From: Balanoglossus misakiensis
Lineage: Eukaryota > Animalia > Hemichordata
Length of the DNA stretch: 64,000 bases
NCBI GenBank assembly: GCA_040954595.2
Contig: CM082585.2
Coordinates: forward strand, 696,814-760,813
Reading direction: 5' to 3'
The position numbers and the translations under genes are program-made. The notes under the pieces are model-generated. The model ran no database searches, was not told the DNA's origin, and saw only the letters and a program-made list of their open reading frames with translations. Positions 1 to 64,000 of this stretch are shown piece by piece; positions within the stretch are counted from its first letter, which is position 1, and every line of letters starts with the position of its first letter.

Positions 1-744
1 TTGGCGATAATTATATTTATTTGTATTTCATTGCATAAGCGCTTGCTAGTCGTTTTTTAGCAATTTTTTTTGTAGTACAAAAACACTGAAGAAAACGAAA
101 TATTTTATTCATTCGCACTTCCAAAGAACACCGTGACATAATTCCTCAATTTGCATTTCAGTGTGTGTGTCTGGTGTGTCTGCATTGACGTGAGGCGCAT
201 TGTCCACCCGCACACATACGTTGCATTGCATTCTTTGACTAATTAGTGTTACGTCATGTTGAAGCAGGATTCTGATTGAGTAGTAAGTAAGTTGCATAAT
301 TGACGCACAGCTGGTGCCTCGTTCTCTTACCGCTGACCATTGCATTTGAAAAATCATTGCAGCTTTGACGTTCATCAAGCATGGAGGTCCCGGTCGCCTC
401 CATGCTTGATGATGTCGTTTCTCTGGTAAGCATGGCATTTAATGTTATTTTACAAGTACATGTACACTCCTTCTAGCAAAAACTGGTCGTGGTAGGGCGA
501 GAGGGTCCTCCCAACATCGAAATTCTGACTTTGGGAAGCGTTACAGCACCAAACAGTAAACTCACAGTCGCATGGAATTTGTGCGTTATATTACACCGTG
601 CGAGTAAATTGTACGTCGTTCGTTGGCTCGAGTCAGCTTTGTTATTGTGGAGCAGGTGGTACCGTAACACCACAGGGGGCTCTCCCTAGGCGATTTTATT
701 GTTTGTTTGTTGTTGTTGATTGGCATAATAAACAAATACATATT

Positions 745-993
745 TCTTTATTAATAAATATGGTTTGTTGACATGTAAGGGTTAGGTTATTAGGGTATAT
801 TTGACAGGTTATGGTATATTCAACGGTTAGGATTAGTGTTGGCATTTTTTCGATCCATGGCCGGCATCACCCCCCCCCCCCTGTGGCTTAATGATGCCCG
901 GGGCCGTGGATCGAAAAAAATGCCAACAGTAACCCTAACTGTTGAATATACCCTAACACTTACATGTCAACAAACCATATTTATTAATAAAGA
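745..993. mobile_element. Palindromic (fold-back) MITE-like element
   Basis: Left arm tctttattaataaatatggtttgttgacatgtaag...gttggcattttttcgatcca is the reverse complement of right arm tggatcgaaaaaaatgccaac...cttacatgtcaacaaaccatatttattaataaaga, around a poly-C loop. Confidence 0.75.
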
Positions 994-1184
994 TATATAA
1001 CTTTTAAGGCAAAGCGATAGCGAATAAACTGACCAGGGTTGGTTTTGTTGTTGGGGAGATTTTTGGCACCATTGAGACTGTTATAAGCTACCAGTGTGAG
1101 CTATGGTATAGCCGTTAACACGCAGCCCTGCCACGCAGAGCTTCTATGACTGGTTACTAACTTCTATGTCTATTTGATTCACAG

Positions 1185-1259
1185 ATGCTGCCTGAAACTG
1201 TCTGCGTTTCAACTCGGGATTCTCTTCCTTGTCCGGGGCGAATTTAAGACCGCTCAATG
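1185..1259 (+). other. Exon-like cassette A (75 nt) of a putative spliced, probably non-coding transcript
   Basis: TACTAAC branch site, tatttgattcacag acceptor, G|gtaagc donor; duplicated at 7668-7742. Confidence 0.5.
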
Positions 1260-1501
1260 GTAAGCATGACTTGCTTTATATTTGCTTTTATCGGGTGTTG
1301 CAACCGAAACAATAGGAAGAAATGTATGTCTACGAACTAATTTACATATTCCAGCTTTCAATACAATGTACTTGTTTTTTCCCCTTCGAATTCTGGCCTC
1401 GATTGCTTGTGATATGATCGTGATGTCATGAATTAGATGGACAACTCACAAGTTCAAATCTTCACGTGGAGCATAAAATAAATTTGGATGCATTTCCTTA
1501 A

Positions 1502-1849
1502 AGGGACAAAGTCTCTCTCTCGCTGCCCTTTTTTCCATTAATTATATTTGATACAAGACACCGTTTGTTATTCTACATGTAGATATATAGTGAATGAACG
1601 TTCAGCCACACACAACTTCCGTCCCACTTGTAGACACGAGAGTAAAAATACTCGCCAAAATGAATAATCGTTCTTTACCATTTATTCATTTTGGGCGAGT
1701 TTTTACTCTCATATCATACAAGCGGGATGGAAGTTTTGTGTGGTTGATCATTTATTCACTATATATCAAAATGTACATTGACATAAACAGTGTCTTGTAT
1801 CAAACATAATTAATGGAAAAAAGGACAGCGACAGAGAGACTTTGTCCCT
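1502..1849. mobile_element. Non-autonomous TTAA-target DNA transposon (Kolobok-like MITE)
   Basis: TIRs agggacaaagtctctct...agagagactttgtccct; TTAA at 1498-1501 and 1850-1853; the paralogous site in duplicate copy 2 has a single TTAA (7964-7967). Confidence 0.9.
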
Positions 1850-2188
1850 TTAACCATATAGCTAAAATTACTCCCATATCAATACACAGGGAGATACTTT
1901 AACTTTGGCTGAACGTGTGCTAGTCCAACACTATGCTTAATCAAACTGGCTAAGAGATCTGTTATTATATTAGACGCATGAAGGAAAGTAATGTTGTTTA
2001 GAGTGAAATAAAACAATACTTTAGGCCAGAAAGAAAAAATGTAAATCATGACACAAACAGGCTGGAAATTTTTTCTGACCCTATATTATACCATGTTTTG
2101 CATATTTTCACTAATTTGTATGGCCCACATAATTCTAAAGCAAGGTTGATTGGTTACTAATTAATATTTGCATATATTTGATTCACAG

Positions 2189-2261
2189 TCTTAAACACAG
2201 CATTTCAACGTATGCCGGAGGAGGAAGAGAATACCTAGGCCTGATCAAAGACCGCTTTCCG
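2189..2261 (+). other. Exon-like cassette B (73 nt), homologous to cassette A
   Basis: tactaat branch site, tatttgattcacag acceptor, G|gtaagc donor; shares tttcaac and aagaccgct with cassette A; duplicated at 8919-8991. Confidence 0.5.
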
Positions 2262-3733
2262 GTAAGCACACCTTGCTTTATACATGCTCCATAGCTTGTT
2301 TGTAAATGCTACCTTTTCCCATCAAATAGTGAAGTCACCCTTTTAAAATTATGGTGGTGGCAAGCCACAACTGGTTATCATGAAGAGTTGGACACCACTA
2401 ATAATCATTTTAATATTTTCCAATTGGTAACCTTTATGTACCACTATCCTCAACAATATCCTCAACAAGATTCATATTGCGCTGTATAGCAAGGCCAAAC
2501 AAATATGACTGATTGATAGGGATTTTTCTGAAAATGTGACAAAATCAACAAATAAACAATAATCAGTCACCAATCATGCATTGTGTGTTATTCGAGGGAA
2601 CCTGAGCGGGTCCCATAAACCTGCGAACCCATGCTAGCCATGACTTTACAAATGTTTCCGTCATACTATGCAGAAAATTCTGGCTGCCTTAAATAGGTTT
2701 TTCACTTTGCGCTAGGTGTCAAATCTCATTGCATTCTGGGGGGAAAGTCCATAACCAACTGTAGTAAGAGATAGAAGAAATGATATGTTTACTGTATTTC
2801 ATGACTTCCTTTGGTCAAACATTTCTGTCTCGGTAGTTAGCATATTAAACTTTTTTTCACTTTTGCTATTTTTTCTGTTAAAAAGTTCAAGAATGACCCA
2901 TCATCATTTTAGCTTTTGAACTCCCATTTCTTTAACATGGCAAAAATCGGCCATCTTGAAATTATCGACCGTATGAGATTTTCATCACTCATTTAGGGTA
3001 GCTTAAAACGTGTTTAAAGTAGGGAGAATTGTATAGGCAAGACTTGGGCTGTAAATTTGATGAAATAGCTACATGACTATTGTTCACAAGCAGCTGACTG
3101 TACTGTAAGACTGGAAGTGTTGTGTACATATTTTACATATTCAATATTTGTAATTAGACCATGTCATGTATATCTTGGTGATTGCTCGATCACAATGTCT
3201 CTGCTGGTACAATGTCCTTTTAACATGTTCAGTAATATGGTAGTAATTGTAAGTTTGTGTGCGGCATTTGTAAATTATTTACAATTTATAAATTATTTTG
3301 TAAGTTTCTTCATTCTCAAATTGCTTGCCTAACGTACTGCATTAACATTTAAATTTTGGTATGATTTTGAGTAGACTTTTTGTTTCAAAATTATTTTCGA
3401 CACTTTTGGGTGATATGATTTTACATGGAAAATCTGATTTCCCTGTAATTCGGTTGACAGGATTTTCATCATATCTCTAAATCATGAAGTACATGTATCA
3501 GACTTGCATCAGGCCCCCAAAATTCTAGTCGCCTTTGGCAAGTAATATTAGCCATTGATCTGGGAAAGTTACAAAAATGTGTTGTCCAAGGACGTTGAAG
3601 GTACATGTGGTTTTTACACTTGCTGCATGTTTATAATTTGCAATAGAAATAGACACTCAGTGCCAGCCCACTATCCCGTCTCCTTATTGCTGACTTGTAT
3701 GTATGTATGTATGTACGCATTTTATCAGAATTA

Positions 3734-6700
3734 TTAGGTCCCATTTGGTATATGTATTTATACCATGGTACCTTACGGGATCAGTTGCACCTGTATGTAT
3801 GGATGTTTGTATGTCCATCAACATCAAACATTTGGAAACTACTGGCATTTCACCTTGATATTTAATGTGCAGACAGGGCAGTAGATGGGAGTTTGTCTAT
3901 GTGAAGTTGTCATTGCCAAAATATGCAAATTAGCTGGGAAAGTGTCAAATTCGTCAAAACTTGGGAACTCAACAACTACTAGGCAAATTGCTTTCAAAAT
4001 TGATAATTGGTATGCATGTACCTTATGGTATCCTCTCACAATTCTACATGTTGTGAGCTAATAATGTGAATTTTCTATTTTTAAGCATTTTTTGTCTCTT
4101 TCCACATTGTCGGTAAAAACCTACTTTTCTGGAATTGATCAGCTGACTTGTTTGAAATTTATTATGAAGCTTCATAGGTGATCTGAGTTACCAACCATAG
4201 TTTTGTTTAAATTGTTGCAAAAAATTGCGTATTTATAATTTTGGAGCAATTTTTAGGTCCCATTTGGTTTATGTACATATATACGATTGGGACCTTATGG
4301 AATCAGTTGCATTTGTATGTATGAGTGAATGGATGAAAACCGCTGGGCATATCACTTCCATATTTAGTGTGTAGATGCAGGCAGGGCTGTAGATGGGATT
4401 TTGTTCAAATGAAATTGTCATTGCCAAAATATTACCTGTGTAAATGTGAAATTGGTCAAAAGTCAGAAACTTGACAACCACTGGTCAGATTGGTATGTCA
4501 ATGAACCCCATACAGTCCTGTATGTTGTGAGCTAATATTATGAATTTTCTAATGTTTATTAATTTTTTTTGTCTTTTTCCACATTATTGGTAAAAAAAAA
4601 TCTTCACTTCTGAAAGCGATAGTCCGACTCCTTCAAAATTTAGTATGAAGCTTCCTATAGGTGGTCCGAGTTACCATATTTTTTGTTCAGATTGTTGTAA
4701 AATAGGCATATTTATAATTTTGAGCAATTTTGCCAATTATGGTCAGAATGCTTTGCAATTTGGTAGGCAGATTCCCAGCGGTAACCCAAGTAAGATGTCA
4801 TAAAAATGGTTAAAACTGCGTGCTTGTGTTATTGGGGATATTTTTTGCAATCTTTGTCAAAAACTGTTTTCTGTTAAACCGTTCAAACCGTTGTCAGATT
4901 GCTTTGAATTTTGGCAGGAATGTTCCTTGTAGTGATTGAAGTAAGATGGTGTACAATTATAGAGATGTTTGCATATTTGTGTTTTTGCCACTTTTGAACA
5001 AATGTGTTTTTCTTTGAAACTGCTTTTTTGATGGCTTTGAAATATGGTAGGAATATTCCTAGGGGTAACCCAATTTTTAGCTCACCTGAAAATCACGTGA
5101 GCTTATAGTTTAGCGATGTCTGTGTATGTGTGTGTGTGTGTGTGTCTGTATACCCGATATCTCAAGAACCGCTGAACCGATTTCAACCAAATTTAGTACA
5201 CAGGTTCAGATATCATATGGCAAGAACTGAAAAGGTTTTGGTGGGTGTGGCTTTGATATTAATGAAGTTATTAAAGTTTTAATTTTTCTATTACATGGTT
5301 GTCTATGAGAGCTTTCGTTAATGCTGCATATATGACCAGTGGAAACGATAGTTTGAGGAGATCGACTGTTTGAGGGCGCTGTGAAATGAGACATTCCTGG
5401 CGATATTGCCGTGGTTCTGTCCATGCTCAGACGCTGTACCCGTCGTTACGAATAACTTCCCTACATGAATCCACAAGGAAGCTAACGTTGTTTAGTTGCT
5501 TCATAGAGCGTAAATTGTTAATCTACAGGACCGTCAGACGAATACTCTTTTCAAATGAAGTTTGAAACTACTTACGAGTAAGTTAGTGGAGACAATATGG
5601 CGGATAGTTGGCGTGCAGTCGAATCCGCGTTATGACTATGACGTGACCCATTCATCAAGACAAACCGTAAATGATTCACGCATATTGTGGTCCTCACGCA
5701 GTCAATCTCAAAATGTCACCAGGCTTTCTATTTGTCTATTGTTCAGAGAAAAATAACATGGCGGTTGATCACACTCAACAGTAAAATCCGTTTTGTGTGT
5801 TTATAGACAGTCTGTTATCGCCAATACTATATAGCGATTGCTAGATGGCCTACCCAATATGTGATCGAGCGAGAATGATAACATTGAATGTCTGTTCAGA
5901 TCTCATTCCGTACGTCATACGTCAACATTTGATTTCGATTTAATCCATTCATAAAGAATTTAGAGAAAGTCGTCTTGAATTGTGACCCCGACTATCAATT
6001 AGTTTACGATGATTTTTTGGCGACGGAATACACGAGACGCCATTGTATAACTACGTCAGCTGTACTTCCAAGGTTACCATTTTGTGTGTATGGAATCTTA
6101 TCACAGAGACTACGTACTTTGACAATATGCCATGCTATATCAATGACGCCCCAGAAAATTTGTCAAAAAATGAATTTGTCTTCTCATGGCTGTGCAATAT
6201 ATTTTAATGTCTATTTTGAGGTTGATTTTGGTTTTTGGCTAACATGTATATAAATGTCAGCTTATAGCATAAGTTGGTGTCCGTCGTCTATGTATGTCTG
6301 TATGTGTGCCTCATACAGAATTATGTATTTTGTGAATGGATCAGTTTCGTCTTAATGTATTGATGTATGTATGTGTATGTCCATCAACATCAAAAACTTG
6401 AAACTACTGATATTTAGTGTGTACATAGAAATTGTTATTGCGAAAAAATGCATACTGGTATTAACTGGAAAAATGTTCAAATAGTCAAAATTGAAAAACT
6501 TAAAAACAGATTAAGTTAAAAATTGGCGTGCATTGGTGTGCAAGTACTTTGGGAAGACCTCGTATGATTTTGTTCAGGTGGAGTCAGTATCTGGCGTTTC
6601 CTATTTTTTATGAATTTTTTGGGGAATTTTCTGCAGTTTTGTTAAAAAAAATTCTTCTCTGAAATTGCATGTCCAATTGATTGGAAACTTGGTATGGAGG

Positions 6701-7400
6701 TTCATAGGGCTTACCTGAATCACATTTGTGCAAACGGTGGTGAAATTTGCAAAAATGCATTTTTGGGCAATATTTCCTGTTTTTGCCAAAAAATCCAATC
6801 CTGTGAAACTGTAGGTGCAATTGTTTTGATACTTTGTATTTGGGTTTCTAGGGGTGATCTCAGTCAGATATGATCAAATTGTAATGAAATTTGCATAATT
6901 GTATTTTTTGGGAATTTCTGCAGGGTTTGGCCAAATAGTCTTTGGTAATACCACAAGTCCAATTGATTGGAAACTTTGAATGGGAATTCATATATGTGAT
7001 ATCAGTCAGATTTGTCTGAATTTCCTGTTGTTTGCCAAAATGTCTTCCTTATTGAAACTTGTTAAAGAGGTTCTTAGGCATGAACAGAAATCAGATTTGT
7101 TGAAATCTGGTGAAATATTCATACTTTTTGGTATATTTCTTGCCATTTTTGATCAAAGAGTTTTAGAATTCCATAGACTTATTATTTTTATGCAGTTCAG
7201 GATGGGGTACATGACTCATAACCCCTTACAAAAATTGACAAGGCAACAATTCCACAAACATGTTTACATTTCACAATGGTGCAACACACAACCCTTACAC
7301 CATATACACTATAAACCAAAATGGTTTAAAACTGGTTTTTCTAATCTTGTTATTCTGTCAACCAATCACAGTACTGCACGTGAGCATATTCAGTTAGTTT
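3734..7400. mobile_element. Cluster of nested Helentron-associated (HINE/Pearl/Tsp-like) non-autonomous elements
   Basis: Repeated heads taggtcccatttgg...ccatgggaccttatgg (3736, 4254), tttttagctcacctg...gtgagcttatag (5075) and tttttggctaac (6233). Each is followed by a (TGTA)/(TG) microsatellite and degenerate core repeats. Confidence 0.6.
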
Positions 7401-7667
7401 CTGGTTCCTGATTGCTTTGGAAGTTAGTTAACAATTTCATAACACATGTACATGTATGTGCAACTTTGATTAAATTCTGGTTGTCAATATTTAGGTAGTT
7501 TGTTGTAAATTTCTTTGTTTTTGGATAGCAAATCTTTTTAACCAATTGCTCAGTTTCTTTGAAAGTTACTGTTAACAAGGAGAGTTAGTACACCCAACTT
7601 AGACTTTTACACCCAACTTAGAGCTACTATGACTGGTTACTAACTTCTATATCTATTTGATTCACAG

Positions 7668-7742
7668 ATGCTGCCTGAAATTGTCTGCATTTCAACTCGG
7701 GATTCTCTTCCTCGTCTGGGGCGAGTTTAAGACCGCTCAATG
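7668..7742 (+). other. Exon-like cassette A' (duplicate of 1185-1259)
   Basis: Same branch site, acceptor and donor, all intact. Confidence 0.5.
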
Positions 7743-8918
7743 GTAAGCATGACTTGCTGTATATTTGCTTTTATCGGGCGTGGCACAACCCAAACAATAG
7801 GAAGCAATGTATGTCTACGAACTAATTTACACCTTCCAGTTATCAATACTTTTTTCCTTCGAATTCTAGCCTCGATTGCCTGTGATATGATCGTGATGAC
7901 ATGAATTAAATGGTCAAGTTCAAATCTTCATGTGAAGCATAAATTAAATTTGGATGCATATCCTTAACCATATACCTAGAAATTACTCCCATACCAATAC
8001 ACGGGGAGATACCGTAATTTTGGCTGAAAGTGTGCTAGTCCAACACTATGCTTCATCAAACTGGCTAAGAGATCTATTATTATATATAGACACATGAAGG
8101 AAAGTAATGTTGTTTATAGTGAAATAAAACAATACCTTAGGCCACAAAGAAAAATATAGATCACGACACAAAGAGGCTGGAGTTTTTTCAAAAATGTGTG
8201 CATAAGATCATATTGGCCCATGGTAATCAAAGCCAAAGCAGCCCAGTTCCAAATTCGAAACTCAGCTCAGTACCAGAAACTTGCTCAAAGCTACCAAATG
8301 CACAGAAAGTTTTGAGAATCAAGATGAAAAATCACCAATCGACTAGTGCGCTTGTCTATGTTCAATGTGTCTTCCCTGGTAACAACATGTACTTCCGCCA
8401 CCATGCCATGAGATATACTGACAGCCACGTTTGAAACATTTTAGTATACTGATATTCAAAGTTTAAATGTAAAGGCTTACTTTTCTATAGTAAAATAAAT
8501 GTTTTATAATTGCCAATAATTTACATTCTTGCGCTAATCAGTTGTATGAAAAGTGAGGTGGATCAAATGTAAGTTTCATTTTCACAACAAACATAAAGAA
8601 GTCATTGTACAGTGTTACGTAGATGTCAAAGTGTGTGTACACCTGTCGTTTACAGATATGATGTCAGTTTCACTTGTCACCTAACTGCCATGTTTGTGGT
8701 ATACCCATGTGGACCACTTTACTGCAGTACTGATGTAAATGGAGTTTCAAGATCGCTGTTACAGATTTCTCTGATTCGTATTCCACGTACATTATCGCAG
8801 CACAGTCTGACCCTATATTATACCATGTTTTGCATATTTTCACTAATTAGTATGGCCCAAATAATTCTAAAGCAAGGTTGATTGGTTACTAATTGATATG
8901 CATATATTTGATTCACAG

Positions 8919-8991
8919 TCTTAAACACAGCATTTCAACGTATGCCGGAGGAGGAAGAGAATACCTAGGCCTGATCCAAGACCGCTTTCCG
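8919..8991 (+). other. Exon-like cassette B' (duplicate of 2189-2261)
   Basis: Same splice signals; one substitution seen relative to B. Confidence 0.5.
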
Positions 8992-9421
8992 GTAAGCACA
9001 ACTTGCTGTATACATGCTCCATAGCTTGTTTGTAAAGGCTACCTTTTCCCATCAAATAGTGAAGTCGCCCTTTCAAAATTATGGTGGTGGCAAGCCACAA
9101 CTGGTTATCATGGAGAGCCCCATATAAACTTACCAGCCCACGCTAGCCAGACTTTACAAATGTTTCCGTCATACTATGCAGAAAATTCTGGCTGCCTTAA
9201 ATAGGCTTTCACTTTGCGCTAGGGGGTCAAATCACATTGCATTCTGGGCGAAAAGTCTACAACCCACTGTAGTAAGAGGTGGAAGAAATGATACATTTTG
9301 TGTATTTCATGCTTTGGTCAAACATGTCTGTCTCTGTAGTTAGCATATTAAACTCATTAAACGTTTTTCACATTTTGTTATTTTGTCTGTTATGACCCAT
9401 TATCACTTTAGCTTTAGCTTA

Positions 9422-10173
9422 GGCTCCATTCACAAACACCTCTGGATGGGGGGGGGGGAGAATTCAATTTTTTTACTGCTAATTTTCACATGCCCCCCCC
9501 CCCTGTACACAACCCGAAATATTTTCAAATCCCCCACCCCCTTCTGAACTGCCAAAATTTTAAAATCCCCCCCCCCATTTTCTTTCACAGAGCAAAACAC
9601 ATCACTTATCTATCTTGTAAAAAAGAAAAACAGCGCTCCCATGAAAAGACTTTGAAACTGATGTTTCCCCTCATCAGTGGGTATTAAAACTGAACATTGT
9701 TTTTATTTTTTAAGTATTTGTATTCTGTGGTGGGAGACATTGTAAACCGAGAATTGAAGGGGGTGGGTGTGGGAAGGGGTGTCCCCCTCCCACGTAAGAA
9801 AATTTTATAAAATACAGAGCTCAAAGCTGCATTTTTATGAACCCGGCAAAAGCAAATTAACTCAACTACCAGTATGTTGGGGAGGATAAATTTAACCGTC
9901 GCCGCTCAAAAGTTATCATGGGGTGGGGGCAAGTCCCCTGACATGGGACACTAGATAAACCAGTTAATGATTGAAAGGTGTTGATGAATGGAGGGGGGTG
10001 GGTGTGGGAGGGGGTGTAAAATAAAGGGCGCGAAACTGCATTTTTATGGACTCAAAATAAATATTTAGTCGTCAAAGTTTTCAAGTCCCCCCTTACATAC
10101 CTTCAATTTTTTCAAATCCCCCCCGCTCAATTCTCCTGCCCCCCCCTCTCCAGAGGTGTTTGTGAATGCAGCC
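9422..10173. mobile_element. PIF/Harbinger-like MITE
   Basis: TIRs ggctccattcacaaacacctctgga...tccagaggtgtttgtgaatgcagcc; 3-bp TTA duplication at 9419-9421 and 10174-10176; absent at the paralogous site (~2915). Confidence 0.85.
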
Positions 10174-10869
10174 TTATGAACTCCCATTTCTTTAACATGG
10201 CAAAAATCGGCCATCAATTGTCGACCATATGAGATTTTCATCACTCACTTAGGGTAGCTTAAGGGAGAATTGTATAGGCATGACTTGGGCTGTAAATTTG
10301 ATGAAATAGCTACATGCCTATTGTTAACAAGCAGCTGACTGTACTGAAAGAATGGAAGTGTTGTGTACTTATTTTACATATTCAATATTTGTAATTAGAC
10401 CATGTCATGTATATCTTGGGGATTGCTCGATCGCAATGTCTCTGCTGGTACAATGTCCTTTTAACTTGTACAGTATATGGTAATGATTGTAAGTTTGTGT
10501 ACGGCATTTGTAAATTATTTTCAATTTATAAATTTTTTGTAAGTTTCTTCATTCTCAAATTGCTTGCCTAACGTACTGCTTTAAAATTTAAATTTTGGTA
10601 TGATTTTGAGTAGACTTTTTGTTTCAAAATTATTTTCGACACTTGACATTTTTGGGTGATATGATTTTACATGGAAAATCTGATTTCCCTGTAATTCGGT
10701 TGACAGGATTTTCACAATATCTCTAAATCATGAAGTACATGTATCAGAATTGCATCAGGCCCCCAAAATTCTAGTCGCCCTTGGCAAGTAATATTAGCCA
10801 TTGTTGTCCAAGGACGTTGAAGGTACAAGTGGTTTTTAAACTTACTATGTAGGCATTTTATCAGAATTA

Positions 10870-13800
10870 TTAGGTCCCATTTGGTGCAGGTATATGTATT
10901 TATACCATGGGACCTTATGGGATCAGTTACACCTGTATATATGGATGTCTGTATGGATGTTTGTCTGTATGTCTATCAATATCAAACACTTGGAAACCAC
11001 TGGCATGTGACCTTGATATTTAGTGTGGAGATGCAGACAGGGCAGTAGGTGGGAGTTGTCAAAATGAAGTTGTCATTGCCAAAATATGCAAATTAGCTGG
11101 GAAAGTGTCAAATTCGTCAAAACTCGGGAACTCGACAACTACTGAGCAAATTGCTTTCAAAATTGAAAATTGGTATTCCTGTAAGTTATGTTAACCTCAC
11201 ACAGTTCTATATGTTGTGAGCTAATGTGAATTTTCCATTTTTTATGTATTTTTTGTCTCTTTCCACATTATCGGTAGACAATCTGCTTTTCTGGAATTGA
11301 TCAGCTGACTTATTTGAAATTTAGTATGAAGCTTCATAGGTGATCTGAGTTATCATAGTTTTGTAAGGTCCCATTTGCTTTACCATGGGACCTTATGATA
11401 TCGGTGGATGTATGTATGTATGTCTGTATGTCCGTCCACATCACAAACTTGAAAACCGCTGGGCATATGACCTCGATATTTGGTGTGTAGATGCAGGCCA
11501 GGCTGAAGATTGGAGTTTGTTCAAATGAAGCTGTCATTGCCAAAAATATGCAAATTAGCTAGGAAAATGTGAAATTGGTCAAAACTCAAACTCAACAACC
11601 ACTGGTCACATTCATTTGAAAATCAGTATGCATGTACCTTATGTCTACCTCAAACAGTCCTGTATGTTTTGAGCTAATATTATCGATTTTTAATTTTTTA
11701 TGCCAAAAATCTTTTATGCATTTTTTGTATTATTCCACATTTTTGGTAAAGAAATCATCATTTCTAAAAGTTAAAGGCCTCATTCTTTGAATTTTAGTAT
11801 GAAGCTTCTAATGGTTGTCTGAGTAACCAAAGTTTTGTTCAAATTGTTGAAAAATTTGCATATTTTAATTTTGAGCAATTTTTGCCATTTTTGGTCATTT
11901 TTTTTTCTTTAAAACTGCAGGCCAGATTGATTTGGTAGGCATATTCCTAAGGGTAAACTGAGTAAGATGTTGTAAAAATGTTTTATTATATATTGTGTTA
12001 TTGGGGAAGGGGGGGGGGGGGGGGTTACTCAAACATTTATAACACCCAGCAACTTTTGGTACTGGCAGGGTTTGTCCTCCAATGATTTCAACATCCTGCT
12101 AGGAATACAACCTCTCCTCAACTTTATAAATATAGGCATGACATTGCAGGTTTTTTGAGAACACTGTTTAAAATAACCCTCATCAAGCCTGTTAACTTAT
12201 TTAGACAGACTATTATCCAGAATGAAACGAAACATGGATGCAATAAAAAGATCTTGTGCAATAAAAACCAAGTTGATCATAACAATTATTTGCTAAGTAC
12301 AACATGTACATCACTAATAGAAGTTATGGCTATAAGCATAAACCTGTTTGTTTTGCTATCTTCACTATTCATATTATCTGACTATATTAATACATTTGCA
12401 AGCATACTGTTTCAGACATAGCGAATTTGATAAACATCTACAAATATATTTTTACCTGTTGAAGTTATCAAAATCCAGACACTTGACAAAAGGACATTTT
12501 TCATCCCCTCTATAGATTGATAGTCTAACATAGCAGGCAATCTGTTTTTAACAACTGCAGAAGCCTTCATAAAAAGTTGTTGGCCAGAATGAAAGCTTAG
12601 GGGGACGTAGGATTTCCTACTTTTTAGGTTATTTTTTCTATGGCCCCAAAAAGCTATGACAAAAAATTGATGACCCCCTTGGAATTTATAATTCCCCCCC
12701 CCCTATCATATGTTTTGTTTTGAGCTAATATTATGAATTTTCTATTTTTATTGTTTTGTCTTTTACTGCATTATTGGTAAAGAAAAATCTTCCTTTCTGA
12801 AAGCCATAGTTTTTGTTCAAATTGCAAATTGTTGTGAAATTAGTATATTTATAATTTTGAGCAATTTTGTAATTTTTGCTCAGAATGCAGATTCCTAGGG
12901 GGGTAACCCAAGTAAGGTGTTGTAAAAGAATTGTTTAAAAAATAAAAATATATTTGTAGATGGTTATCAAATTTGCTGTGTCTGAAAGCGCTTGTCAGAT
13001 TGCTTTGAACTTTGACAGGAATGTTCCTTGTAGTGATTGAAGTAAGATGGTGTACAATTATAGTGATTTTTGCATATTTGTGTTTTTGCCACTTTTGAAC
13101 AAATGTAGTTTTGTTTAACCCCCATCTTACCCTATCCATATTCAAATAAATATGAAAAGAAATTTCTCACAGATATTATTTACTTTGATAATACTATCAT
13201 TTGTGCAACAACTAATCAATCAAACAGTCAATAATCATAAATTGGGAGTTCAAAAATATCTATAAGGGAGATTTAAAACCCTGTTAGCAACAACTGTTTG
13301 CCATGTTTTGAGTATTAATGTTTTGTGTAGCTTCTGCAGTTTTTAGGTCCCATATGGTATGTACCATGGGCCTTATGGAATCAGTTGCGTCTGTATTTAT
13401 GTATGGATGTACTGTATTTTCGCGAGTTAAATTTTTCGCGATATCGAGAGAGGCCACTGTTTCGCGAGTATTAATTTTCGCGTTCTCTTATTTCATTCAC
13501 TGCATCGTTATCTTCAAAAACAATTTACGCGACTTTTTATTTTCACGTTATTTTGGCTCTCGCGTATTTGGCGAAAATTAATTGCTCGCGAAAATAAAGT
13601 GTTTTACAGTATGTCTGTCTGTTTGTATGGATGTATGTCTGTATGTCCGTCGACATCTAAAACTTGAAAACCGTTGTGCATATCACCTCGATATTTGGTG
13701 TGCAGATGCAGGCTGGGCTGTAGATTGGAGTTTGTTAACATGAAAATGTCATTACCAAATATATGCAAATTAGCTAGAAAATGTGAAATTGGTCAAAACT

Positions 13801-15590
13801 CGCAAAATTCGACAACTGCTGGTCAGATTGATTTGGAAATTGGTATGCAAGTACCTTATGTCTACCTCATACAGTCCTGTATGTTTTGAGCTAATTTTGA
13901 TTTTCTATTTTTGATGCATTTGTTTGTATTTTTCAACATTATTGGTAAAAAATCGTCATATGAAACTAAAATTACCGTCGAATCATCCAGTGTGAGTTAG
14001 CACTGTAATTAGCAAAAGTTATAAATCCACAGTTACCCAGCAAATTTGATATAATGCTTCACATAGGTATTGGTTTGAACATCCTTCAGAAAGGGTATGA
14101 ATATTTTAAATTTTTTACTGTTGCAACCCAGACTAGTTTATTTCTGAATAAACAGAGAAATGACAACCTGATAGATTATTCTTCTGTACTAAAGACATAT
14201 GCAGACACAAGAAATAGTCTGTACATTTTCAGTAGATTACTAAAACAGTGTAGGTACATTGTACTATAAACTGAGGAAGATTAGTGACTATTGTTTGCCA
14301 AAAATGGTCCCAAGTCATTTCTCAAGCATAGCAGAATAGTAGCTTTGAGTAGCAAAGTGTGATGATTTAAAATGTAAAAAGACAACACCAATCTCTAGCT
14401 CTGCTCTCAGCACTGCAAAAGTTATCTGACAGGTAGATAGATGTTCAGTCATCCTATGTCTGTCAACATTTTTCTTTTCTGAAATCACTGGCGCAAGTGC
14501 TTTTAAAATTGGTGTGCAGGTTTCTTGGGGTAGCGAAGTAATGTGTGTTCAAATTGTGTTGAATTCTGCATATTTGTAGTTTGGAACAAGTTTTTTGCTG
14601 TTTTTGGAAGAAAAAAGCTAAGCTCGTAGATTACTTTGACTATGCAGGTTTCTAGGTATGACACAAGTTGTTTCTTCAAAATATGGTGAAATTTGCATAT
14701 TTGGGGGGAAATTTTCTCTGAAATTTAGTATTGATCTCCCTGAGGTATGTGACATAATCTGTAATTTTGTATTTTGGAGACAGTTGCCTTTTTGTACAAA
14801 CAAAAAATCTTGTCAGAATATGCATGTCTGATTACCATGTCCACAGGGGTGATCTACTTTTATTTACATTATAACCGAATCTGTAAAGTTTTCATAATGA
14901 TCTTTAAAATAGGTACGTCTAATTGTTTTGATCTTTGGTATGAATTGTCCCTTGGTGATCTTAGTCAATGCTTTTGAAATTCCGCTGAATATTGCATTAT
15001 TATTTTGTCTGAGTCTGAAGAGTAGTCATCATCTCTGAAACCCCTTGACCTAAGTCAGGTGTCAAATAGTACAATTTGCAGATTTGTTGCATTGGAGATA
15101 TTGTTGCAGTTTTTGAAATTCAAGATGGCTGCCAATGTCTGTGTTAACTCTATGGAAAAACATTTATGTAAATACTTTTCTGAAAACAAGGCGGTGAATA
15201 TCACATTTTTGTTTACAAACAGTAATAAAAATAGCTATCATTGTTTCTGAAAATCCTAACTTGTAGGATTCTTTTTCAATCGGCACGAGGTGGTAAAAAG
15301 ATGTGCAGCTTTTGACTTATTACAGGCTTACACTTTGTTAGTAATATGAGTCCCTATTGGTATTGTGCTGGGTTTTTAGGAGCTTGGGCCCCATTCCCTG
15401 GATATTTTTTACACCTTGCTCTGAAAACCCGCCACACCTATGCTTCTTGAATTTGTCACAGTTGTCCTTGCCAATGAGTGTGCACCTTGAAATTCAAATC
15501 AGTCATTTGACCTGGCAGCCATATTCAGTTGAAATTGTTAAATAAATGCAAATTAGCTGGGAAAATTTGAAATTGGTCAAAACCACTGGT
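10870..15590. mobile_element. Further HINE-like copies and fragments of the taggtcccat family
   Basis: Heads at about 10871, 11366 and 13343 with GTAT/GTCT microsatellites and the same core motifs (atgcaaattagct, ggtatgcaagtacctt). Confidence 0.55.
13412..13609. mobile_element. ~200-bp TA-target MITE (Tc1/mariner-like), cgcgaaa family
   Basis: ta|ctgta...tacag|ta termini; inserted in a HINE microsatellite; relatives at 44786-44991, 45225-45419, 45466-45671 and 51314-51504. Confidence 0.75.
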
Positions 15591-15592
15591 CA

Positions 15593-18500
15593 GATTGATT
15601 TGACAATTGGTATGCAAGTACCTTATGTCAACCACATACAGTCCTGTATTTTGAATAGTTTGAATGTTCTATTTTTATGCATTTTTTGCCTTTTTCCTCA
15701 TTTTTGGTAAAAAATCTACTTTTCTAAAATTGATGAGACGACTTCTTTGAAATTTAGTATGAAGCTTCATATAGGTGATATGAGTTAGCATACTTTTGTT
15801 AAAATGTTGCAAAATTTGCATATTCATAATTTTGGAGCAATTTCGGCCGTTTTTGAATTTTTTTTTTTAAACCGGTTGTTACATTGCTTTAAAATTTGTT
15901 AGTCATGTTAGGGGTAGCTCAAGTAAGATTTGCATGTATGTTTTTCAAATCAACTTGATGAATTGAATAGTATATTTTTGGGATGATTTTTGCCATTTTT
16001 GGTCAAAACTCTTCTCAGAACCCCCCACAGCACGTGAAATATCCCATGAATCATTCTGGTTTGTACAACCAGAGATTACTCGGTCAAACCAGGCAAAGTT
16101 CACATGTGTAGAGAAAATTGTAGACCACTAATACAAATTTTGAGAGCATGCTTTAAAGGCGAATCTTATTGTCAATTACCATTTCAAATGATAAACAAAA
16201 TCATGCATTATTGAAAGAGGAGATACAAATTTTATAAAATAAGCAATTGCATAGCCAGCCGATACAAAAAAGTTTGAAGTAAAACAGGGACACTTGAAAC
16301 ACTTGTTTAATCAAACAAAACGATATTGATTTTTTTCTATAGACAGAACAATGGAAATTTACATGTTAACTTTCAACAGAGACTGGCCACCTCAGTTAGT
16401 CATTGCTTCTTTCCTCCTAAGTGTGACATTTGACGTACATGAATGAATACTTTGATTTCTATGGCTTTTAAATCTTGATTTTGAAATGTTCACTCTAATT
16501 CCTCAACATATTTTTTCTAGATAAATCTTAATACAGTTATATGTACTTCATATCATTGTTAGTATCTAAAACAGAAAGTAATTAAATGGACAATCTCGAT
16601 GATACAAATCATGGAGAGTTGTGGGTAAAATATCGTACTGTGCCCCCTTTACCCCACTGCTTTGAAATTTGATTTGAAGGTTTCAGGGTTTGTTCTCATG
16701 ATAATTTACAGATTGATTTGACAATTGGTATGCAAGTACCTTATGTCAACCACATACAATCCTGTATTTTTTGAACTAATAGTTTGAATGTTCTATTTTA
16801 TGCATTTTTTGCCTTTTTCCTCATTTGTGGTAAAAAATCTACTTTTCTAGAATTGATGAGTCAACTTCTTGGAAATTTTAGTATGAAGCTTCATGTAGGT
16901 GATATGAGTTACAATACTTTTGTTGAAATGTTGCAAAATTTGCATATTGATAATTTTGGAGCAATTTCAGCCTTGTTTAATTAATTTTTTTTCTCTAAAA
17001 CCGCTTGTTCCATTGCTTTAAAATTTGTTAGTCACGTTAGGGGTAGCTCAAGTAAGATTTGCATGTATGTTTTTCAAATCAACTTGATGAATTGAATAGT
17101 ATATTTTTGGGATGATTTTTGCCATTTTTGGTCAAAACTCTTCTCAGAACCCCCACAGTACGTGAAATATCCCATGAATCATTCTGGTTTGTACAACCAG
17201 AGATTACTCGGTCAAACCAGGCAAAGTTCACATGTGTAGAGAAAATTGTAGACCACTAATACAAATTTTGAGAGCATGCTTTAAAGGCGAATCTTATTGT
17301 CAATTACCATTTCAAATGATAAACAAAATCATGCATTATTGAAAGAGGAGATACAAATTTTATAAAATAAGCAATTGCATAGCCAGCCGATACAAAAAAG
17401 TTTGAAGTAAAACAGGGACACTTGAAACACTTGTTTAATCAAACAAAACGATATTGATTTTTTTCTATAGACAGAACAATGGAAATTTACATGTTAACTT
17501 TCAACAGAGACTGGCCACCTCAGTTAGTCATTGCTTCTTTCCTCCTAAGTGTGACATTTGACGTACATGAATGAATACTTTGATTTCTATGGCTTTTAAA
17601 TCTTGATTTTGAAATGTTCACTCTAATTCCTCAACATACTTTTTCTAGATAAATCTTAATACAGTTATATGTACTTCATATCATTGTTAGTATCTAAAAC
17701 AGAAAGTAATTAAATGGACAATCTCGATGATACAAATCATGGAGAGTTGTGGGTAAAATATCGTACTGTGCCCCCTTTACCCCCACTGCTTTGAAATTTG
17801 ATTTGAAGGTTTCAGGGTTTGTTCTCATGATAATTTACAGATTGATTTGACAATTGGTATGCAAGTACCTTATGTCAACCACATACAATCCTGTATTTTT
17901 TGAACTAATAGTTTGAATGTTCTATTTTATGCATTTTTTGCCTTTTTCCTCATTTGTGGTAAAAAATCTACTTTTCTAGAATTGATGAGTCAACTTCTTT
18001 GAAATTTTAGTATGAAGCTTCATGTAGGTGATATGAGTTACAATACTTTTGTTGAAATGTTGCAAAATTTGCATATTGATAATTTTGGAGCAATTTCAGC
18101 CTTGTTTAATTAATATTTTTTCTCTAAAACCGCTTGTTCAATTGCTTTAAAATTTGTTAGTCACGTTAGGGGTAGCTCAAGTAAGATTTGCATGTATGTT
18201 TTTCAAATCAACTTGATGAATTGAATAGTATATTTTTGGGATGATTTTTGCCATTTTTGGTCAAAACTCTTCTCAGAACCCCCCACAGCACGTGAAATAT
18301 CCCATGAATCATTCTGGTTTGTACAACCAGAGATTACTCGGTCAAACCAAGCAAAGTTCACATGTGTAGAGAAAATTGTAGACCACTAATACAAATTTTG
18401 AGAGCATGCTTTAAAGGCGAATCTTATTGTCAATTACCATTTCAAATGATAAACAAAATCATGCATTATTGAAAGAGGAGATACAAATTTTATAAAATAA

Positions 18501-21500
18501 GCAATTGCATAGCCAGCCGATACAAAAAAGTTTGAAGTAAAACAGGGACACTTGAAACACTTGTTTAATCAAACAAAACGATATTGATTTTTTTCTATAG
18601 ACAGAACAATGGAAATTTACATGTTAACTTTCAACAGAGACTGGCCACCTCAGTTAGTCATTGCTTCTTTCCTCCTAAGTGTGACATTTGACGTACATGA
18701 ATGAATACTTTGATTTCTATGGCTTTTAAATCTTGATTTTGAAATGTTCACTCTAATTCCTCAACATACTTTTTCTAGATAAATCTTAATACAGTTATAT
18801 GTACTTCATATCATTGTTAGTATCTAAAACAGAAAGTAATTAAATGGACAATCTCGATGATACAAATCATGGAGAGTTGTGGGTAAAATATCGTACTGTG
18901 CCCCCTTTACCCCCACTGCTTTGAAATTTGATTTGAAGGTTTCAGGGTTTGTTCTCATGATAATTTACAGATTGATTTGACAATTGGTATGCAAGTACCT
19001 TATGTCAACCACATACAATCCTGTATTTTTTGAACTAATAGTTTGAATGTTCTATTTTATGCATTTTTTGCCTTTTTCCTCATTTGTGGTAAAAAATCTA
19101 CTTTTCTAGAATTGATGAGTCAACTTCTTTGAAATTTTAGTATGAAGCTTCATGTAGGTGATATGAGTTACAATACTTTTGTTGAAATGTTGCAAAATTT
19201 GCATATTGATAATTTTGGAGCAATTTCAGCCTTGTTTAATTAATTTTTTTTCTCTAAAACCGCTTGTTCCATTGCTTTAAAATTTGTTAGTCACGTTAGG
19301 GGTAGCTCAAGTAAGATTTGCATGTATGTTTTTCAAATCAACTTGATGATTTGAATAGTATATTTTTGGGATGATTTTTGCTATTTTTGGTCAAAACTCT
19401 TCTCAGAACCCCCCACAGTACGTGAAATATCCCATGAATCATTCTGGTTTGTACAACCAGAGATTACTCGGTCAAACCAGGCAAAGTTCACATGTGTAGA
19501 GAAAATTGTAGACCACTAATACAAAGTTTGAGAGCATGCTTTAAAGGCGAATCTTATTGTCAATTACCATTTCAAATGATAAACAAAATCATGCATTATT
19601 GAAAGAGGAGATACAAATTTTATAAAATAAGCAATTGCATAGCCAGCCGATACAAAAAAGTTTGAAGTAAAACAGGGACACTTGAAACACTTGTTTAATC
19701 AAACAAAACGATATTGATTTTTTTCTATAGACAGAACAATGGAAATTTACATGTTAACTTTCAACAGAGACTGGCCACCTCAGTTAGTCATTGCTTCTTT
19801 CCTCCTAAGTGTGACATTTGACGTACATGAATGAATACTTTGATTTCTATGGCTTTTAAATCTTGATTTTGAAATGTTCACTCTAATTCCTCAACATACT
19901 TTTTCTAGATAAATCTTAATACAGTTATATGTACTTCATATCATTGTTAGTATCTAAAACAGAAAGTAATTAAATGGACAATCTCGATGATACAAATCAT
20001 GGAGAGTTGTGGGTAAAATATCGTACTGTGCCCCCTTCACCCCCACTGCTTTGAAATTTGATTTGAAGGTTTCAGGGTTTGTTCTCATGATAATTTACAG
20101 ATTGATTTGACAATTGGTATGCAAGTACCTTATGTCAACCACATACAATCCTGTATTTTTTGAACTAATAGTTTGAATGTTCTATTTTATGCATTTTTTG
20201 CCTTTTTCCTCATTTGTGGTAAAAAATCTACTTTTCTAGAATTGATGAGTCAACTTCTTTGAAATTTTAGTATGAAGCTTCATGTGGTGATATGAGTTAC
20301 AATACTTTTGTTGAAATGTTGCAAAATTTGCATATTGATAATTTTGGAGCAATTTCAGCCTTGTTTAATTAATTTTTTTTCTCTAAAACCGCTTGTTCCA
20401 TTGCTTTAAAATTTGTTAGTCACGTTAGGGGTAGCTCAAGTAAGATTTGCATGTATGTTTTTCAAATCAACTTGATGATTTGAATAGTATATTTTTGGGA
20501 TGATTTTTGCCATTTTTGGTCAAAACTCTTCTCAGAACCCCCCACAGTACGTCAAATATCCCATGAATCATTCTGGTTTGTACAACCAGAGATTACTCGG
20601 TCAAACCAGGCAAAGTTCACATGTGTAGAGAAAATTGTAGACCACTAATACAAATTTTGAGAGCATGCTTTAAAGGCGAATCTTATTGTCAATTACCATT
20701 TCAAATGATAAACAAAATCATGCATTATTGAAAGAGGAGATACAAATTTTATAAAATAAGCAATTGCATAGCCAGCCGATACAAAAAAGTTAGAAGTAAA
20801 ACAGGGACACTTGAAACACTTGTTTAATCAAACAAAACGATATTGATTTTTTTCTATAGACAGAACAATGGAAATTTACATGTTAACTTTCAACAGAGAC
20901 TGGCCACCTCAGTTAGTCATTGCTTCTTTCCTCCTAAGTGTGACATTTGACGTACATGAATGAATACTTTGATTTCTATGGCTTTTAAATCTTGATTTTG
21001 AAATGTTCACTCTAATTCCTCAACATACTTTTTCTAGATAAATCTTAATACAGTTATATGTACTTCATATCATTGTTAGTATCTAAAACAGAAAGTAATT
21101 AAATGGACAATCTCGATGATACAAATCATGGAGAGTTGTGGGTAAAATATCGTACTGTGCCCCCTTTACCCCCACTGCTTTGAAATTTGATTTGAAGGTT
21201 TCAGGGTTTGTTCTCATGATAATTTACAGATTGATTTGACAATTGGTATGCAAGTACCTTATGTCAACCACATACAATCCTGTATTTTTTGAACTAATAG
21301 TTTGAATGTTCTATTTTATGCATTTTTTGCCTTTTTCCTCATTTGTGGTAAAAAATCTACTTTTCTAGAATTGATGAGTCAACTTCTTTGAAATTTTAGT
21401 ATGAAGCTTCATGTGGTGATATGAGTTACAATACTTTTGTTGAAATGTTGCAAAATTTGCATATTGATAATTTTGGAGCAATTTCAGCCTTGTTTAATTA

Positions 21501-22756
21501 ATTTTTTTTCTCTAAAACCGCTTGTTCCATTGCTTTAAAATTTGTTAGTCACGTTAGGGGTAGCTCAAGTAAGATTTGCATGTATGTTTTTCAAATCAAC
21601 TTGATGATTTGAATAGTATATTTTTGGGATGATTTTTGCCATTTTTGGTCAAAACTCTTCTCAGAACCCCCCACAGTACGTGAAATATCCCATGAATCAT
21701 TCTGGTTTGTACAACCAGAGATTACTCGGTCAAACCAGGCAAAGTTCACATGTGTAGAGAAAATTGTAGACCACTAATACAAATTTTGAGAGCATGCTTT
21801 AAAGGCGAATCTTATTGTCAATTACCATTTCAAATGATAAACAAAATCATGCATTATTGAAAGAGGAGATACAAATTTTATAAAATAAGCAATTGCATAG
21901 CCAGCCGATACAAAAAAGTTTGAAGTAAAACAGGGACACTTGAAACACTTGTTTAATCAAACAAAACGATATTGATTTTTTTCTATAGACAGAACAATGG
22001 AAATTTACATGTTAACTTTCAACAGAGACTGGCCACCTCAGTTAGTCATTGCTTCTTTCCTCCTAAGTGTGACATTTGACGTACATGAATGAATACTTTG
22101 ATTTCTATGGCTTTTAAATCTTGATTTTGAAATGTTCACTCTAATTCCTCAACATACTTTTTCTAGATAAATCTTAATACAGTTATATGTACTTCATATC
22201 ATTGTTAGTATCTAAAACAGAAAGTAATTAAATGGACAATCTCGATGATACAAATCATGGAGAGTTGTGGGTAAAATATCGTACTGTGCCCCCTTTACCC
22301 CCACTGCTTTGAAATTTGATTTGAAGGTTTCAGGGTTTGTTCTCATGATAATTTACATATTGATTTGACAATTGGTATGCAAGTACCTTATGTCAACCAC
22401 ATACAATCCTGTATTTTTTGAACTAATAGTTTGAATGTTCTATTTTATGCATTTTTTGCCTTTTTCCTCATTTGTGGTAAAAATCTACTTTTCTAGAATT
22501 GATGAGTCATCTTCTTTGAAATTTTATTATGAAGCTTCATGTAGGTGATATGAGTTACAATACTTTTGTTGAAATGTTGCAAAATTTTGCATATTGATAA
22601 TTTTGGAGCAATTTCAGCCTTGTTTAATTATTTTTTTTTCTCTAAAACCGCTTGTTCCATTGCTTTAAAATTTGTTAGTCATGTTAGGGGTAGCTCAAGT
22701 AAGATTTGCATGTATGTTTTTCAAATCAACTTGATGAATTGAATAGTATATTTTTG
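15593..22756 (+). repeat. Tandem array of ~1.13-kb units, about 6.3 near-identical copies
   Basis: The marker ttgatttgacaattggtatgcaagtacc recurs at about 15593, 16711, 17840, 18970, 20100, 21229 and 22358. Confidence 0.95.
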
Positions 22757-22760
22757 GCGG

Positions 22761-23057
22761 ATCAAATCAAATCAAATCAAAACAAACATTTATAAAGTGC
22801 CAGAATCAATAACAATGTTATTTCCAAAGGCGCTGAAAGTATAACATCAGTGTTCGTAGGCTTTGACAAATAGAAATGTCTTGAGTTTTTGTTTGAAAAT
22901 GTTGAGACTAGAAGCCTGTTGAATGTCAGATGGCAGAGAATTCCAAAGTTGTGGCGCGACAAGGAAAAAGGCACATCCACCATATGTTTTAAGTCTGTAC
23001 TTTTGTACACACAACTGGTTCCTTGAGCTGGAGCGCAGAGCCCGACTTGGCTTATAT
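22761..23057 (-). mobile_element. 5'-truncated non-LTR retrotransposon 3' end (CR1/L2/Crack group)
   Basis: Minus-strand peptide YKPSRALRSS...APQLWNSLPSDIQQASSLNIFKQKLKTFLF is typical of the CR1/L2 ORF2 C-terminus; followed by an (ATTTG)n tail. Confidence 0.85.
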
Positions 23058-23819
23058 GATTTTTGATTTGATTTGGTTTCAGGGTGATTTCTCATGATGA
23101 TTTACAAAACCTATGACTGATTACTTTGAAATTTGAGTAGGAAGTTAATTGGATGTGTTTGTTTAGATAATGGAATCAAATAAAGTTATTCATTCTTCAC
23201 CTTCATTCTTCACCTCATTTCATTTATTGGCTGGTTTGTCTATTGTATCAGGGAAGACTACTTGCCATCCCACCCCACCGATGCAAACTTTGAGTGGCAA
23301 AAGTAAAATTTTTCGTAACATTGAGTTAATTTGCTTTTGGGCTCACTAAAATGCAACTTTGAGCTCTGTATTTGTACAAAATTTTCATTAATTGGCTGGT
23401 TTGTCTATTGTACCAGGCCAGCATACATAAGATCAAGATGTTTTCGGGGGTGGGGGGGGGGGGGCATCATATTTTATTGCCTCTCTATGTGTGTGTCTGT
23501 CTGTCTGTACTCCTGTGTAGACTTTTTCTAGTGTAATCACTGAATGAGACCACAGTGTCCTTGACGCTATTTTTTGCGATTTTCAATGACCCTGGGGTAA
23601 CCTTTGGACAGCTTTCATATATCTTGGTATTCACAGCAGAATACAGCCTTGGCATACCCTGGTAACCATGGGAACCGTTTGGGCCCAACCAATGGTGCTG
23701 GCAGCGTTAATTTTTAAATGATTTCTTCTTGTCGTTTTCTTTATCAATATGATGACTTGACCAAATCAGATTATTAAAATAATTTCATTCTTTTTTTACA
23801 TTAGGTTCTTTGGTAACAC

Positions 23820-24440
23820 TGCTGCTGGAGGGAGTGTAATATTTGTAACGACGTCGCCACCTAATACTGTACTGGAGGTATGAACTTAAACTTGTAACGA
23901 CGCCGCTACCTAATACTGTACTGGAGAGATGAAGTTAATACTTGTAACGACGCCGCCACCTAATACTGTACTGGAGAGATGAAGTTAATACTTGTAACGA
24001 CGCCGCCACCTAATACTGTACTGGAGAGATGAAGTTAATACTTGTAACGACGCCGCCACATAATACTGTACTGGAGAGATGAAGTTAATACTTGTAACGA
24101 CGCCGCCACCTAATACTGTACTGGAGAGATGAACTTAATACTTGTAACGACGCCGCCACCTAATACTGTACTGGAGAGATGAACTTAATACTTGTAACGA
24201 CGCCGCCACCTAATACTGTACTGGAGAGATGAAGTGAATACTTGTAACGAAGCCGCCACCTAATACTGTACTGGAGAGATGAAGTTAATACTTGTAACGA
24301 CGCCGCCACCTAATACTGTACTGGAGAGATGAACTTAATACTTGTAACGACGCCGCCACCTTATACTGTACTGGAGGGATGAACTTAAACCTGTAACGAC
24401 GCCATATGATGCTCCTGTGACCAGAGGGATGAACGACGCC
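23820..24440 (+). repeat. 50-bp minisatellite, about 12 copies
   Basis: Unit cttgtaacgacgccgccacctaatactgtactggagagatgaagttaata. Confidence 0.95.
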
Positions 24441-24589
24441 ATGATTTGTTGATCTGATCTAATTAATAATATTCATTCTTTTTTTTCAATAGGTTCATTG
24501 GTATTATCATCGCCGGAGGGAGTCTAATCAATATCTACAACAACGCCGCACCAGATAACAATATCAAAACCAGAGGGATGCTGTCAATA

Positions 24590-24763
24590 GGTTAGGCTAA
24601 TAAAAATGGTTTAATCTGAGGGAATGGTAAAGGGTTGGTGTATGAATATGTTAGGGTAATAAAAAATGGTATAATCTAACGGAATGGTGAAGGGTTGGTG
24701 TATAAACAGGTTAGGCTAATAAAAATGGTATAATCTAATGAAATGGTGAAGGGTTGGTGTATG
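24590..24763 (+). repeat. ~60-bp tandem repeat, 3 copies
   Basis: gttagg(c/g)taataaaaatggt.taatct...gaatggt(g/a)aagggttggtgtat three times. Confidence 0.85.
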
Positions 24764-25186
24764 ATGACTAATAAGACATTGTGCACAAGGGTACTATAAT
24801 AAAACTGTCTGCAAGGGTATAATATTATGGTTTCAAGGGTATGATAAGTAATTAAAATACTATAAAAACATGAGTAATGCCACGTGGTAAATAAAAACTG
24901 TACATGTACAGAGGGTAAATACCGGTATAATATATAAAGGTGTTAACATCAATAGTGTAATAATAAAAAAATGGGTAACACATGGTTTTGGTGGTATAAT
25001 AATAATAAAATGGTATTAACTTGATGGTATAAACATTATGGGATGTGTATAAACGGTGTTAATATTACAAAGGTATAATGATTAGTTGGGGTGTAATAAT
25101 AAGAAATTTAAAATCATTGGGTAATTTATTAGTGTCAGGTTGGGTAAAATAATTGTTGCTATGCATTCGTGTAATAATTGTCTGCG

Positions 25187-25382
25187 GATTTTTTGCAGCG
25201 TTACCCGCGTTCGCGTTCTTCATTGCAGGTCGCTCGTCATGTAATGGAATTTCGCCGTGTGCCCGTTTGATTCGCCGATGGATTTTTTACAACGTTACCC
25301 GCGTTCGCGTTCTTCATCGCAGTTGGATCGTCGTGTAATGGAATTTCGCCGTGTGCCCGTTTGATTCGCCGATGGATTTTTT
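25187..25382 (+). repeat. ~93-bp CpG-rich tandem duplication, 2 copies
   Basis: cgttacccgcgttcgcgttcttcat...ggaatttcgccgtgtgcccgtttgattcgccgatggattttt twice. Confidence 0.85.
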
Positions 25383-26324
25383 GCTTTCGTCATCGTAATT
25401 CCCGCATCAACACGAATCCTCAATCTCGCGTAACAACAATACATCAAAATGTACACAGAAAAATAGGAGTCGGCAAGACAATTCTGGTTAGTTTGAGCCC
25501 CAACCTTTTAAAATTCACAACGGGGGAGGGGGCAGTTTTTCCTCATTTTATATTTGGCTCGAGGTTTTTAACTGTCCCCAGGCGCGTAAAGTTAGTTAGT
25601 TTATCACACAGTATGTAATTATCTTGCTTGATTTAAAAAAACACTAAAATTGTATGGGGGAGCTTCTTGCGATTTGCACTTAAGAAACTGATGGTTTGTA
25701 CCCATAGATAATATTTAGTATTAAGCACATAATTGCCTGGAAATAAAAATTAACTCAAGGGTAGAATGCAACAGTTAATTTTGTGCAATATCAACAGGAG
25801 CTATTTTGGCACATTATTTCAGTTTGATAAACACTGTTTTGCTCATTGTTTCATTTCGACCACATTATTTCAGTTTGATAAACACTGTTTTTGCTTATTG
25901 TTTCATTTCAACCACTTTTGTCACCTTGTTTTAAATTGAATGCAAGCATTGTTTCTGTTTGACCACTACTTGGGGTAATTGTTCCAAATTGGTATGCAAG
26001 ATATTTTACATCAGCAGTTAGCCATCTAGCCACACTTTAGCTGCACAGCATATGAAAAATAATGAAATTCATGCTAAAAGCAAAAAAGTATTATGGGTAT
26101 AATGCCATTGCAGCATTGGCGGTTCGACTCCGTCGATACTTACTTTGAAGCATAAGTCTTCATTATTTTTCATATGTAATAAATAAAACTCTTCCAAATT
26201 CATATCTTTGTTTTCAGTTTGTGCTTTTGCTTCAGTTAGGGGGCCCACACTTACCAAACCTGTCTTGCCATCTTTTCACATTTCTTCAAATATGCAGCGC
26301 CAGCAGTAGGCAGTATTTGATCAA

Positions 26325-29300
26325 ATTGACCCACAAATCACTCAAAATTAATAGGCAGGATACTGTCCACTCTGGCCTGGTTACTGTCTGGCCTGGTTAA
26401 TGTTGACGCAAAGGTTGACCCTACCAAACACTCAAAATTAATGGGCACGACACTGGCCACTCTGGCCTGGTTAATGTTGACGCAAAGGTTGACCCCACCA
26501 AACACTCAAAATTAATGGGCAGCATACTGTCCACTATGGCCTGGTTACTGTGTGCTCTGGTTAATGTTGACGCAAAGGTTGACCCCACCAAACACTCAAA
26601 ATTAATGGGCACGACACTGGCCTCTCTGGCCTGGTTAATGTTGACGCAAAGGTTGACCCCACCAAACACTCAAAATTAATGGGCAGCATACTGTCCACTA
26701 TGGCCTGGTTACTGTGTGCTCTGGTTAATGTTGACGCAAAGGTTGACCCCACCAAACACTCAAAATTAATGGGCACGACACTGGCCTCTCTGGCCTGGTT
26801 AATGTTGACGCAAAGGTTGACCCCACCAAACACTCAAAATTAATGGGCAGCATACTGTCCACTCTGGCCTGGTTACTGTGTGCTCTGGTTAATGTTGACG
26901 CAAAGGTTGACCCCACCAAACACTCAAAATTAATGGGCAGCATACTGTCCACTCTGGCCTGGTTACTGTGTGCTCTGGATATTGTTGACGTACAGGTTGA
27001 CCCCACCAAACACTCAAAATTAATGGGCAGCATACTGTCCACTCTGGCCTGGTCACTGTGTGCTCTGGTTAATGTTGACGCAAAGGTTGACCCCACCAAA
27101 CACTCAAAATTAATGGGCAGCATACTGTCCACTCTGGCCTGGTCACTGTGTGCTCTGGTTAATGTTGACGCAAAGGTTGACCCCACCAAACACTCAAACA
27201 TAATGGGCAGCATACTGTCCACTCTGGCCTGGTTACTGTGTGCTCTGGTTAATGTTGACGAAAAAGTTGACCCCACCAAACACTCAAAATTAATGGGCAG
27301 CATACTGTCCACTCTGGCCTGGTTACTGTGTGCTCTGGTTAATGTTGACGCAAAGGTTGACCCCACCAAACACTCAAAATTAATGGGCAGCATACTGTCC
27401 ACTCTGGCCTGGTTACTGTGTGCTCTGGTTAATGTTGACGTACAGGTTGACCCCACCAAACACTCAAAATTAATGGGCAGCACACTGTCCACTACGGCCT
27501 GGTTACTGTGTGCTCTGGTTAATGTTGACGCAAAGGTTGACCCCACCAAACACTCAAAATTAATGGGCAGCATACTGTCCACTATGGCCTGGTTACTGTG
27601 TGCTCTGGTTAATGTTGACGCAAAGGTTGACCCCACCAAACACTCACAATTAATGGGCAGCATACTGTCCACTATGGCCTGGTTACTGTGTGCTCTGGTT
27701 AATGTTGACGCAAAGGTTGACCCCACCATACACTCAAAATTAATGGGCAGCATACTGTCCTATATGGCCTGGTTACTGTGTGCTCTGGTTAATGTTGACG
27801 CAAAGGTTGACCCCACCAAACACTCAAAAGTAATGGGCAGCACACTGTCAACTACGGCCTGGTTACTGTGTGCTCTGGTGAATGTTAACGCAAAGGTTGA
27901 CCCCACCAAACACTCAAAATTAATGGGCAGCATACTGTCCACTATGGCCTGGTTACTGTGTGCTCTGGTTAATGTTGACGCAAAGGTTGACCCCACCAAA
28001 CACTCAAAATTAATGGGCAGCATACTGTCCACTATGGCCTGGTTACTGTGTGCTCTGGTTAATGTTGACGCAAAGGTTGACCCCACCAAACACTCAAAAT
28101 TAATGGGCAGCACACTGTCCACTACGGCCTGGTTACTGTGTGCTCTGGTTAATGTTGACACAAAGGTTGACCCCACCAAACACTCAAAATTAATGGGCAG
28201 AACACTGTCCACTATGGCCTGGTTACTGTGTGCTCTGGTTAATGTTGACGCAAAGGTTGACCCCACCAAACACTCAAAATTAATGGGCAGGATACTGGCC
28301 ACTCTGGCCTAGTTAATGTTGACGCAAAGGTTGACCCCCACCAAACACTCAAAATTAATGGGCACGATACTGGCCACTCTGGCCTAGTTAATGTTGACGC
28401 AAAGGTTGACCCCACCAAACACTCAAAATTAATGGGCACCACACTGGCCACTCTGGCCTGGTTAATGTTGACGCAAAGGTTGACCCCATCAAACCCTCAA
28501 AATTAATGGGCAGCATACTGTCCATTCTGGCCTGGTTACTGTGTGCTCTGGTTAATGTTGACGCAAAGGTTGACCCCACCAAACACTCAAAATTAATGGG
28601 CAGCATACTGTCCACTCTGGCCTGGTTACTGTGTGCTCTGGTTAATGTTGACGCAAAGGTTGACCCCACCAAACACTCAAAATTAATGGGCAGCATACTG
28701 TCCACTCTGGCCTGGTTACTGTGTGCTCTGGTTAATGTTGACGCAAAGGTTGACCCCACCAAACACTCAAAATTAATTGGCAGCATACTGTCCACTCTGG
28801 CCTGGTTACTGTGTGCTCTGGTTAATGTTGACGCAAAGGTTGACCCCACCAAACACTCAAAATTAATGGGCAGCATACTGTCCACTCTGGCCTGGTTACT
28901 GTGTGCTCTGGTTAATGTTGACGTACAGGTTGACCCCACCAACCACTCAAAATTAATGGGCAGCATACTGTCCACTATGGCCTGGTTACTGTGTGCTCTG
29001 GTTAATGTTGACGCAAAGGTTGACCCCACCAAACACTCAAAATTAATGGGCAGCATACTGTCCACTATGGCCTGGTTACTGTGTGCTCTGGTTAATGTTG
29101 ACGCAAAGGTTGACCCCACCAAACACTCAAAATTAATTGGCAGCATACTGTCCACTATGGCCTGGTTACTGTGTGCTCTGGTTAATGTTGACGCAAAGGT
29201 TGACCCCACCAAACACTCAAAATTAATGGGCAGCATACTGTCCACTCTGGCCTGGTTACTGTGTGCTCTGGTTAATGTTGACGAAAAAGTTGATCCCACC

Positions 29301-32300
29301 AAACACTCAAAATTAATGGGCAGCATACTGTCCACTCTGGCCTGGTTACTGTGTGCTCTGGTTAATGTTGACGCAAAGGTTGACCCCACCAAACACTCAA
29401 AATTAATGGGCAGCATACTGTCCACTCTGGCCTGGTTACTGTGTGCTCTGGTTAATGTTGACGTACAGGTTGACCCCACCAAACACTCAAAATTAATGGG
29501 CAGCACACTGTCCACTACGGCCTGGTTACTGTGTGCTCTGGTGAATGTTAACGCAAAGGTTGACCCCACCAAACACTCAAAATTAATGGGCAGCACACTG
29601 GCCACTACGGCCTGGTTACTGTGTGCTCTGGTTAATGTTGACGCAAAGGTTGACCCCACCAAACACTCAAAATTAATGGGCAGCATACTGTCCACTATGG
29701 CCTGGTTACTGTGTGCTCTGGTTAATGTTGACGCAAAGGTTGACCCCACCAAACACTCACAATTAATGGGCAGCATACTGTCCACTATGGCCTGGTTACT
29801 GTGTGCTCTGGTTAATGTTGACGCAAAGGTTGACCCCACCATACACTCAAAATTAATGGGCAGCATACTGTCCTATATGGCCTGGTTACTGTGTGCTCTG
29901 GTTAATGTTGACGCAAAGGTTGACCCCACCAAACACTCAAAAGTAATGGGCAGCACACTGTCAACTACGGCCTGGTTACTGTGTGCTCTGGTGAATGTTA
30001 ACGCAAAGGTTGACCCCACCAAACACTCAAAATTAATGGGCAGCATACTGTCCACTATGGCCTGGTTACTGTGTGCTCTGGTTAATGTTGACGCAAAGGT
30101 TGACCCCACCAAACACTCAAAATTAATGGGCAGCATACTGTCCACTATGGCCTGGTTACTGTGTGCTCTGGTTAATGTTGACGTAAAGGTTGACCCCACC
30201 AAACACTCAAAATTAATGGGCAGCACACTGTCCACTACGGCCTGGTTACTGTGTGCTCTGGTTAATGTTGACACAAAGGTTGACCCCACCAAACACTCAA
30301 AATTAATGGGCAGAACACTGTCCACTATGGCCTGGTTACTGTGTGCTCTGGTTAATGTTGACGCAAAGGTTGACCCCACCAAACACTCAAAATTAATGGG
30401 CAGGATACTGGCCACTCTGGCCTAGTTAATGTTGACGCAAAGGTTGACCCCCACCAAACACTCAAAATTAATGGGCACGATACTGGCCACTCTGGCCTAG
30501 TTAATGTTGACGCAAAGGTTGACCCCACCAAACACTCAAAATTAATGGGCACCACAGTGGCCACTCTGGCCTGGTTAATGTTGACGCAAAGGTTGACCCC
30601 ATCAAACCCTCAAAATTAATGGGCAGCATACTGTCCACTCTGGCCTGGTTACTGTGTGCTCTGGTTAATGTTGACGCAAAGGTTGACCCCACCAAACACT
30701 CAAAATTAATGGGCAGCATACTGTCCACTCTGGCCTGGTTACTGTGTGCTCTGGTTAATGTTGACGCAAAGGTTGACCCCACCAAACACTCAAAATTAAT
30801 GGGCAGCATACTGTCCACTCTGGCCCGGTTACTGTGTGCTCTGGTTAATGTTGACGCAAAGGTTGACCCCACCAAACACTCAAAATTAATTGGCAGCATA
30901 CTGTCCACTCTGGCCTGGTTACTGTGTGCTCTGGTTAATGTTGACGCAAAGGTTGACCCCACCAAACACTCAAAATTAATGGGCAGCATACTGTCCACTC
31001 TGGCCTGGTTACTGTGTGCTCTGGTTAATGTTGACGTACAGGTTGACCCCACCAACCACTCAAAATTAATGGGCAGCATACTGTCCACTATGGCCTGGTT
31101 ACTGTGTGCTCTGGTTAATGTTGACGCAAAGGTTGACCCCACCAAACACTCAAAATTAATTGGCAGCATACTGTCCACTATGGCCTGGTTACTGTGTGCT
31201 CTGGTTAATGTTGACGCAAAGGTTGACCCCACCAAACACTCAAATTTAATGGGCAGCATACTGTCCACTCTGGCCTGGTTACTGTGTGCTCTGGTTAATG
31301 TTGACGTACAGGTTGACCCCACCAACCACTCAAAATTAATGGGCAGCATACTGTCCACTATGGCCTGGTTACTGTGTGCTCTGGTTAATGTTGACGCAAA
31401 GGTTGACCCCACCAAACACTCAAAATTAATGGGCAGCATACTGTCCACTATGGCCTGGTTACTGTGTGCTCTGGTTAATGTTGACGCAAAGGTTGACCCC
31501 ACCAAACACTCAAAATTAATGGGCAGCACACTGTCCACTATGGCCTGGTTACTGTGTGCTCTGGTTAATGTTGACGCAAAGGTTGACCCCACCAAACACT
31601 CAAAATTAATGGGCAGAACACTGTCCACTATGGCCTGGTTACTGTGTGCTCTGGTTAATGTTGACGCAAAGGTTGACCCCACCAAACACTCAAAATTAAT
31701 GGGCAGAACACTGTCCACTATGGCCTGGTTACTGTGTGCTCTGGTTAATGTTGACGCAAAGGTTGACCCCACCAAACACTCAAAATTAATGGGCAGAACA
31801 CTGTCCACTATGGCCTGGTTACTGTGTGCTCTGGTTAATGTTGACGCAAAGGTTGACCCCACCAAACACTCAAAATTAATGGGCAGAACACTGTCCACTA
31901 TGGCCTGGTTACTGTGTGCTCTGGTTAATGTTGACGCAAAGGTTGACCCCACCAAACACTCAAAATTAATGGGCAGGATACTGGCCACTCTTGCCTAGTT
32001 AATGTTGACGCAAAGGTTGACCCCCACCAAACACTCAAAATTAATGGGCACGATACTGGCCACTCTGGCCTAGTTAATGTTGACGCAAAGGTTGACCCCA
32101 CCAAACACTCAAAATTAATGGGCACGACACTGGCCACTCTGGCATGGTTAATGTTGACGCAAAGGTTGACCCCACCAAACCCTCAAAATTAATTGGCAGC
32201 ACACTGTCCACTATGGCCTGGTTACTGTGTGCTCTGGTTAATGTTGACGCAAAGGTTGACCCCACCAAACACTCAAAATTAATGGGCAGAACACTGTCCA

Positions 32301-35300
32301 CTATGGCCTGGTTACTGTGTGCTCTGGTTAATGTTGACGCAAAGGTTGACCCCACCAAACACTCAAAATTAATGGGCAGAACACTGTCCACTATGGCCTG
32401 GTTACTGTGTGCTCTGGTTAATGTTGACGCAAAGGTTGACCCCACCAAACACTCAAAATTAATGGGCAGCATACTGTCCACTATGGCCTGGTTACTGTGT
32501 GCACTGGTTAATGTTGACGCAAAGGTTGACCCCACCAAACACTCAAAATTAATGGGCAGCACACTGTCCACTATGGCCTGGTTACTGTGTGCTCTGGTTA
32601 ATGTTGATGCAAAGGTTGACCCCACCAAACACTCACAATTAATGGGCAGCATACTGTCCACTATGGCCTGGTTACTGTGTGCTCTGGTTAATGTTGACGC
32701 AAAGGTTGACCCCACCAAACACTCAAAATTAATGGGCAGCACACTGTCCACTATGGCCTGGTTACTGTGTGCTCTGGTTAATGTTGACGCAAAGGTTGAC
32801 CCCACCAAACACTCAAAATTAATGGGCAGAACACTGTCCACTATGGCCTGGTTACTGTGTGCTCTGGTTAATGTTGACGCAAAGGTTGACCCCACCAAAC
32901 ACTCAAAATTAATGGGCAGAACACTGTCCACTATGGCCTGGTTACTGTGTGCTCTGGTTAATGTTGATGCAAAGGTTGACCCTACCAAACACTCAAAATT
33001 AATGGGCAGGATACTGGCCACTCTTGCCTAGTTAATGTTGACGCAAAGGTTGACCCCCACTAAACACTCAAAATTAATGGGCACGATACTGGCCACTCTG
33101 GCCTAGTTAATGTTGACGCAAAGGTTGACCCCACCAAACACTCAAAATTAATGGGCACGACACTGGCCACTCTGGCATGGTTAATGTTGACGCAAAGGTT
33201 GACCCCACCAAACCCTCAAAATTAATTGGCAGCACACTGTCCACTATGGCCTGGTTACTGTGTGCTCTGGTTAATGTTGACGCAAAGGTTGACCCCACCA
33301 AACACTCAAAATTAATGGGCAGCATACTGTCCACTCTGGCCTGGTTACTGTGTGCTCTGGTTAATGTTGACGCAAAGGTTGACCCCACCAAACACTCAAA
33401 ATTAATGGGCAGAACACTGTCCACTATGGCCTGGTTACTGTGTGCTCTGGTTAATGTTGACGCAAAGGTTGACCCCACCAAACACTCAAAATTAATGGGC
33501 AGCATACTGTCCACTATGGCCTGGTTACTGTGTGCTCTGGTTAATGTTGACGCAAAGGTTGACCCCACCAAACACTCAAAATAAATGGGCAGCACACTGT
33601 CCACTATGGCCTGGTTACTGTGTGCTCTGGTTAATGTTGACGCAAAGGTTGACCCCACCAAACACTCAAAATTAATGGGCAGAACACTGTCCACTATGGC
33701 CTGGTTACTGTGTGCTCTGGTTAATGTTGACGCAAAGGTTGACCCCACCAAACACTCAAAATTAATGGGCAGAACACTGTCCACTATGGCCTGGTTACTG
33801 TGTGCTCTGGTTAATGTTGACGCAAAGGTTGACCCCACCAAACACTCCAAATTAATGGGCAGGATACTGGCCACTCTTGCCTAGTTAATGTTGACGCAAA
33901 GGTTGACCCCCACCAAACACTCAAAATTAATGGGCACGATACTGGCCACTCTGGCCTAGTTAATGTTGACGCAAAGGTTGACCCCACCAAACACTCAAAA
34001 TTAATGGGCACGACACTGGCCACTCTGGCATGGTTAATGTTGACGCAAAGGTTGACCCCACCAAACCCTCAAAATTAATGGGCAGCACACTGTCCACTAT
34101 GGCCTGGTTACTGTGTGCTCTGGTTAATGTTGACGCAAAGGTTGACCCCACCAAACACTCAAAATTAATGGGCAGAACACTGTCCACTATGGCCTGGTTA
34201 CTGTGTGCTCTGGTTAATGTTGACGCAAAGGTTGACCCCACCAAACACTCAAAATTAATGGGCAGAACACTGTCCACTATGGCCTGGTTACTGTGTGCTC
34301 TGGTTAATGTTGACGCAAAGGTTGACCCCACCAAACACTCAAAATTAATGGGCAGGATACTGGCCACTCTTGCCTAGTTAATGTTGACGCAAAGGTTGAC
34401 CCCCACCAAACACTCAAAATTAATGGGCACGATACTGGCCACTCTGGCCTAGTTACTGTGTGCTCTGGTTAATGTTGACGCAAAGGTTGACCCCACCAAA
34501 CACTCAAAATTAATGGGCAGAACACTGTCCACTATGGCCTGGTTACTGTGTGCTCTGGTTAATGTTGACGCAAAGGTTGACCCCACCAAACACTCAAAAT
34601 TAATGGGCAGCATACTGTCCACTATGGCCTGGTTACTGTGTGCACTGGTTAATGTTGACGCAAAGGTTGACCCCACCAAACACTCAAAATTAATGGGCAG
34701 CACACTGTCCACTATGGCCTGGTTACTGTGTGCTCTGGTTAATGTTGATGCAAAGGTTGACCCCACCAAACACTCACAATTAATGGGCAGCATACTGTCC
34801 ACTATGGCCTGGTTACTGTGTGCTCTGGTTAATGTTGACGCAAAGGTTGACCCCACCAAACACTCAAAATTAATGGGCAGCACACTGTCCACTATGGCCT
34901 GGTTACTGTGTGCTCTGGTTAATGTTGACGCAAAGGTTGACCCCACCAAACACTCAAAATTAATGGGCAGAACACTGTCCACTATGGCCTGGTTACTGTG
35001 TGCTCTGGTTAATGTTGACGCAAAGGTTGACCCCACCAAACACTCAAAATTAATGGGCAGAACACTGTCCACTATGGCCTGGTTACTGTGTGCTCTGGTT
35101 AATGTTGATGCAAAGGTTGACCCTACCAAACACTCAAAATTAATGGGCAGGATACTGGCCACTCTTGCCTAGTTAATGTTGACGCAAAGGTTGACCCCCA
35201 CTAAACACTCAAAATTAATGGGCACGATACTGGCCACTCTGGCCTAGTTAATGTTGACGCAAAGGTTGACCCCACCAAACACTCAAAATTAATGGGCACG

Positions 35301-38300
35301 ACACTGGCCACTCTGGCATGGTTAATGTTGACGCAAAGGTTGACCCCACCAAACCCTCAAAATTAATTGGCAGCACACTGTCCACTATGGCCTGGTTACT
35401 GTGTGCTCTGGTTAATGTTGACGCAAAGGTTGACCCCACCAAACACTCAAAATTAATGGGCAGAACACTGTCCACTATGGCCTGGTTACTGTGTGCTCTG
35501 GTTAATGTTGACGCAAAGGTTGACCCCACCAAACACTCAAAATTAATGGGCAGAACACTGTCCACTATGGCCTGGTTACTGTGTGCTCTGGTTAATGTTG
35601 ACGCAAAGGTTGACCCCACCAAACACTCAAAATTAATGGGCAGCATACTGTCCACTATGGCCTGGTTACTGTGTGCTCTGGTTAATGTTGACGCAAAGGT
35701 TGACCCCACCAAACACTCAAAATAAATGGGCAGCACACTGTCCACTATGGCCTGGTTACTGTGTGCTCTGGTTAATGTTGACGCAAAGGTTGACCCCACC
35801 AAACACTCAAAATTAATGGGCAGAACACTGTCCACTATGGCCTGGTTACTGTGTGCTCTGGTTAATGTTGACGCAAAGGTTGACCCCACCAAACACTCCA
35901 AATTAATGGGCAGGATACTGGCCACTCTTGCCTAGTTAATGTTGACGCAAAGGTTGACCCCCACCAAACACTCAAAATTAATGGGCACGATACTGGCCAC
36001 TCTGGCCTAGTTAATGTTGACGCAAAGGTTGACCCCACCAAACACTCAAAATTAATGGGCACGACACTGGCCACTCTGGCATGGTTAATGTTGACGCAAA
36101 GGTTGACCCCACCAAACCCTCAAAATTAATGGGCAGCACACTGTCCACTATGGCCTGGTTACTGTGTGCTCTGGTTAATGTTGACGCAAAGGTTGACCCC
36201 ACCAAACACTCAAAATTAATGGGCAGAACACTGTCCACTATGGCCTGGTTACTGTGTGCTCTGGTTAATGTTGACGCAAAGGTTGACCCCACCAAACACT
36301 CAAAATTAATGGGCAGAACACTGTCCACTATGGCCTGGTTACTGTGTGCTCTGGTTAATGTTGACGCAAAGGTTGACCCCACCAAACACTCAAAATTAAT
36401 GGGCAGGATACTGGCCACTCTTGCCTAGTTAATGTTGACGCAAAGGTTGACCCCCACCAAACACTCAAAATTAATGGGCACGATACTGGCCACTCTGGCC
36501 TAGTTAATGTTGACGCAAAGGTTGACCCCACCAAACACTCAAAATTAATGGGCACGACACTGGCCACTCTGGCCTGGTTAATGTTGACGCAAAGGTTGAC
36601 CCCACCAAACCCTCAAAATTAATGGGCAGCACACTGTCCACTATGGCCTGGTTACTGTGTGCTCTGGTTAATGTTGACGCAAAGGTTGACCCCACCAAAC
36701 ACTCAAAATTAATGGGCTGTGCTCTGGTTAATGTTGACGCAAAGGTTGACCCCACCAAACACTCAAAATTAATGGGCAGCACACTGTCCACTATGGCCTG
36801 GTTACTGTGTGCTCTGGTTAATGTTGACGCAAAGGTTGACCCCACCAAACACTCAAAATTAATGGGCAGCACACTGTCCACTATGGCCTGGTTACTGTGT
36901 GCTCTGGTTAATGTTGACGCAAAGGTTGACTCCACCAAACACTCTAAATTAATGGGCAGCACACTGTCCACTATGGCCTGGTTACTGTGTGCTCTGGTTA
37001 ATGTTGACGCAAAGGTTGACCCCACCAAACACTCAAAATTAATGGGCAGCACACTGTCCACTATGGCCTAGTTACTGTGTGCTCTGGTTAATGTTGACGC
37101 AAAGGTTGACCCCACCAAACACTCAAAATTAATGGGCAGCACACTGTCCACTATGGCCTGGTTACTGTGTGCTCTGGTTAATGTTGACGCAAAGGTTGAC
37201 CCCACCAAACACTCAAAATTAATGGGCAGCACACTGTCCACTATGGCCTGGTTACTGTGTGCTCTGGTTAATGTTGACGCAAAGGTTGACCCCACCAAAC
37301 ACTCAAAATTAATGGGCAGCACACTGTCCACTATGGCCTGGTTACTGTGTGCTCTGGTTAATGTTGACGCAAAGGTTGACCCCACCAAACACTCAAAATA
37401 AATGGGCAGCACACTGTCCACTATGGCCTGGTTACTGTGTGCTCTGGTTAATGTTGACGCAAAGGTTGACCCCACCAAACACTCAAAATTAATGGGCAGC
37501 ACACTGTCCACTATGGCCTGGTTACTGTGTGCTCTGGTTAATGTTGACGCAAAGGTTGACCCCACCAAACACTCAAAATTAATGGGCAGCACACTGTCCA
37601 CTATGGCCTGGTTACTGTGTGCTCTGGTTAATGTTGACGCAAAGGTTGACCCCACCAAACACTCAAAATTAATGGGCAGCACACTGTCCACTATGGCCTG
37701 GTTACTGTGTGCTCTGGTTAATGTTGACGCAAAGGTTGACCCCACCAAACACTCGAAATTAATGGGCAGCACACTGTCCACTATGGCCTGGTTACTGTGT
37801 GCTCTGGTTAATGTTGACGCAAAGGTTGACCCCACCAAACACTCGAAATTAATGGGCAGCACACTGTCCACTATGGCCTGGTTACTGTGTGCTCTGGTTA
37901 ATGTTGACGCAAAGGTTGACCCCACCAAACACTCGAAATTAATGGGCAGCACACTGTCCACTATGGCCTGGTTACTGTGTGCTCTGGTTAATGTTGACGC
38001 AAAGGTTGACCCCACCAAACATTCGAAATTAATGGGCAGCACACTATCCACTATGGCCTGGTTACTGTGTGCTCTGGTTAATGTTGACGCAAAGGTTGAC
38101 CCCACCAAACACTCAAAATTAATGGGCAGCACACTGTCCACTCTGGCCTGGTTACTGTGTTTTCTGGTTAATGTTGACGCAAAGGTTGACCCCACCAAAC
38201 ACTCAAAATTAATGGGCAGCACACTGTCCACTATGGCCTGGTTACTGTGTGCTCTGGTTAATGTTGACGCAAAGGTTGACCCCACCAAACACTCAAAATT

Positions 38301-41300
38301 AATGGGCTGTGCTCTGGTTAATGTTGACGCAAAGGTTGACCCCACTGTGTTCTCTGGTTAATGTTGACGCAAAGGTTGATCCCACGAAACACTCAAAATT
38401 AATGGGCAGCATACTGTCCACTCTGGCCTGGTTACTGTGTGCTCTGGTTTATGTTGACGCAAAGGTTGACCCCACCAAACACTCAAAATTAATGGGCAGC
38501 ATACTGTCCACTCTGGCCTGGTTACTGTGTGCTCTGGTTAATGTTGACGCAAAGGTTGACCCCACCAAACACTCAAAATTAATGGGCAGCACACTGTCCA
38601 CTATGGCCTGGTTACTGTGTGCTCTGGTTAATGTTGACGCAAAGGTTGACCCCACCAAACACTCAAAATTAATGGGCTGTGCTCTGGTTAATGTTGACGC
38701 AAAGGTTGACCACACCAAACACTCAAAATTAATGGGCAGCACACTGTCCACTATGGCCTGGTTACTGTGTGCTCTGGTTAATGTTGACACAAAGGTTGAC
38801 CCCCACCAAACACTCAAAATTAATGGGCACGATACTGGCCACTATGGCCTGGTTACTGTGTGCTCTGGTTAATGTTGACGCAAAGGTTGACCCCACCAAA
38901 CACTCAAAATTAATGGGCAGCACACTGTCCACTATGGACTGGTTACTGTGTGCTCTGGTTAATGTTGACACAAAGGTTGACCCCACCACACACTCAACAT
39001 TAATGGGCAGCACACTGTCCACTCTGGCCTGGTTACTGTGTGCTCTGGTTAATGTTGACGGAAAGGTTGACCCCACCAAACACTCAAAATTAATGGGCAG
39101 CATACTGTCCACTCTGGCCTGGTTACTGTGTGCTCTGGTTAATGTTGACGGAAAGGTTGACCCCACCAAACACTCAAAATTAATGGGCAGCATACTGTCC
39201 ACTCTGGCCTGGTTACTGTGTGCTCTGGTTAATGTTGACGCAAAGGTTGACCCCACTGTGTACTCTGGTTAATGTTGACGCAAAGGTTGATCCCACCAAA
39301 CACTCAAAATTAATGGGCAGCATACTGTCCACTCTGGCCTGGTTACTGTGTGCTCTGGTTAATGTTGACGCAAAGGTTGACCCCACCAAACACTCAAAAT
39401 TAATGGGCAGCATACTGTCCACCCTGGCCTGGTTACTGTGTGCTCTGGTTAATGTTGACGCAAAGGTTGACCCCACCAAACACTCAAAATTAATGGGCAG
39501 CACACTGTCCACTATGGCCTGGTTACTGTGTGCTCTGGTTAATGTTGACGCAAAGGTTGACCCCACCAAACACTCAAAATTAATGGGTAGCATACTGTCC
39601 ACTCTGGCCTGGTTACTGTGTGCTCTGGTTAATGTTGACGCAAAGGTTGACCCCACCGAACACTCAAAATTAATGGGCAGCATACTGTCCACTCTGGCCT
39701 GGTTAATGTTGACGCAAAGGTTGACCCCATCAAGCACTCAAAATTAATGGGCAGCATACTGTCCACTATGGCCTGGTTACTGTGTGCTCTGGTTTATGTT
39801 GACGCAAAGGTTGACCCCACCAAACACTCAAAATTAATGGGCAGCACACTGTCCACTATGGCCTGGTTACTGTGTGCTCTGGTTAATGTTGACGCAAAGG
39901 TTGACCCCACCAAACACTCAAAATTAATGGGCAGCACACTGTCCACTATGGCCTGGTTACTGTGTGCTCTGGTTAATGTTGACGCAAAGGTTGACCCCAC
40001 CAAACACTCAAAATTAATGGGCAGCACACTGTCCACTATGGCCTGGTTACTGTGTGCTCTGGTTAATGTTGACGCAAAGGTTGACCCCACCAAACACTCA
40101 AAATTAATGGGCAGCACACTGTCCACTATGGCCTGGTTACTGTGTGCTCTGGTTAATGTTGACGGAAAGGTTGACCCCACCAAACACTCAACATTAATGG
40201 GCAGCACACTGTCCACTCTGGCCTGGTTACTGTGTGCTCTGGTTAATGTTGACGGAAAGGTTGACCCCACCAAACACTCAAAATTAATGGGCAGCATACT
40301 GTCCACTCTGGCCTGGTTACTGTGTGCTCTGGTTAATGTTGACGGAAAGGTTGACCCCACCAAACACTCAAAATTAATGGGCAGCATACTGTCCACTCTG
40401 GCCTGGTTACTGTGTGCTCTGGTTAATGTTGACGCAAAGGTTGACCCCACTGTGTACTCTGGTTAATGTTGACGCAAAGGTTGATCCCACCAAACACTCA
40501 AAATTAATGGGCAGCATACTGTCCACTCTGGCCTGGTTACTGTGTGCTCTGGTTAATGTTGACGCAAAGGTTGACCCCACCAAACACTCAAAATTAATGG
40601 GCAGCATACTGTACACTCTGGCCTGGTTACTGTGTGCTCTGGTTAATGTTGACGCAAAGGTTGACCCCACCAAACACTCAAAATTAATGGGCAGCACACT
40701 GTCCACTATGGCCTGGTTACTGTGTGCTCTGGTTAATGTTGACGCAAAGGTTGACCCCACCAAACACTCAAAATTAATGGGTAGCATACTGTCCACTCTG
40801 GCCTGGTTACTGTGTGCTCTGGTTAATGTTGACGCAAAGGTTGACCCGACCGAACACTCAAAATTAATGGGCAGCATACTGTCCACTCTGGCCTGGTTAA
40901 TGTTGACGCAAAGGTTGACCCCATCAAGCACTCAAAATTAATGGGCAGCATACTGTCCACTATGGCCTGGTTACTGTGTGCTCTGGTTTATGTTGACGCA
41001 AAGGTTGACCCCACCAAACACTCAAAATTAATGGGCAGCATACTGTCCACTCTGGCCTCGTTACTGTGTGCTCTGATTAATGTTGACGCAAAGGTTGACC
41101 CCACCAAACACTCAAAATTAAATGGCAGCATACTGTCCACTCTGGCCTGGTTACTGTGTGCTCTGGTTAATGTTGACGCAAAGGTTGACCCCACCAAACA
41201 CTCAAAATTAATGGGCAGCATACTGTCCACTCTGGCCTGGTTACTGTGTGCTCTGGTTAATGTTGACGCAAAGGTTGACCACACCAAACACTCAAAATTA

Positions 41301-42372
41301 ATGGGCAGCACACTGTCCACTATGGCCTGGTTACTGTGTGCTCTGGTTAATGTTGACGCAAAGGTTGACCCCACCAAACACTCAAAATTAATGGGCAGCA
41401 CACTGTCCACTATGGCCTGGTTACTGTGTGCTCTGGTTAATGTTGACGCAAAGGTTGACCCCACCAAACACTCAAAATTAATGGGCAGCACACTGTCCAC
41501 TATGGCCTGGTTACTGTGTGCTCTGGTTAATGTTGACGCAAAGGTTGACCCCACCAAACACTCAAAATTAATGGGCAGCACACTGTCCACTATGGCCTGG
41601 TTACTGTGTGCTCTGGTTAATGTTGACGCAAAGGTTGACCCCACCAAACACTCAAAATTAATGGGCAGCACACTGTCCACTATGGCCTGGTTACTGTGTG
41701 CTCTGGTTAATGTTGACGCAAAGGTTGACCCCACCAAACACTCAAAATTAATGGGCAGCACACTGTCCACTATGGCCTGGTTACTGTGTGCTCTGGTTAA
41801 TGTTGACGCAAAGGTTGACCCCACCAAACACTCAAAATTAATGGGTAGCATACTGTCCACTCTGGCCTGGTTACTGTGTGCTCTGGTTAATGTTGACGCA
41901 AAGGTTGACCCCACCAAACACTCAAAATTAATGGGCAGCACACTGTCCACTATGGCCTGGTTACTGTGTGCTCTGGTTAATGTTGACGCAAAGGTTGACC
42001 CCACCAAACACTCAAAATTAATGGGCAGCACACTGTCCACTATGGCCTGGTTACTGTGTGCTCTGGTTAATGTTGACGCAAAGGTTGACCCCACCAAACA
42101 CTCAAAATTACTGGGCAGCATACTGTCCACTATGGCCTGGTTACTGTGTGCTCTGGTTAATGTTGACGCAAAGGTTGACCCCACCAAACACTCAAAATTA
42201 ATGGGCAGCATACTGTCCACTCTGGCCTGGTTACTGTGTGCTCTGGTTAATGTTGACGCAAAGGTTGACCCCACTGTGTACTCTGGTTAATGTTGACGCA
42301 AAGGTTGATCCCACGAAACACTCAGCATAATGTCCACTCTGGCCTGGTTACTGTGTGCTCTGGTTAATGTTA
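26325..42372. repeat. 16-kb satellite array, 90-bp monomer (about 180 units) with 74/75-, 60- and 41-bp deletion variants and higher-order duplications
   Basis: Monomer ggttaatgttgacgcaaaggttgaccccaccaaacactcaaaattaatgggcagcatactgtccactatggcctggttactgtgtgctct; explains all 30-aa repeat ORFs on both strands. Confidence 0.98.
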
Positions 42373-42604
42373 ATGGTAGGTCGTGGCTGTCTCATTTCAG
42401 GGATTTGTGGACTAAATGTCAATCTTTGTACTATTCGTACATGAAACTTTTCTTTCAAATACAACTTACAGACCAACATAGACAGTCATGCTTATATAAG
42501 TATGACTATCTATTAAAGTAACATTCATATCATGATTGTTGTTTTACACTGTGTTTTCAAAGTAATTGTTGCAGTAAACCAATTGCCTTGCTTGGAAATA
42601 TTAA

Positions 42605-42711
42605 AAGGGAAGTCCTGTCCAGCTGATTTATGCATAATTTCTACACAATGTTTTTTTCTGAAAGAATGACCTCAAAGCTACCCAATTATGTAGCTGAACC
42701 GGACTTCCCCT
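42605..42711. mobile_element. Short TTAA-flanked MITE (Kolobok-like)
   Basis: ttaa|aagggaagtcc...ggacttcccct|ttaa. Confidence 0.65.
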
Positions 42712-43012
42712 TTAAATGCTACCAGTGAGCTTGTTTGTCTTTGTAAATACACTCAAGTATTAATCCCCTTTTTCTCAGAATTCAATGCATCTTCATGCCA
42801 TGAGGTGAGAGGACACTTTTGTTAGCAGGAGGCAAACAAATTCAAAATAAATAATAACAGTGCAAAGTTGGTCTGCTGACTTTCTCCACATTTCATTATT
42901 GAATTACGGCAAAATTATGAAATCCAATTATGAAATTCAGCTTTTTGTCCATTTTTTGTTGCTGCAAATTCATTGCGGTATAAAGGTCAATAATATGACA
43001 AATCTTGGTTAA

Positions 43013-43197
43013 AAGTATACAGTCACCTTCAATACACATTCCCATATATGGCTGAATGGCGTATTTGAGCATTCTAAAGAACATATGGTGGCGCCTGTTT
43101 TCCACGTGTGCCACCAAATGAAAATCTGTGATTGGCTAGATTTCAATTTTCCATGGTAACTATATATAGCTAATTTTCCATGGGTGATCATATACCT
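43013..43197. mobile_element. TTAA-flanked MITE (Kolobok-like); related copy begins at 62735
   Basis: ttaa|aagtatacagtcacc...ggtgatcatatacct|ttaa; its reverse complement matches 62735-62850. Confidence 0.7.
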
Positions 43198-43226
43198 TTA
43201 ACTCTATAGTTTAACATGATACTTAC

Positions 43227-43412
43227 GAACACATGATTGGTTAAAAGTGTAGACATCATACATTGAGAGACCAGTTTCTCCAGGTGGCAGATAGAATCCA
43301 CCTGTGCCGTTATTTGCATATAAGAGATAGCCTTCTTCACAGGAACATTGAAAACCACCTGCAGTGTTTTTACAAAGTTGATCACAAGAATGTGAAGCAC
43401 ATTCATTTATAT
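43227..43412 (-). pseudogene. uif-like exon: Ca-EGF with Uif-type insert
   Basis: ctttgtag|ATATAAATGAA...GTTC|gtaagt; DINECASHSCDQLCKNTAGGFQCSCEEGYLLYANNGTGGFYLPPGETGLSMYDVYTFNQSCV. Confidence 0.9.
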
Positions 43413-43933
43413 CTACAAAGAAGGAACATGGATTGGATTAAAACAATGTACGTTCAGTAAAATTGAAAGTATTGCCATTTTTTTTAATCGTGAATTTTGG
43501 GATTATCTTGTGTACGTACAAGATGAATCTGTGATAAAATAAAGGCGTCACCTTGCTTGCTTTTGAAATACAAGGCCATTAATTTAGTTGATAATAGAAG
43601 AAACCTGCTGACTCAGCATGGTTCACCAATGGTTTGTCTATGGACAAAAACCTTAAAGAAATTTATCTCAAAATAGAGCATTGTAACCACACAATTTTAT
43701 TTGACCAATGAATTTATATTTACTAGACTGAGCTATGTGTAAAATTTCGTGAAAATGACAATAGTAGAAGTTTGTTTTCTAGCAATTATCAATGTAATCC
43801 TATGAGAAAAAGACACCTGAGATTAAAAGGTCATTCCAAAAATTTATCTGGAATTCTGAAATAAGTTCGGAATGTGTTAAATGTGAAAATAGTGACTTGA
43901 AGTTATGTTGCAAGTGACTTGTTTATGTCTCAC

Positions 43934-44062
43934 CTTTGCATGCTGTTCCATTCACATCTGGTTCAAATCCCACCTAACATGCACACTGATAGTCACCATC
44001 TCTATTTTCACAGACTTGATTGATTCCACACGGTGCCACCAATGTACTACATTCATTGATAT
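43934..44062 (-). pseudogene. uif-like exon: Ca-EGF with in-frame TAG
   Basis: tttcag|...AAAG|gtgaga; DINECSTLVAPCGINQVCENRDGDYQCAC*VGFEPDVNGTACK. Confidence 0.9.
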
Positions 44063-44340
44063 CTGAAATGTTATTCATCAAGATATGATCAAAATCCCAC
44101 AGGTCCACTGGTAAATTCATACCAACAAGTTTAGCTGGGAACCACCAGACCAACAGGACATTTTCACAAACAAATTTTCGCGAACTATGCAAGAGCCAAA
44201 AAAAATCATACCTTCTATCTCTGTACTGGTCACCACGCCCTCACCAATCACAATTTCGGGACAGTCTATCAGAACAAGGATCACAATGATAAGAATGCAT
44301 GCAGACAAATACTTAAACTCATAAATGTCAGTTGTTTTAA

Positions 44341-44564
44341 AGTGAAGGGGTCGTCGCAATGCGTTTGTTTATAAACATTACAATTCATCTAGAAATCCCT
44401 CAAATAAGATAATTCTTAGAATGAACGAAGCAGCTGACAGTATCCTAGACTGGCCTTGACAGCAACTGAAGATCCTAGTAGGTCGTGGCTGTCTAATTTC
44501 AGGGATTTGTGGATGAATTGCAATGTTTATAAACAAACAAACGCAGTGCGACGACCCCATCACT
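44341..44564. mobile_element. Palindromic TTAA-type MITE
   Basis: agtgaaggggtcgtcgcaatgcgtttgtttataaacatt...aatgtttataaacaaacaaacgcagtgcgacgaccccatcact; flanked by ttaa and ttat. Confidence 0.75.
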
Positions 44565-44785
44565 TTATTGAGTGTGATACAAGAGTGTTGCCATTCCTGT
44601 CAATGGTCCAAAAATGCATTGCAATTGTAAGAAATTACTGTCTCTGTTTTTCCAGCTCTTTGAAGTTTCGTAAAAATTCAAAAACATTTGCACCTTTCAC
44701 TTAATGACTCTAAATCACAAGGAATAAAGGGAGAGTGTGTTTCTAAGAATTCTGTAACAACTTTTTCTGAAATGTTAGTAAGTTA

Positions 44786-45671
44786 CTGTAAAACACTTTA
44801 TTTTCGCGAGCAAGAGATTTTCGCGAAATACGCGAGAGCCAAAATAGCGTGAAAATAAAAAGTTGCGTAATTTTTTAGAAGATAAAGATGCAATGAATGA
44901 AATAAGAGAACGCGAAAATTAATACTGGCGAAACAGTGGCCTCTCTCGATGTCGCGAAAAATTTCAACTCGTGAAAATAAAGTGTTTTACAATATGTGTA
45001 CCTGGTGAAAATGAAGCCCTGAATCCTTTAGCTGGTCGTGTTCTACTACTCCTGAACACAACCGAAAAGTGTCCAATGTCTGTACGGCAATCGGGTGGTG
45101 GCACAGTGCCATCAATGACTCCATCAGAATTGCCACTCCATGGACCAATAATGACATCATCATCACTCTCAGTACCATTGTATACCTTCAGAAACAAAGA
45201 CAAATTAAGCATGCATTGTAAATACCGTAAAACGGGATATCTTCACAACAGGAAATTTTCGCGATATCAAAGGTGGCTACTGTTACGCGACAATTAATTT
45301 TCACATTGCCATATTTTACTGCATTGTTATCTCTGAAGCATTTTAAGCGACTTTTTATTTTCATATTTTTTGGCTCTCACATAGTTTACGAAAATTTATC
45401 GTTCACGAAAATTTTATAGTATTCAATCCTTGTTGCATTTCCTGCTGTAACAGCTACTCAACATACTGTAAAATGGGAAATGTTCGCAAACAATAAATTT
45501 TCGCGATCTACGTGAGAGCCATCAAAACATGAAAATAAAAAGTTGCGTAAAAATGTTTTTCGGGGATAATGATGCAGTGAAATACAAGAACGTGAAAAGT
45601 TATTGTTGCATAACACTTGCCTCTTTTGATATCGCGAAAATTTCATGTTGCAAAAGTATCCCGTTTTACAG
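44786..45671. mobile_element. Three cgcgaaa-family TA MITEs (44786-44991, 45225-45419, 45466-45671) around a CUB exon
   Basis: ta-c(t/c)gtaaaa...tttta(c/t)a(g/a)-ta termini; similar to 13412-13609. Confidence 0.7.
45002..45185 (-). pseudogene. uif-like exon: CUB3, C-terminal half
   Basis: tttctgaag|GTATAC...CCAG|gtacac; VYNGTESDDDVIIGPWSG...FSVVFRSSRTRPAKGFRASFS. Confidence 0.85.
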
Positions 45672-45838
45672 TATATATGTGATTAATTAAATTTCCAAAT
45701 TGTGTTCCAAAGTTGTATAGTTTGAAGTAATGTCTGCCAAAATTGTCAAACTAAAATCACTGCAAAATAATATGACAATTTTTTTAATATGACAAATATT
45801 TTTAACATGGCTGACTCATGATCATATCTGATACTCAC

Positions 45839-46023
45839 AATGATGTAATCAACATCTGTGTTCCTCTCTAATCCAAAGTTCTCATCAAAGATAAGAGTTA
45901 ATGGTCTTCCAGTTGGTTCCTTGATTAACCAGCTACACATAACATCATCAGGGTAAGTGCTAACATCATACCCTGGTGACTGAATCGTGCCAAAACTACG
46001 CAGAATTTCAATTCCCTGGCAAC
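45839..46023 (-). pseudogene. uif-like exon: CUB3, N-terminal half
   Basis: ctttaaag|GTTGC...ATT|gtgagt; CQGIEILRSFGTIQSPGYDVSTYPDDVMCSWLIKEPTGRPLTLIFDENFGLE. Confidence 0.9.
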
Positions 46024-46031
46024 CTTTAAAG

Positions 46032-47504
46032 AAACAAGTGACCTATCGGTCAAAAGAGCTCTGCTGACTTTAACAGTGAAACCTATAGCTGGGCAATGAT
46101 ATGAATACCCTAGGTTTTAATCATAACAATTGTATTCTATTAAACAAAACCAAACATAGACATCACAAGTATTTAATATCCACATTCAGCTTGATTCATT
46201 GTGCTAAAGAAATAAAGAATTTATTCCTAAAGAACAACATCAAAAGGAAGTACCAAGGTTCTAATTTGCATATTCATGACCCGATCAAAATTCCAATAAA
46301 ACAAAATCAGGTAGGGGCACCATAACACACATTCCTACTAAATTTTAGCGCCATCGTACATGTAGTTAGGGAGAAGAAGATTTTTGACCAAAAATTCTAT
46401 TTTTAGATCTAATTTGCATATTTATGACCCAATCAAATCCAAATTAACAAAATCAGGTAGGGACACTATAACACACATTCCTACTAAATTTCAGCTCCAT
46501 CGTACATATAGTTAGGGAGAAGAAGATTTTTTACCAAAAATTATATTTTTAGATCTAATTTACATATTCATGACCCGATCATATCCAAATTTATAAAATC
46601 AGGTAGAGGCCTCATAACACACATTCCTACCATATTTCAGCTCCATCGTACATGTAGTTAGGGAGAAGAAAATTTTTGACCAAAAATTCTATATTTAGAT
46701 CTAATTTGCATATTTATGACCCCATCAAATCCAAATTTACAAAATCAGGTAGGGGCACCATAACACACATTCCTACCAAATTTCAGCTCCATTGTACATG
46801 TAGTTATGGAGAAGAAGATTTTTTACCAAAAATTCTATTTTTAGATCTAATTTGCATATTCATGACCCGATCATATCCAAATTTATTAAATCAGGTAGGG
46901 GCACCATAACACACATTCCTACCAAATTTCAGCTCCATCGTACATGTAGTTAGGGAGAAGAAAATGTTTGACCAAAATTCTATTTTTAGATCTAATTTGC
47001 ATATTTATGACCCCATCAAATCCAAATTTACAAAATCAGGTAGGGGCACCATAACACACATTCCTACCAAATTTCAGCTCCATTGTACATGTAGTTATGG
47101 AGAAGAAGATTTTTTACCAAAAATTATATTTTTAGATCTAATTTGCATATTCATAACCCGATCATATCCAAATTTATAAAATCAGGTAGGGGCACCATAA
47201 AACACATTCCTACCAAATTTCAGCTCCATCGTACATGTAGTTAGGGAGAAGAAAATGTTTGACCAAAATTCTATTTTTAGATCTAATTTGCATATTTATG
47301 ACCCCATCAAATCCAAATTTACAAAATCAGGTAGGGGCACCATAACACACATTCCTACCAAATTATAGCTAAATATGCAATGTCGTTTTAAAGAAGAAGA
47401 TTGAAATACCAAAAGTTGACGGACGCCGGACGCCGGACGACGGACGGACACTTATCAACCTACTGCTACAGCTTGGCTGACACAAGTGACAGCCGAGCTA
47501 AAAA
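46032..47504. mobile_element. Complete HINE/Pearl-like element with about 8 tandem ~145-bp core repeats
   Basis: aaacaag head with short hairpin (tgacc...ggtca); core repeats at about 46260-47400 alternating as a ~290-bp dimer; (GGAC)n microsatellite; terminal hairpin gcttggctg...cagccgagc plus A-run. Confidence 0.8.
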
Positions 47505-47881
47505 TACCAAACAAGGAATAATGAATTCAATCCACAGGTTTGGTGTAATCCTGGCTGCCTTTTATTTTGTGCTAGGGGATCAAATCACATAATAATTGCC
47601 TTCTGGATAAAAAGTCGTACGCGACAGAAGAAATGACTGTTAACTGTATATGACTTCCTTAGGTCAAACCTTTCTGTCGTTATACATGTAGTTATCAAAT
47701 TAAACTCATTTAACTTTTTTCACATTTTGTTATTTTTTCTGTTAAAAAGTTCCATAATGACCCAGTATCAGATTAGCTTATATTATAAACTTCCAGAAAG
47801 AATTGCAAAAGAAGATAGATCTGTGATCCTTACAATTCTTACTGGGTTGAAATTCTTTGGGAAGGATTTTAAGTGACTTAA

Positions 47882-48461
47882 AGGGACAAAGTTTCTCTCA
47901 CTCGCTGCCCTTTTTCCATTAACTATGTTTGATACAAGACACTGTTTATTTTATTCTACATGTGGATATATAGTGAATCAACATTCAACCACGCACAACT
48001 TCCATCCCGTTTGTAGGATATGAGAGTAAAAATATTGCCAAAATTAAGTAGTTTCATAATTTTATTGGTATTTTAAAAATGTTTTCCTGTTTTTTTGTTT
48101 ACTTTTTTATTTTTTTTTCTATTTGTTGATTGTAATGCTGCATGGCGTTTACCAGTCATTTCAGTTTTTCAGTTCTTTTACTATTTTTATTCTTTAAGTC
48201 TCTCTCTCTCGCTGCCCCTTTTCCATTAATTATCGTTTGATTATCGTTTATGTTATTCTACATGTGGATATATAGTGAATCAACATTCCATCCCGCTTCA
48301 TTTTGGGCGAGATTTTTACTCTCATATCCTAAAAATGGGATGGAAGGTGTGTGTGGTCGATTGTTGATTCACTATATATCCTCATGTAGAATAACATAAA
48401 CGGTGTCTTGTATCAAACATAATTAATGGGAAAAGGGCAGCGAGAGAGAGAGACTTCGTCC
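47882..48461. mobile_element. Rearranged copy of the 1502-1849 Kolobok-like MITE
   Basis: ttaa|agggacaaagt...gacttcgtccct|ataa; a second left-arm copy restarts at about 48197. Confidence 0.8.
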
Positions 48462-48904
48462 CTATAAGGACACCTTTAGCATTGATGAGGTAATATAAGA
48501 ATACATCTGATAAAGAATATTTTCACATCCCAATAAACCAAAATCAAAAACAACTGGAAGAGCCGTTTCTGACATAAGTGGACTTTTGGACCAAAAATGT
48601 CTAAAACTACCCACCCCCCTCCTCCCCAGTATTGATATTTGTCACATGTTTATGTACACCATAATAACAAATATTGTAGGTCCTTGTAAACCAAATTTTA
48701 AGAAATCGGAAAAGTGACTACTGAGATTTGACCAGAAATGACAAAAATAAAATGTATTTTTAAAAATATAATTACTAATTTTTGTCATGCTGTAAAACAA
48801 CTCACACGATTAATTGCATCTGAATCCACTAATAACATGAAATGAGTTGTGAAAAAGAGTACAAATATGAGTTCATCTACATGTACATGTAGTCTTCTAT
48901 TTAC

Positions 48905-49056
48905 CTGTAAAGTGACAACAAATTCTGTTGTGAATGATGCCAGCTGCCAGTTACAATCTTCATTGTTGAGATAATTCTTGCCTTCAAAATATTCTGTACT
49001 GCTGAGATTCTGTTTATATGACTGTGCTATGAAATTCCCACCACACAAAGAATACA
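48905..49056 (-). pseudogene. uif-like exon: CUB2, N-terminal half
   Basis: ctttcag|TGTATTCT...TTACAG|gtaaat; LCGGNFIAQSYKQNLSS...NYLNNEDCNWQL...VVTLQ. Confidence 0.9.
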
Positions 49057-49349
49057 CTGAAAGAAAGAAGAAGTCATCTTAACAGAAACACTTCACAAAC
49101 AGGACATCAGCAAGATCACAGTCGAGGTAGGGCTAATATTGCCTACATGTGCAATCTATAATGTTATACCAGGTTCACGTAGGGTAAAATTCGAAACGTT
49201 TCAGAGACACTATTTGCCTAAGGTAAACACAGAGCATTAATGCTTTTAGTTGCCTTGTGTCCACACATGCAAAGTTTATGTGTAGTTCGCGAAAATTTAT
49301 CGTTTGCGAAAATTTCCAGTTTTACATTATGTATAAAACTTGGTATTAC

Positions 49350-49551
49350 CTGCTTGCCAAGATGCTTCAAAGCCAGTAGCAGTATGCGAACTATCTGAGA
49401 GAAATTTCACCAACATTGCATTACCACTGCTAATAACTTCATCAGGCTGGTCCGGTCCACTGTATGTAGCAAGAACTTTGGATGGGTCAAACACAGACAC
49501 CTCGACAATGACAACAGTATCATGATAAAGTTCAGTGTCAAAATGTAGAAA
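49350..49551 (-). pseudogene. uif-like exon: CUB1, C-terminal half
   Basis: cttttcag|TTTCTA...GCAG|gtaata; FLHFDTELYHDTVVI...YSGPDQPDEVISSGNAMLVKFLSDSSHTATGFEASW. Confidence 0.9.
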
Positions 49552-49642
49552 CTGAAAAGAATAAAAAAAATGTCACAACACACATCATAAATAGTGAGCT
49601 GTCTCAAGCCAATATACATGAAAATAAACACAGTTTCATGAC

Positions 49643-50628
49643 TTAAGCCCCATTAGCTGTAACTTTTTGCATTTTTCAGTATTTCTATTCTGTGTATCAA
49701 TTATAGTTTCTTGTTCAGCTACGCAGGGCAGAGTTAAATCCATAGTCTTAACTTCTCAACGAAACCTATGAGGGCACAATCGGCATTGTTGTTGTTTGAA
49801 AACATTCGTAAATAATAACAACAGTCAGTACACATACACATGACTCGTTGACAAGCAGAGAGCTGGGTGTGATGGGTTACTCATGAGGAGAGGAACAAGA
49901 AAAAGTGTTTCATTTAAATTATAACACATGATAGCGAGGGCAATATCACGATTTGAAGCCTGCACGAGGGATGGTGATCTCTGACCATAATATTGATGAT
50001 GCCCGAGCCGCAGGCGAGGGTATCATCAATATTGTGGTCAGAGATCACCAGCCCGAGGGCAGGCTTCAAATCGTGATGTTGCCGGAGCATAATGTGTTAT
50101 TAATTTTATTACGCCGAACATTTGAACGTACATACACTGCAGCATGTAGCATGTAGACTCGCGTCCATATGTCGTACGTTGCTGAGAATGTAAAATGTCT
50201 CGATCTCCCAAGAATTATACGATACCTACTTCGAACTTAGATTATTTTGAAAATACTGCGCTGTTGGTTGCGATTTTGGTGTATTTACTGCCCGTTTGCA
50301 GTAAAATATCATCCAGTAGAACAGGTGTTAAGCCTGTGTGTCGCTTTGAAGCCATATAGATGCGGGAGTTGACTGATCTTGAAGGAAGCCATTGAACGAC
50401 AGTTTGGAACGCGCAGAAGTCGTGCCCAGAACACCAAAACAACCCAGCGGGCAATATCAGCGCACGCGACAGGGCTTTATCAACTCTAGCCATGTTATAT
50501 CACTTTTTTTCTATATCACGTGAGCGCGTCTCAGCCAATCACGAAAACGGTATAATACGTGAGGTGTAATAAACACAAAACAAAATTACTGATAAACTAG
50601 CCTGAAGTTATAGATAATGGCCCTTTAA
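49643..50628. mobile_element. TTAA-type MITE containing a nested element
   Basis: Imperfect TIRs ttaagccccattagctgtaac...gttatagataatggccctttaa. Confidence 0.5.
49916..50573. mobile_element. Non-autonomous element with long terminal hairpin (Crypton-like)
   Basis: ~180-nt hairpin at 49921-50100 with loop cccgagccgcaggcgaggg; then tttattacgcc (50105), which pairs with ggtgtaataaa (50563-50573). Confidence 0.6.
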
Positions 50629-50875
50629 TTCAAAAGTTTACCAAAAATCATGTTTGTTATAAGGAAGAAAAAAATCAAATTATTTTTTTTTAGTTGAAAT
50701 GAATTTAAATCTAATACATGTGTCTGTTTTTTTTAAAAAGTGTTTGTATGTCGAATGGACGGGAAAAGGTGTTTTGTATAGGCAGGTTTCCAGATTAGAC
50801 AGAGTTAGTGGTTTATGCAAGTTTTACTGTAAAAAATAACTGGTTTTGGAATTTGACAGTTTACAAGTGAGCACT

Positions 50876-51000
50876 TATTCTGGATGTTGCAGGTCCCTGG
50901 ATTGTCCAAATACATTCTTGTAGAATGTAATAATTATCATCTGGGTATCCAGTGCTGTGAAAGGTCCCCGATTCACCAGTTTCCAAACCACCACATGTTC
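50876..51000 (-). pseudogene. uif-like exon: CUB1, N-terminal half, 3' end disrupted
   Basis: gatattcag|GAACATGT; GTCGGLETGESGTFHSTGYPDDNYYILQECIWTIQGPATSRI; no phase-0 GT donor before a stop. Confidence 0.85.
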
Positions 51001-51313
51001 CTGAATATCATTAAAATAAAAAGAAAGAGTATGTTTGTGTGATGTATGGTCATAAAGATTCAGCTCATCAAGTTGACGAAATTTCATTGATGATAAAATT
51101 ACTTCACCAACAGTGAGTATCCAATGTACATGTATAAAGCAATGTTTGTATTAGTATAAATCAAATGTAAACATTTTGAAACGACATTTATCACACCCAA
51201 AAATTCCAAGAACAGCATATTATGATTCTCTAATCTCAAACTATCAGTGTGACAGATGCCAGATTCTTAAAATACTTGGCCCAGTTTTGTTTCTGATTTA
51301 TATTTATGACATA

Positions 51314-51504
51314 CTGTAAAACAGGAAATTTTTCATGATATCAAAAGTGGCAACTGTTATGCGATGATTGATTTTCGCATTCTCATATTTCACGGCATTG
51401 TTATCTTCGAAAAACATTTTTACACAACTTGTTTATTTTCGCGTTTTTTTGGCTCTCGCATAGTTCGCAAAAATGTATCGCTCGCGAAAATTTCCTGTTT
51501 ACAG
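51314..51504. mobile_element. cgcgaaa-family TA MITE
   Basis: ta|ctgtaaaacaggaaatttt...aaaatttcctgtttacag|ta. Confidence 0.75.
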
Positions 51505-52484
51505 TACCAAATTCTTTGAGGATCAGACTTTCTGCTGACAGTTCAAAAGTAGTCTTTAGTTGCAAAGGAGATGATCATACAATTAAACCACGATCGTGAC
51601 GTCACACTATTCAATAGACAAGTCATTCACTGAGAGAACCTCCGTCTCACACAAAACCACAGGTTTAAAACCAAGTCCCGGGTAGTTCTAGAACTACCTC
51701 CGGGGGTTCTAGAACTACCGCAGGACTCAGTCTCACCTGTCGTAACAAAAATACAAATACACAATGCTTTATTTGCATAATTACATTTACTTCTATACCT
51801 GTATTCAAAGTACATTTCATTTGAATAGAGTAATTGTTATGTTAATTGAAAGCGAACTGGATATGCGACAGTCTCCGGATCATTTCATTCAATGCTTCAC
51901 ATTCACAGTTTTGTCTACTGACGTACAAAGCTAATGTCTTGGTGGCTCTCGAGAGTCTTCATAACATGATAATAAAAGTATAAAATAGACAAAAATCAAT
52001 TCACCAGAAACAAACTAACGTTGCAATAAATTAACTACAAATTTCTAGAAAATTATACTAAATCACATTATCCCCAGATTTGCTTGTATTACTCTAACCA
52101 GATGCTTCACTTCGATTTTGCTTCACTACCGACATGTAACAAGGTTGGCTGTTTTAGGCCTACTGTTTAACAAAACCCGCGTACCTTGCAAAATTCTGCT
52201 TACTTTTTGTTGCTGTTCACCAGACGTGGGTTTGTAATGTCGGACGGATTCACTTCGGTATCAAGTCTTTTCGCAGATGAGTTACTCACCAATATCGCTA
52301 CCATACAGACGCGTTGCCGCTGCGGCTCGTAGAGAGTGGTTCGTTCAAAAGCCAGGGAGGCCAATACACAGACGGGCAGTAGTACCATGTAGAGCATTGT
52401 TACCCGGTTTTTGCTTTAACAACATGTAGCCGCTTGTTTTCGCAGATGATATAGATCGGAACTACATGTATCTTCAGATCAATT

Positions 52485-52561
52485 ATATAATATTTAAAGC
52501 CTCGTCACTCCGCTCAAGGATTATCCTATTGTTTAAGTATTGGGATCGGGATGTTCATTGT
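52485..52561 (-). repeat. Split direct repeat B2 (77 bp), 3' terminus
   Basis: Matches 52815-52891 with one mismatch (ctcgtcac vs ctcatcac). Confidence 0.95.
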
Positions 52562-52699
52562 GGAAATCCAGAAGCGAAGTGATTAAGACATTCAAGGCGA
52601 GGGTGGGTGGGTGGGAAATTTTGACCCGCCTGTGCCATGAACATACATTCCACCTGATCAGCAATACCCCTAAATTGTTCGCAGTTCTTGCCCTCTTCC

Positions 52700-52814
52700 T
52701 CGGTGCCTAGCCAAGGAATGACACTGTATCTTGTCTTCACTTAGCTTTTATATACTTCATGAATATTAATGAGATATCGCGGATGTATTTCGCTCAGTAA
52801 TGAGGCTTTGAATA
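52700..52814 (-). repeat. Split direct repeat A2 (115 bp)
   Basis: Identical by eye to 58661-58775. Confidence 0.95.
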
Positions 52815-52891
52815 ATATAATATTTAAAGCCTCATCACTCCGCTCAAGGATTATCCTATTGTTTAAGTATTGGGATCGGGATGTTCATTGT
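52815..52891 (-). repeat. Split direct repeat B1 (77 bp), directly abutting A2
   Basis: Matches 52485-52561. Confidence 0.95.
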
Positions 52892-53307
52892 TTTCATCTT
52901 TGCCGCGGTTATCTAACATTCCAATACTAACTTACATTCCACCCAATCCTCCAAATCTTCAAAAAGCTTTTCCCTTCACTCTCCCACAACTCATCCCCAA
53001 CCCTATACCTGATACTACACTTCCCAGCGCACCCCATACAGACACCCCAAACATACCAAATATATTATCATACATACAACCTTGAGTGCAGTTAATTCGT
53101 CAAAAATTATATTTTACTTCATTGTATAACCTATACCACTAGGGCTAATACTAAATTATTTTCCACACCAAACAACTTGTCTATACATGAGACACTCAAA
53201 TAGGTTATATTCACCTCTGTCAGTATTCTATATTTTGTATATCCTTTCTGTTTTAAAATGGGCGTAATGGTGTGTAGTGTTTTATCCCAAATCTGTTCTA
53301 TTCAATG

Positions 53308-54564
53308 CTAAAAAGCGACCGTAAACCCAGATAGCTGGTCCATGTCCTCGTAATCATTAGTTTCGGCGATGCAGTCTGTTACTTCTCTAATCTTTTCTGC
53401 CGTAGCTCCCGGGGATGACACAGACAGCAATTTGGTGTAATGGTTAGCCATAGTCTCTGTTCGCCATCCAACATGGTCCATCACTTGCTGAATACTAGCC
53501 CCAGCTAGAGACATGGTGATGGCACAGGCACTTCTAATACTATGTGGTGTCTCCCCTTCATCTATGTTGAGTTCTTGTAGGTATAACTTTAGTCGTTGAT
53601 AGACAACCTGCGAGGACAGTGATTTATTTTCCACATAGCCATCAGGGGTTGTTGGTCTAAAGAGGAAACCAGTACGCAGTGAGTAACCAAGGGTCTCCGC
53701 TAGCTGAACATATTGCTCGAGTGTATTAATTGGACACAGCCTTATATTCTGACATCTTTTAATTGCAAACATATTCGTTCCGGCTCCACGTAAAGTCTTG
53801 CCAAACGTATGATTAAAGATCATGCCCGAATTATCTGGGAAACGGAGCACTTCCTGAGTTTTAACTTGTCCAAGATCACCCGCCCTGTCACCTGAGAAGA
53901 ACAAAATCTTGAGAAAAGCAAGATCCCTCGCATACATATACAGGAGTATCGTTGATGGCGCTGTTACCATCTTATTTAAGATGTGGTTAAAAACCTTATC
54001 TAATTTAGGCCAAAATAATGGCTTGGGTTGTTTGGGCGTAATATTCGCCTTGGCTTGCTCCTCTGATACCTTTTTAATATAACGTTGTACCATTACGGAA
54101 TTTGCTGGATTTTGTGTGTGTTTACATTGATACTGACGTATAGCTTCATAATAAGCTGACAACTTTGAAACCATGTTCCGAATTGTACCCTCTCTCAAGC
54201 GCCTTGGGCAGTCACAAGGCATATGACCAAAACGACCTAAGTATTCGCAGTTAAATCGATGAACCTGCGTTCTCGCATCTTTGTCTTTGAAAACAAGAAA
54301 ACGAACTACCTCTTGCGGACCCGCTAATGTTACTGACGTCGATGTTGGTAAGTTTGCCAAAAACAGTTCGAATTGCTGGATTAAGCGATCTTTCTGAACT
54401 TCATACGCAGATTTTTGGCCCAATAAATCAGAGATACGTTGATCAATCTCATCTAGCTTTATGGAATCATCATCAACCTTAGGCCCTGGTGTCGGAATAG
54501 CTGATTGACATACGCCACATAACTTGAGATTGGGTACGTTCAAAGCACCACAAATCCAGCACAT
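53308..54564 (-). CDS. Tyrosine recombinase with N-terminal C4 zinc finger and ALOG domain
   Basis: CWIC...CGVC finger; ALOG signature TQVHRFNC...PCDCPRRLREGTIRNMVSKL...NPANSVMVQRYIKKVSEEQAKA; catalytic motifs GDRAGDL, GKT, HSIR, HVGW and NHYTK all intact; ATG directly follows a 3' splice site. Confidence 0.95.
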   Translation of the reverse strand: MCWICGALNVPNLKLCGVCQSAIPTPGPKVDDDSIKLDEIDQRISDLLGQKSAYEVQKDRLIQQFELFLANLPTSTSVTLAGPQEVVRFLVFKDKDARTQVHRFNCEYLGRFGHMPCDCPRRLREGTIRNMVSKLSAYYEAIRQYQCKHTQNPANSVMVQRYIKKVSEEQAKANITPKQPKPLFWPKLDKVFNHILNKMVTAPSTILLYMYARDLAFLKILFFSGDRAGDLGQVKTQEVLRFPDNSGMIFNHTFGKTLRGAGTNMFAIKRCQNIRLCPINTLEQYVQLAETLGYSLRTGFLFRPTTPDGYVENKSLSSQVVYQRLKLYLQELNIDEGETPHSIRSACAITMSLAGASIQQVMDHVGWRTETMANHYTKLLSVSSPGATAEKIREVTDCIAETNDYEDMDQLSGFTVAF

Positions 54565-54796
54565 CTGTTCACAAAAAATAACACACAAAAGATTAAGAAA
54601 GAATGTTTTATAACCTTTTCAGCATTTATTACATATCATCTTAGAAGTAGTTGCCAGTACATGCCGTGACATTATCCCTGCAGTACTAGTATAAAATTTA
54701 TACAACCAAAGATTATCATAATACAGACAGCTATAAGTAAAGTTTCAATCTGTTCACTATAATCCCTTATATGAAGGTTCGACAAATCGTAGTACA

Positions 54797-55474
54797 TTAT
54801 TTTGAATACTCAAATGAGATTACGTAGAGATCACATGGGAGTGGGTGGTCAACATATCCCCGCCGTGAGGGCGCTTTAATAACATTCCTTTCCCCTTTAT
54901 TAGCGATTTTTGTTACTTTCCTGGTTTCATGTCTAATCAATGGCCAGTATGATTTCAAAAAACGAAACCTAGGCACTAAGACTGTAGCATTGAGTTTACT
55001 TTCAATAATGTGCTTAATTACCGCTGGCACTAGTATGAATGGCGGGTATACATATATCCTTTCTTTAGCCTTAAAACTATGATGGAAGAAGTTAACTCCT
55101 TCACAACCCATCTGATAAAACCGGGATACATAGCGGGGCAACCGCCTATTTGAGTAACTCGCCATGCCATCTACGTGATGTGGACCAAAGGTTCTGTCGA
55201 GCCTGTTCCACATGTCATCTGACAACATCGCATCGGTAAGCGACGTATCTCTCGATTGAGCATCAGCCTCATTGTTTTGAGATGAAACATGCGTCATAGT
55301 AAGTCGCACGTTACACTCAAAGCACAGATTAAATATATTCTTTAAGATCTCATTGAGACCAAGTACACGGGCCCCTGGAACACCATTATGCCACGCTTGT
55401 ACGACTGGCAAGGCATCCACGTATGCATCTACTCTCGTGTCGCGAATATAATGTTTAATCGCAGTTAATGCCCT
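54797..55474 (-). CDS. Pol C-terminal part: RNase H second half plus Dam-like N6-adenine methyltransferase domain (frameshifted from RT)
   Basis: RALTAIKHYIRDTRVDAYVDALPVV...HVSSQNNEADAQSR (RNase H), then VDGMASYSNRRLPRYVSRF...YVYPPF (DIRS/PAT methylase-like domain). Confidence 0.9.
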   Translation of the reverse strand, partial: RALTAIKHYIRDTRVDAYVDALPVVQAWHNGVPGARVLGLNEILKNIFNLCFECNVRLTMTHVSSQNNEADAQSRDTSLTDAMLSDDMWNRLDRTFGPHHVDGMASYSNRRLPRYVSRFYQMGCEGVNFFHHSFKAKERIYVYPPFILVPAVIKHIIESKLNATVLVPRFRFLKSYWPLIRHETRKVTKIANKGERNVIKAPSRRGYVDHPLPCDLYVISFEYSK

Positions 55475-56624
55475 GAATCGCCTCTGCTTCTTTCCTAACT
55501 ATAGGCATACCCCTCCATTCTACCTCCCACATATCACCCACTTCTATTTTCCGATTACCTAAATATGTTACAGCACCCCACCGAAAGCTACTTGAATCGG
55601 TAAAGATTGTTACACCCACATGTTTTTCCGTAGCCCAAGTGAATTTCCCCGACTTCTCAATAATTTCCTTCCATTGCTCAATTTCCTCCTTAAGTAGGCC
55701 TCTGACAGGTACAAGATTTCTTGCGTGTCGTGAAAACTTACTAGACGCTATAGCCATCTGCCGTATGTATAGTCGGGCGCATGGTATAGCTAGGGCCAAA
55801 GAAATACATTTTCCCATAAGTTTTTGAATAGAGGGTAAGGGAACGGCCCGCCTCGCTAAAATCTGATCAACCAACGTGAGGAATTTAATTTTTTTTGCAT
55901 CAGGGATAGAAAAGGATTGAGACTCCGAATCCACCGTCAAGCCTAACATTATGAGAGATGTGGTAGGATACAACAAACTCTTCTCTAGTGCTAAGAAATA
56001 TCCCGACTCTATTGCTAGTTTGCAAAGTATATAGGCCGCAGCTTGGGCTCTTTTAAGTGGGTTCCATGCCTCAATTGCTACCGTGTGATCTTGCTGTGGT
56101 ATTAACCCCCCACCATGCCTATCATCTATATATTGAATACAGGGGACCCCAAGTAATCTCGCAAAGTTGGTAACACAGTATCCCAATGTATGGTATACAT
56201 ACGCCGACAGTTTCCACCCAAAGGGCAATGTGTTATTTATATACCATACTCCCGCCCATTGAAAACCTACATACGTTCTGTCACATTGATTAACCAAAAT
56301 ATGGTCGTACCCACTCTTGTCGTCACATTTAAAGTGGTAGTCGTTACGTTCTAAATATCGAGAAACTTCAATCAAAGTATCCAATTTGAAAGGTATATCT
56401 TTAATCCATAGATTGAGATATCGCATGTCTATGCACATTCTTGGCTTGGTAGGGGTAGCAGGGGTAGCAAAGATCTCTCCACGGGCAACAGACTGTACAC
56501 TCGGTAAACTACCACCATCATTGTCCCGTCGAGGGGCGCCCTCTATGGTCACCCAATTGTAGTGATTTCGTTTAACCACCGTCGGATCAACCGGATATTG
56601 TAACTCCCATTCTGGTACATCAAA
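55455..56624 (-). CDS. Pol: reverse transcriptase plus RNase H first half
   Basis: KPRMCIDMRYLN, CDDKSGYDHI, LPFGW, YIDD, LGLTVDS, FTDSSSFRWGA, KEAEAI; frame breaks at about 55475. Confidence 0.95.
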   Translation of the reverse strand, partial: FDVPEWELQYPVDPTVVKRNHYNWVTIEGAPRRDNDGGSLPSVQSVARGEIFATPATPTKPRMCIDMRYLNLWIKDIPFKLDTLIEVSRYLERNDYHFKCDDKSGYDHILVNQCDRTYVGFQWAGVWYINNTLPFGWKLSAYVYHTLGYCVTNFARLLGVPCIQYIDDRHGGGLIPQQDHTVAIEAWNPLKRAQAAAYILCKLAIESGYFLALEKSLLYPTTSLIMLGLTVDSESQSFSIPDAKKIKFLTLVDQILARRAVPLPSIQKLMGKCISLALAIPCARLYIRQMAIASSKFSRHARNLVPVRGLLKEEIEQWKEIIEKSGKFTWATEKHVGVTIFTDSSSFRWGAVTYLGNRKIEVGDMWEVEWRGMPIVRKEAEAIQGINCD

Positions 56625-56889
56625 CTGAAACAACAAACACGCACGACTAAATTATACTTATGCAAAACAAGTATCCCACAGAAGGCCCCCCAAGACAGGA
56701 CCATGCGAATGGCAGGTTGCAAAAAGCAAAGGGCTTAAGTGAGGCCCCCTGTCAAGGAAGTCTAAATGAGACACTAACACACTAAGCGTATACAGTTGAA
56801 AATTTTTTTTTTTTTTTGAAATTTTATTTACAATGGCATCTGCCAAGGGAAATTCTCAAAATACACAATCACATGTTCTCTAGTGAAAC

Positions 56890-57387
56890 TCATTGTTCAT
56901 TTTGTTTTCCTCTACACTCACGAGCAAAGTGGCCCGGCTTGCCACATGTATAACATTTAAGCTCTCTTTTGGGACGTCTAAAAGTAAAACCTGCCCTCTG
57001 GTTATATGGTTGAAAACGATAGTAGCTACGAGCCCCGAAGGAATTACTAGCATTACTATTGGCGAACTTGGCGACCTTGGCAGCGATTTCTTCCTCCTCT
57101 TTATTCCCAAGTAACAACACTATCAAACGGCCAGCATCGGGTCCAAAATCATTTGCTTCAAACTGAGCTAACACGGCCCTAAACCGTGCTAATTTAGGGT
57201 GGGCTACCCTAGTAGCTCTATCCACTAGTGTACGAAGTGCATTCGTTATTTGTAGCCGTGACGTATAAAAGGATGGTGCATGGGCTATCTCCATCAACTT
57301 TTGAAGAGCATCAGCCACGTTAGCCCCGCCAACAGCTTTCTCCATTTCTTCCACCTTCGTCACTAAGTCATTAAATTTTGATTGCAT
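56890..57387 (-). CDS. Gag-like protein with CCHC zinc knuckle (probable exon 2)
   Basis: CYTCGKPGHFAREC knuckle; ATG directly after ttttgtattttccag. Confidence 0.9.
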   Translation of the reverse strand: MQSKFNDLVTKVEEMEKAVGGANVADALQKLMEIAHAPSFYTSRLQITNALRTLVDRATRVAHPKLARFRAVLAQFEANDFGPDAGRLIVLLLGNKEEEEIAAKVAKFANSNASNSFGARSYYRFQPYNQRAGFTFRRPKRELKCYTCGKPGHFARECRGKQNEQ

Positions 57388-57477
57388 CTGGAAAATACAA
57401 AATACGCCATAATTCATCAATTGCAAGTCCAAATATTTACGACTAGCCTGCAATCACCAGCCACCGCAGTTTCACAA

Positions 57478-57985
57478 AATGTGGCACTTACTTTCATCTA
57501 TTGTGCCTGCAAAAATTGGCATTCATTGTTCATCGACTGTGCCCACAAAACTTGGCACTTTTCATCCACTGTGCCCGCAAAAATTGGCACTTACTTTTCA
57601 TCCACTGTGCCCACAAAATTGGCACTTACTTTTCATCCACTGTGCCCACAAAAATTGGCACTCACTTTTCATCCACTGTGCCCACAAAATTGGCACTAAC
57701 TTTTCATCCACTATGCCCACAAAAATTTGCACTTACTTTTCATCCACTATGCCCACAAAAATTGGCACTTACGTTTCATCCACTGTGCCCACAAAAATTG
57801 GCACTTACTTTTCATCCACTTTGCCCACAAAAAATTGGCACTTTTTATCCACTGTGCCCACAAAAATTGGCACTTACTTGTCCTCCACTGTGCCCACAAA
57901 ATTTGGCACTTTCATCAACTCTGCCCACAAAATTGGCATTACCATCAACTGTGTGCCCACGCAAAAAAAAATTGGCACTTTCATT
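57478..57985. repeat. ~37-bp minisatellite, about 13 copies, inside the retrotransposon's putative first intron
   Basis: Unit aaattggcacttacttttcatccactgtgcccaca; ggcac and gtgcc are complementary within each unit. Confidence 0.95.
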
Positions 57986-58423
57986 TTTTTTTTTTTTTTT
58001 TTAAAGCGGCGCTACAAAAATTTTAGCATAAAAAAGTTACTAACTAGGGCCCACAAAATTCACACATGGTAAGCCGTACAAAAGCTATTCACACGACTAT
58101 TCAACAAGAAAAGAACATTGAGCTGCGACTCCCTCCGTCAAAAAGAATAATTATAACAGTGTACTAAAAACAAAAAAAGGGGAATAAGAAATAAATGTCC
58201 AAAAAAAAAAAACACGAGCTTTCGCCCGGCCTAACGTATCAAATCCACCTATGAAACTATCCTGTCTAGGAAAAAATGGGACCACACCCTGCCACGAAAC
58301 AAGTACGTCGGACACAATCATGTGAAACGGTCATTGTGGCTGTGATGAAACACACTTGACACCTGCATTCTATGGCAAATATAACACCTGTAGAAAAAAC
58401 GGAAAATATACAACAATGTATAC

Positions 58424-58651
58424 CTGCTTTTCTTTATCCTCTGTCACTGTATCGTTCGCTGAGGCAGCTGCAGCTACTGCTGGTCCTGCAGGTTGCATGG
58501 GAACAGTACTCGTACGAGTTGTCTTTTGCGGTCCCTGGGTACGGCTTGTACTGGGAACGGGCTGACTATGCGCCTGTACGAAAGAAGCACTTGCATCGCT
58601 CACGGTACTTGTAGTTCTTGTAGTGCTAGTGGTTCGAGTTGCAGCTTCCAT
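58424..58651 (-). CDS. Putative leader exon of the retrotransposon (76-aa T/S/A/P-rich peptide)
   Basis: ATG at 58651 (MEAATRTT...EDKEKQ) ending in CAG|GTATAC, phase 0; composition turns T-rich immediately afterwards. Confidence 0.6.
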
Positions 58652-58660
58652 GCTCGCTCG

Positions 58661-58775
58661 TCGGTGCCTAGCCAAGGAATGACACTGTATCTTGTCTTCA
58701 CTTAGCTTTTATATACTTCATGAATATTAATGAGATATCGCGGATGTATTTCGCTCAGTAATGAGGCTTTGAATA
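58661..58775 (-). repeat. Split direct repeat A1 (115 bp), 5' terminus
   Basis: Identical to 52700-52814. Confidence 0.95.
58703..58715 (-). promoter_or_regulatory. Candidate TATA box in repeat A1
   Basis: Minus strand reads TATATAAAAG about 55 nt upstream of the leader ATG; also present in A2. Confidence 0.5.
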
Positions 58776-59552
58776 TCATGGACATTTGAAGGAAAATAAA
58801 AAAAAAGTGACACTTACATGTAGGCCTACTGCATTTGGCCTAAAAAATTTTCGCGTAAGCTTACCATGTGCACGCAAAACCCCAATAGCTGTAACCCTTC
58901 CCATAATACACTACGTAACACACCTGTAAAGTTTAATTTGATGCAAATTAATGTTTGAAATGAGCATATCACTCCGACACGTAAGTATGAACATTTAGAG
59001 TAACACCTGTCAAGCGTGGGCGATCTTGTAAGGCCCAGCAGGGCGGTCTCGAACTACCTGCCCACGACATGATTCATTTATAGGAAAAGGGGTGGCCAAC
59101 CAAATTTCACAGTCAGCAATGAAGAATAAGCCTCTTTTGATAAGCTTTTGTTCGTTCATTTTATTGAATCGTTGAGTAAAACGACGTCTTTGTGGTACAC
59201 GAAGCTCCAATGGTGACAATGTCTGTGGGGGATCGTGGTTTAAGTTAGAGAACCACCTCCCCCTCAGTGGTTCTTGGTTTCCAATCGCCTCGGGCCTGCG
59301 GCCCTCGGCAATTCGAAACCAAGAACCACCTCGGGGTCGGTGGTTCTCTATTACATAAATAGTCTAAAAGAAATTGTTAAGTAAACATAACCATACAATT
59401 AATGAGTGGAATTATCTAGCGACAACTGGCCTCAATTTTGAATTTCAAATATAACACCATTCTGCACCCAAGGAGACATCACATGATCTGATCCCCCTTG
59501 TTTAACTTTTAGTGGTGAGCTCTTCCAAGTATATCTTGTATTGCTTAGGGGA

Positions 59553-59800
59553 CTCTCTCTCTCTCTCCTTCCCTCCCTTCCACCCCTCCCCCTCCCTCTC
59601 TAGCTCTCTCTAGCTTTCTCTCCCTCCCTACCCCTCTCTACCCCTCCCTCTCCCTCTAGTTCTCTCTCCCCCTCTCCCTCACTACCACCCTCCCTCCCTC
59701 CCTCCCTGTCACTCTCCAGCTCTCTCTCCCTCCCCTCTCCCCCCTCTCACTCTCCCCTCCCAGCCTCTCCCTCCCGCTCTTTTGCACACACTCTCTCTTA
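59553..59800 (+). repeat. Polypyrimidine (C/T) low-complexity tract
   Basis: Almost exclusively C and T over about 250 bp. Confidence 0.9.
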
Positions 59801-59893
59801 GTATATATATTGGGAGGTGACTACAGCAGTACGAGAAAAGTAAAGACCTGATGCGAGTAAGGGAAGATTCTAGCTGATTTGAATCAGACTTAC

Positions 59894-60109
59894 CCTCAGC
59901 ACAAGCTGCTACTTCACACATTGACAGACTGACATCATCACATCTTGCATGATACAATGGGTAATTATTTTCAAAGAGGTTTAACCTCACACATTACCCA
60001 GTGGAGGCATCAGGTTCTGTGTCTGCCCATCGACCATCAAAGACACTACTTTTCCTGCCATCTGAATAATCATATTCCACACTGCCATCTCGATTGGGTC
60101 CACTAAATC
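59894..60109 (-). pseudogene. uif-like exon: C-type lectin C-terminal part with in-frame TAA
   Basis: ttttatag|GATTT...GAGG|gtaagt; GFSGPNRDGSVEYDYSDG...WADTEPDASTG*CVRL...CDDVSLSMCEVAACAE. Confidence 0.85.
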
Positions 60110-60558
60110 CTATAAAATGGAAATAAAGAAAGAAGATGCATACAGCAGTGTTTCATCCAGGATGGGGGGGGGGGGGGGGGATATGTCCCCCTTTGCATGA
60201 ATAGTTGCACTCTTGCAAGGAGGGGAATGAGTGACATCGCTGAGTCTGTAAGGGGCACCATTTCCCCCTTGACAAATTTCTAGGGGGGTGCCAACATGCT
60301 GACAGTTGGCGAATTCCCTCATCCCTCCATGTGGATGAAAAACTGCATACAGAGTCACTTAATAGCAATATTTTGTGAGGTTATTGAGATGTAAAAAATA
60401 GGCTTTTCAATTACCATCTTGAGACAATTATCATTCAAGTGTTACTATGCAGTGCTCACTTGTAAACTGTCAAATTCCAAAACCAGTTATTTTTTACACT
60501 TGATACACCCACAAATTATTTGGGAACACTGAGAAACACTGTTAAAAGACACACTCAC

Positions 60559-60673
60559 CAATCCAACCATGGTTCGCTGTTTCATTGGAAGTCTCTTCAA
60601 TCTGGTTTACAATCTCTGCTCCAGCATAACGATTTTCAGAATAACCCTCAATTACTGTCAAGTGCCCACCATA
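60559..60673 (-). pseudogene. uif-like exon: C-type lectin middle part, acceptor AG missing
   Basis: YGGHLTVIEGYSENRYAG...HGWI(G) with TTG|gtgagt donor; the upstream pyrimidine tract has no AG. Confidence 0.75.
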
Positions 60674-61412
60674 AAATATGAAAATAAACCAATTTATAAC
60701 ACATCAAACATGTTCCAAACTAATTTCGAAATTCCAGTCCGTGAATAATACATTTCCTCTTTGAAAACATTTAATATTGGTGAATAAGAGGTTCATAAAT
60801 GTATAACATTATATTTTTGTTTGTAAAGTCTATATTTTGTGTTACACCTTTCCAATAAGTGTGTGATTAGTGTAGATTTCGGCAGAATTTCTGGGAAAAA
60901 AGAATCTGTGAAAAATTCACCTGAATTTTGGGGAGAAAAAAATTTGCTGAACGTTTCCTTTGAATAAAAAAGTTCAGCTTATTTCTTTTAGAGAAAACAT
61001 GACAATTTCCAGGAAATGGCTGTTGTTGTTTTTTTTTGGTGTGAATAAACTTAAAAGACAAATTCTGATACAGTTGCATCAAGGTGATGGAAGAAAATCC
61101 CAGATTAACAGGATATTTGGAAAATTTATCCAGAATTTCAAAATTAGTTCGAAATGTGACATTGTGTTATCAATGATCTGTGTTGAGCAGTCGAACGATG
61201 AACGGGTAGTTGACAATTCCCACGAGCACACCCGTATCTTTCCTCGGTAGTTGCGCCGGGCCGGTCGGCAATGTAACAGAAAAAGTGGTACGATATGCCA
61301 GCTGAGCCGTCGCTAGTCTACAATTCCGAGTCTACAAGGCCGTCTCTAACTAAAAATTATAATAACTATCGAGGAACGTGACAATTATATCAGCGAATGT
61401 GGGGCTGGGGGT

Positions 61413-61726
61413 TGCTGCAGTTTGCAGCCCCTCCATCTCCCCTGGACGATTTTTGTTTTTGCGGGGCTGCAGGTCCCAGCTATTCTAAACCGCACAACGA
61501 GCGACCGGGATTTGGGCCCGGAGCGAATTTCTACACTCCAGACGTCTCCAGTCCACAATTTTCCACAATTTTTTCGCCAAATCGGTCCCGGAACCCATAC
61601 AGCGCTTACCTGGCAAAGGATGTCGCGGTATTTGTCGATTTTGCCTACGTTTTCGCCAGTTATTCAACTTCAATCGGCAAAACCAAAACTCGTTCAGGGG
61701 AGATGGAGGGGCTGCAAACTGCAGCA
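61413..61726. repeat. ~37-bp inverted repeat pair enclosing about 240 bp (probable TE-internal fold-back)
   Basis: gctgcagtttgcagcccctccatctcccctggacga versus tcgttcaggggagatggaggggctgcaaactgcagc. Confidence 0.75.
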
Positions 61727-62734
61727 TGGGCTGGGGGCTGCAGGCAGAATATATGAACAAAGGATACGCGTGAAAAAAAGACAATTACCTACTTTGCTAC
61801 CGTGGGTCTTTGACTAATTAAAACATGATAACGTGCATCAAAGCCAGCCGAGGCTTCAGGGGCATAGTATTCCTGAGTTTATACGCGAAGAAACCAAGAA
61901 ATATTCATGAGTATGTAGACGGAACTTGTCTTTTAGCTCAAATTTGACCTGGCTTGAGGTCACTGTGACAGCGCAGCCAGCGGTAGAATTGGGGTAGGCA
62001 TGAAGAACATATCTACTACAAAAACTGGTGAGGACGGGGGGGGGGGGGGGGGGAGATGGGGGGGGGGGTGGGGGCTTTTCAGTTTAGTCACGGTCCTTGG
62101 TTTTGGCCTTCGGCTTCACTAGAAAAGCCAAAAAACCACAATGCCGAAGGCCAACTCGTCGAAGCACCTGGTACGTCTATGGCAGAAGTCAGTATTTACA
62201 TGTTCTGACTCGGTACACGCCATGCACTTGCCAAGAGATTCCACGAGGAATACCATGATGATGAACGGCTCGGGCGTCTTCGTGTGCACGAAGACACGAT
62301 ACTAGGCTTCATTGACCCTGTCTCATTCTTTTCTTTTCATGCGCATAAGGACATGAAAAGTCGACCTAACCTTTTGGTTTATCACTTACTGTGGTTTTAT
62401 AGGGATGCTGTGAGTGAAAAAGTGGCACATTCGGGTTGTTGCCTTATACTTAATTTCGCCATTTCTATTGGAGCAGGCTACACCGGGCCCAGGGTCGAAC
62501 TTAAAACAATTTGCAGCCGTGATGGTCGAACAATGTCCGACAAACTTTAGGCACGTCAAGCTTATGCCTTCCTGGGTCGCCCGACAAGAATGAACTTCTA
62601 TTTTAACGATAGGGCCTATTCCAATCGATACCCGCTGTATCAGTCACGCAATAATGAACACGAAATCCAGATCCCCCAAAATGATGTTTCACTAGACTCG
62701 GGGAGAGTGCTGTTTAGTACCAACAGGCAATTAA

Positions 62735-62850
62735 AGGTATACGGTCACCTATGGAAAATTAGCTATAGTTACCATGGCAAATTGAGATGTAGCCAATCGC
62801 AGATTTTTAGTGGGTGGCACACGCGAAAAAAGAGCGCCGCCATATGTTCT
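62735..62850. mobile_element. End of a Kolobok-like element of the 43013-43197 family
   Basis: ttaa|aggtatacggtcacctatggaaaattagctatag...agccaatc...ccatatgttct. Confidence 0.6.
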
Positions 62851-64000
62851 CATCTCAGCCCTATATGGTCCTATGTAACCACCTCATGTCATTTACAGAA
62901 TTGGAACACCCTAAAGAATGTCATGCAGACAATGTCACGTGTTGTTCCATGACCAACCAAACAACAAACTCATGTCCAAATCAATTACATTCCAAAGAAT
63001 GCTCCAAATATGCAGAATTGCCACGCAAGTCGAGCATACTTAAGCACTCTGCACAACTGAAACATAAAATCCAAGCTTTAAACAATACAACAATAAACAA
63101 TCCATTCTGATCGAATTAATGACCAAATAAAACGAAAAACACAACTCGACCCACAAAAAGTTTACGAAGCGCTTTTAATCGCTCATTAATGTTTGATCTC
63201 GAGGAGACGTGTTAAAAATCCGCTATGAAAAGCAGGGGAGAACAATAGCCTATTTTTACCAGGTAAACAGACACCAGGTAAAAATCCACCCATGCTTCCA
63301 GACCGCTCTAGGATAGTGATCCACCCAATGAAACTGTATCTCTTTAACTTTAATTTGCAAACTCGTGGAATTGATCATTTTATAAATCGCTCCATTTTGA
63401 CGTTTTCTCTGTGGTTTGTTAATACGAATTTTGTCTGTGCCAAATCTGTCCTCTAATACTGTCACTTGTATTATAGTTCAAATTACACAGAAGTATAATA
63501 CAACGTTTTGAAAAAGACAGACATTTTTCGTGGGAACGGTGATATACTTAGGCCACACTCGAGCTAAAAACAAAAGTCTATATTTTATCAAAAATGCCTT
63601 GGACGCACAGACATCTACAGGATGTGGAAGGGGCGGGTCAAAACCGCGATCTAAGTGGGGGCGTTTCACCATCAATCAAACCCACGCCCAGGTGCATGTG
63701 AACGGCCGAAGCAGTGTAACGTTTCACATTCCGTGCAACGTCCGACACTGTGTGAAAGCGGTTGCTGTCGGGTGGCTTGACCTAATTTTCGTACATTGAT
63801 ATGCATTTGACACCTCACTACCTGTTTTCTCAATATTGCTAAAACTTTGCGTTGAAATATCACTGAAATGTTGATGATCCACGCACAAGTCGTCTACCCC
63901 GGCATGAAAAGCTTTTATACAAGAAAACTAATTGCACATGACCACCAAGGTCATACCGCAAGGTGTGTCTAAATGTCAAGGAAGGACATTGGGAGGGGGG

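Follow-up and report, generated by a model that had tools for sequence, protein, structure and literature searches.

The element and the palindrome at its repeat junction

The window (the whole 64,000-nt stretch of Balanoglossus misakiensis DNA analyzed here) contains a retrotransposon whose internal repeat junction lies in a palindrome, which raises the question of whether this palindrome is the site that the element's own tyrosine recombinase (YR) binds and cuts on integration and, if so, where the strands cross over. The features of the element are collected in Table 1. Gag, RT/RNase H, and YR ORFs are present and a DDE integrase is absent; the split direct repeats follow the order A1-B1-A2-B2 with the internal pair downstream of the YR, and an ALOG domain is found N-terminal to the YR catalytic domain. 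We obtained 149 homologs of this ALOG-YR, the closest 50% identical and marine animal relatives among them, and its nearest solved structures are LSH3 and Cre. Residues R221, K250, H335, R338, H358, and Y370 (numbered along the 412-aa query) are kept in 53 to 54 of the 54 aligned sequences. The methyltransferase (MT)-like region can be aligned to the corresponding C-terminal stretch of pol in an unbroken relative (E 7e-32), while its Pfam Dam match (E 0.074) is under the cut-off; we did not file the element as an Ngaro, a group without the MT domain. It belongs to the known ALOG-DIRS elements described in passages of PMC3537659, with PAT-type repeats. Compared with contigs of organism B, the pol of the window copy is missing about 350 nt (56453-56459), and the RNase H frame is broken near 55470, with the YR ORF open. 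Since its pol is broken, this copy is no autonomous test case.

Table 1. Features of the retrotransposon, its junction site, and the adjoining host bases (window positions)
Feature	Position	Strand	Remarks
Whole PAT-like DIRS retrotransposon with ALOG-YR, 6291 bp, A1-ORFs-B1|A2-B2	52485..58775	-	Joint 52484|58776 skips 6291 nt in X1, X2
Host target bases beyond B2, AATT on element strand, 3/4 like the arm's TATT	52481..52484	-	
Repeat B2, element 3' end, B arm + spacer	52485..52561	-	One change from B1 (52504)
Repeat A2, 115 bp	52700..52814	-	= 58661-58775; loose ends before 52700 in 4/4 runs
Palindromic junction site, likely YR donor	52800..52835	.	Extends to 52796-52839 at 17/19; architecture conserved
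A-side arm, the opening 15 nt of A2 (element strand), starts TATT	52800..52814	-	
6-bp spacer, TTATAT on element strand, last 6 nt of repeat B1	52815..52820	-	Crossover inferred at 52814|52815
Repeat B1, 77 bp	52815..52891	-	= 52485-52561
B-side arm	52821..52835	-	
ALOG + tyrosine recombinase ORF, open, R-K-H-R-H-Y present	53308..54618	-	ALOG_dom 3.5e-17; Phage_integrase 2.7e-12
RNase H C-terminal part + methyltransferase-like domain, frame separate from RT	54797..55498	-	Dam E 0.074, below cut-off
Reverse transcriptase and N-terminal part of RNase H	55455..56651	-	RVT_1 2.8e-05, below cut-off; internal deletion near 56455
Gag-like ORF with CCHC zinc knuckle	56890..57453	-	zf-CCHC 8e-08
~36-bp tandem repeat array, element 5' region	57476..57965	.	
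Repeat A1 at the 5' end of the element; has the A arm but no spacer	58661..58775	-	
Host target bases at spacer position before A1, CCATGA on element strand, unlike spacer	58776..58781	-	

Several further observations concern the element and its surroundings. The ~36-bp tandem array (57476-57965 and 58370-58708) separates a short ORF farther upstream from the gag ORF and is possibly intronic. Internally deleted copies (53349>56509 and 53426>56481, in sequencing runs X1 and X2) have lost most of pol and the YR and reach a depth like that of the full body; they are likely non-autonomous derivatives. Elsewhere in the window, GC is raised over 16 kb (26000-42000, about 0.47 vs. 0.32-0.37 around it), and strong palindromes outside the element occur at 372-412, 51680-51720, and 59246-59350.

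The first-pass annotation had read the junction as a pair of 15-bp inverted arms with one mismatch around a 6-bp spacer, and this reading proved correct: around ATATAA (52815-52820), the arms 52800-52814 (ATGAGGCTTTGAATA) and 52821-52835 are complementary at 14 of 15 positions, the sole mismatch being 52810/52825, and at 17 of 19 when the arms are widened. The palindrome is positioned at the exact B1|A2 border of the split direct repeats. Half-sites had also been claimed for both element ends, and they are there: the right end has a single arm (58761-58775) followed by host DNA, and the left end (52485-52505) has the spacer and the other arm with one change (52504). Could such a palindrome arise by chance in AT-rich terminal repeats? 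Its core is AT-rich, and a scan of the real 64-kb window (15-bp arms, at most one mismatch, 4-10 nt spacer) returned other such palindromes, in two further places only (372-412 and 51680-51720). Against a chance origin, no comparable palindrome appeared anywhere when the 6.5-kb element was simulated 150 times with an order-2 Markov model, and the relatives described below argue in the same direction.

Conservation and covariation in relatives

A profile search gave 80 metagenome loci (the best 80 of 276) and four loci in genome contigs, with YR identities of 32-49% (about 40%). A repeat pair was recovered in 17 of the 80 metagenome loci, the other 63 being without a usable pair; the repeats of L006 and L012, which are contig-end overlaps, were set aside. 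When only the B1/B2 repeats were used to locate the junctions, the B1 end showed a palindrome of at least 11/15 in 14 of 16 loci, or 13 of 15 without the window, vs. 26 of 2400 random positions scored by the same statistic. The junctions of L016 and L056 reached only 10/15, and B2 ends, where one arm is replaced by host DNA, scored 5-10. The inner motif RAATA-N6-TATTY is near-fixed, and the spacer of the relatives is asymmetric and mostly ends in C. Among 17 junctions located by their repeats, 15 have a 6-nt spacer in the AATA/TATT register; in L053 (at ~1690) and L072 (at ~4970) the center of the palindrome is longer or shorter than 6 nt. Both were excluded from the covariation and end counts for their other spacer register, as were L044 and L068, whose register is ambiguous, L013, a duplicate of the L026 insertion, and L054, where the contig ends.

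The 32 sites fall into 12 families. At outer arm positions 6-17, the nine repeat-defined families, which were not chosen for pairing, have 9.0 of 12 positions paired within a family vs. 4.6 of 12 across families (p 1e-6), and for all 12 families the values are 8.75 and 4.67 of 12. Many arm positions are occupied by A-T, G-C, C-G, and T-A pairs in different families. Pairing in the relatives stays above the cross-family level, fading, to 20-32 bp (p 0.01 and 0.003), an extension that the window copy does not have, and 1-nt bulges are tolerated (L021, L026). The first-pass annotation had made its reading depend on conservation in relatives; the palindrome is conserved, and in distant families its arms covary. 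Conservation at repeat-defined junctions and family-specific covariation of the outer arms refute the chance palindrome, to which we assign a negligible probability. Overall, the palindrome is real and conserved, and it is very probably the donor site of the YR.

The majority bases at arm positions 7-11 spell CACTG; a relation of the arms to YACTGTW, the motif of plant ALOG proteins (given in passages of PMC10927535), was examined and rejected by permutation (p = 0.67 and 0.69). Among viral contigs there were 2 and 32 pattern matches, with no relative among them. In L010, L039, L043, L061, and L073 a single B follows directly after the YR and A2 is missing, as recombination between B1 and B2 would leave them. 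Loci L081-L084 are contigs in bacterial MAGs that carry eukaryote-type retroelements, likely host contamination; L081 has an unbroken pol and YR.

Element ends, target bases, and the position of the crossover

Copies were taken from sequencing-run contigs (runs X1 and X2 are one sample, possibly that from which the window derives) and from relatives. High-copy host-repeat contigs of X1 and X2 join 52484 directly to 58776 with no shared letters, at depths of 2015 and 104; they represent paralogous copies of the host repeat and are not a proven empty allele of this locus. Since no letters are shared at the joint, the insertion occurred without target duplication, and a joint this clean places the crossover between the spacer and the A arm. 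The annotation had named copies that end at other positions as evidence against the site; the other copies share the same ends, and host copies free of the insertion have their joint there.

The repeat that hosts the insertion (52000-52484 and 58776-59300) is of very high copy number, with a summed contig depth of thousands to tens of thousands in X1/X2, and the element body has a depth of ~40-300 in these runs vs. thousands upward for the flanking host repeat. Rfam gave no matches across 51000-60500, host-repeat flanks included. A minor joint, 52486|58778, is present in X1 at a depth of 28 vs. 2015, where the bases that a host-repeat variant has at the spacer position end like the element spacer; it is either a plain polymorphism or an excision or recombination footprint. 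Two further B2-type ends in X1/X2 have unrelated flanks and 4- and 3-nt matches past the spacer. Site-specific insertion into one host repeat was rejected because other element ends have unrelated flanks. Around the crossover center, the pre-insertion site of the window has no symmetry (the best value, 12/22, lies elsewhere). In all four runs, contigs of diverged sister families align with the junction core (~52790-52851) and lose similarity to its left and right. Over its final ~35 nt (52815-52850), repeat B reaches up to ~20-50x the depth of the A repeat, the excess coming from diverged sister families; the B end is either the most conserved or the most abundant piece of the element.

To count ends, we searched with sequence that excludes the spacer and the inner four bases, and added two ends from repeat pairs; in the case of six B2 ends, the spacer used as reference was that of a different family member. 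The element spacer is kept in all 21 B2 ends (s1-s5 match in 96 of 105 cases, the last base in 18 of 21, so that three ends mismatch there) and is carried by none of the seven A1 ends (s1-s5 match in 7 of 35, the last base in 6 of 7). A-starts of L024, L064, and L068, at an atypical place, were excluded; all three also come without the element spacer. The presence of the spacer at every B2 end and at no A1 end puts the crossover at one spacer border. The bases of the host just past B2 are T, A, T, and T in 17, 16, 15, and 11 of the 21 ends (p 5e-6, 4e-6, 2e-4, and 0.04), and those beyond the fourth are near chance. Taken together, the end and target counts define a likeness between target and donor of about 4 nt, the last spacer base plus TAT, at the spacer/A-arm border; likeness of the target to the arm extends over ~3-4 nt on one side only. 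In the window's own target, neither the final base of the spacer nor the first T is matched. The first-pass annotation had allowed the crossover to lie within or next to ATATAA, and of these it is the second that applies, at the spacer/A-arm border only. Its proposal of a recombinase/site pair holds for the donor side; the natural partner is host DNA sharing ~4 nt and not a second lox-like site. As far as its sequence goes, then, the site is lox-like on the donor side only.

How many strand exchanges lie behind these ends? Two exchanges 6 bp apart across a non-matching spacer lead to heteroduplexes, and replication should then yield both arrangements equally. The 24 independent insertions (21 B2 ends and three loci known by A1 only) all have one arrangement, and none has the opposite one, which unbiased segregation predicts in half of them. 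As the end search ignored the spacer and the inner four bases, ends of the opposite pattern would have been caught. The same YR site could still be used in the canonical way of Cre, with two exchanges on a double-stranded circle and 6-bp heteroduplexes that are repaired or segregated with a strand bias. The arm-spacer-arm geometry suits such a course, Cre is the nearest catalytic relative with a structure, and the homology-tolerant integrases of conjugative transposons make such heteroduplexes. At the minor joint 52486|58778, the host-repeat variant has the final bases of the element's spacer, a result expected of a crossover within it, and strand-biased repair would produce the same end pattern. 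Weighing this against the 0/24 count, we regard two exchanges as rather unlikely. The end pattern is better fitted by a single strand exchange completed by the host, of the kind used by cer, CTX, and integrons, than by the two of Cre.

Strand exchange, folding, and known systems

Our preferred reading, which we hold to be probable, is that the palindrome at the B|A junction is the donor site bound and cut by the ALOG-YR, and that a single strand is exchanged where the spacer meets the A arm, leaving the host to complete the reaction. Reverse transcription would rebuild the B|A junction from its internal template, and YR monomers would occupy the arms. The cut would then be made at the spacer/A-arm border on the antisense (cDNA) strand, which is presumably where the YR geometry of Cre, Flp, and Int puts a cut at this border. 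On ligation the last spacer base would be matched, with the TAT of the target mimicking the inner arm, and the unmatched first five spacer bases may block the second exchange. The insertion might be completed by replication or by a host resolvase; ColE1 cer likewise undergoes one exchange and is completed by the host.

A palindrome of this kind may also fold. In the window, hairpin energies are near equal on both strands (-11.7 vs. -12.3 kcal/mol), with a z of about -3.8 on each, and the sense strand folds slightly better in 13 of 15 sites. G.T exceeds A.C by 14 to 4 among family representatives and by 21 to 12 among unique sites; the sense-strand G.T excess (17 vs. 7) has p 0.17 against a cross-family composition control. 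A strand-specific fold is therefore unsupported, the strands being alike in the window and the G.T excess within composition. One could nevertheless assign the palindrome to the reverse transcriptase, as an RNA or cDNA fold-back that guides template switching or end formation, with the YR reading a short core as in the trinucleotide model. Pairing to 32 bp in relatives goes beyond the need of two protein footprints, 1-nt bulges are tolerated, and the hairpin z and the better folding of the sense strand fit as well; the non-significant G.T excess and ends that fall exactly at an arm border do not. Moreover, the fixed 6-nt spacer, the near-invariant inner motif, and the target mimicry point to a protein readout, so we consider the fold-back quite improbable.

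Folding could serve the YR itself. DIRS-1 cDNA is single-stranded and antisense, according to passages of PMC7192593, and this makes a folded donor attractive: an antisense cDNA hairpin would be opened by the YR at its stem-loop border, in the manner of a hairpin telomere or a half-site, one strand would be spliced into a host site sharing ~4 nt, and replication would finish the insertion. We treat this route as a tentative and somewhat unlikely one. A duplex circle with a blocked second exchange would explain the ends equally well, and the G.T trend, if anything, would favor the sense strand and speak against an antisense hairpin. If true, the hairpin route would constitute single-strand integration in a eukaryote, with a geometry unlike that of attC or CTX, and possibly a general mechanism of DIRS elements.

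The preferred reading of one exchange on a palindromic donor adds a new variant, in its site plan and one-border crossover, to an element class that was already known. As of 2020, the specificity of DIRS-order recombinases was without experimental test, as stated in passages of PMC7192593. On offer now are a candidate donor site of 36-44 bp, at least 12 natural families of recombinase and site that differ in their arms, and predictions of where and on which strand the cut falls and of the target rule, which together make the DIRS integration step testable with oligonucleotides and one protein. Insertion of a donor into a target of 4 nt with no duplication would also recommend this eukaryotic YR as a tool for integration, and its cognate sites bear on the original DNA reading by the ALOG DNA-binding domain of plant regulators.

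Among described elements, the ALOG-containing DIRS1-type retroposons share the Zn-knuckle Gag, RT/RNase H, and ALOG-YR with the one analyzed here, as passages of Iyer and Aravind (2012, PMC3537659) set out, and carry an inactive-type adenine methylase where the window element has its MT-like region; their Ectocarpus copy has 159-bp terminal direct repeats, and the passages found mention no split repeats or junction site. PAT-like elements (PMC4157794, PMC3266345) share the A1-ORFs-B1-A2-B2 split direct repeats and the lack of target duplication, and they have an MT domain, to which the MT-like region below the Pfam cut-off may correspond; their junction is given as a short overlap, with no arm-spacer-arm site in the passages found. 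The circular-junction trinucleotide model of DIRS1, as described in parts of PMC3266345 and PMC7192593, has in common a short homology between junction and target and no duplication, and its commonest trinucleotide, ATT, forms part of the TATT with which the A arm opens. In DIRS1, unlike the window element, these sources describe inverted terminal repeats and an ICR; here, in contrast, the short homology is placed at a single edge of the 6-bp spacer, within a palindrome of 15-19 bp. Our search of the DIRS-order literature returned no description of a palindromic junction site, and an earlier mention in Goodwin and Poulter (2004) or Poulter and Butler (2015) is possible. The available parts of PMC7192593, PMC3266345, PMC3537659, PMC8547959, PMC3212892, PMC6681497, PMC13465315, and PMC4157794 do not mention a palindrome, and those of PMC2632668 do so only in unrelated contexts.

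Beyond retroelements, YR sites consist of arms around a 6-8 bp spacer, as part of PMC3212892 describes. The junction site shares with Cre-loxP and XerCD-dif two inverted arms, an asymmetric spacer of 6-8 bp, and the R-K-H-R-H-Y active site. Its arms span 15-19 bp vs. 11-13 bp in those systems, and, unlike theirs, its partner is nearly armless, without spacer homology, and its products have one crossover border. With CTX phage (passages of PMC3442271) and integron attC x attI recombination (passages of PMC4792948) it would share one strand exchange, replicative resolution, and a short homology beside the cut. A strand-specific fold giving two duplex arms, of the attC or CTX attP type, was not found in the window, which forms a simple hairpin: where the folded CTX and attC sites rebuild two duplex arms, the hairpin here would provide a single arm and be cut at its loop of 6 nt.

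Follow-up and report, generated by a model that had tools for sequence, protein, structure and literature searches.

A coding leader exon spliced to gag, and probably to pol and recombinase, in a DIRS-order retrotransposon with an ALOG recombinase

A retrotransposon in the 64,000-nt stretch of Balanoglossus misakiensis DNA analysed here (the window) carries a short coding leader exon that is spliced in frame to its gag ORF. Contigs from transcriptome-like runs show this leader-to-gag splice. We consider it likely that the leader is also joined, either directly or through a short piece of gag or pol, to the acceptors of pol and recombinase, each ORF then probably acting, with a poly(A) signal of its own, as one of several alternative last exons. 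One leader spliced to three in-phase acceptors was the original prediction from this DNA. The leader, its donor and the three acceptors all lie on the minus strand where they had been placed, each acceptor being in phase 0 after a pyrimidine-tract CAG. The three ORFs do not overlap, and a TATA box (TATATAAAA) does lie within repeat A1, 64 nt upstream of the leader ATG (Table 1).

Class, layout and state of the window element

The window element is a tyrosine-recombinase retrotransposon of the order DIRS with split direct repeats and an ALOG recombinase. Its repeats are ordered A1...B1 A2 B2, the two internal ones lying downstream of the recombinase, and relative L086 has this layout too. ATT is present at the left end, the right end and the B1/A2 junction; the flanks are otherwise unlike, and no target-site duplication is present at the ends of the element (one insertion fully read). 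A Dirs1-like class, whose terminal repeats are inverted and accompanied by an ICR, was ruled out by the direct orientation of the repeats.

Pfam matches place the element in the order DIRS (RVT_1, E 2.6e-05, below the gathering score; Phage_integrase, E 2.4e-12), and the element gave no match to rve, that is, to a DDE integrase, or to a protease. RT_RNaseH was found in 23 of 46 aligned members. A methyltransferase-like domain appears to follow RNase H, with weak matches to Pfam Dam (E 0.074 in the window, and 1/46 members). ALOG_dom (E 3.3e-17) covers recombinase residues 50–167, after an N-terminal CxxC...CxxC Zn ribbon. A YxxPP-type motif occurs in the window and in 108 of 120 homologues, and D.[MF][AS] in 86/120. 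Some relatives carry an SGNH hydrolase. The tree built here comprises homologues only.

Table 1. Features of the window element (window coordinates)
Feature	Position	Strand	Evidence or remark
Split direct repeat A1	58658-58775	-	99% match to A2; contains TATA box 58707-58715
Cryptic acceptor inside A1	before 58667	-	in X4, X5 and X7 contigs, 180 non-matching letters are attached at 58670
Leader coding exon, 76 aa	58424-58651	-	ATG 58651; last codon CAG at 58424; phase-0 donor GTATAC at 58423
Intron 1, 1036 nt, GT..AG	57388-58423	-	contig joint skips 1036 nt; CT..AC ends on +
36-bp minisatellite in intron 1	57473-57942		tandem array
gag exon, 165 aa, CCHC zinc knuckle	56890-57387	-	zf-CCHC E 6.8e-08; acceptor use seen in contigs
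AATAAA after gag	56823-56828	-	predicted poly(A) signal of gag mRNA
pol exon: RT, RNase H, methyltransferase-like domain	54797-56624	-	predicted phase-0 acceptor at 56624
AATAAA after pol	54625-54630	-	candidate poly(A) signal; probability 0.38 of arising by chance in this single spacer
Tyrosine recombinase exon, 418 aa: N-terminal Zn ribbon, ALOG, integrase	53308-54564	-	predicted phase-0 acceptor at 54564
Split direct repeat B1	52811-52891	-	98% match to B2
Split direct repeat A2	52697-52814	-	repeat comparison with A1
Split direct repeat B2, right end of element	52481-52561	-

The window copy is a dead insertion, about 4% diverged, and has the sense orientation relative to the host CUB/EGF exons downstream of it. 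Its pol carries two lesions. At 56453/56459 it has 5 letters where other copies of the family have 356, so that 351 nt are missing in frame from the N-terminal part, and with them at least one Met and a conserved FRNP motif; behind a frameshift near 55475, absent from the other copies, pol continues through RNase H and a methyltransferase-like domain to 54797. The proposal that pol has no ATG until its KPRMCID motif therefore describes this deleted copy only, as the missing piece holds a Met.

Transcript-like evidence for leader-to-gag splicing

Eight of 17 listed sequencing runs were examined at contig level, their RNA or DNA kind being guessed from size and evenness of cover; the copies in them are related ones, about 96% alike, and no run covers the left flank of the window. 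The junction 58424>57387, with GT..AG ends, occurs in contigs of two of six transcriptome-like runs from two studies. In X8 (study P3), a single 1240-nt contig holds the joint with at least 255 letters on either side, and in X5 (study P2) the shorter side measures 27 letters. Leader contigs of X4 and X7 end exactly at 58424. The junction is absent from both DNA-like runs, though nearly all of the intron is covered there.

Junctions from the leader to pol (58424>56624) and to recombinase (58424>54564) appear in contigs of none of the eight runs, a negative limited by the loss of rare transcript forms from contigs; hence the one-leader, three-acceptor proposal was borne out directly for gag, and not for the other two ORFs. 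The pol acceptor is crossed unspliced in contigs of X5 (by depth), X7, X8 and X10, and the recombinase acceptor in those of X4, X5 and X7. The donor had been called moderately strong. It is indeed off-consensus in the window, but this is partly a lesion of the copy: in unspliced X7 and X10 contigs, position +5 of the donor agrees with the consensus in other copies.

The spliced X8 contig starts 294 nt outside A1 and the spliced X5 contig has a foreign 180-nt 5' piece, so the observed splice may stem from host read-through rather than from the promoter of the element. When that piece, joined at 58670, was searched for in the window by a 22-nt pattern with up to 3 mismatches allowed, there were no hits. 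One could accordingly regard the splice as exonisation of a dead copy with no role in the life cycle of the element, as might be suggested by leader-bearing contigs that begin in flanking DNA or a foreign 5' exon and by the orientation of the copy ahead of host exons. We consider this very improbable, as an accident cannot preserve a leader ORF, the phase of its donor and of three acceptors, and poly(A) signals in families with a median RT identity of 48%; moreover, an early ATG is lacking from many gag frames.

Conservation of leader, acceptors and poly(A) signals among relatives

Relatives were grouped into 57 families by clustering at 80% nucleotide identity. RT cores are 38–78% identical between families (median 48%; 18 families compared), and the spacers are scarcely alignable (16 of 406 pairs), yet the in-phase donor and acceptors are kept, the outcome that had been proposed as a check on the scheme. 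For each ORF the top-scoring AG was picked blind to frame and its phase then read, with acceptor and donor scores that are heuristics of this analysis. The best AG is in phase 0 for pol in 29 of 34 testable families (p 6e-10 versus 1/3) and for recombinase in 17 of 22, of which 12 have it exactly 42 nt upstream of the first Cys. For gag the count is 18 of 19 intact frames, or 17/25 with broken gags added. Under a cruder score, phase 0 was found for pol in 25/34 (p 9e-5 relative to the phase background of local AGs) and for recombinase in 14/22 (p 0.04); because the families are related, all such p-values overstate independence. Acceptor scores (10.8 for pol, 11.4 for recombinase) exceed those of the opposite strand (4.8 and 2.1) and of coding controls (6.3 and 6.8). 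In the window alone, a simple score puts the recombinase acceptor 5th, the gag acceptor 9th and the pol acceptor 18th among the 409 AGs in the element; the window by itself is therefore not above chance, whereas the RNA junction and the relatives are.

Upstream of pol, 33 families with at least 1500 nt of sequence yielded 15 leader candidates. One (L065) has no in-frame donor; the donor is in phase 0 in 12 of the 14 candidates that have one, and in 10/11 after removal of three false picks: L032 and L070 (gag itself) and L068 (doubtful). The window leader is of low complexity, rich in T, S, A, Q and P, and matches no Pfam family. A packaging or targeting motif derived from the leader was considered and rejected: leaders of 38–77 aa resemble one another only in composition, and that of the window has no Pfam match, which leaves a role as packaging tag unsupported. 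Most likely the leader supplies a shared start codon and sets the protein ratios. A scan of IMG/VR gave 212 pattern matches, none of them confirmed.

AATAAA or ATTAAA occurs in the gag–pol spacers of 16 of 20 families and in the pol–recombinase spacers of 9 of 17, against 2.9 expected in each case. Competition between acceptors had been put forward as what sets the ratio of the three proteins; the signals behind gag, and frequently behind pol, suggest that alternative last exons are at work and not such competition alone.

Could splicing serve gag only, with pol and recombinase made from internal promoters, by reinitiation or from their own ATGs, and the pyrimidine tracts be by-products of U-rich spacers? 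The unseen junctions in the eight runs would fit, as would the ATG right at the recombinase acceptor in the window and the presence, in 29 of 34 pol frames, of some Met in frame after the upstream stop and ahead of the FRDP motif. By this last count, pol has no strict need of an outside start. However, U-richness predicts neither the phase-0 bias nor a fixed 42-nt distance, 17 of 22 recombinase frames have no in-frame ATG ahead of the Zn ribbon, and the first pol Met lies anywhere from codon 3 to codon 166 past the acceptor. We therefore judge splicing of gag alone to be unlikely.

Gene models of relatives bear on how pol and recombinase are reached, with the proviso that RefSeq models may be prediction-based. 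In the hemichordate Ptychodera flava, five of eight cluster members (P0226-8, P0231-2) carry a low-complexity leader of 70 aa whose last residue is Q; it is joined to the N-terminus of pol at a point no more than one codon from the pol acceptor predicted in the window. In oyster models, gag (P0222) and recombinase (P0044, 47, 48, 50, 51; Ostrea P0224) share one 160-aa N-terminus. In these annotated relatives the recombinase is reached not directly from the leader but via an N-terminal piece of gag or pol: about 30 aa of gag in oysters and about 80 aa of pol in Ptychodera, although the latter fusion could reflect a genomic deletion. An Argopecten model has a gag-like coiled coil ahead of pol. 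Thus the expectation that all three proteins carry the leader directly agrees with the gag junction and the Ptychodera leader–pol model, and not with the recombinase models.

Such models raise the possibility that all three ORFs are spliced but that the recombinase acceptor, and perhaps that of pol, is reached from a second donor in the opening codons of gag or pol. Such a route would be a version of our preferred explanation and may coexist with it in some lineages. The idea of a conserved donor within the N-terminal part of pol was rejected (best donor in phase 0 in only 5/29 families), 12 of 15 loci have no strong donor in the first 300 nt of gag, and the window, in which the region of the Ptychodera junction is deleted, offers only weak candidates. 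We regard a second donor as possible but doubtful.

Proposed expression scheme and comparison with known systems

Under the preferred reading, a leader spliced to gag and probably to all three ORFs, transcription would start from the TATA box in A1. The leader–gag splice seen in contigs, with presumed cleavage at the AATAAA behind gag, would yield an abundant gag mRNA, and skipping of gag to the pol or recombinase acceptor would produce rarer mRNAs, as conservation and the gene models of relatives suggest. A fully unspliced read-through RNA from A1 to B2 must be the template for reverse transcription, since introns persist in new copies. Its escape from splicing and cleavage might involve U1 occupancy of the leader donor, a guess by analogy with plant Copia. 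We lean, if only slightly, towards a wider reading that takes in the whole clade of tyrosine-recombinase retrotransposons in corals, molluscs, lancelets and acorn worms. Its members would have the architecture of a multi-exon cellular gene: a single promoter and a single coding leader exon would serve gag, pol and recombinase, each of them an alternative last exon exchangeable with the others, and an intron-retaining RNA with the intron-1 minisatellite would be the genome and would need a way of its own to evade splicing, cleavage and export control. If so, ORF order would be freed; the order leader–recombinase–gag–pol also occurs.

The closest known elements are described without splicing in the available parts of their sources. 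ALOG-containing DIRS1-like retroposons (Iyer and Aravind 2012, PMC3537659) share the Zn-knuckle Gag, RT–RNase H, methylase-like domain, direct repeats, marine invertebrate hosts and a recombinase composed of N-terminal Zn ribbon, ALOG and catalytic domain; their metazoan copies are described there as mostly fragmented, and the available text has no leader exon and nowhere contains 'splic', 'intron' or 'exon'. Echinoderm-form Pat1-like elements (PMC4157794) share A1-B1-A2-B2 repeats, a Gag zinc finger, a methyltransferase-like domain and a recombinase in the same orientation, but splicing is not described in the accessible portion of that paper. Ngaro is defined by the absence of the methyltransferase domain that the window element appears to have (on weak Pfam support), and the GDS hydrolase motif given for Ngaro in the papers, as far as available, is present in 10 of 120 pol homologues here. 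In the open literature searched on DIRS-order elements, we found no prior description of the leader-exon scheme; word searches covered the available text of PMC7192593, PMC9341512, PMC2632668, PMC6681497, PMC4157794, PMC3266345, PMC9940879, PMC5890265 and bioRxiv 2021.08.05.455354, and that of PMC12477816 with 16 DIRS-related rows of its annotation table. DIRS-order papers, in the parts available, describe overlapping or separate ORFs and no mechanism for three proteins from one RNA. Plant Ty1/Copia elements, in the available text of Oberlin et al. 2017 (PMC5580714), share conserved alternative splicing coupled to early termination, giving an excess of short gag mRNA; they differ in having one intron in a single gag–pol ORF, and lack both a separate leader exon and spliced mRNAs for pol or integrase.

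A conserved splice-and-polyadenylation scheme would make the three-protein problem of the order DIRS testable with existing RNA-seq, and would imply mis-annotated N-termini wherever the first ATG was chosen. It also raises a question familiar from retroviruses: how an element without a known Rev-like factor spares its unspliced genome. Foamy-virus pol, the accessory genes of complex retroviruses and errantivirus env use a single 5' donor with several acceptors, and the unspliced RNA is the genome. Retroviruses make gag from unspliced RNA, and one 3' end is common to all their mRNAs; here, by contrast, gag is spliced, the leader is coding and the ORFs likely have their own poly(A) sites. An ORF that brings along an in-phase acceptor and a poly(A) signal would be a ready-made exon, which may bear on the capture of the ALOG domain. 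For the LAP2alpha exons of TMPO and ZNF451, a DIRS1-like gag was inferred, in the available text of Abascal et al. 2015 (PMC4495291), to have arrived with its own acceptor and polyadenylation signal. That case differs in being mammalian host co-option rather than element expression, and in its source, an inverted-repeat DIRS1-like element; ready-made exons would nevertheless explain how DIRS gag came to be an alternative last exon twice in mammals.

Anatomy and lesions of the window copy

The minus strand carries a 6.3-kb element with split direct repeats, arranged as A1, body, B1, A2 and B2. Its leader donor and its three acceptors lie where the original prediction had placed them, in phase 0 in every case. 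On a simple in-house score, the acceptors rank 5th, 9th and 18th among the 409 AGs of the element; taken alone, they are unremarkable. The nearest recombinase match comes from Ptychodera flava (50%) and the nearest pol match from Glandiceps talaboti (68%), both acorn worms, which makes a hemichordate, or an animal close to that group, the probable host.

Features of the element and its surroundings, in window positions
Feature	Position	Strand	Content
Element	58775-52481	minus	A1 to B2
Repeat A1	58658-58775		TATA box at 58707-58715
Cryptic acceptor, A1 end	58667-58670
Leader ORF	58651-58424	minus	76 codons, low complexity
Leader donor	58424	minus
Intron 1 tandem array	57473-57942		36-bp unit
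Gag, behind acceptor	57387	minus	165 aa; CCHC knuckle
Pol frame, behind acceptor	56624	minus	RT, RNase H, methyltransferase-like end
Deletion in pol	56453/56459
Frameshift	near 55475
Recombinase, behind acceptor	54564	minus	418 aa; ALOG and integrase domains
Palindromic stretch, left	59246-59350
Similar words, right	51600-51740
Candidate exon	60110-59998
Host exons	43207-49652	minus	CUB and calcium-binding EGF domains
Array	26387-42333		16 kb; 90-bp unit

At the deletion site, where the window has 5 letters, contigs from related copies (about 96% alike) hold 356, and comparison with the Glandiceps protein likewise reveals a similar stretch of about 120 residues that is absent from the window pol. 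The related contigs are also free of the frameshift and match the consensus at donor position +5, where the window copy has a mismatch. The window copy is dead. A donor of moderate strength and a pol without ATG before its conserved KPRMCID motif, both claimed originally, are true of this copy; because related copies have the +5 consensus and no deletion, however, both traits are partly copy-specific lesions, the lost piece containing at least one Met.

The palindromic stretch on the left and the similar words on the right suggest that the retrotransposon inserted inside an older hairpin-type repeat. Host exons follow downstream on the same strand, and the candidate exon suggests that the element lies sense-oriented within a host intron. 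The 16-kb array shows higher-order structure, with long open frames running on each strand; it is probably satellite DNA within an intron.

Joints in assembled sequencing runs

Seventeen sequencing runs, none recorded as RNA, carry part of the element, and eight were examined. By judgement, X1 and X2 are DNA-like (about 1000 million letters; even depth of about 330-350 across ORFs and spacers), and X4, X5, X7, X8, X10 and X14 are transcriptome-like (21-144 million letters). The predicted leader-to-gag joint (57387/58424), with 1036 nt skipped and GT..AG ends, is present in an X5 contig (study P2; short side 27 letters) and in one 1240-nt X8 contig (study P3; 255+ letters per side), and absent from both DNA-like runs. 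Leader contigs in X4 and X7 end exactly at 58424, as a branch would predict. No joint into 56624 or 54564, from the leader or elsewhere, appeared among the contigs of the eight runs, and contigs over these acceptors are unspliced. This speaks against splicing into pol and recombinase, not for it, but only weakly, because contigs drop rare forms.

The spliced X8 contig begins 294 nt outside A1; in X4, X5 and X7, all from one study, a foreign 180-nt 5' piece with no match in the window is joined at 58670, beside the cryptic acceptor. The observed RNA may therefore be host read-through over particular copies, and host transcripts can thus capture the leader exon.

Conservation of splice sites and poly(A) words in relatives

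Alignment of pol retrieved 80 loci from metagenomes and 9 from bacterial bins with contamination, by content apparently mostly invertebrate host DNA. The nine bin loci (L081-L089; bins of Sedimenticola and others) are contigs of animal retrotransposons and represent host contamination. At 80% nucleotide identity there are 57 families, window included; in these, gag, pol and recombinase for the most part occupy frames of their own, with spacers between. In each family with a readable anchor, a fixed range upstream was scored and the top AG kept, whatever its frame. For pol, 29 of 34 families have this AG in phase 0; for recombinase 17 of 22 do, 12 of them with exactly 42 nt between it and the first Cys, and scores exceed opposite-strand and coding controls. 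For gag the AG is in phase 0 in 17 of 25, all eight misses being broken frames, and in 18 of 19 intact gags. A cruder score gives 25/34 (pol, p 9e-5) and 14/22 (recombinase, p 0.04) against local background. Spacers align between families in only 16 of 406 pairs, and RT-core identity spans 38-78%, with a median of 48% in 18 families. With spacers barely aligning and RT cores so distant, selection rather than recent descent keeps the acceptors and their phase in place, although the families are not independent. In 17 of 22 families recombinase lacks an in-frame ATG ahead of its Zn ribbon, in contrast to pol, where some Met precedes the FRDP motif in 29 of 34, at scattered positions.

Two families are ordered recombinase-gag-pol (L032:2885-7662 and L081:399-5123). 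The L032 recombinase frame opens with a leader-like segment resembling bivalve leaders, and its gag begins at a phase-0 acceptor 37 nt past the recombinase stop. With every ORF a spliced exon of its own, the order of ORFs may be free, though tandem copies may explain the arrangement instead.

A short ATG-started low-complexity ORF is present in 15 of the 33 families whose upstream DNA was long enough, and a TATA word lies 108-129 nt upstream of four candidates. The leader donor kept its predicted phase 0 in 12 of 14 cases, or 10 of 11 once three false picks were removed, typically with GAG|GT at the exon end ahead of a U-rich stretch. Since leaders are conserved across families in composition only, a shared start codon would be a simpler role than the co-packaging suggested originally. 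Seven of eight loci examined (six families: L005, L007, L016/L021, L037, L064, L086) share with the window a tandem array in intron 1, with unrelated units of 26-141 bp; it is possibly an RNA export, packaging or anti-splicing element. Ectocarpus Ngaro notes likewise mention variable internal tandem repeats (PMC12477816). Base shuffles predict 2.9 spacers of each kind with AATAAA or ATTAAA; 16 of 20 between gag and pol and 9 of 17 between pol and recombinase have one, and the window carries such a word in both. This arrangement points to alternative last exons.

In five of eight Ptychodera cluster proteins, the first 70 aa are an S/T/A/P-rich leader whose last residue is Q; the pol N-terminus comes next, joined at most one codon from the window's predicted pol acceptor, and these models pass from pol residue ~80 into recombinase. 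Oyster models from three species carry one 160-aa N-terminus, including about 30 gag residues, on recombinase, and a Logan protein carries it on gag. Such models would support splicing into pol and recombinase and suggest that a donor can sit within gag or pol; a pol-internal donor is not conserved among the loci examined (5 of 29).

Pol frames run to about 900-950 aa in some relatives (loci L027, L081, L083, L086, L087; proteins P0176, P0194, P0200, P0210, P0217), and several of them show an SGNH/GDSL hydrolase match or motif. In L070, an SGNH/GDSL-type frame of 219 aa is separate and follows recombinase; an in-frame, acceptor-like TAG precedes it, possibly making it a fourth exon.

Proposed expression scheme and known systems

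Observed parts of the scheme are the splice from leader to gag and the conservation of the acceptors with their phase, of the leader donor and of the poly(A) words. Transcription would start from the A1 TATA box; gag mRNA, terminating after gag, would be produced in excess, and skips to the pol and recombinase acceptors would be rarer. Unspliced A1-to-B2 RNA would be the reverse-transcription template, and the recombinase would drive insertion at ATT without duplication, the element ends being observed; such insertion is described for DIRS1-like elements (PMC3266345). We consider splicing with alternative last exons, as a whole, quite probable, a direct leader-to-pol join somewhat less so, and a direct leader-to-recombinase join close to an even call.

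In spliced retroviruses, one donor serves several acceptors, a likeness to this scheme. In plant Copia elements, splicing is coupled to early termination for gag, much as proposed here (PMC5580714). The element falls in the clade of DIRS-order elements with ALOG recombinases that Iyer and Aravind described (PMC3537659), in a text with no mention of splicing. By structure it fits echinoderm-form Pat1 (PMC4157794), but its methyltransferase call is weak and a Ngaro-type hydrolase is found in some relatives. Abascal et al. inferred that two mammalian genes received an acceptor and a poly(A) signal with a DIRS gag (PMC4495291), in keeping with the scheme. The scheme is undescribed in the literature searched; earlier notice is possible in Goodwin and Poulter, Poulter and Butler 2015 and Repbase Reports, outside that search. 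The feature itself is real.
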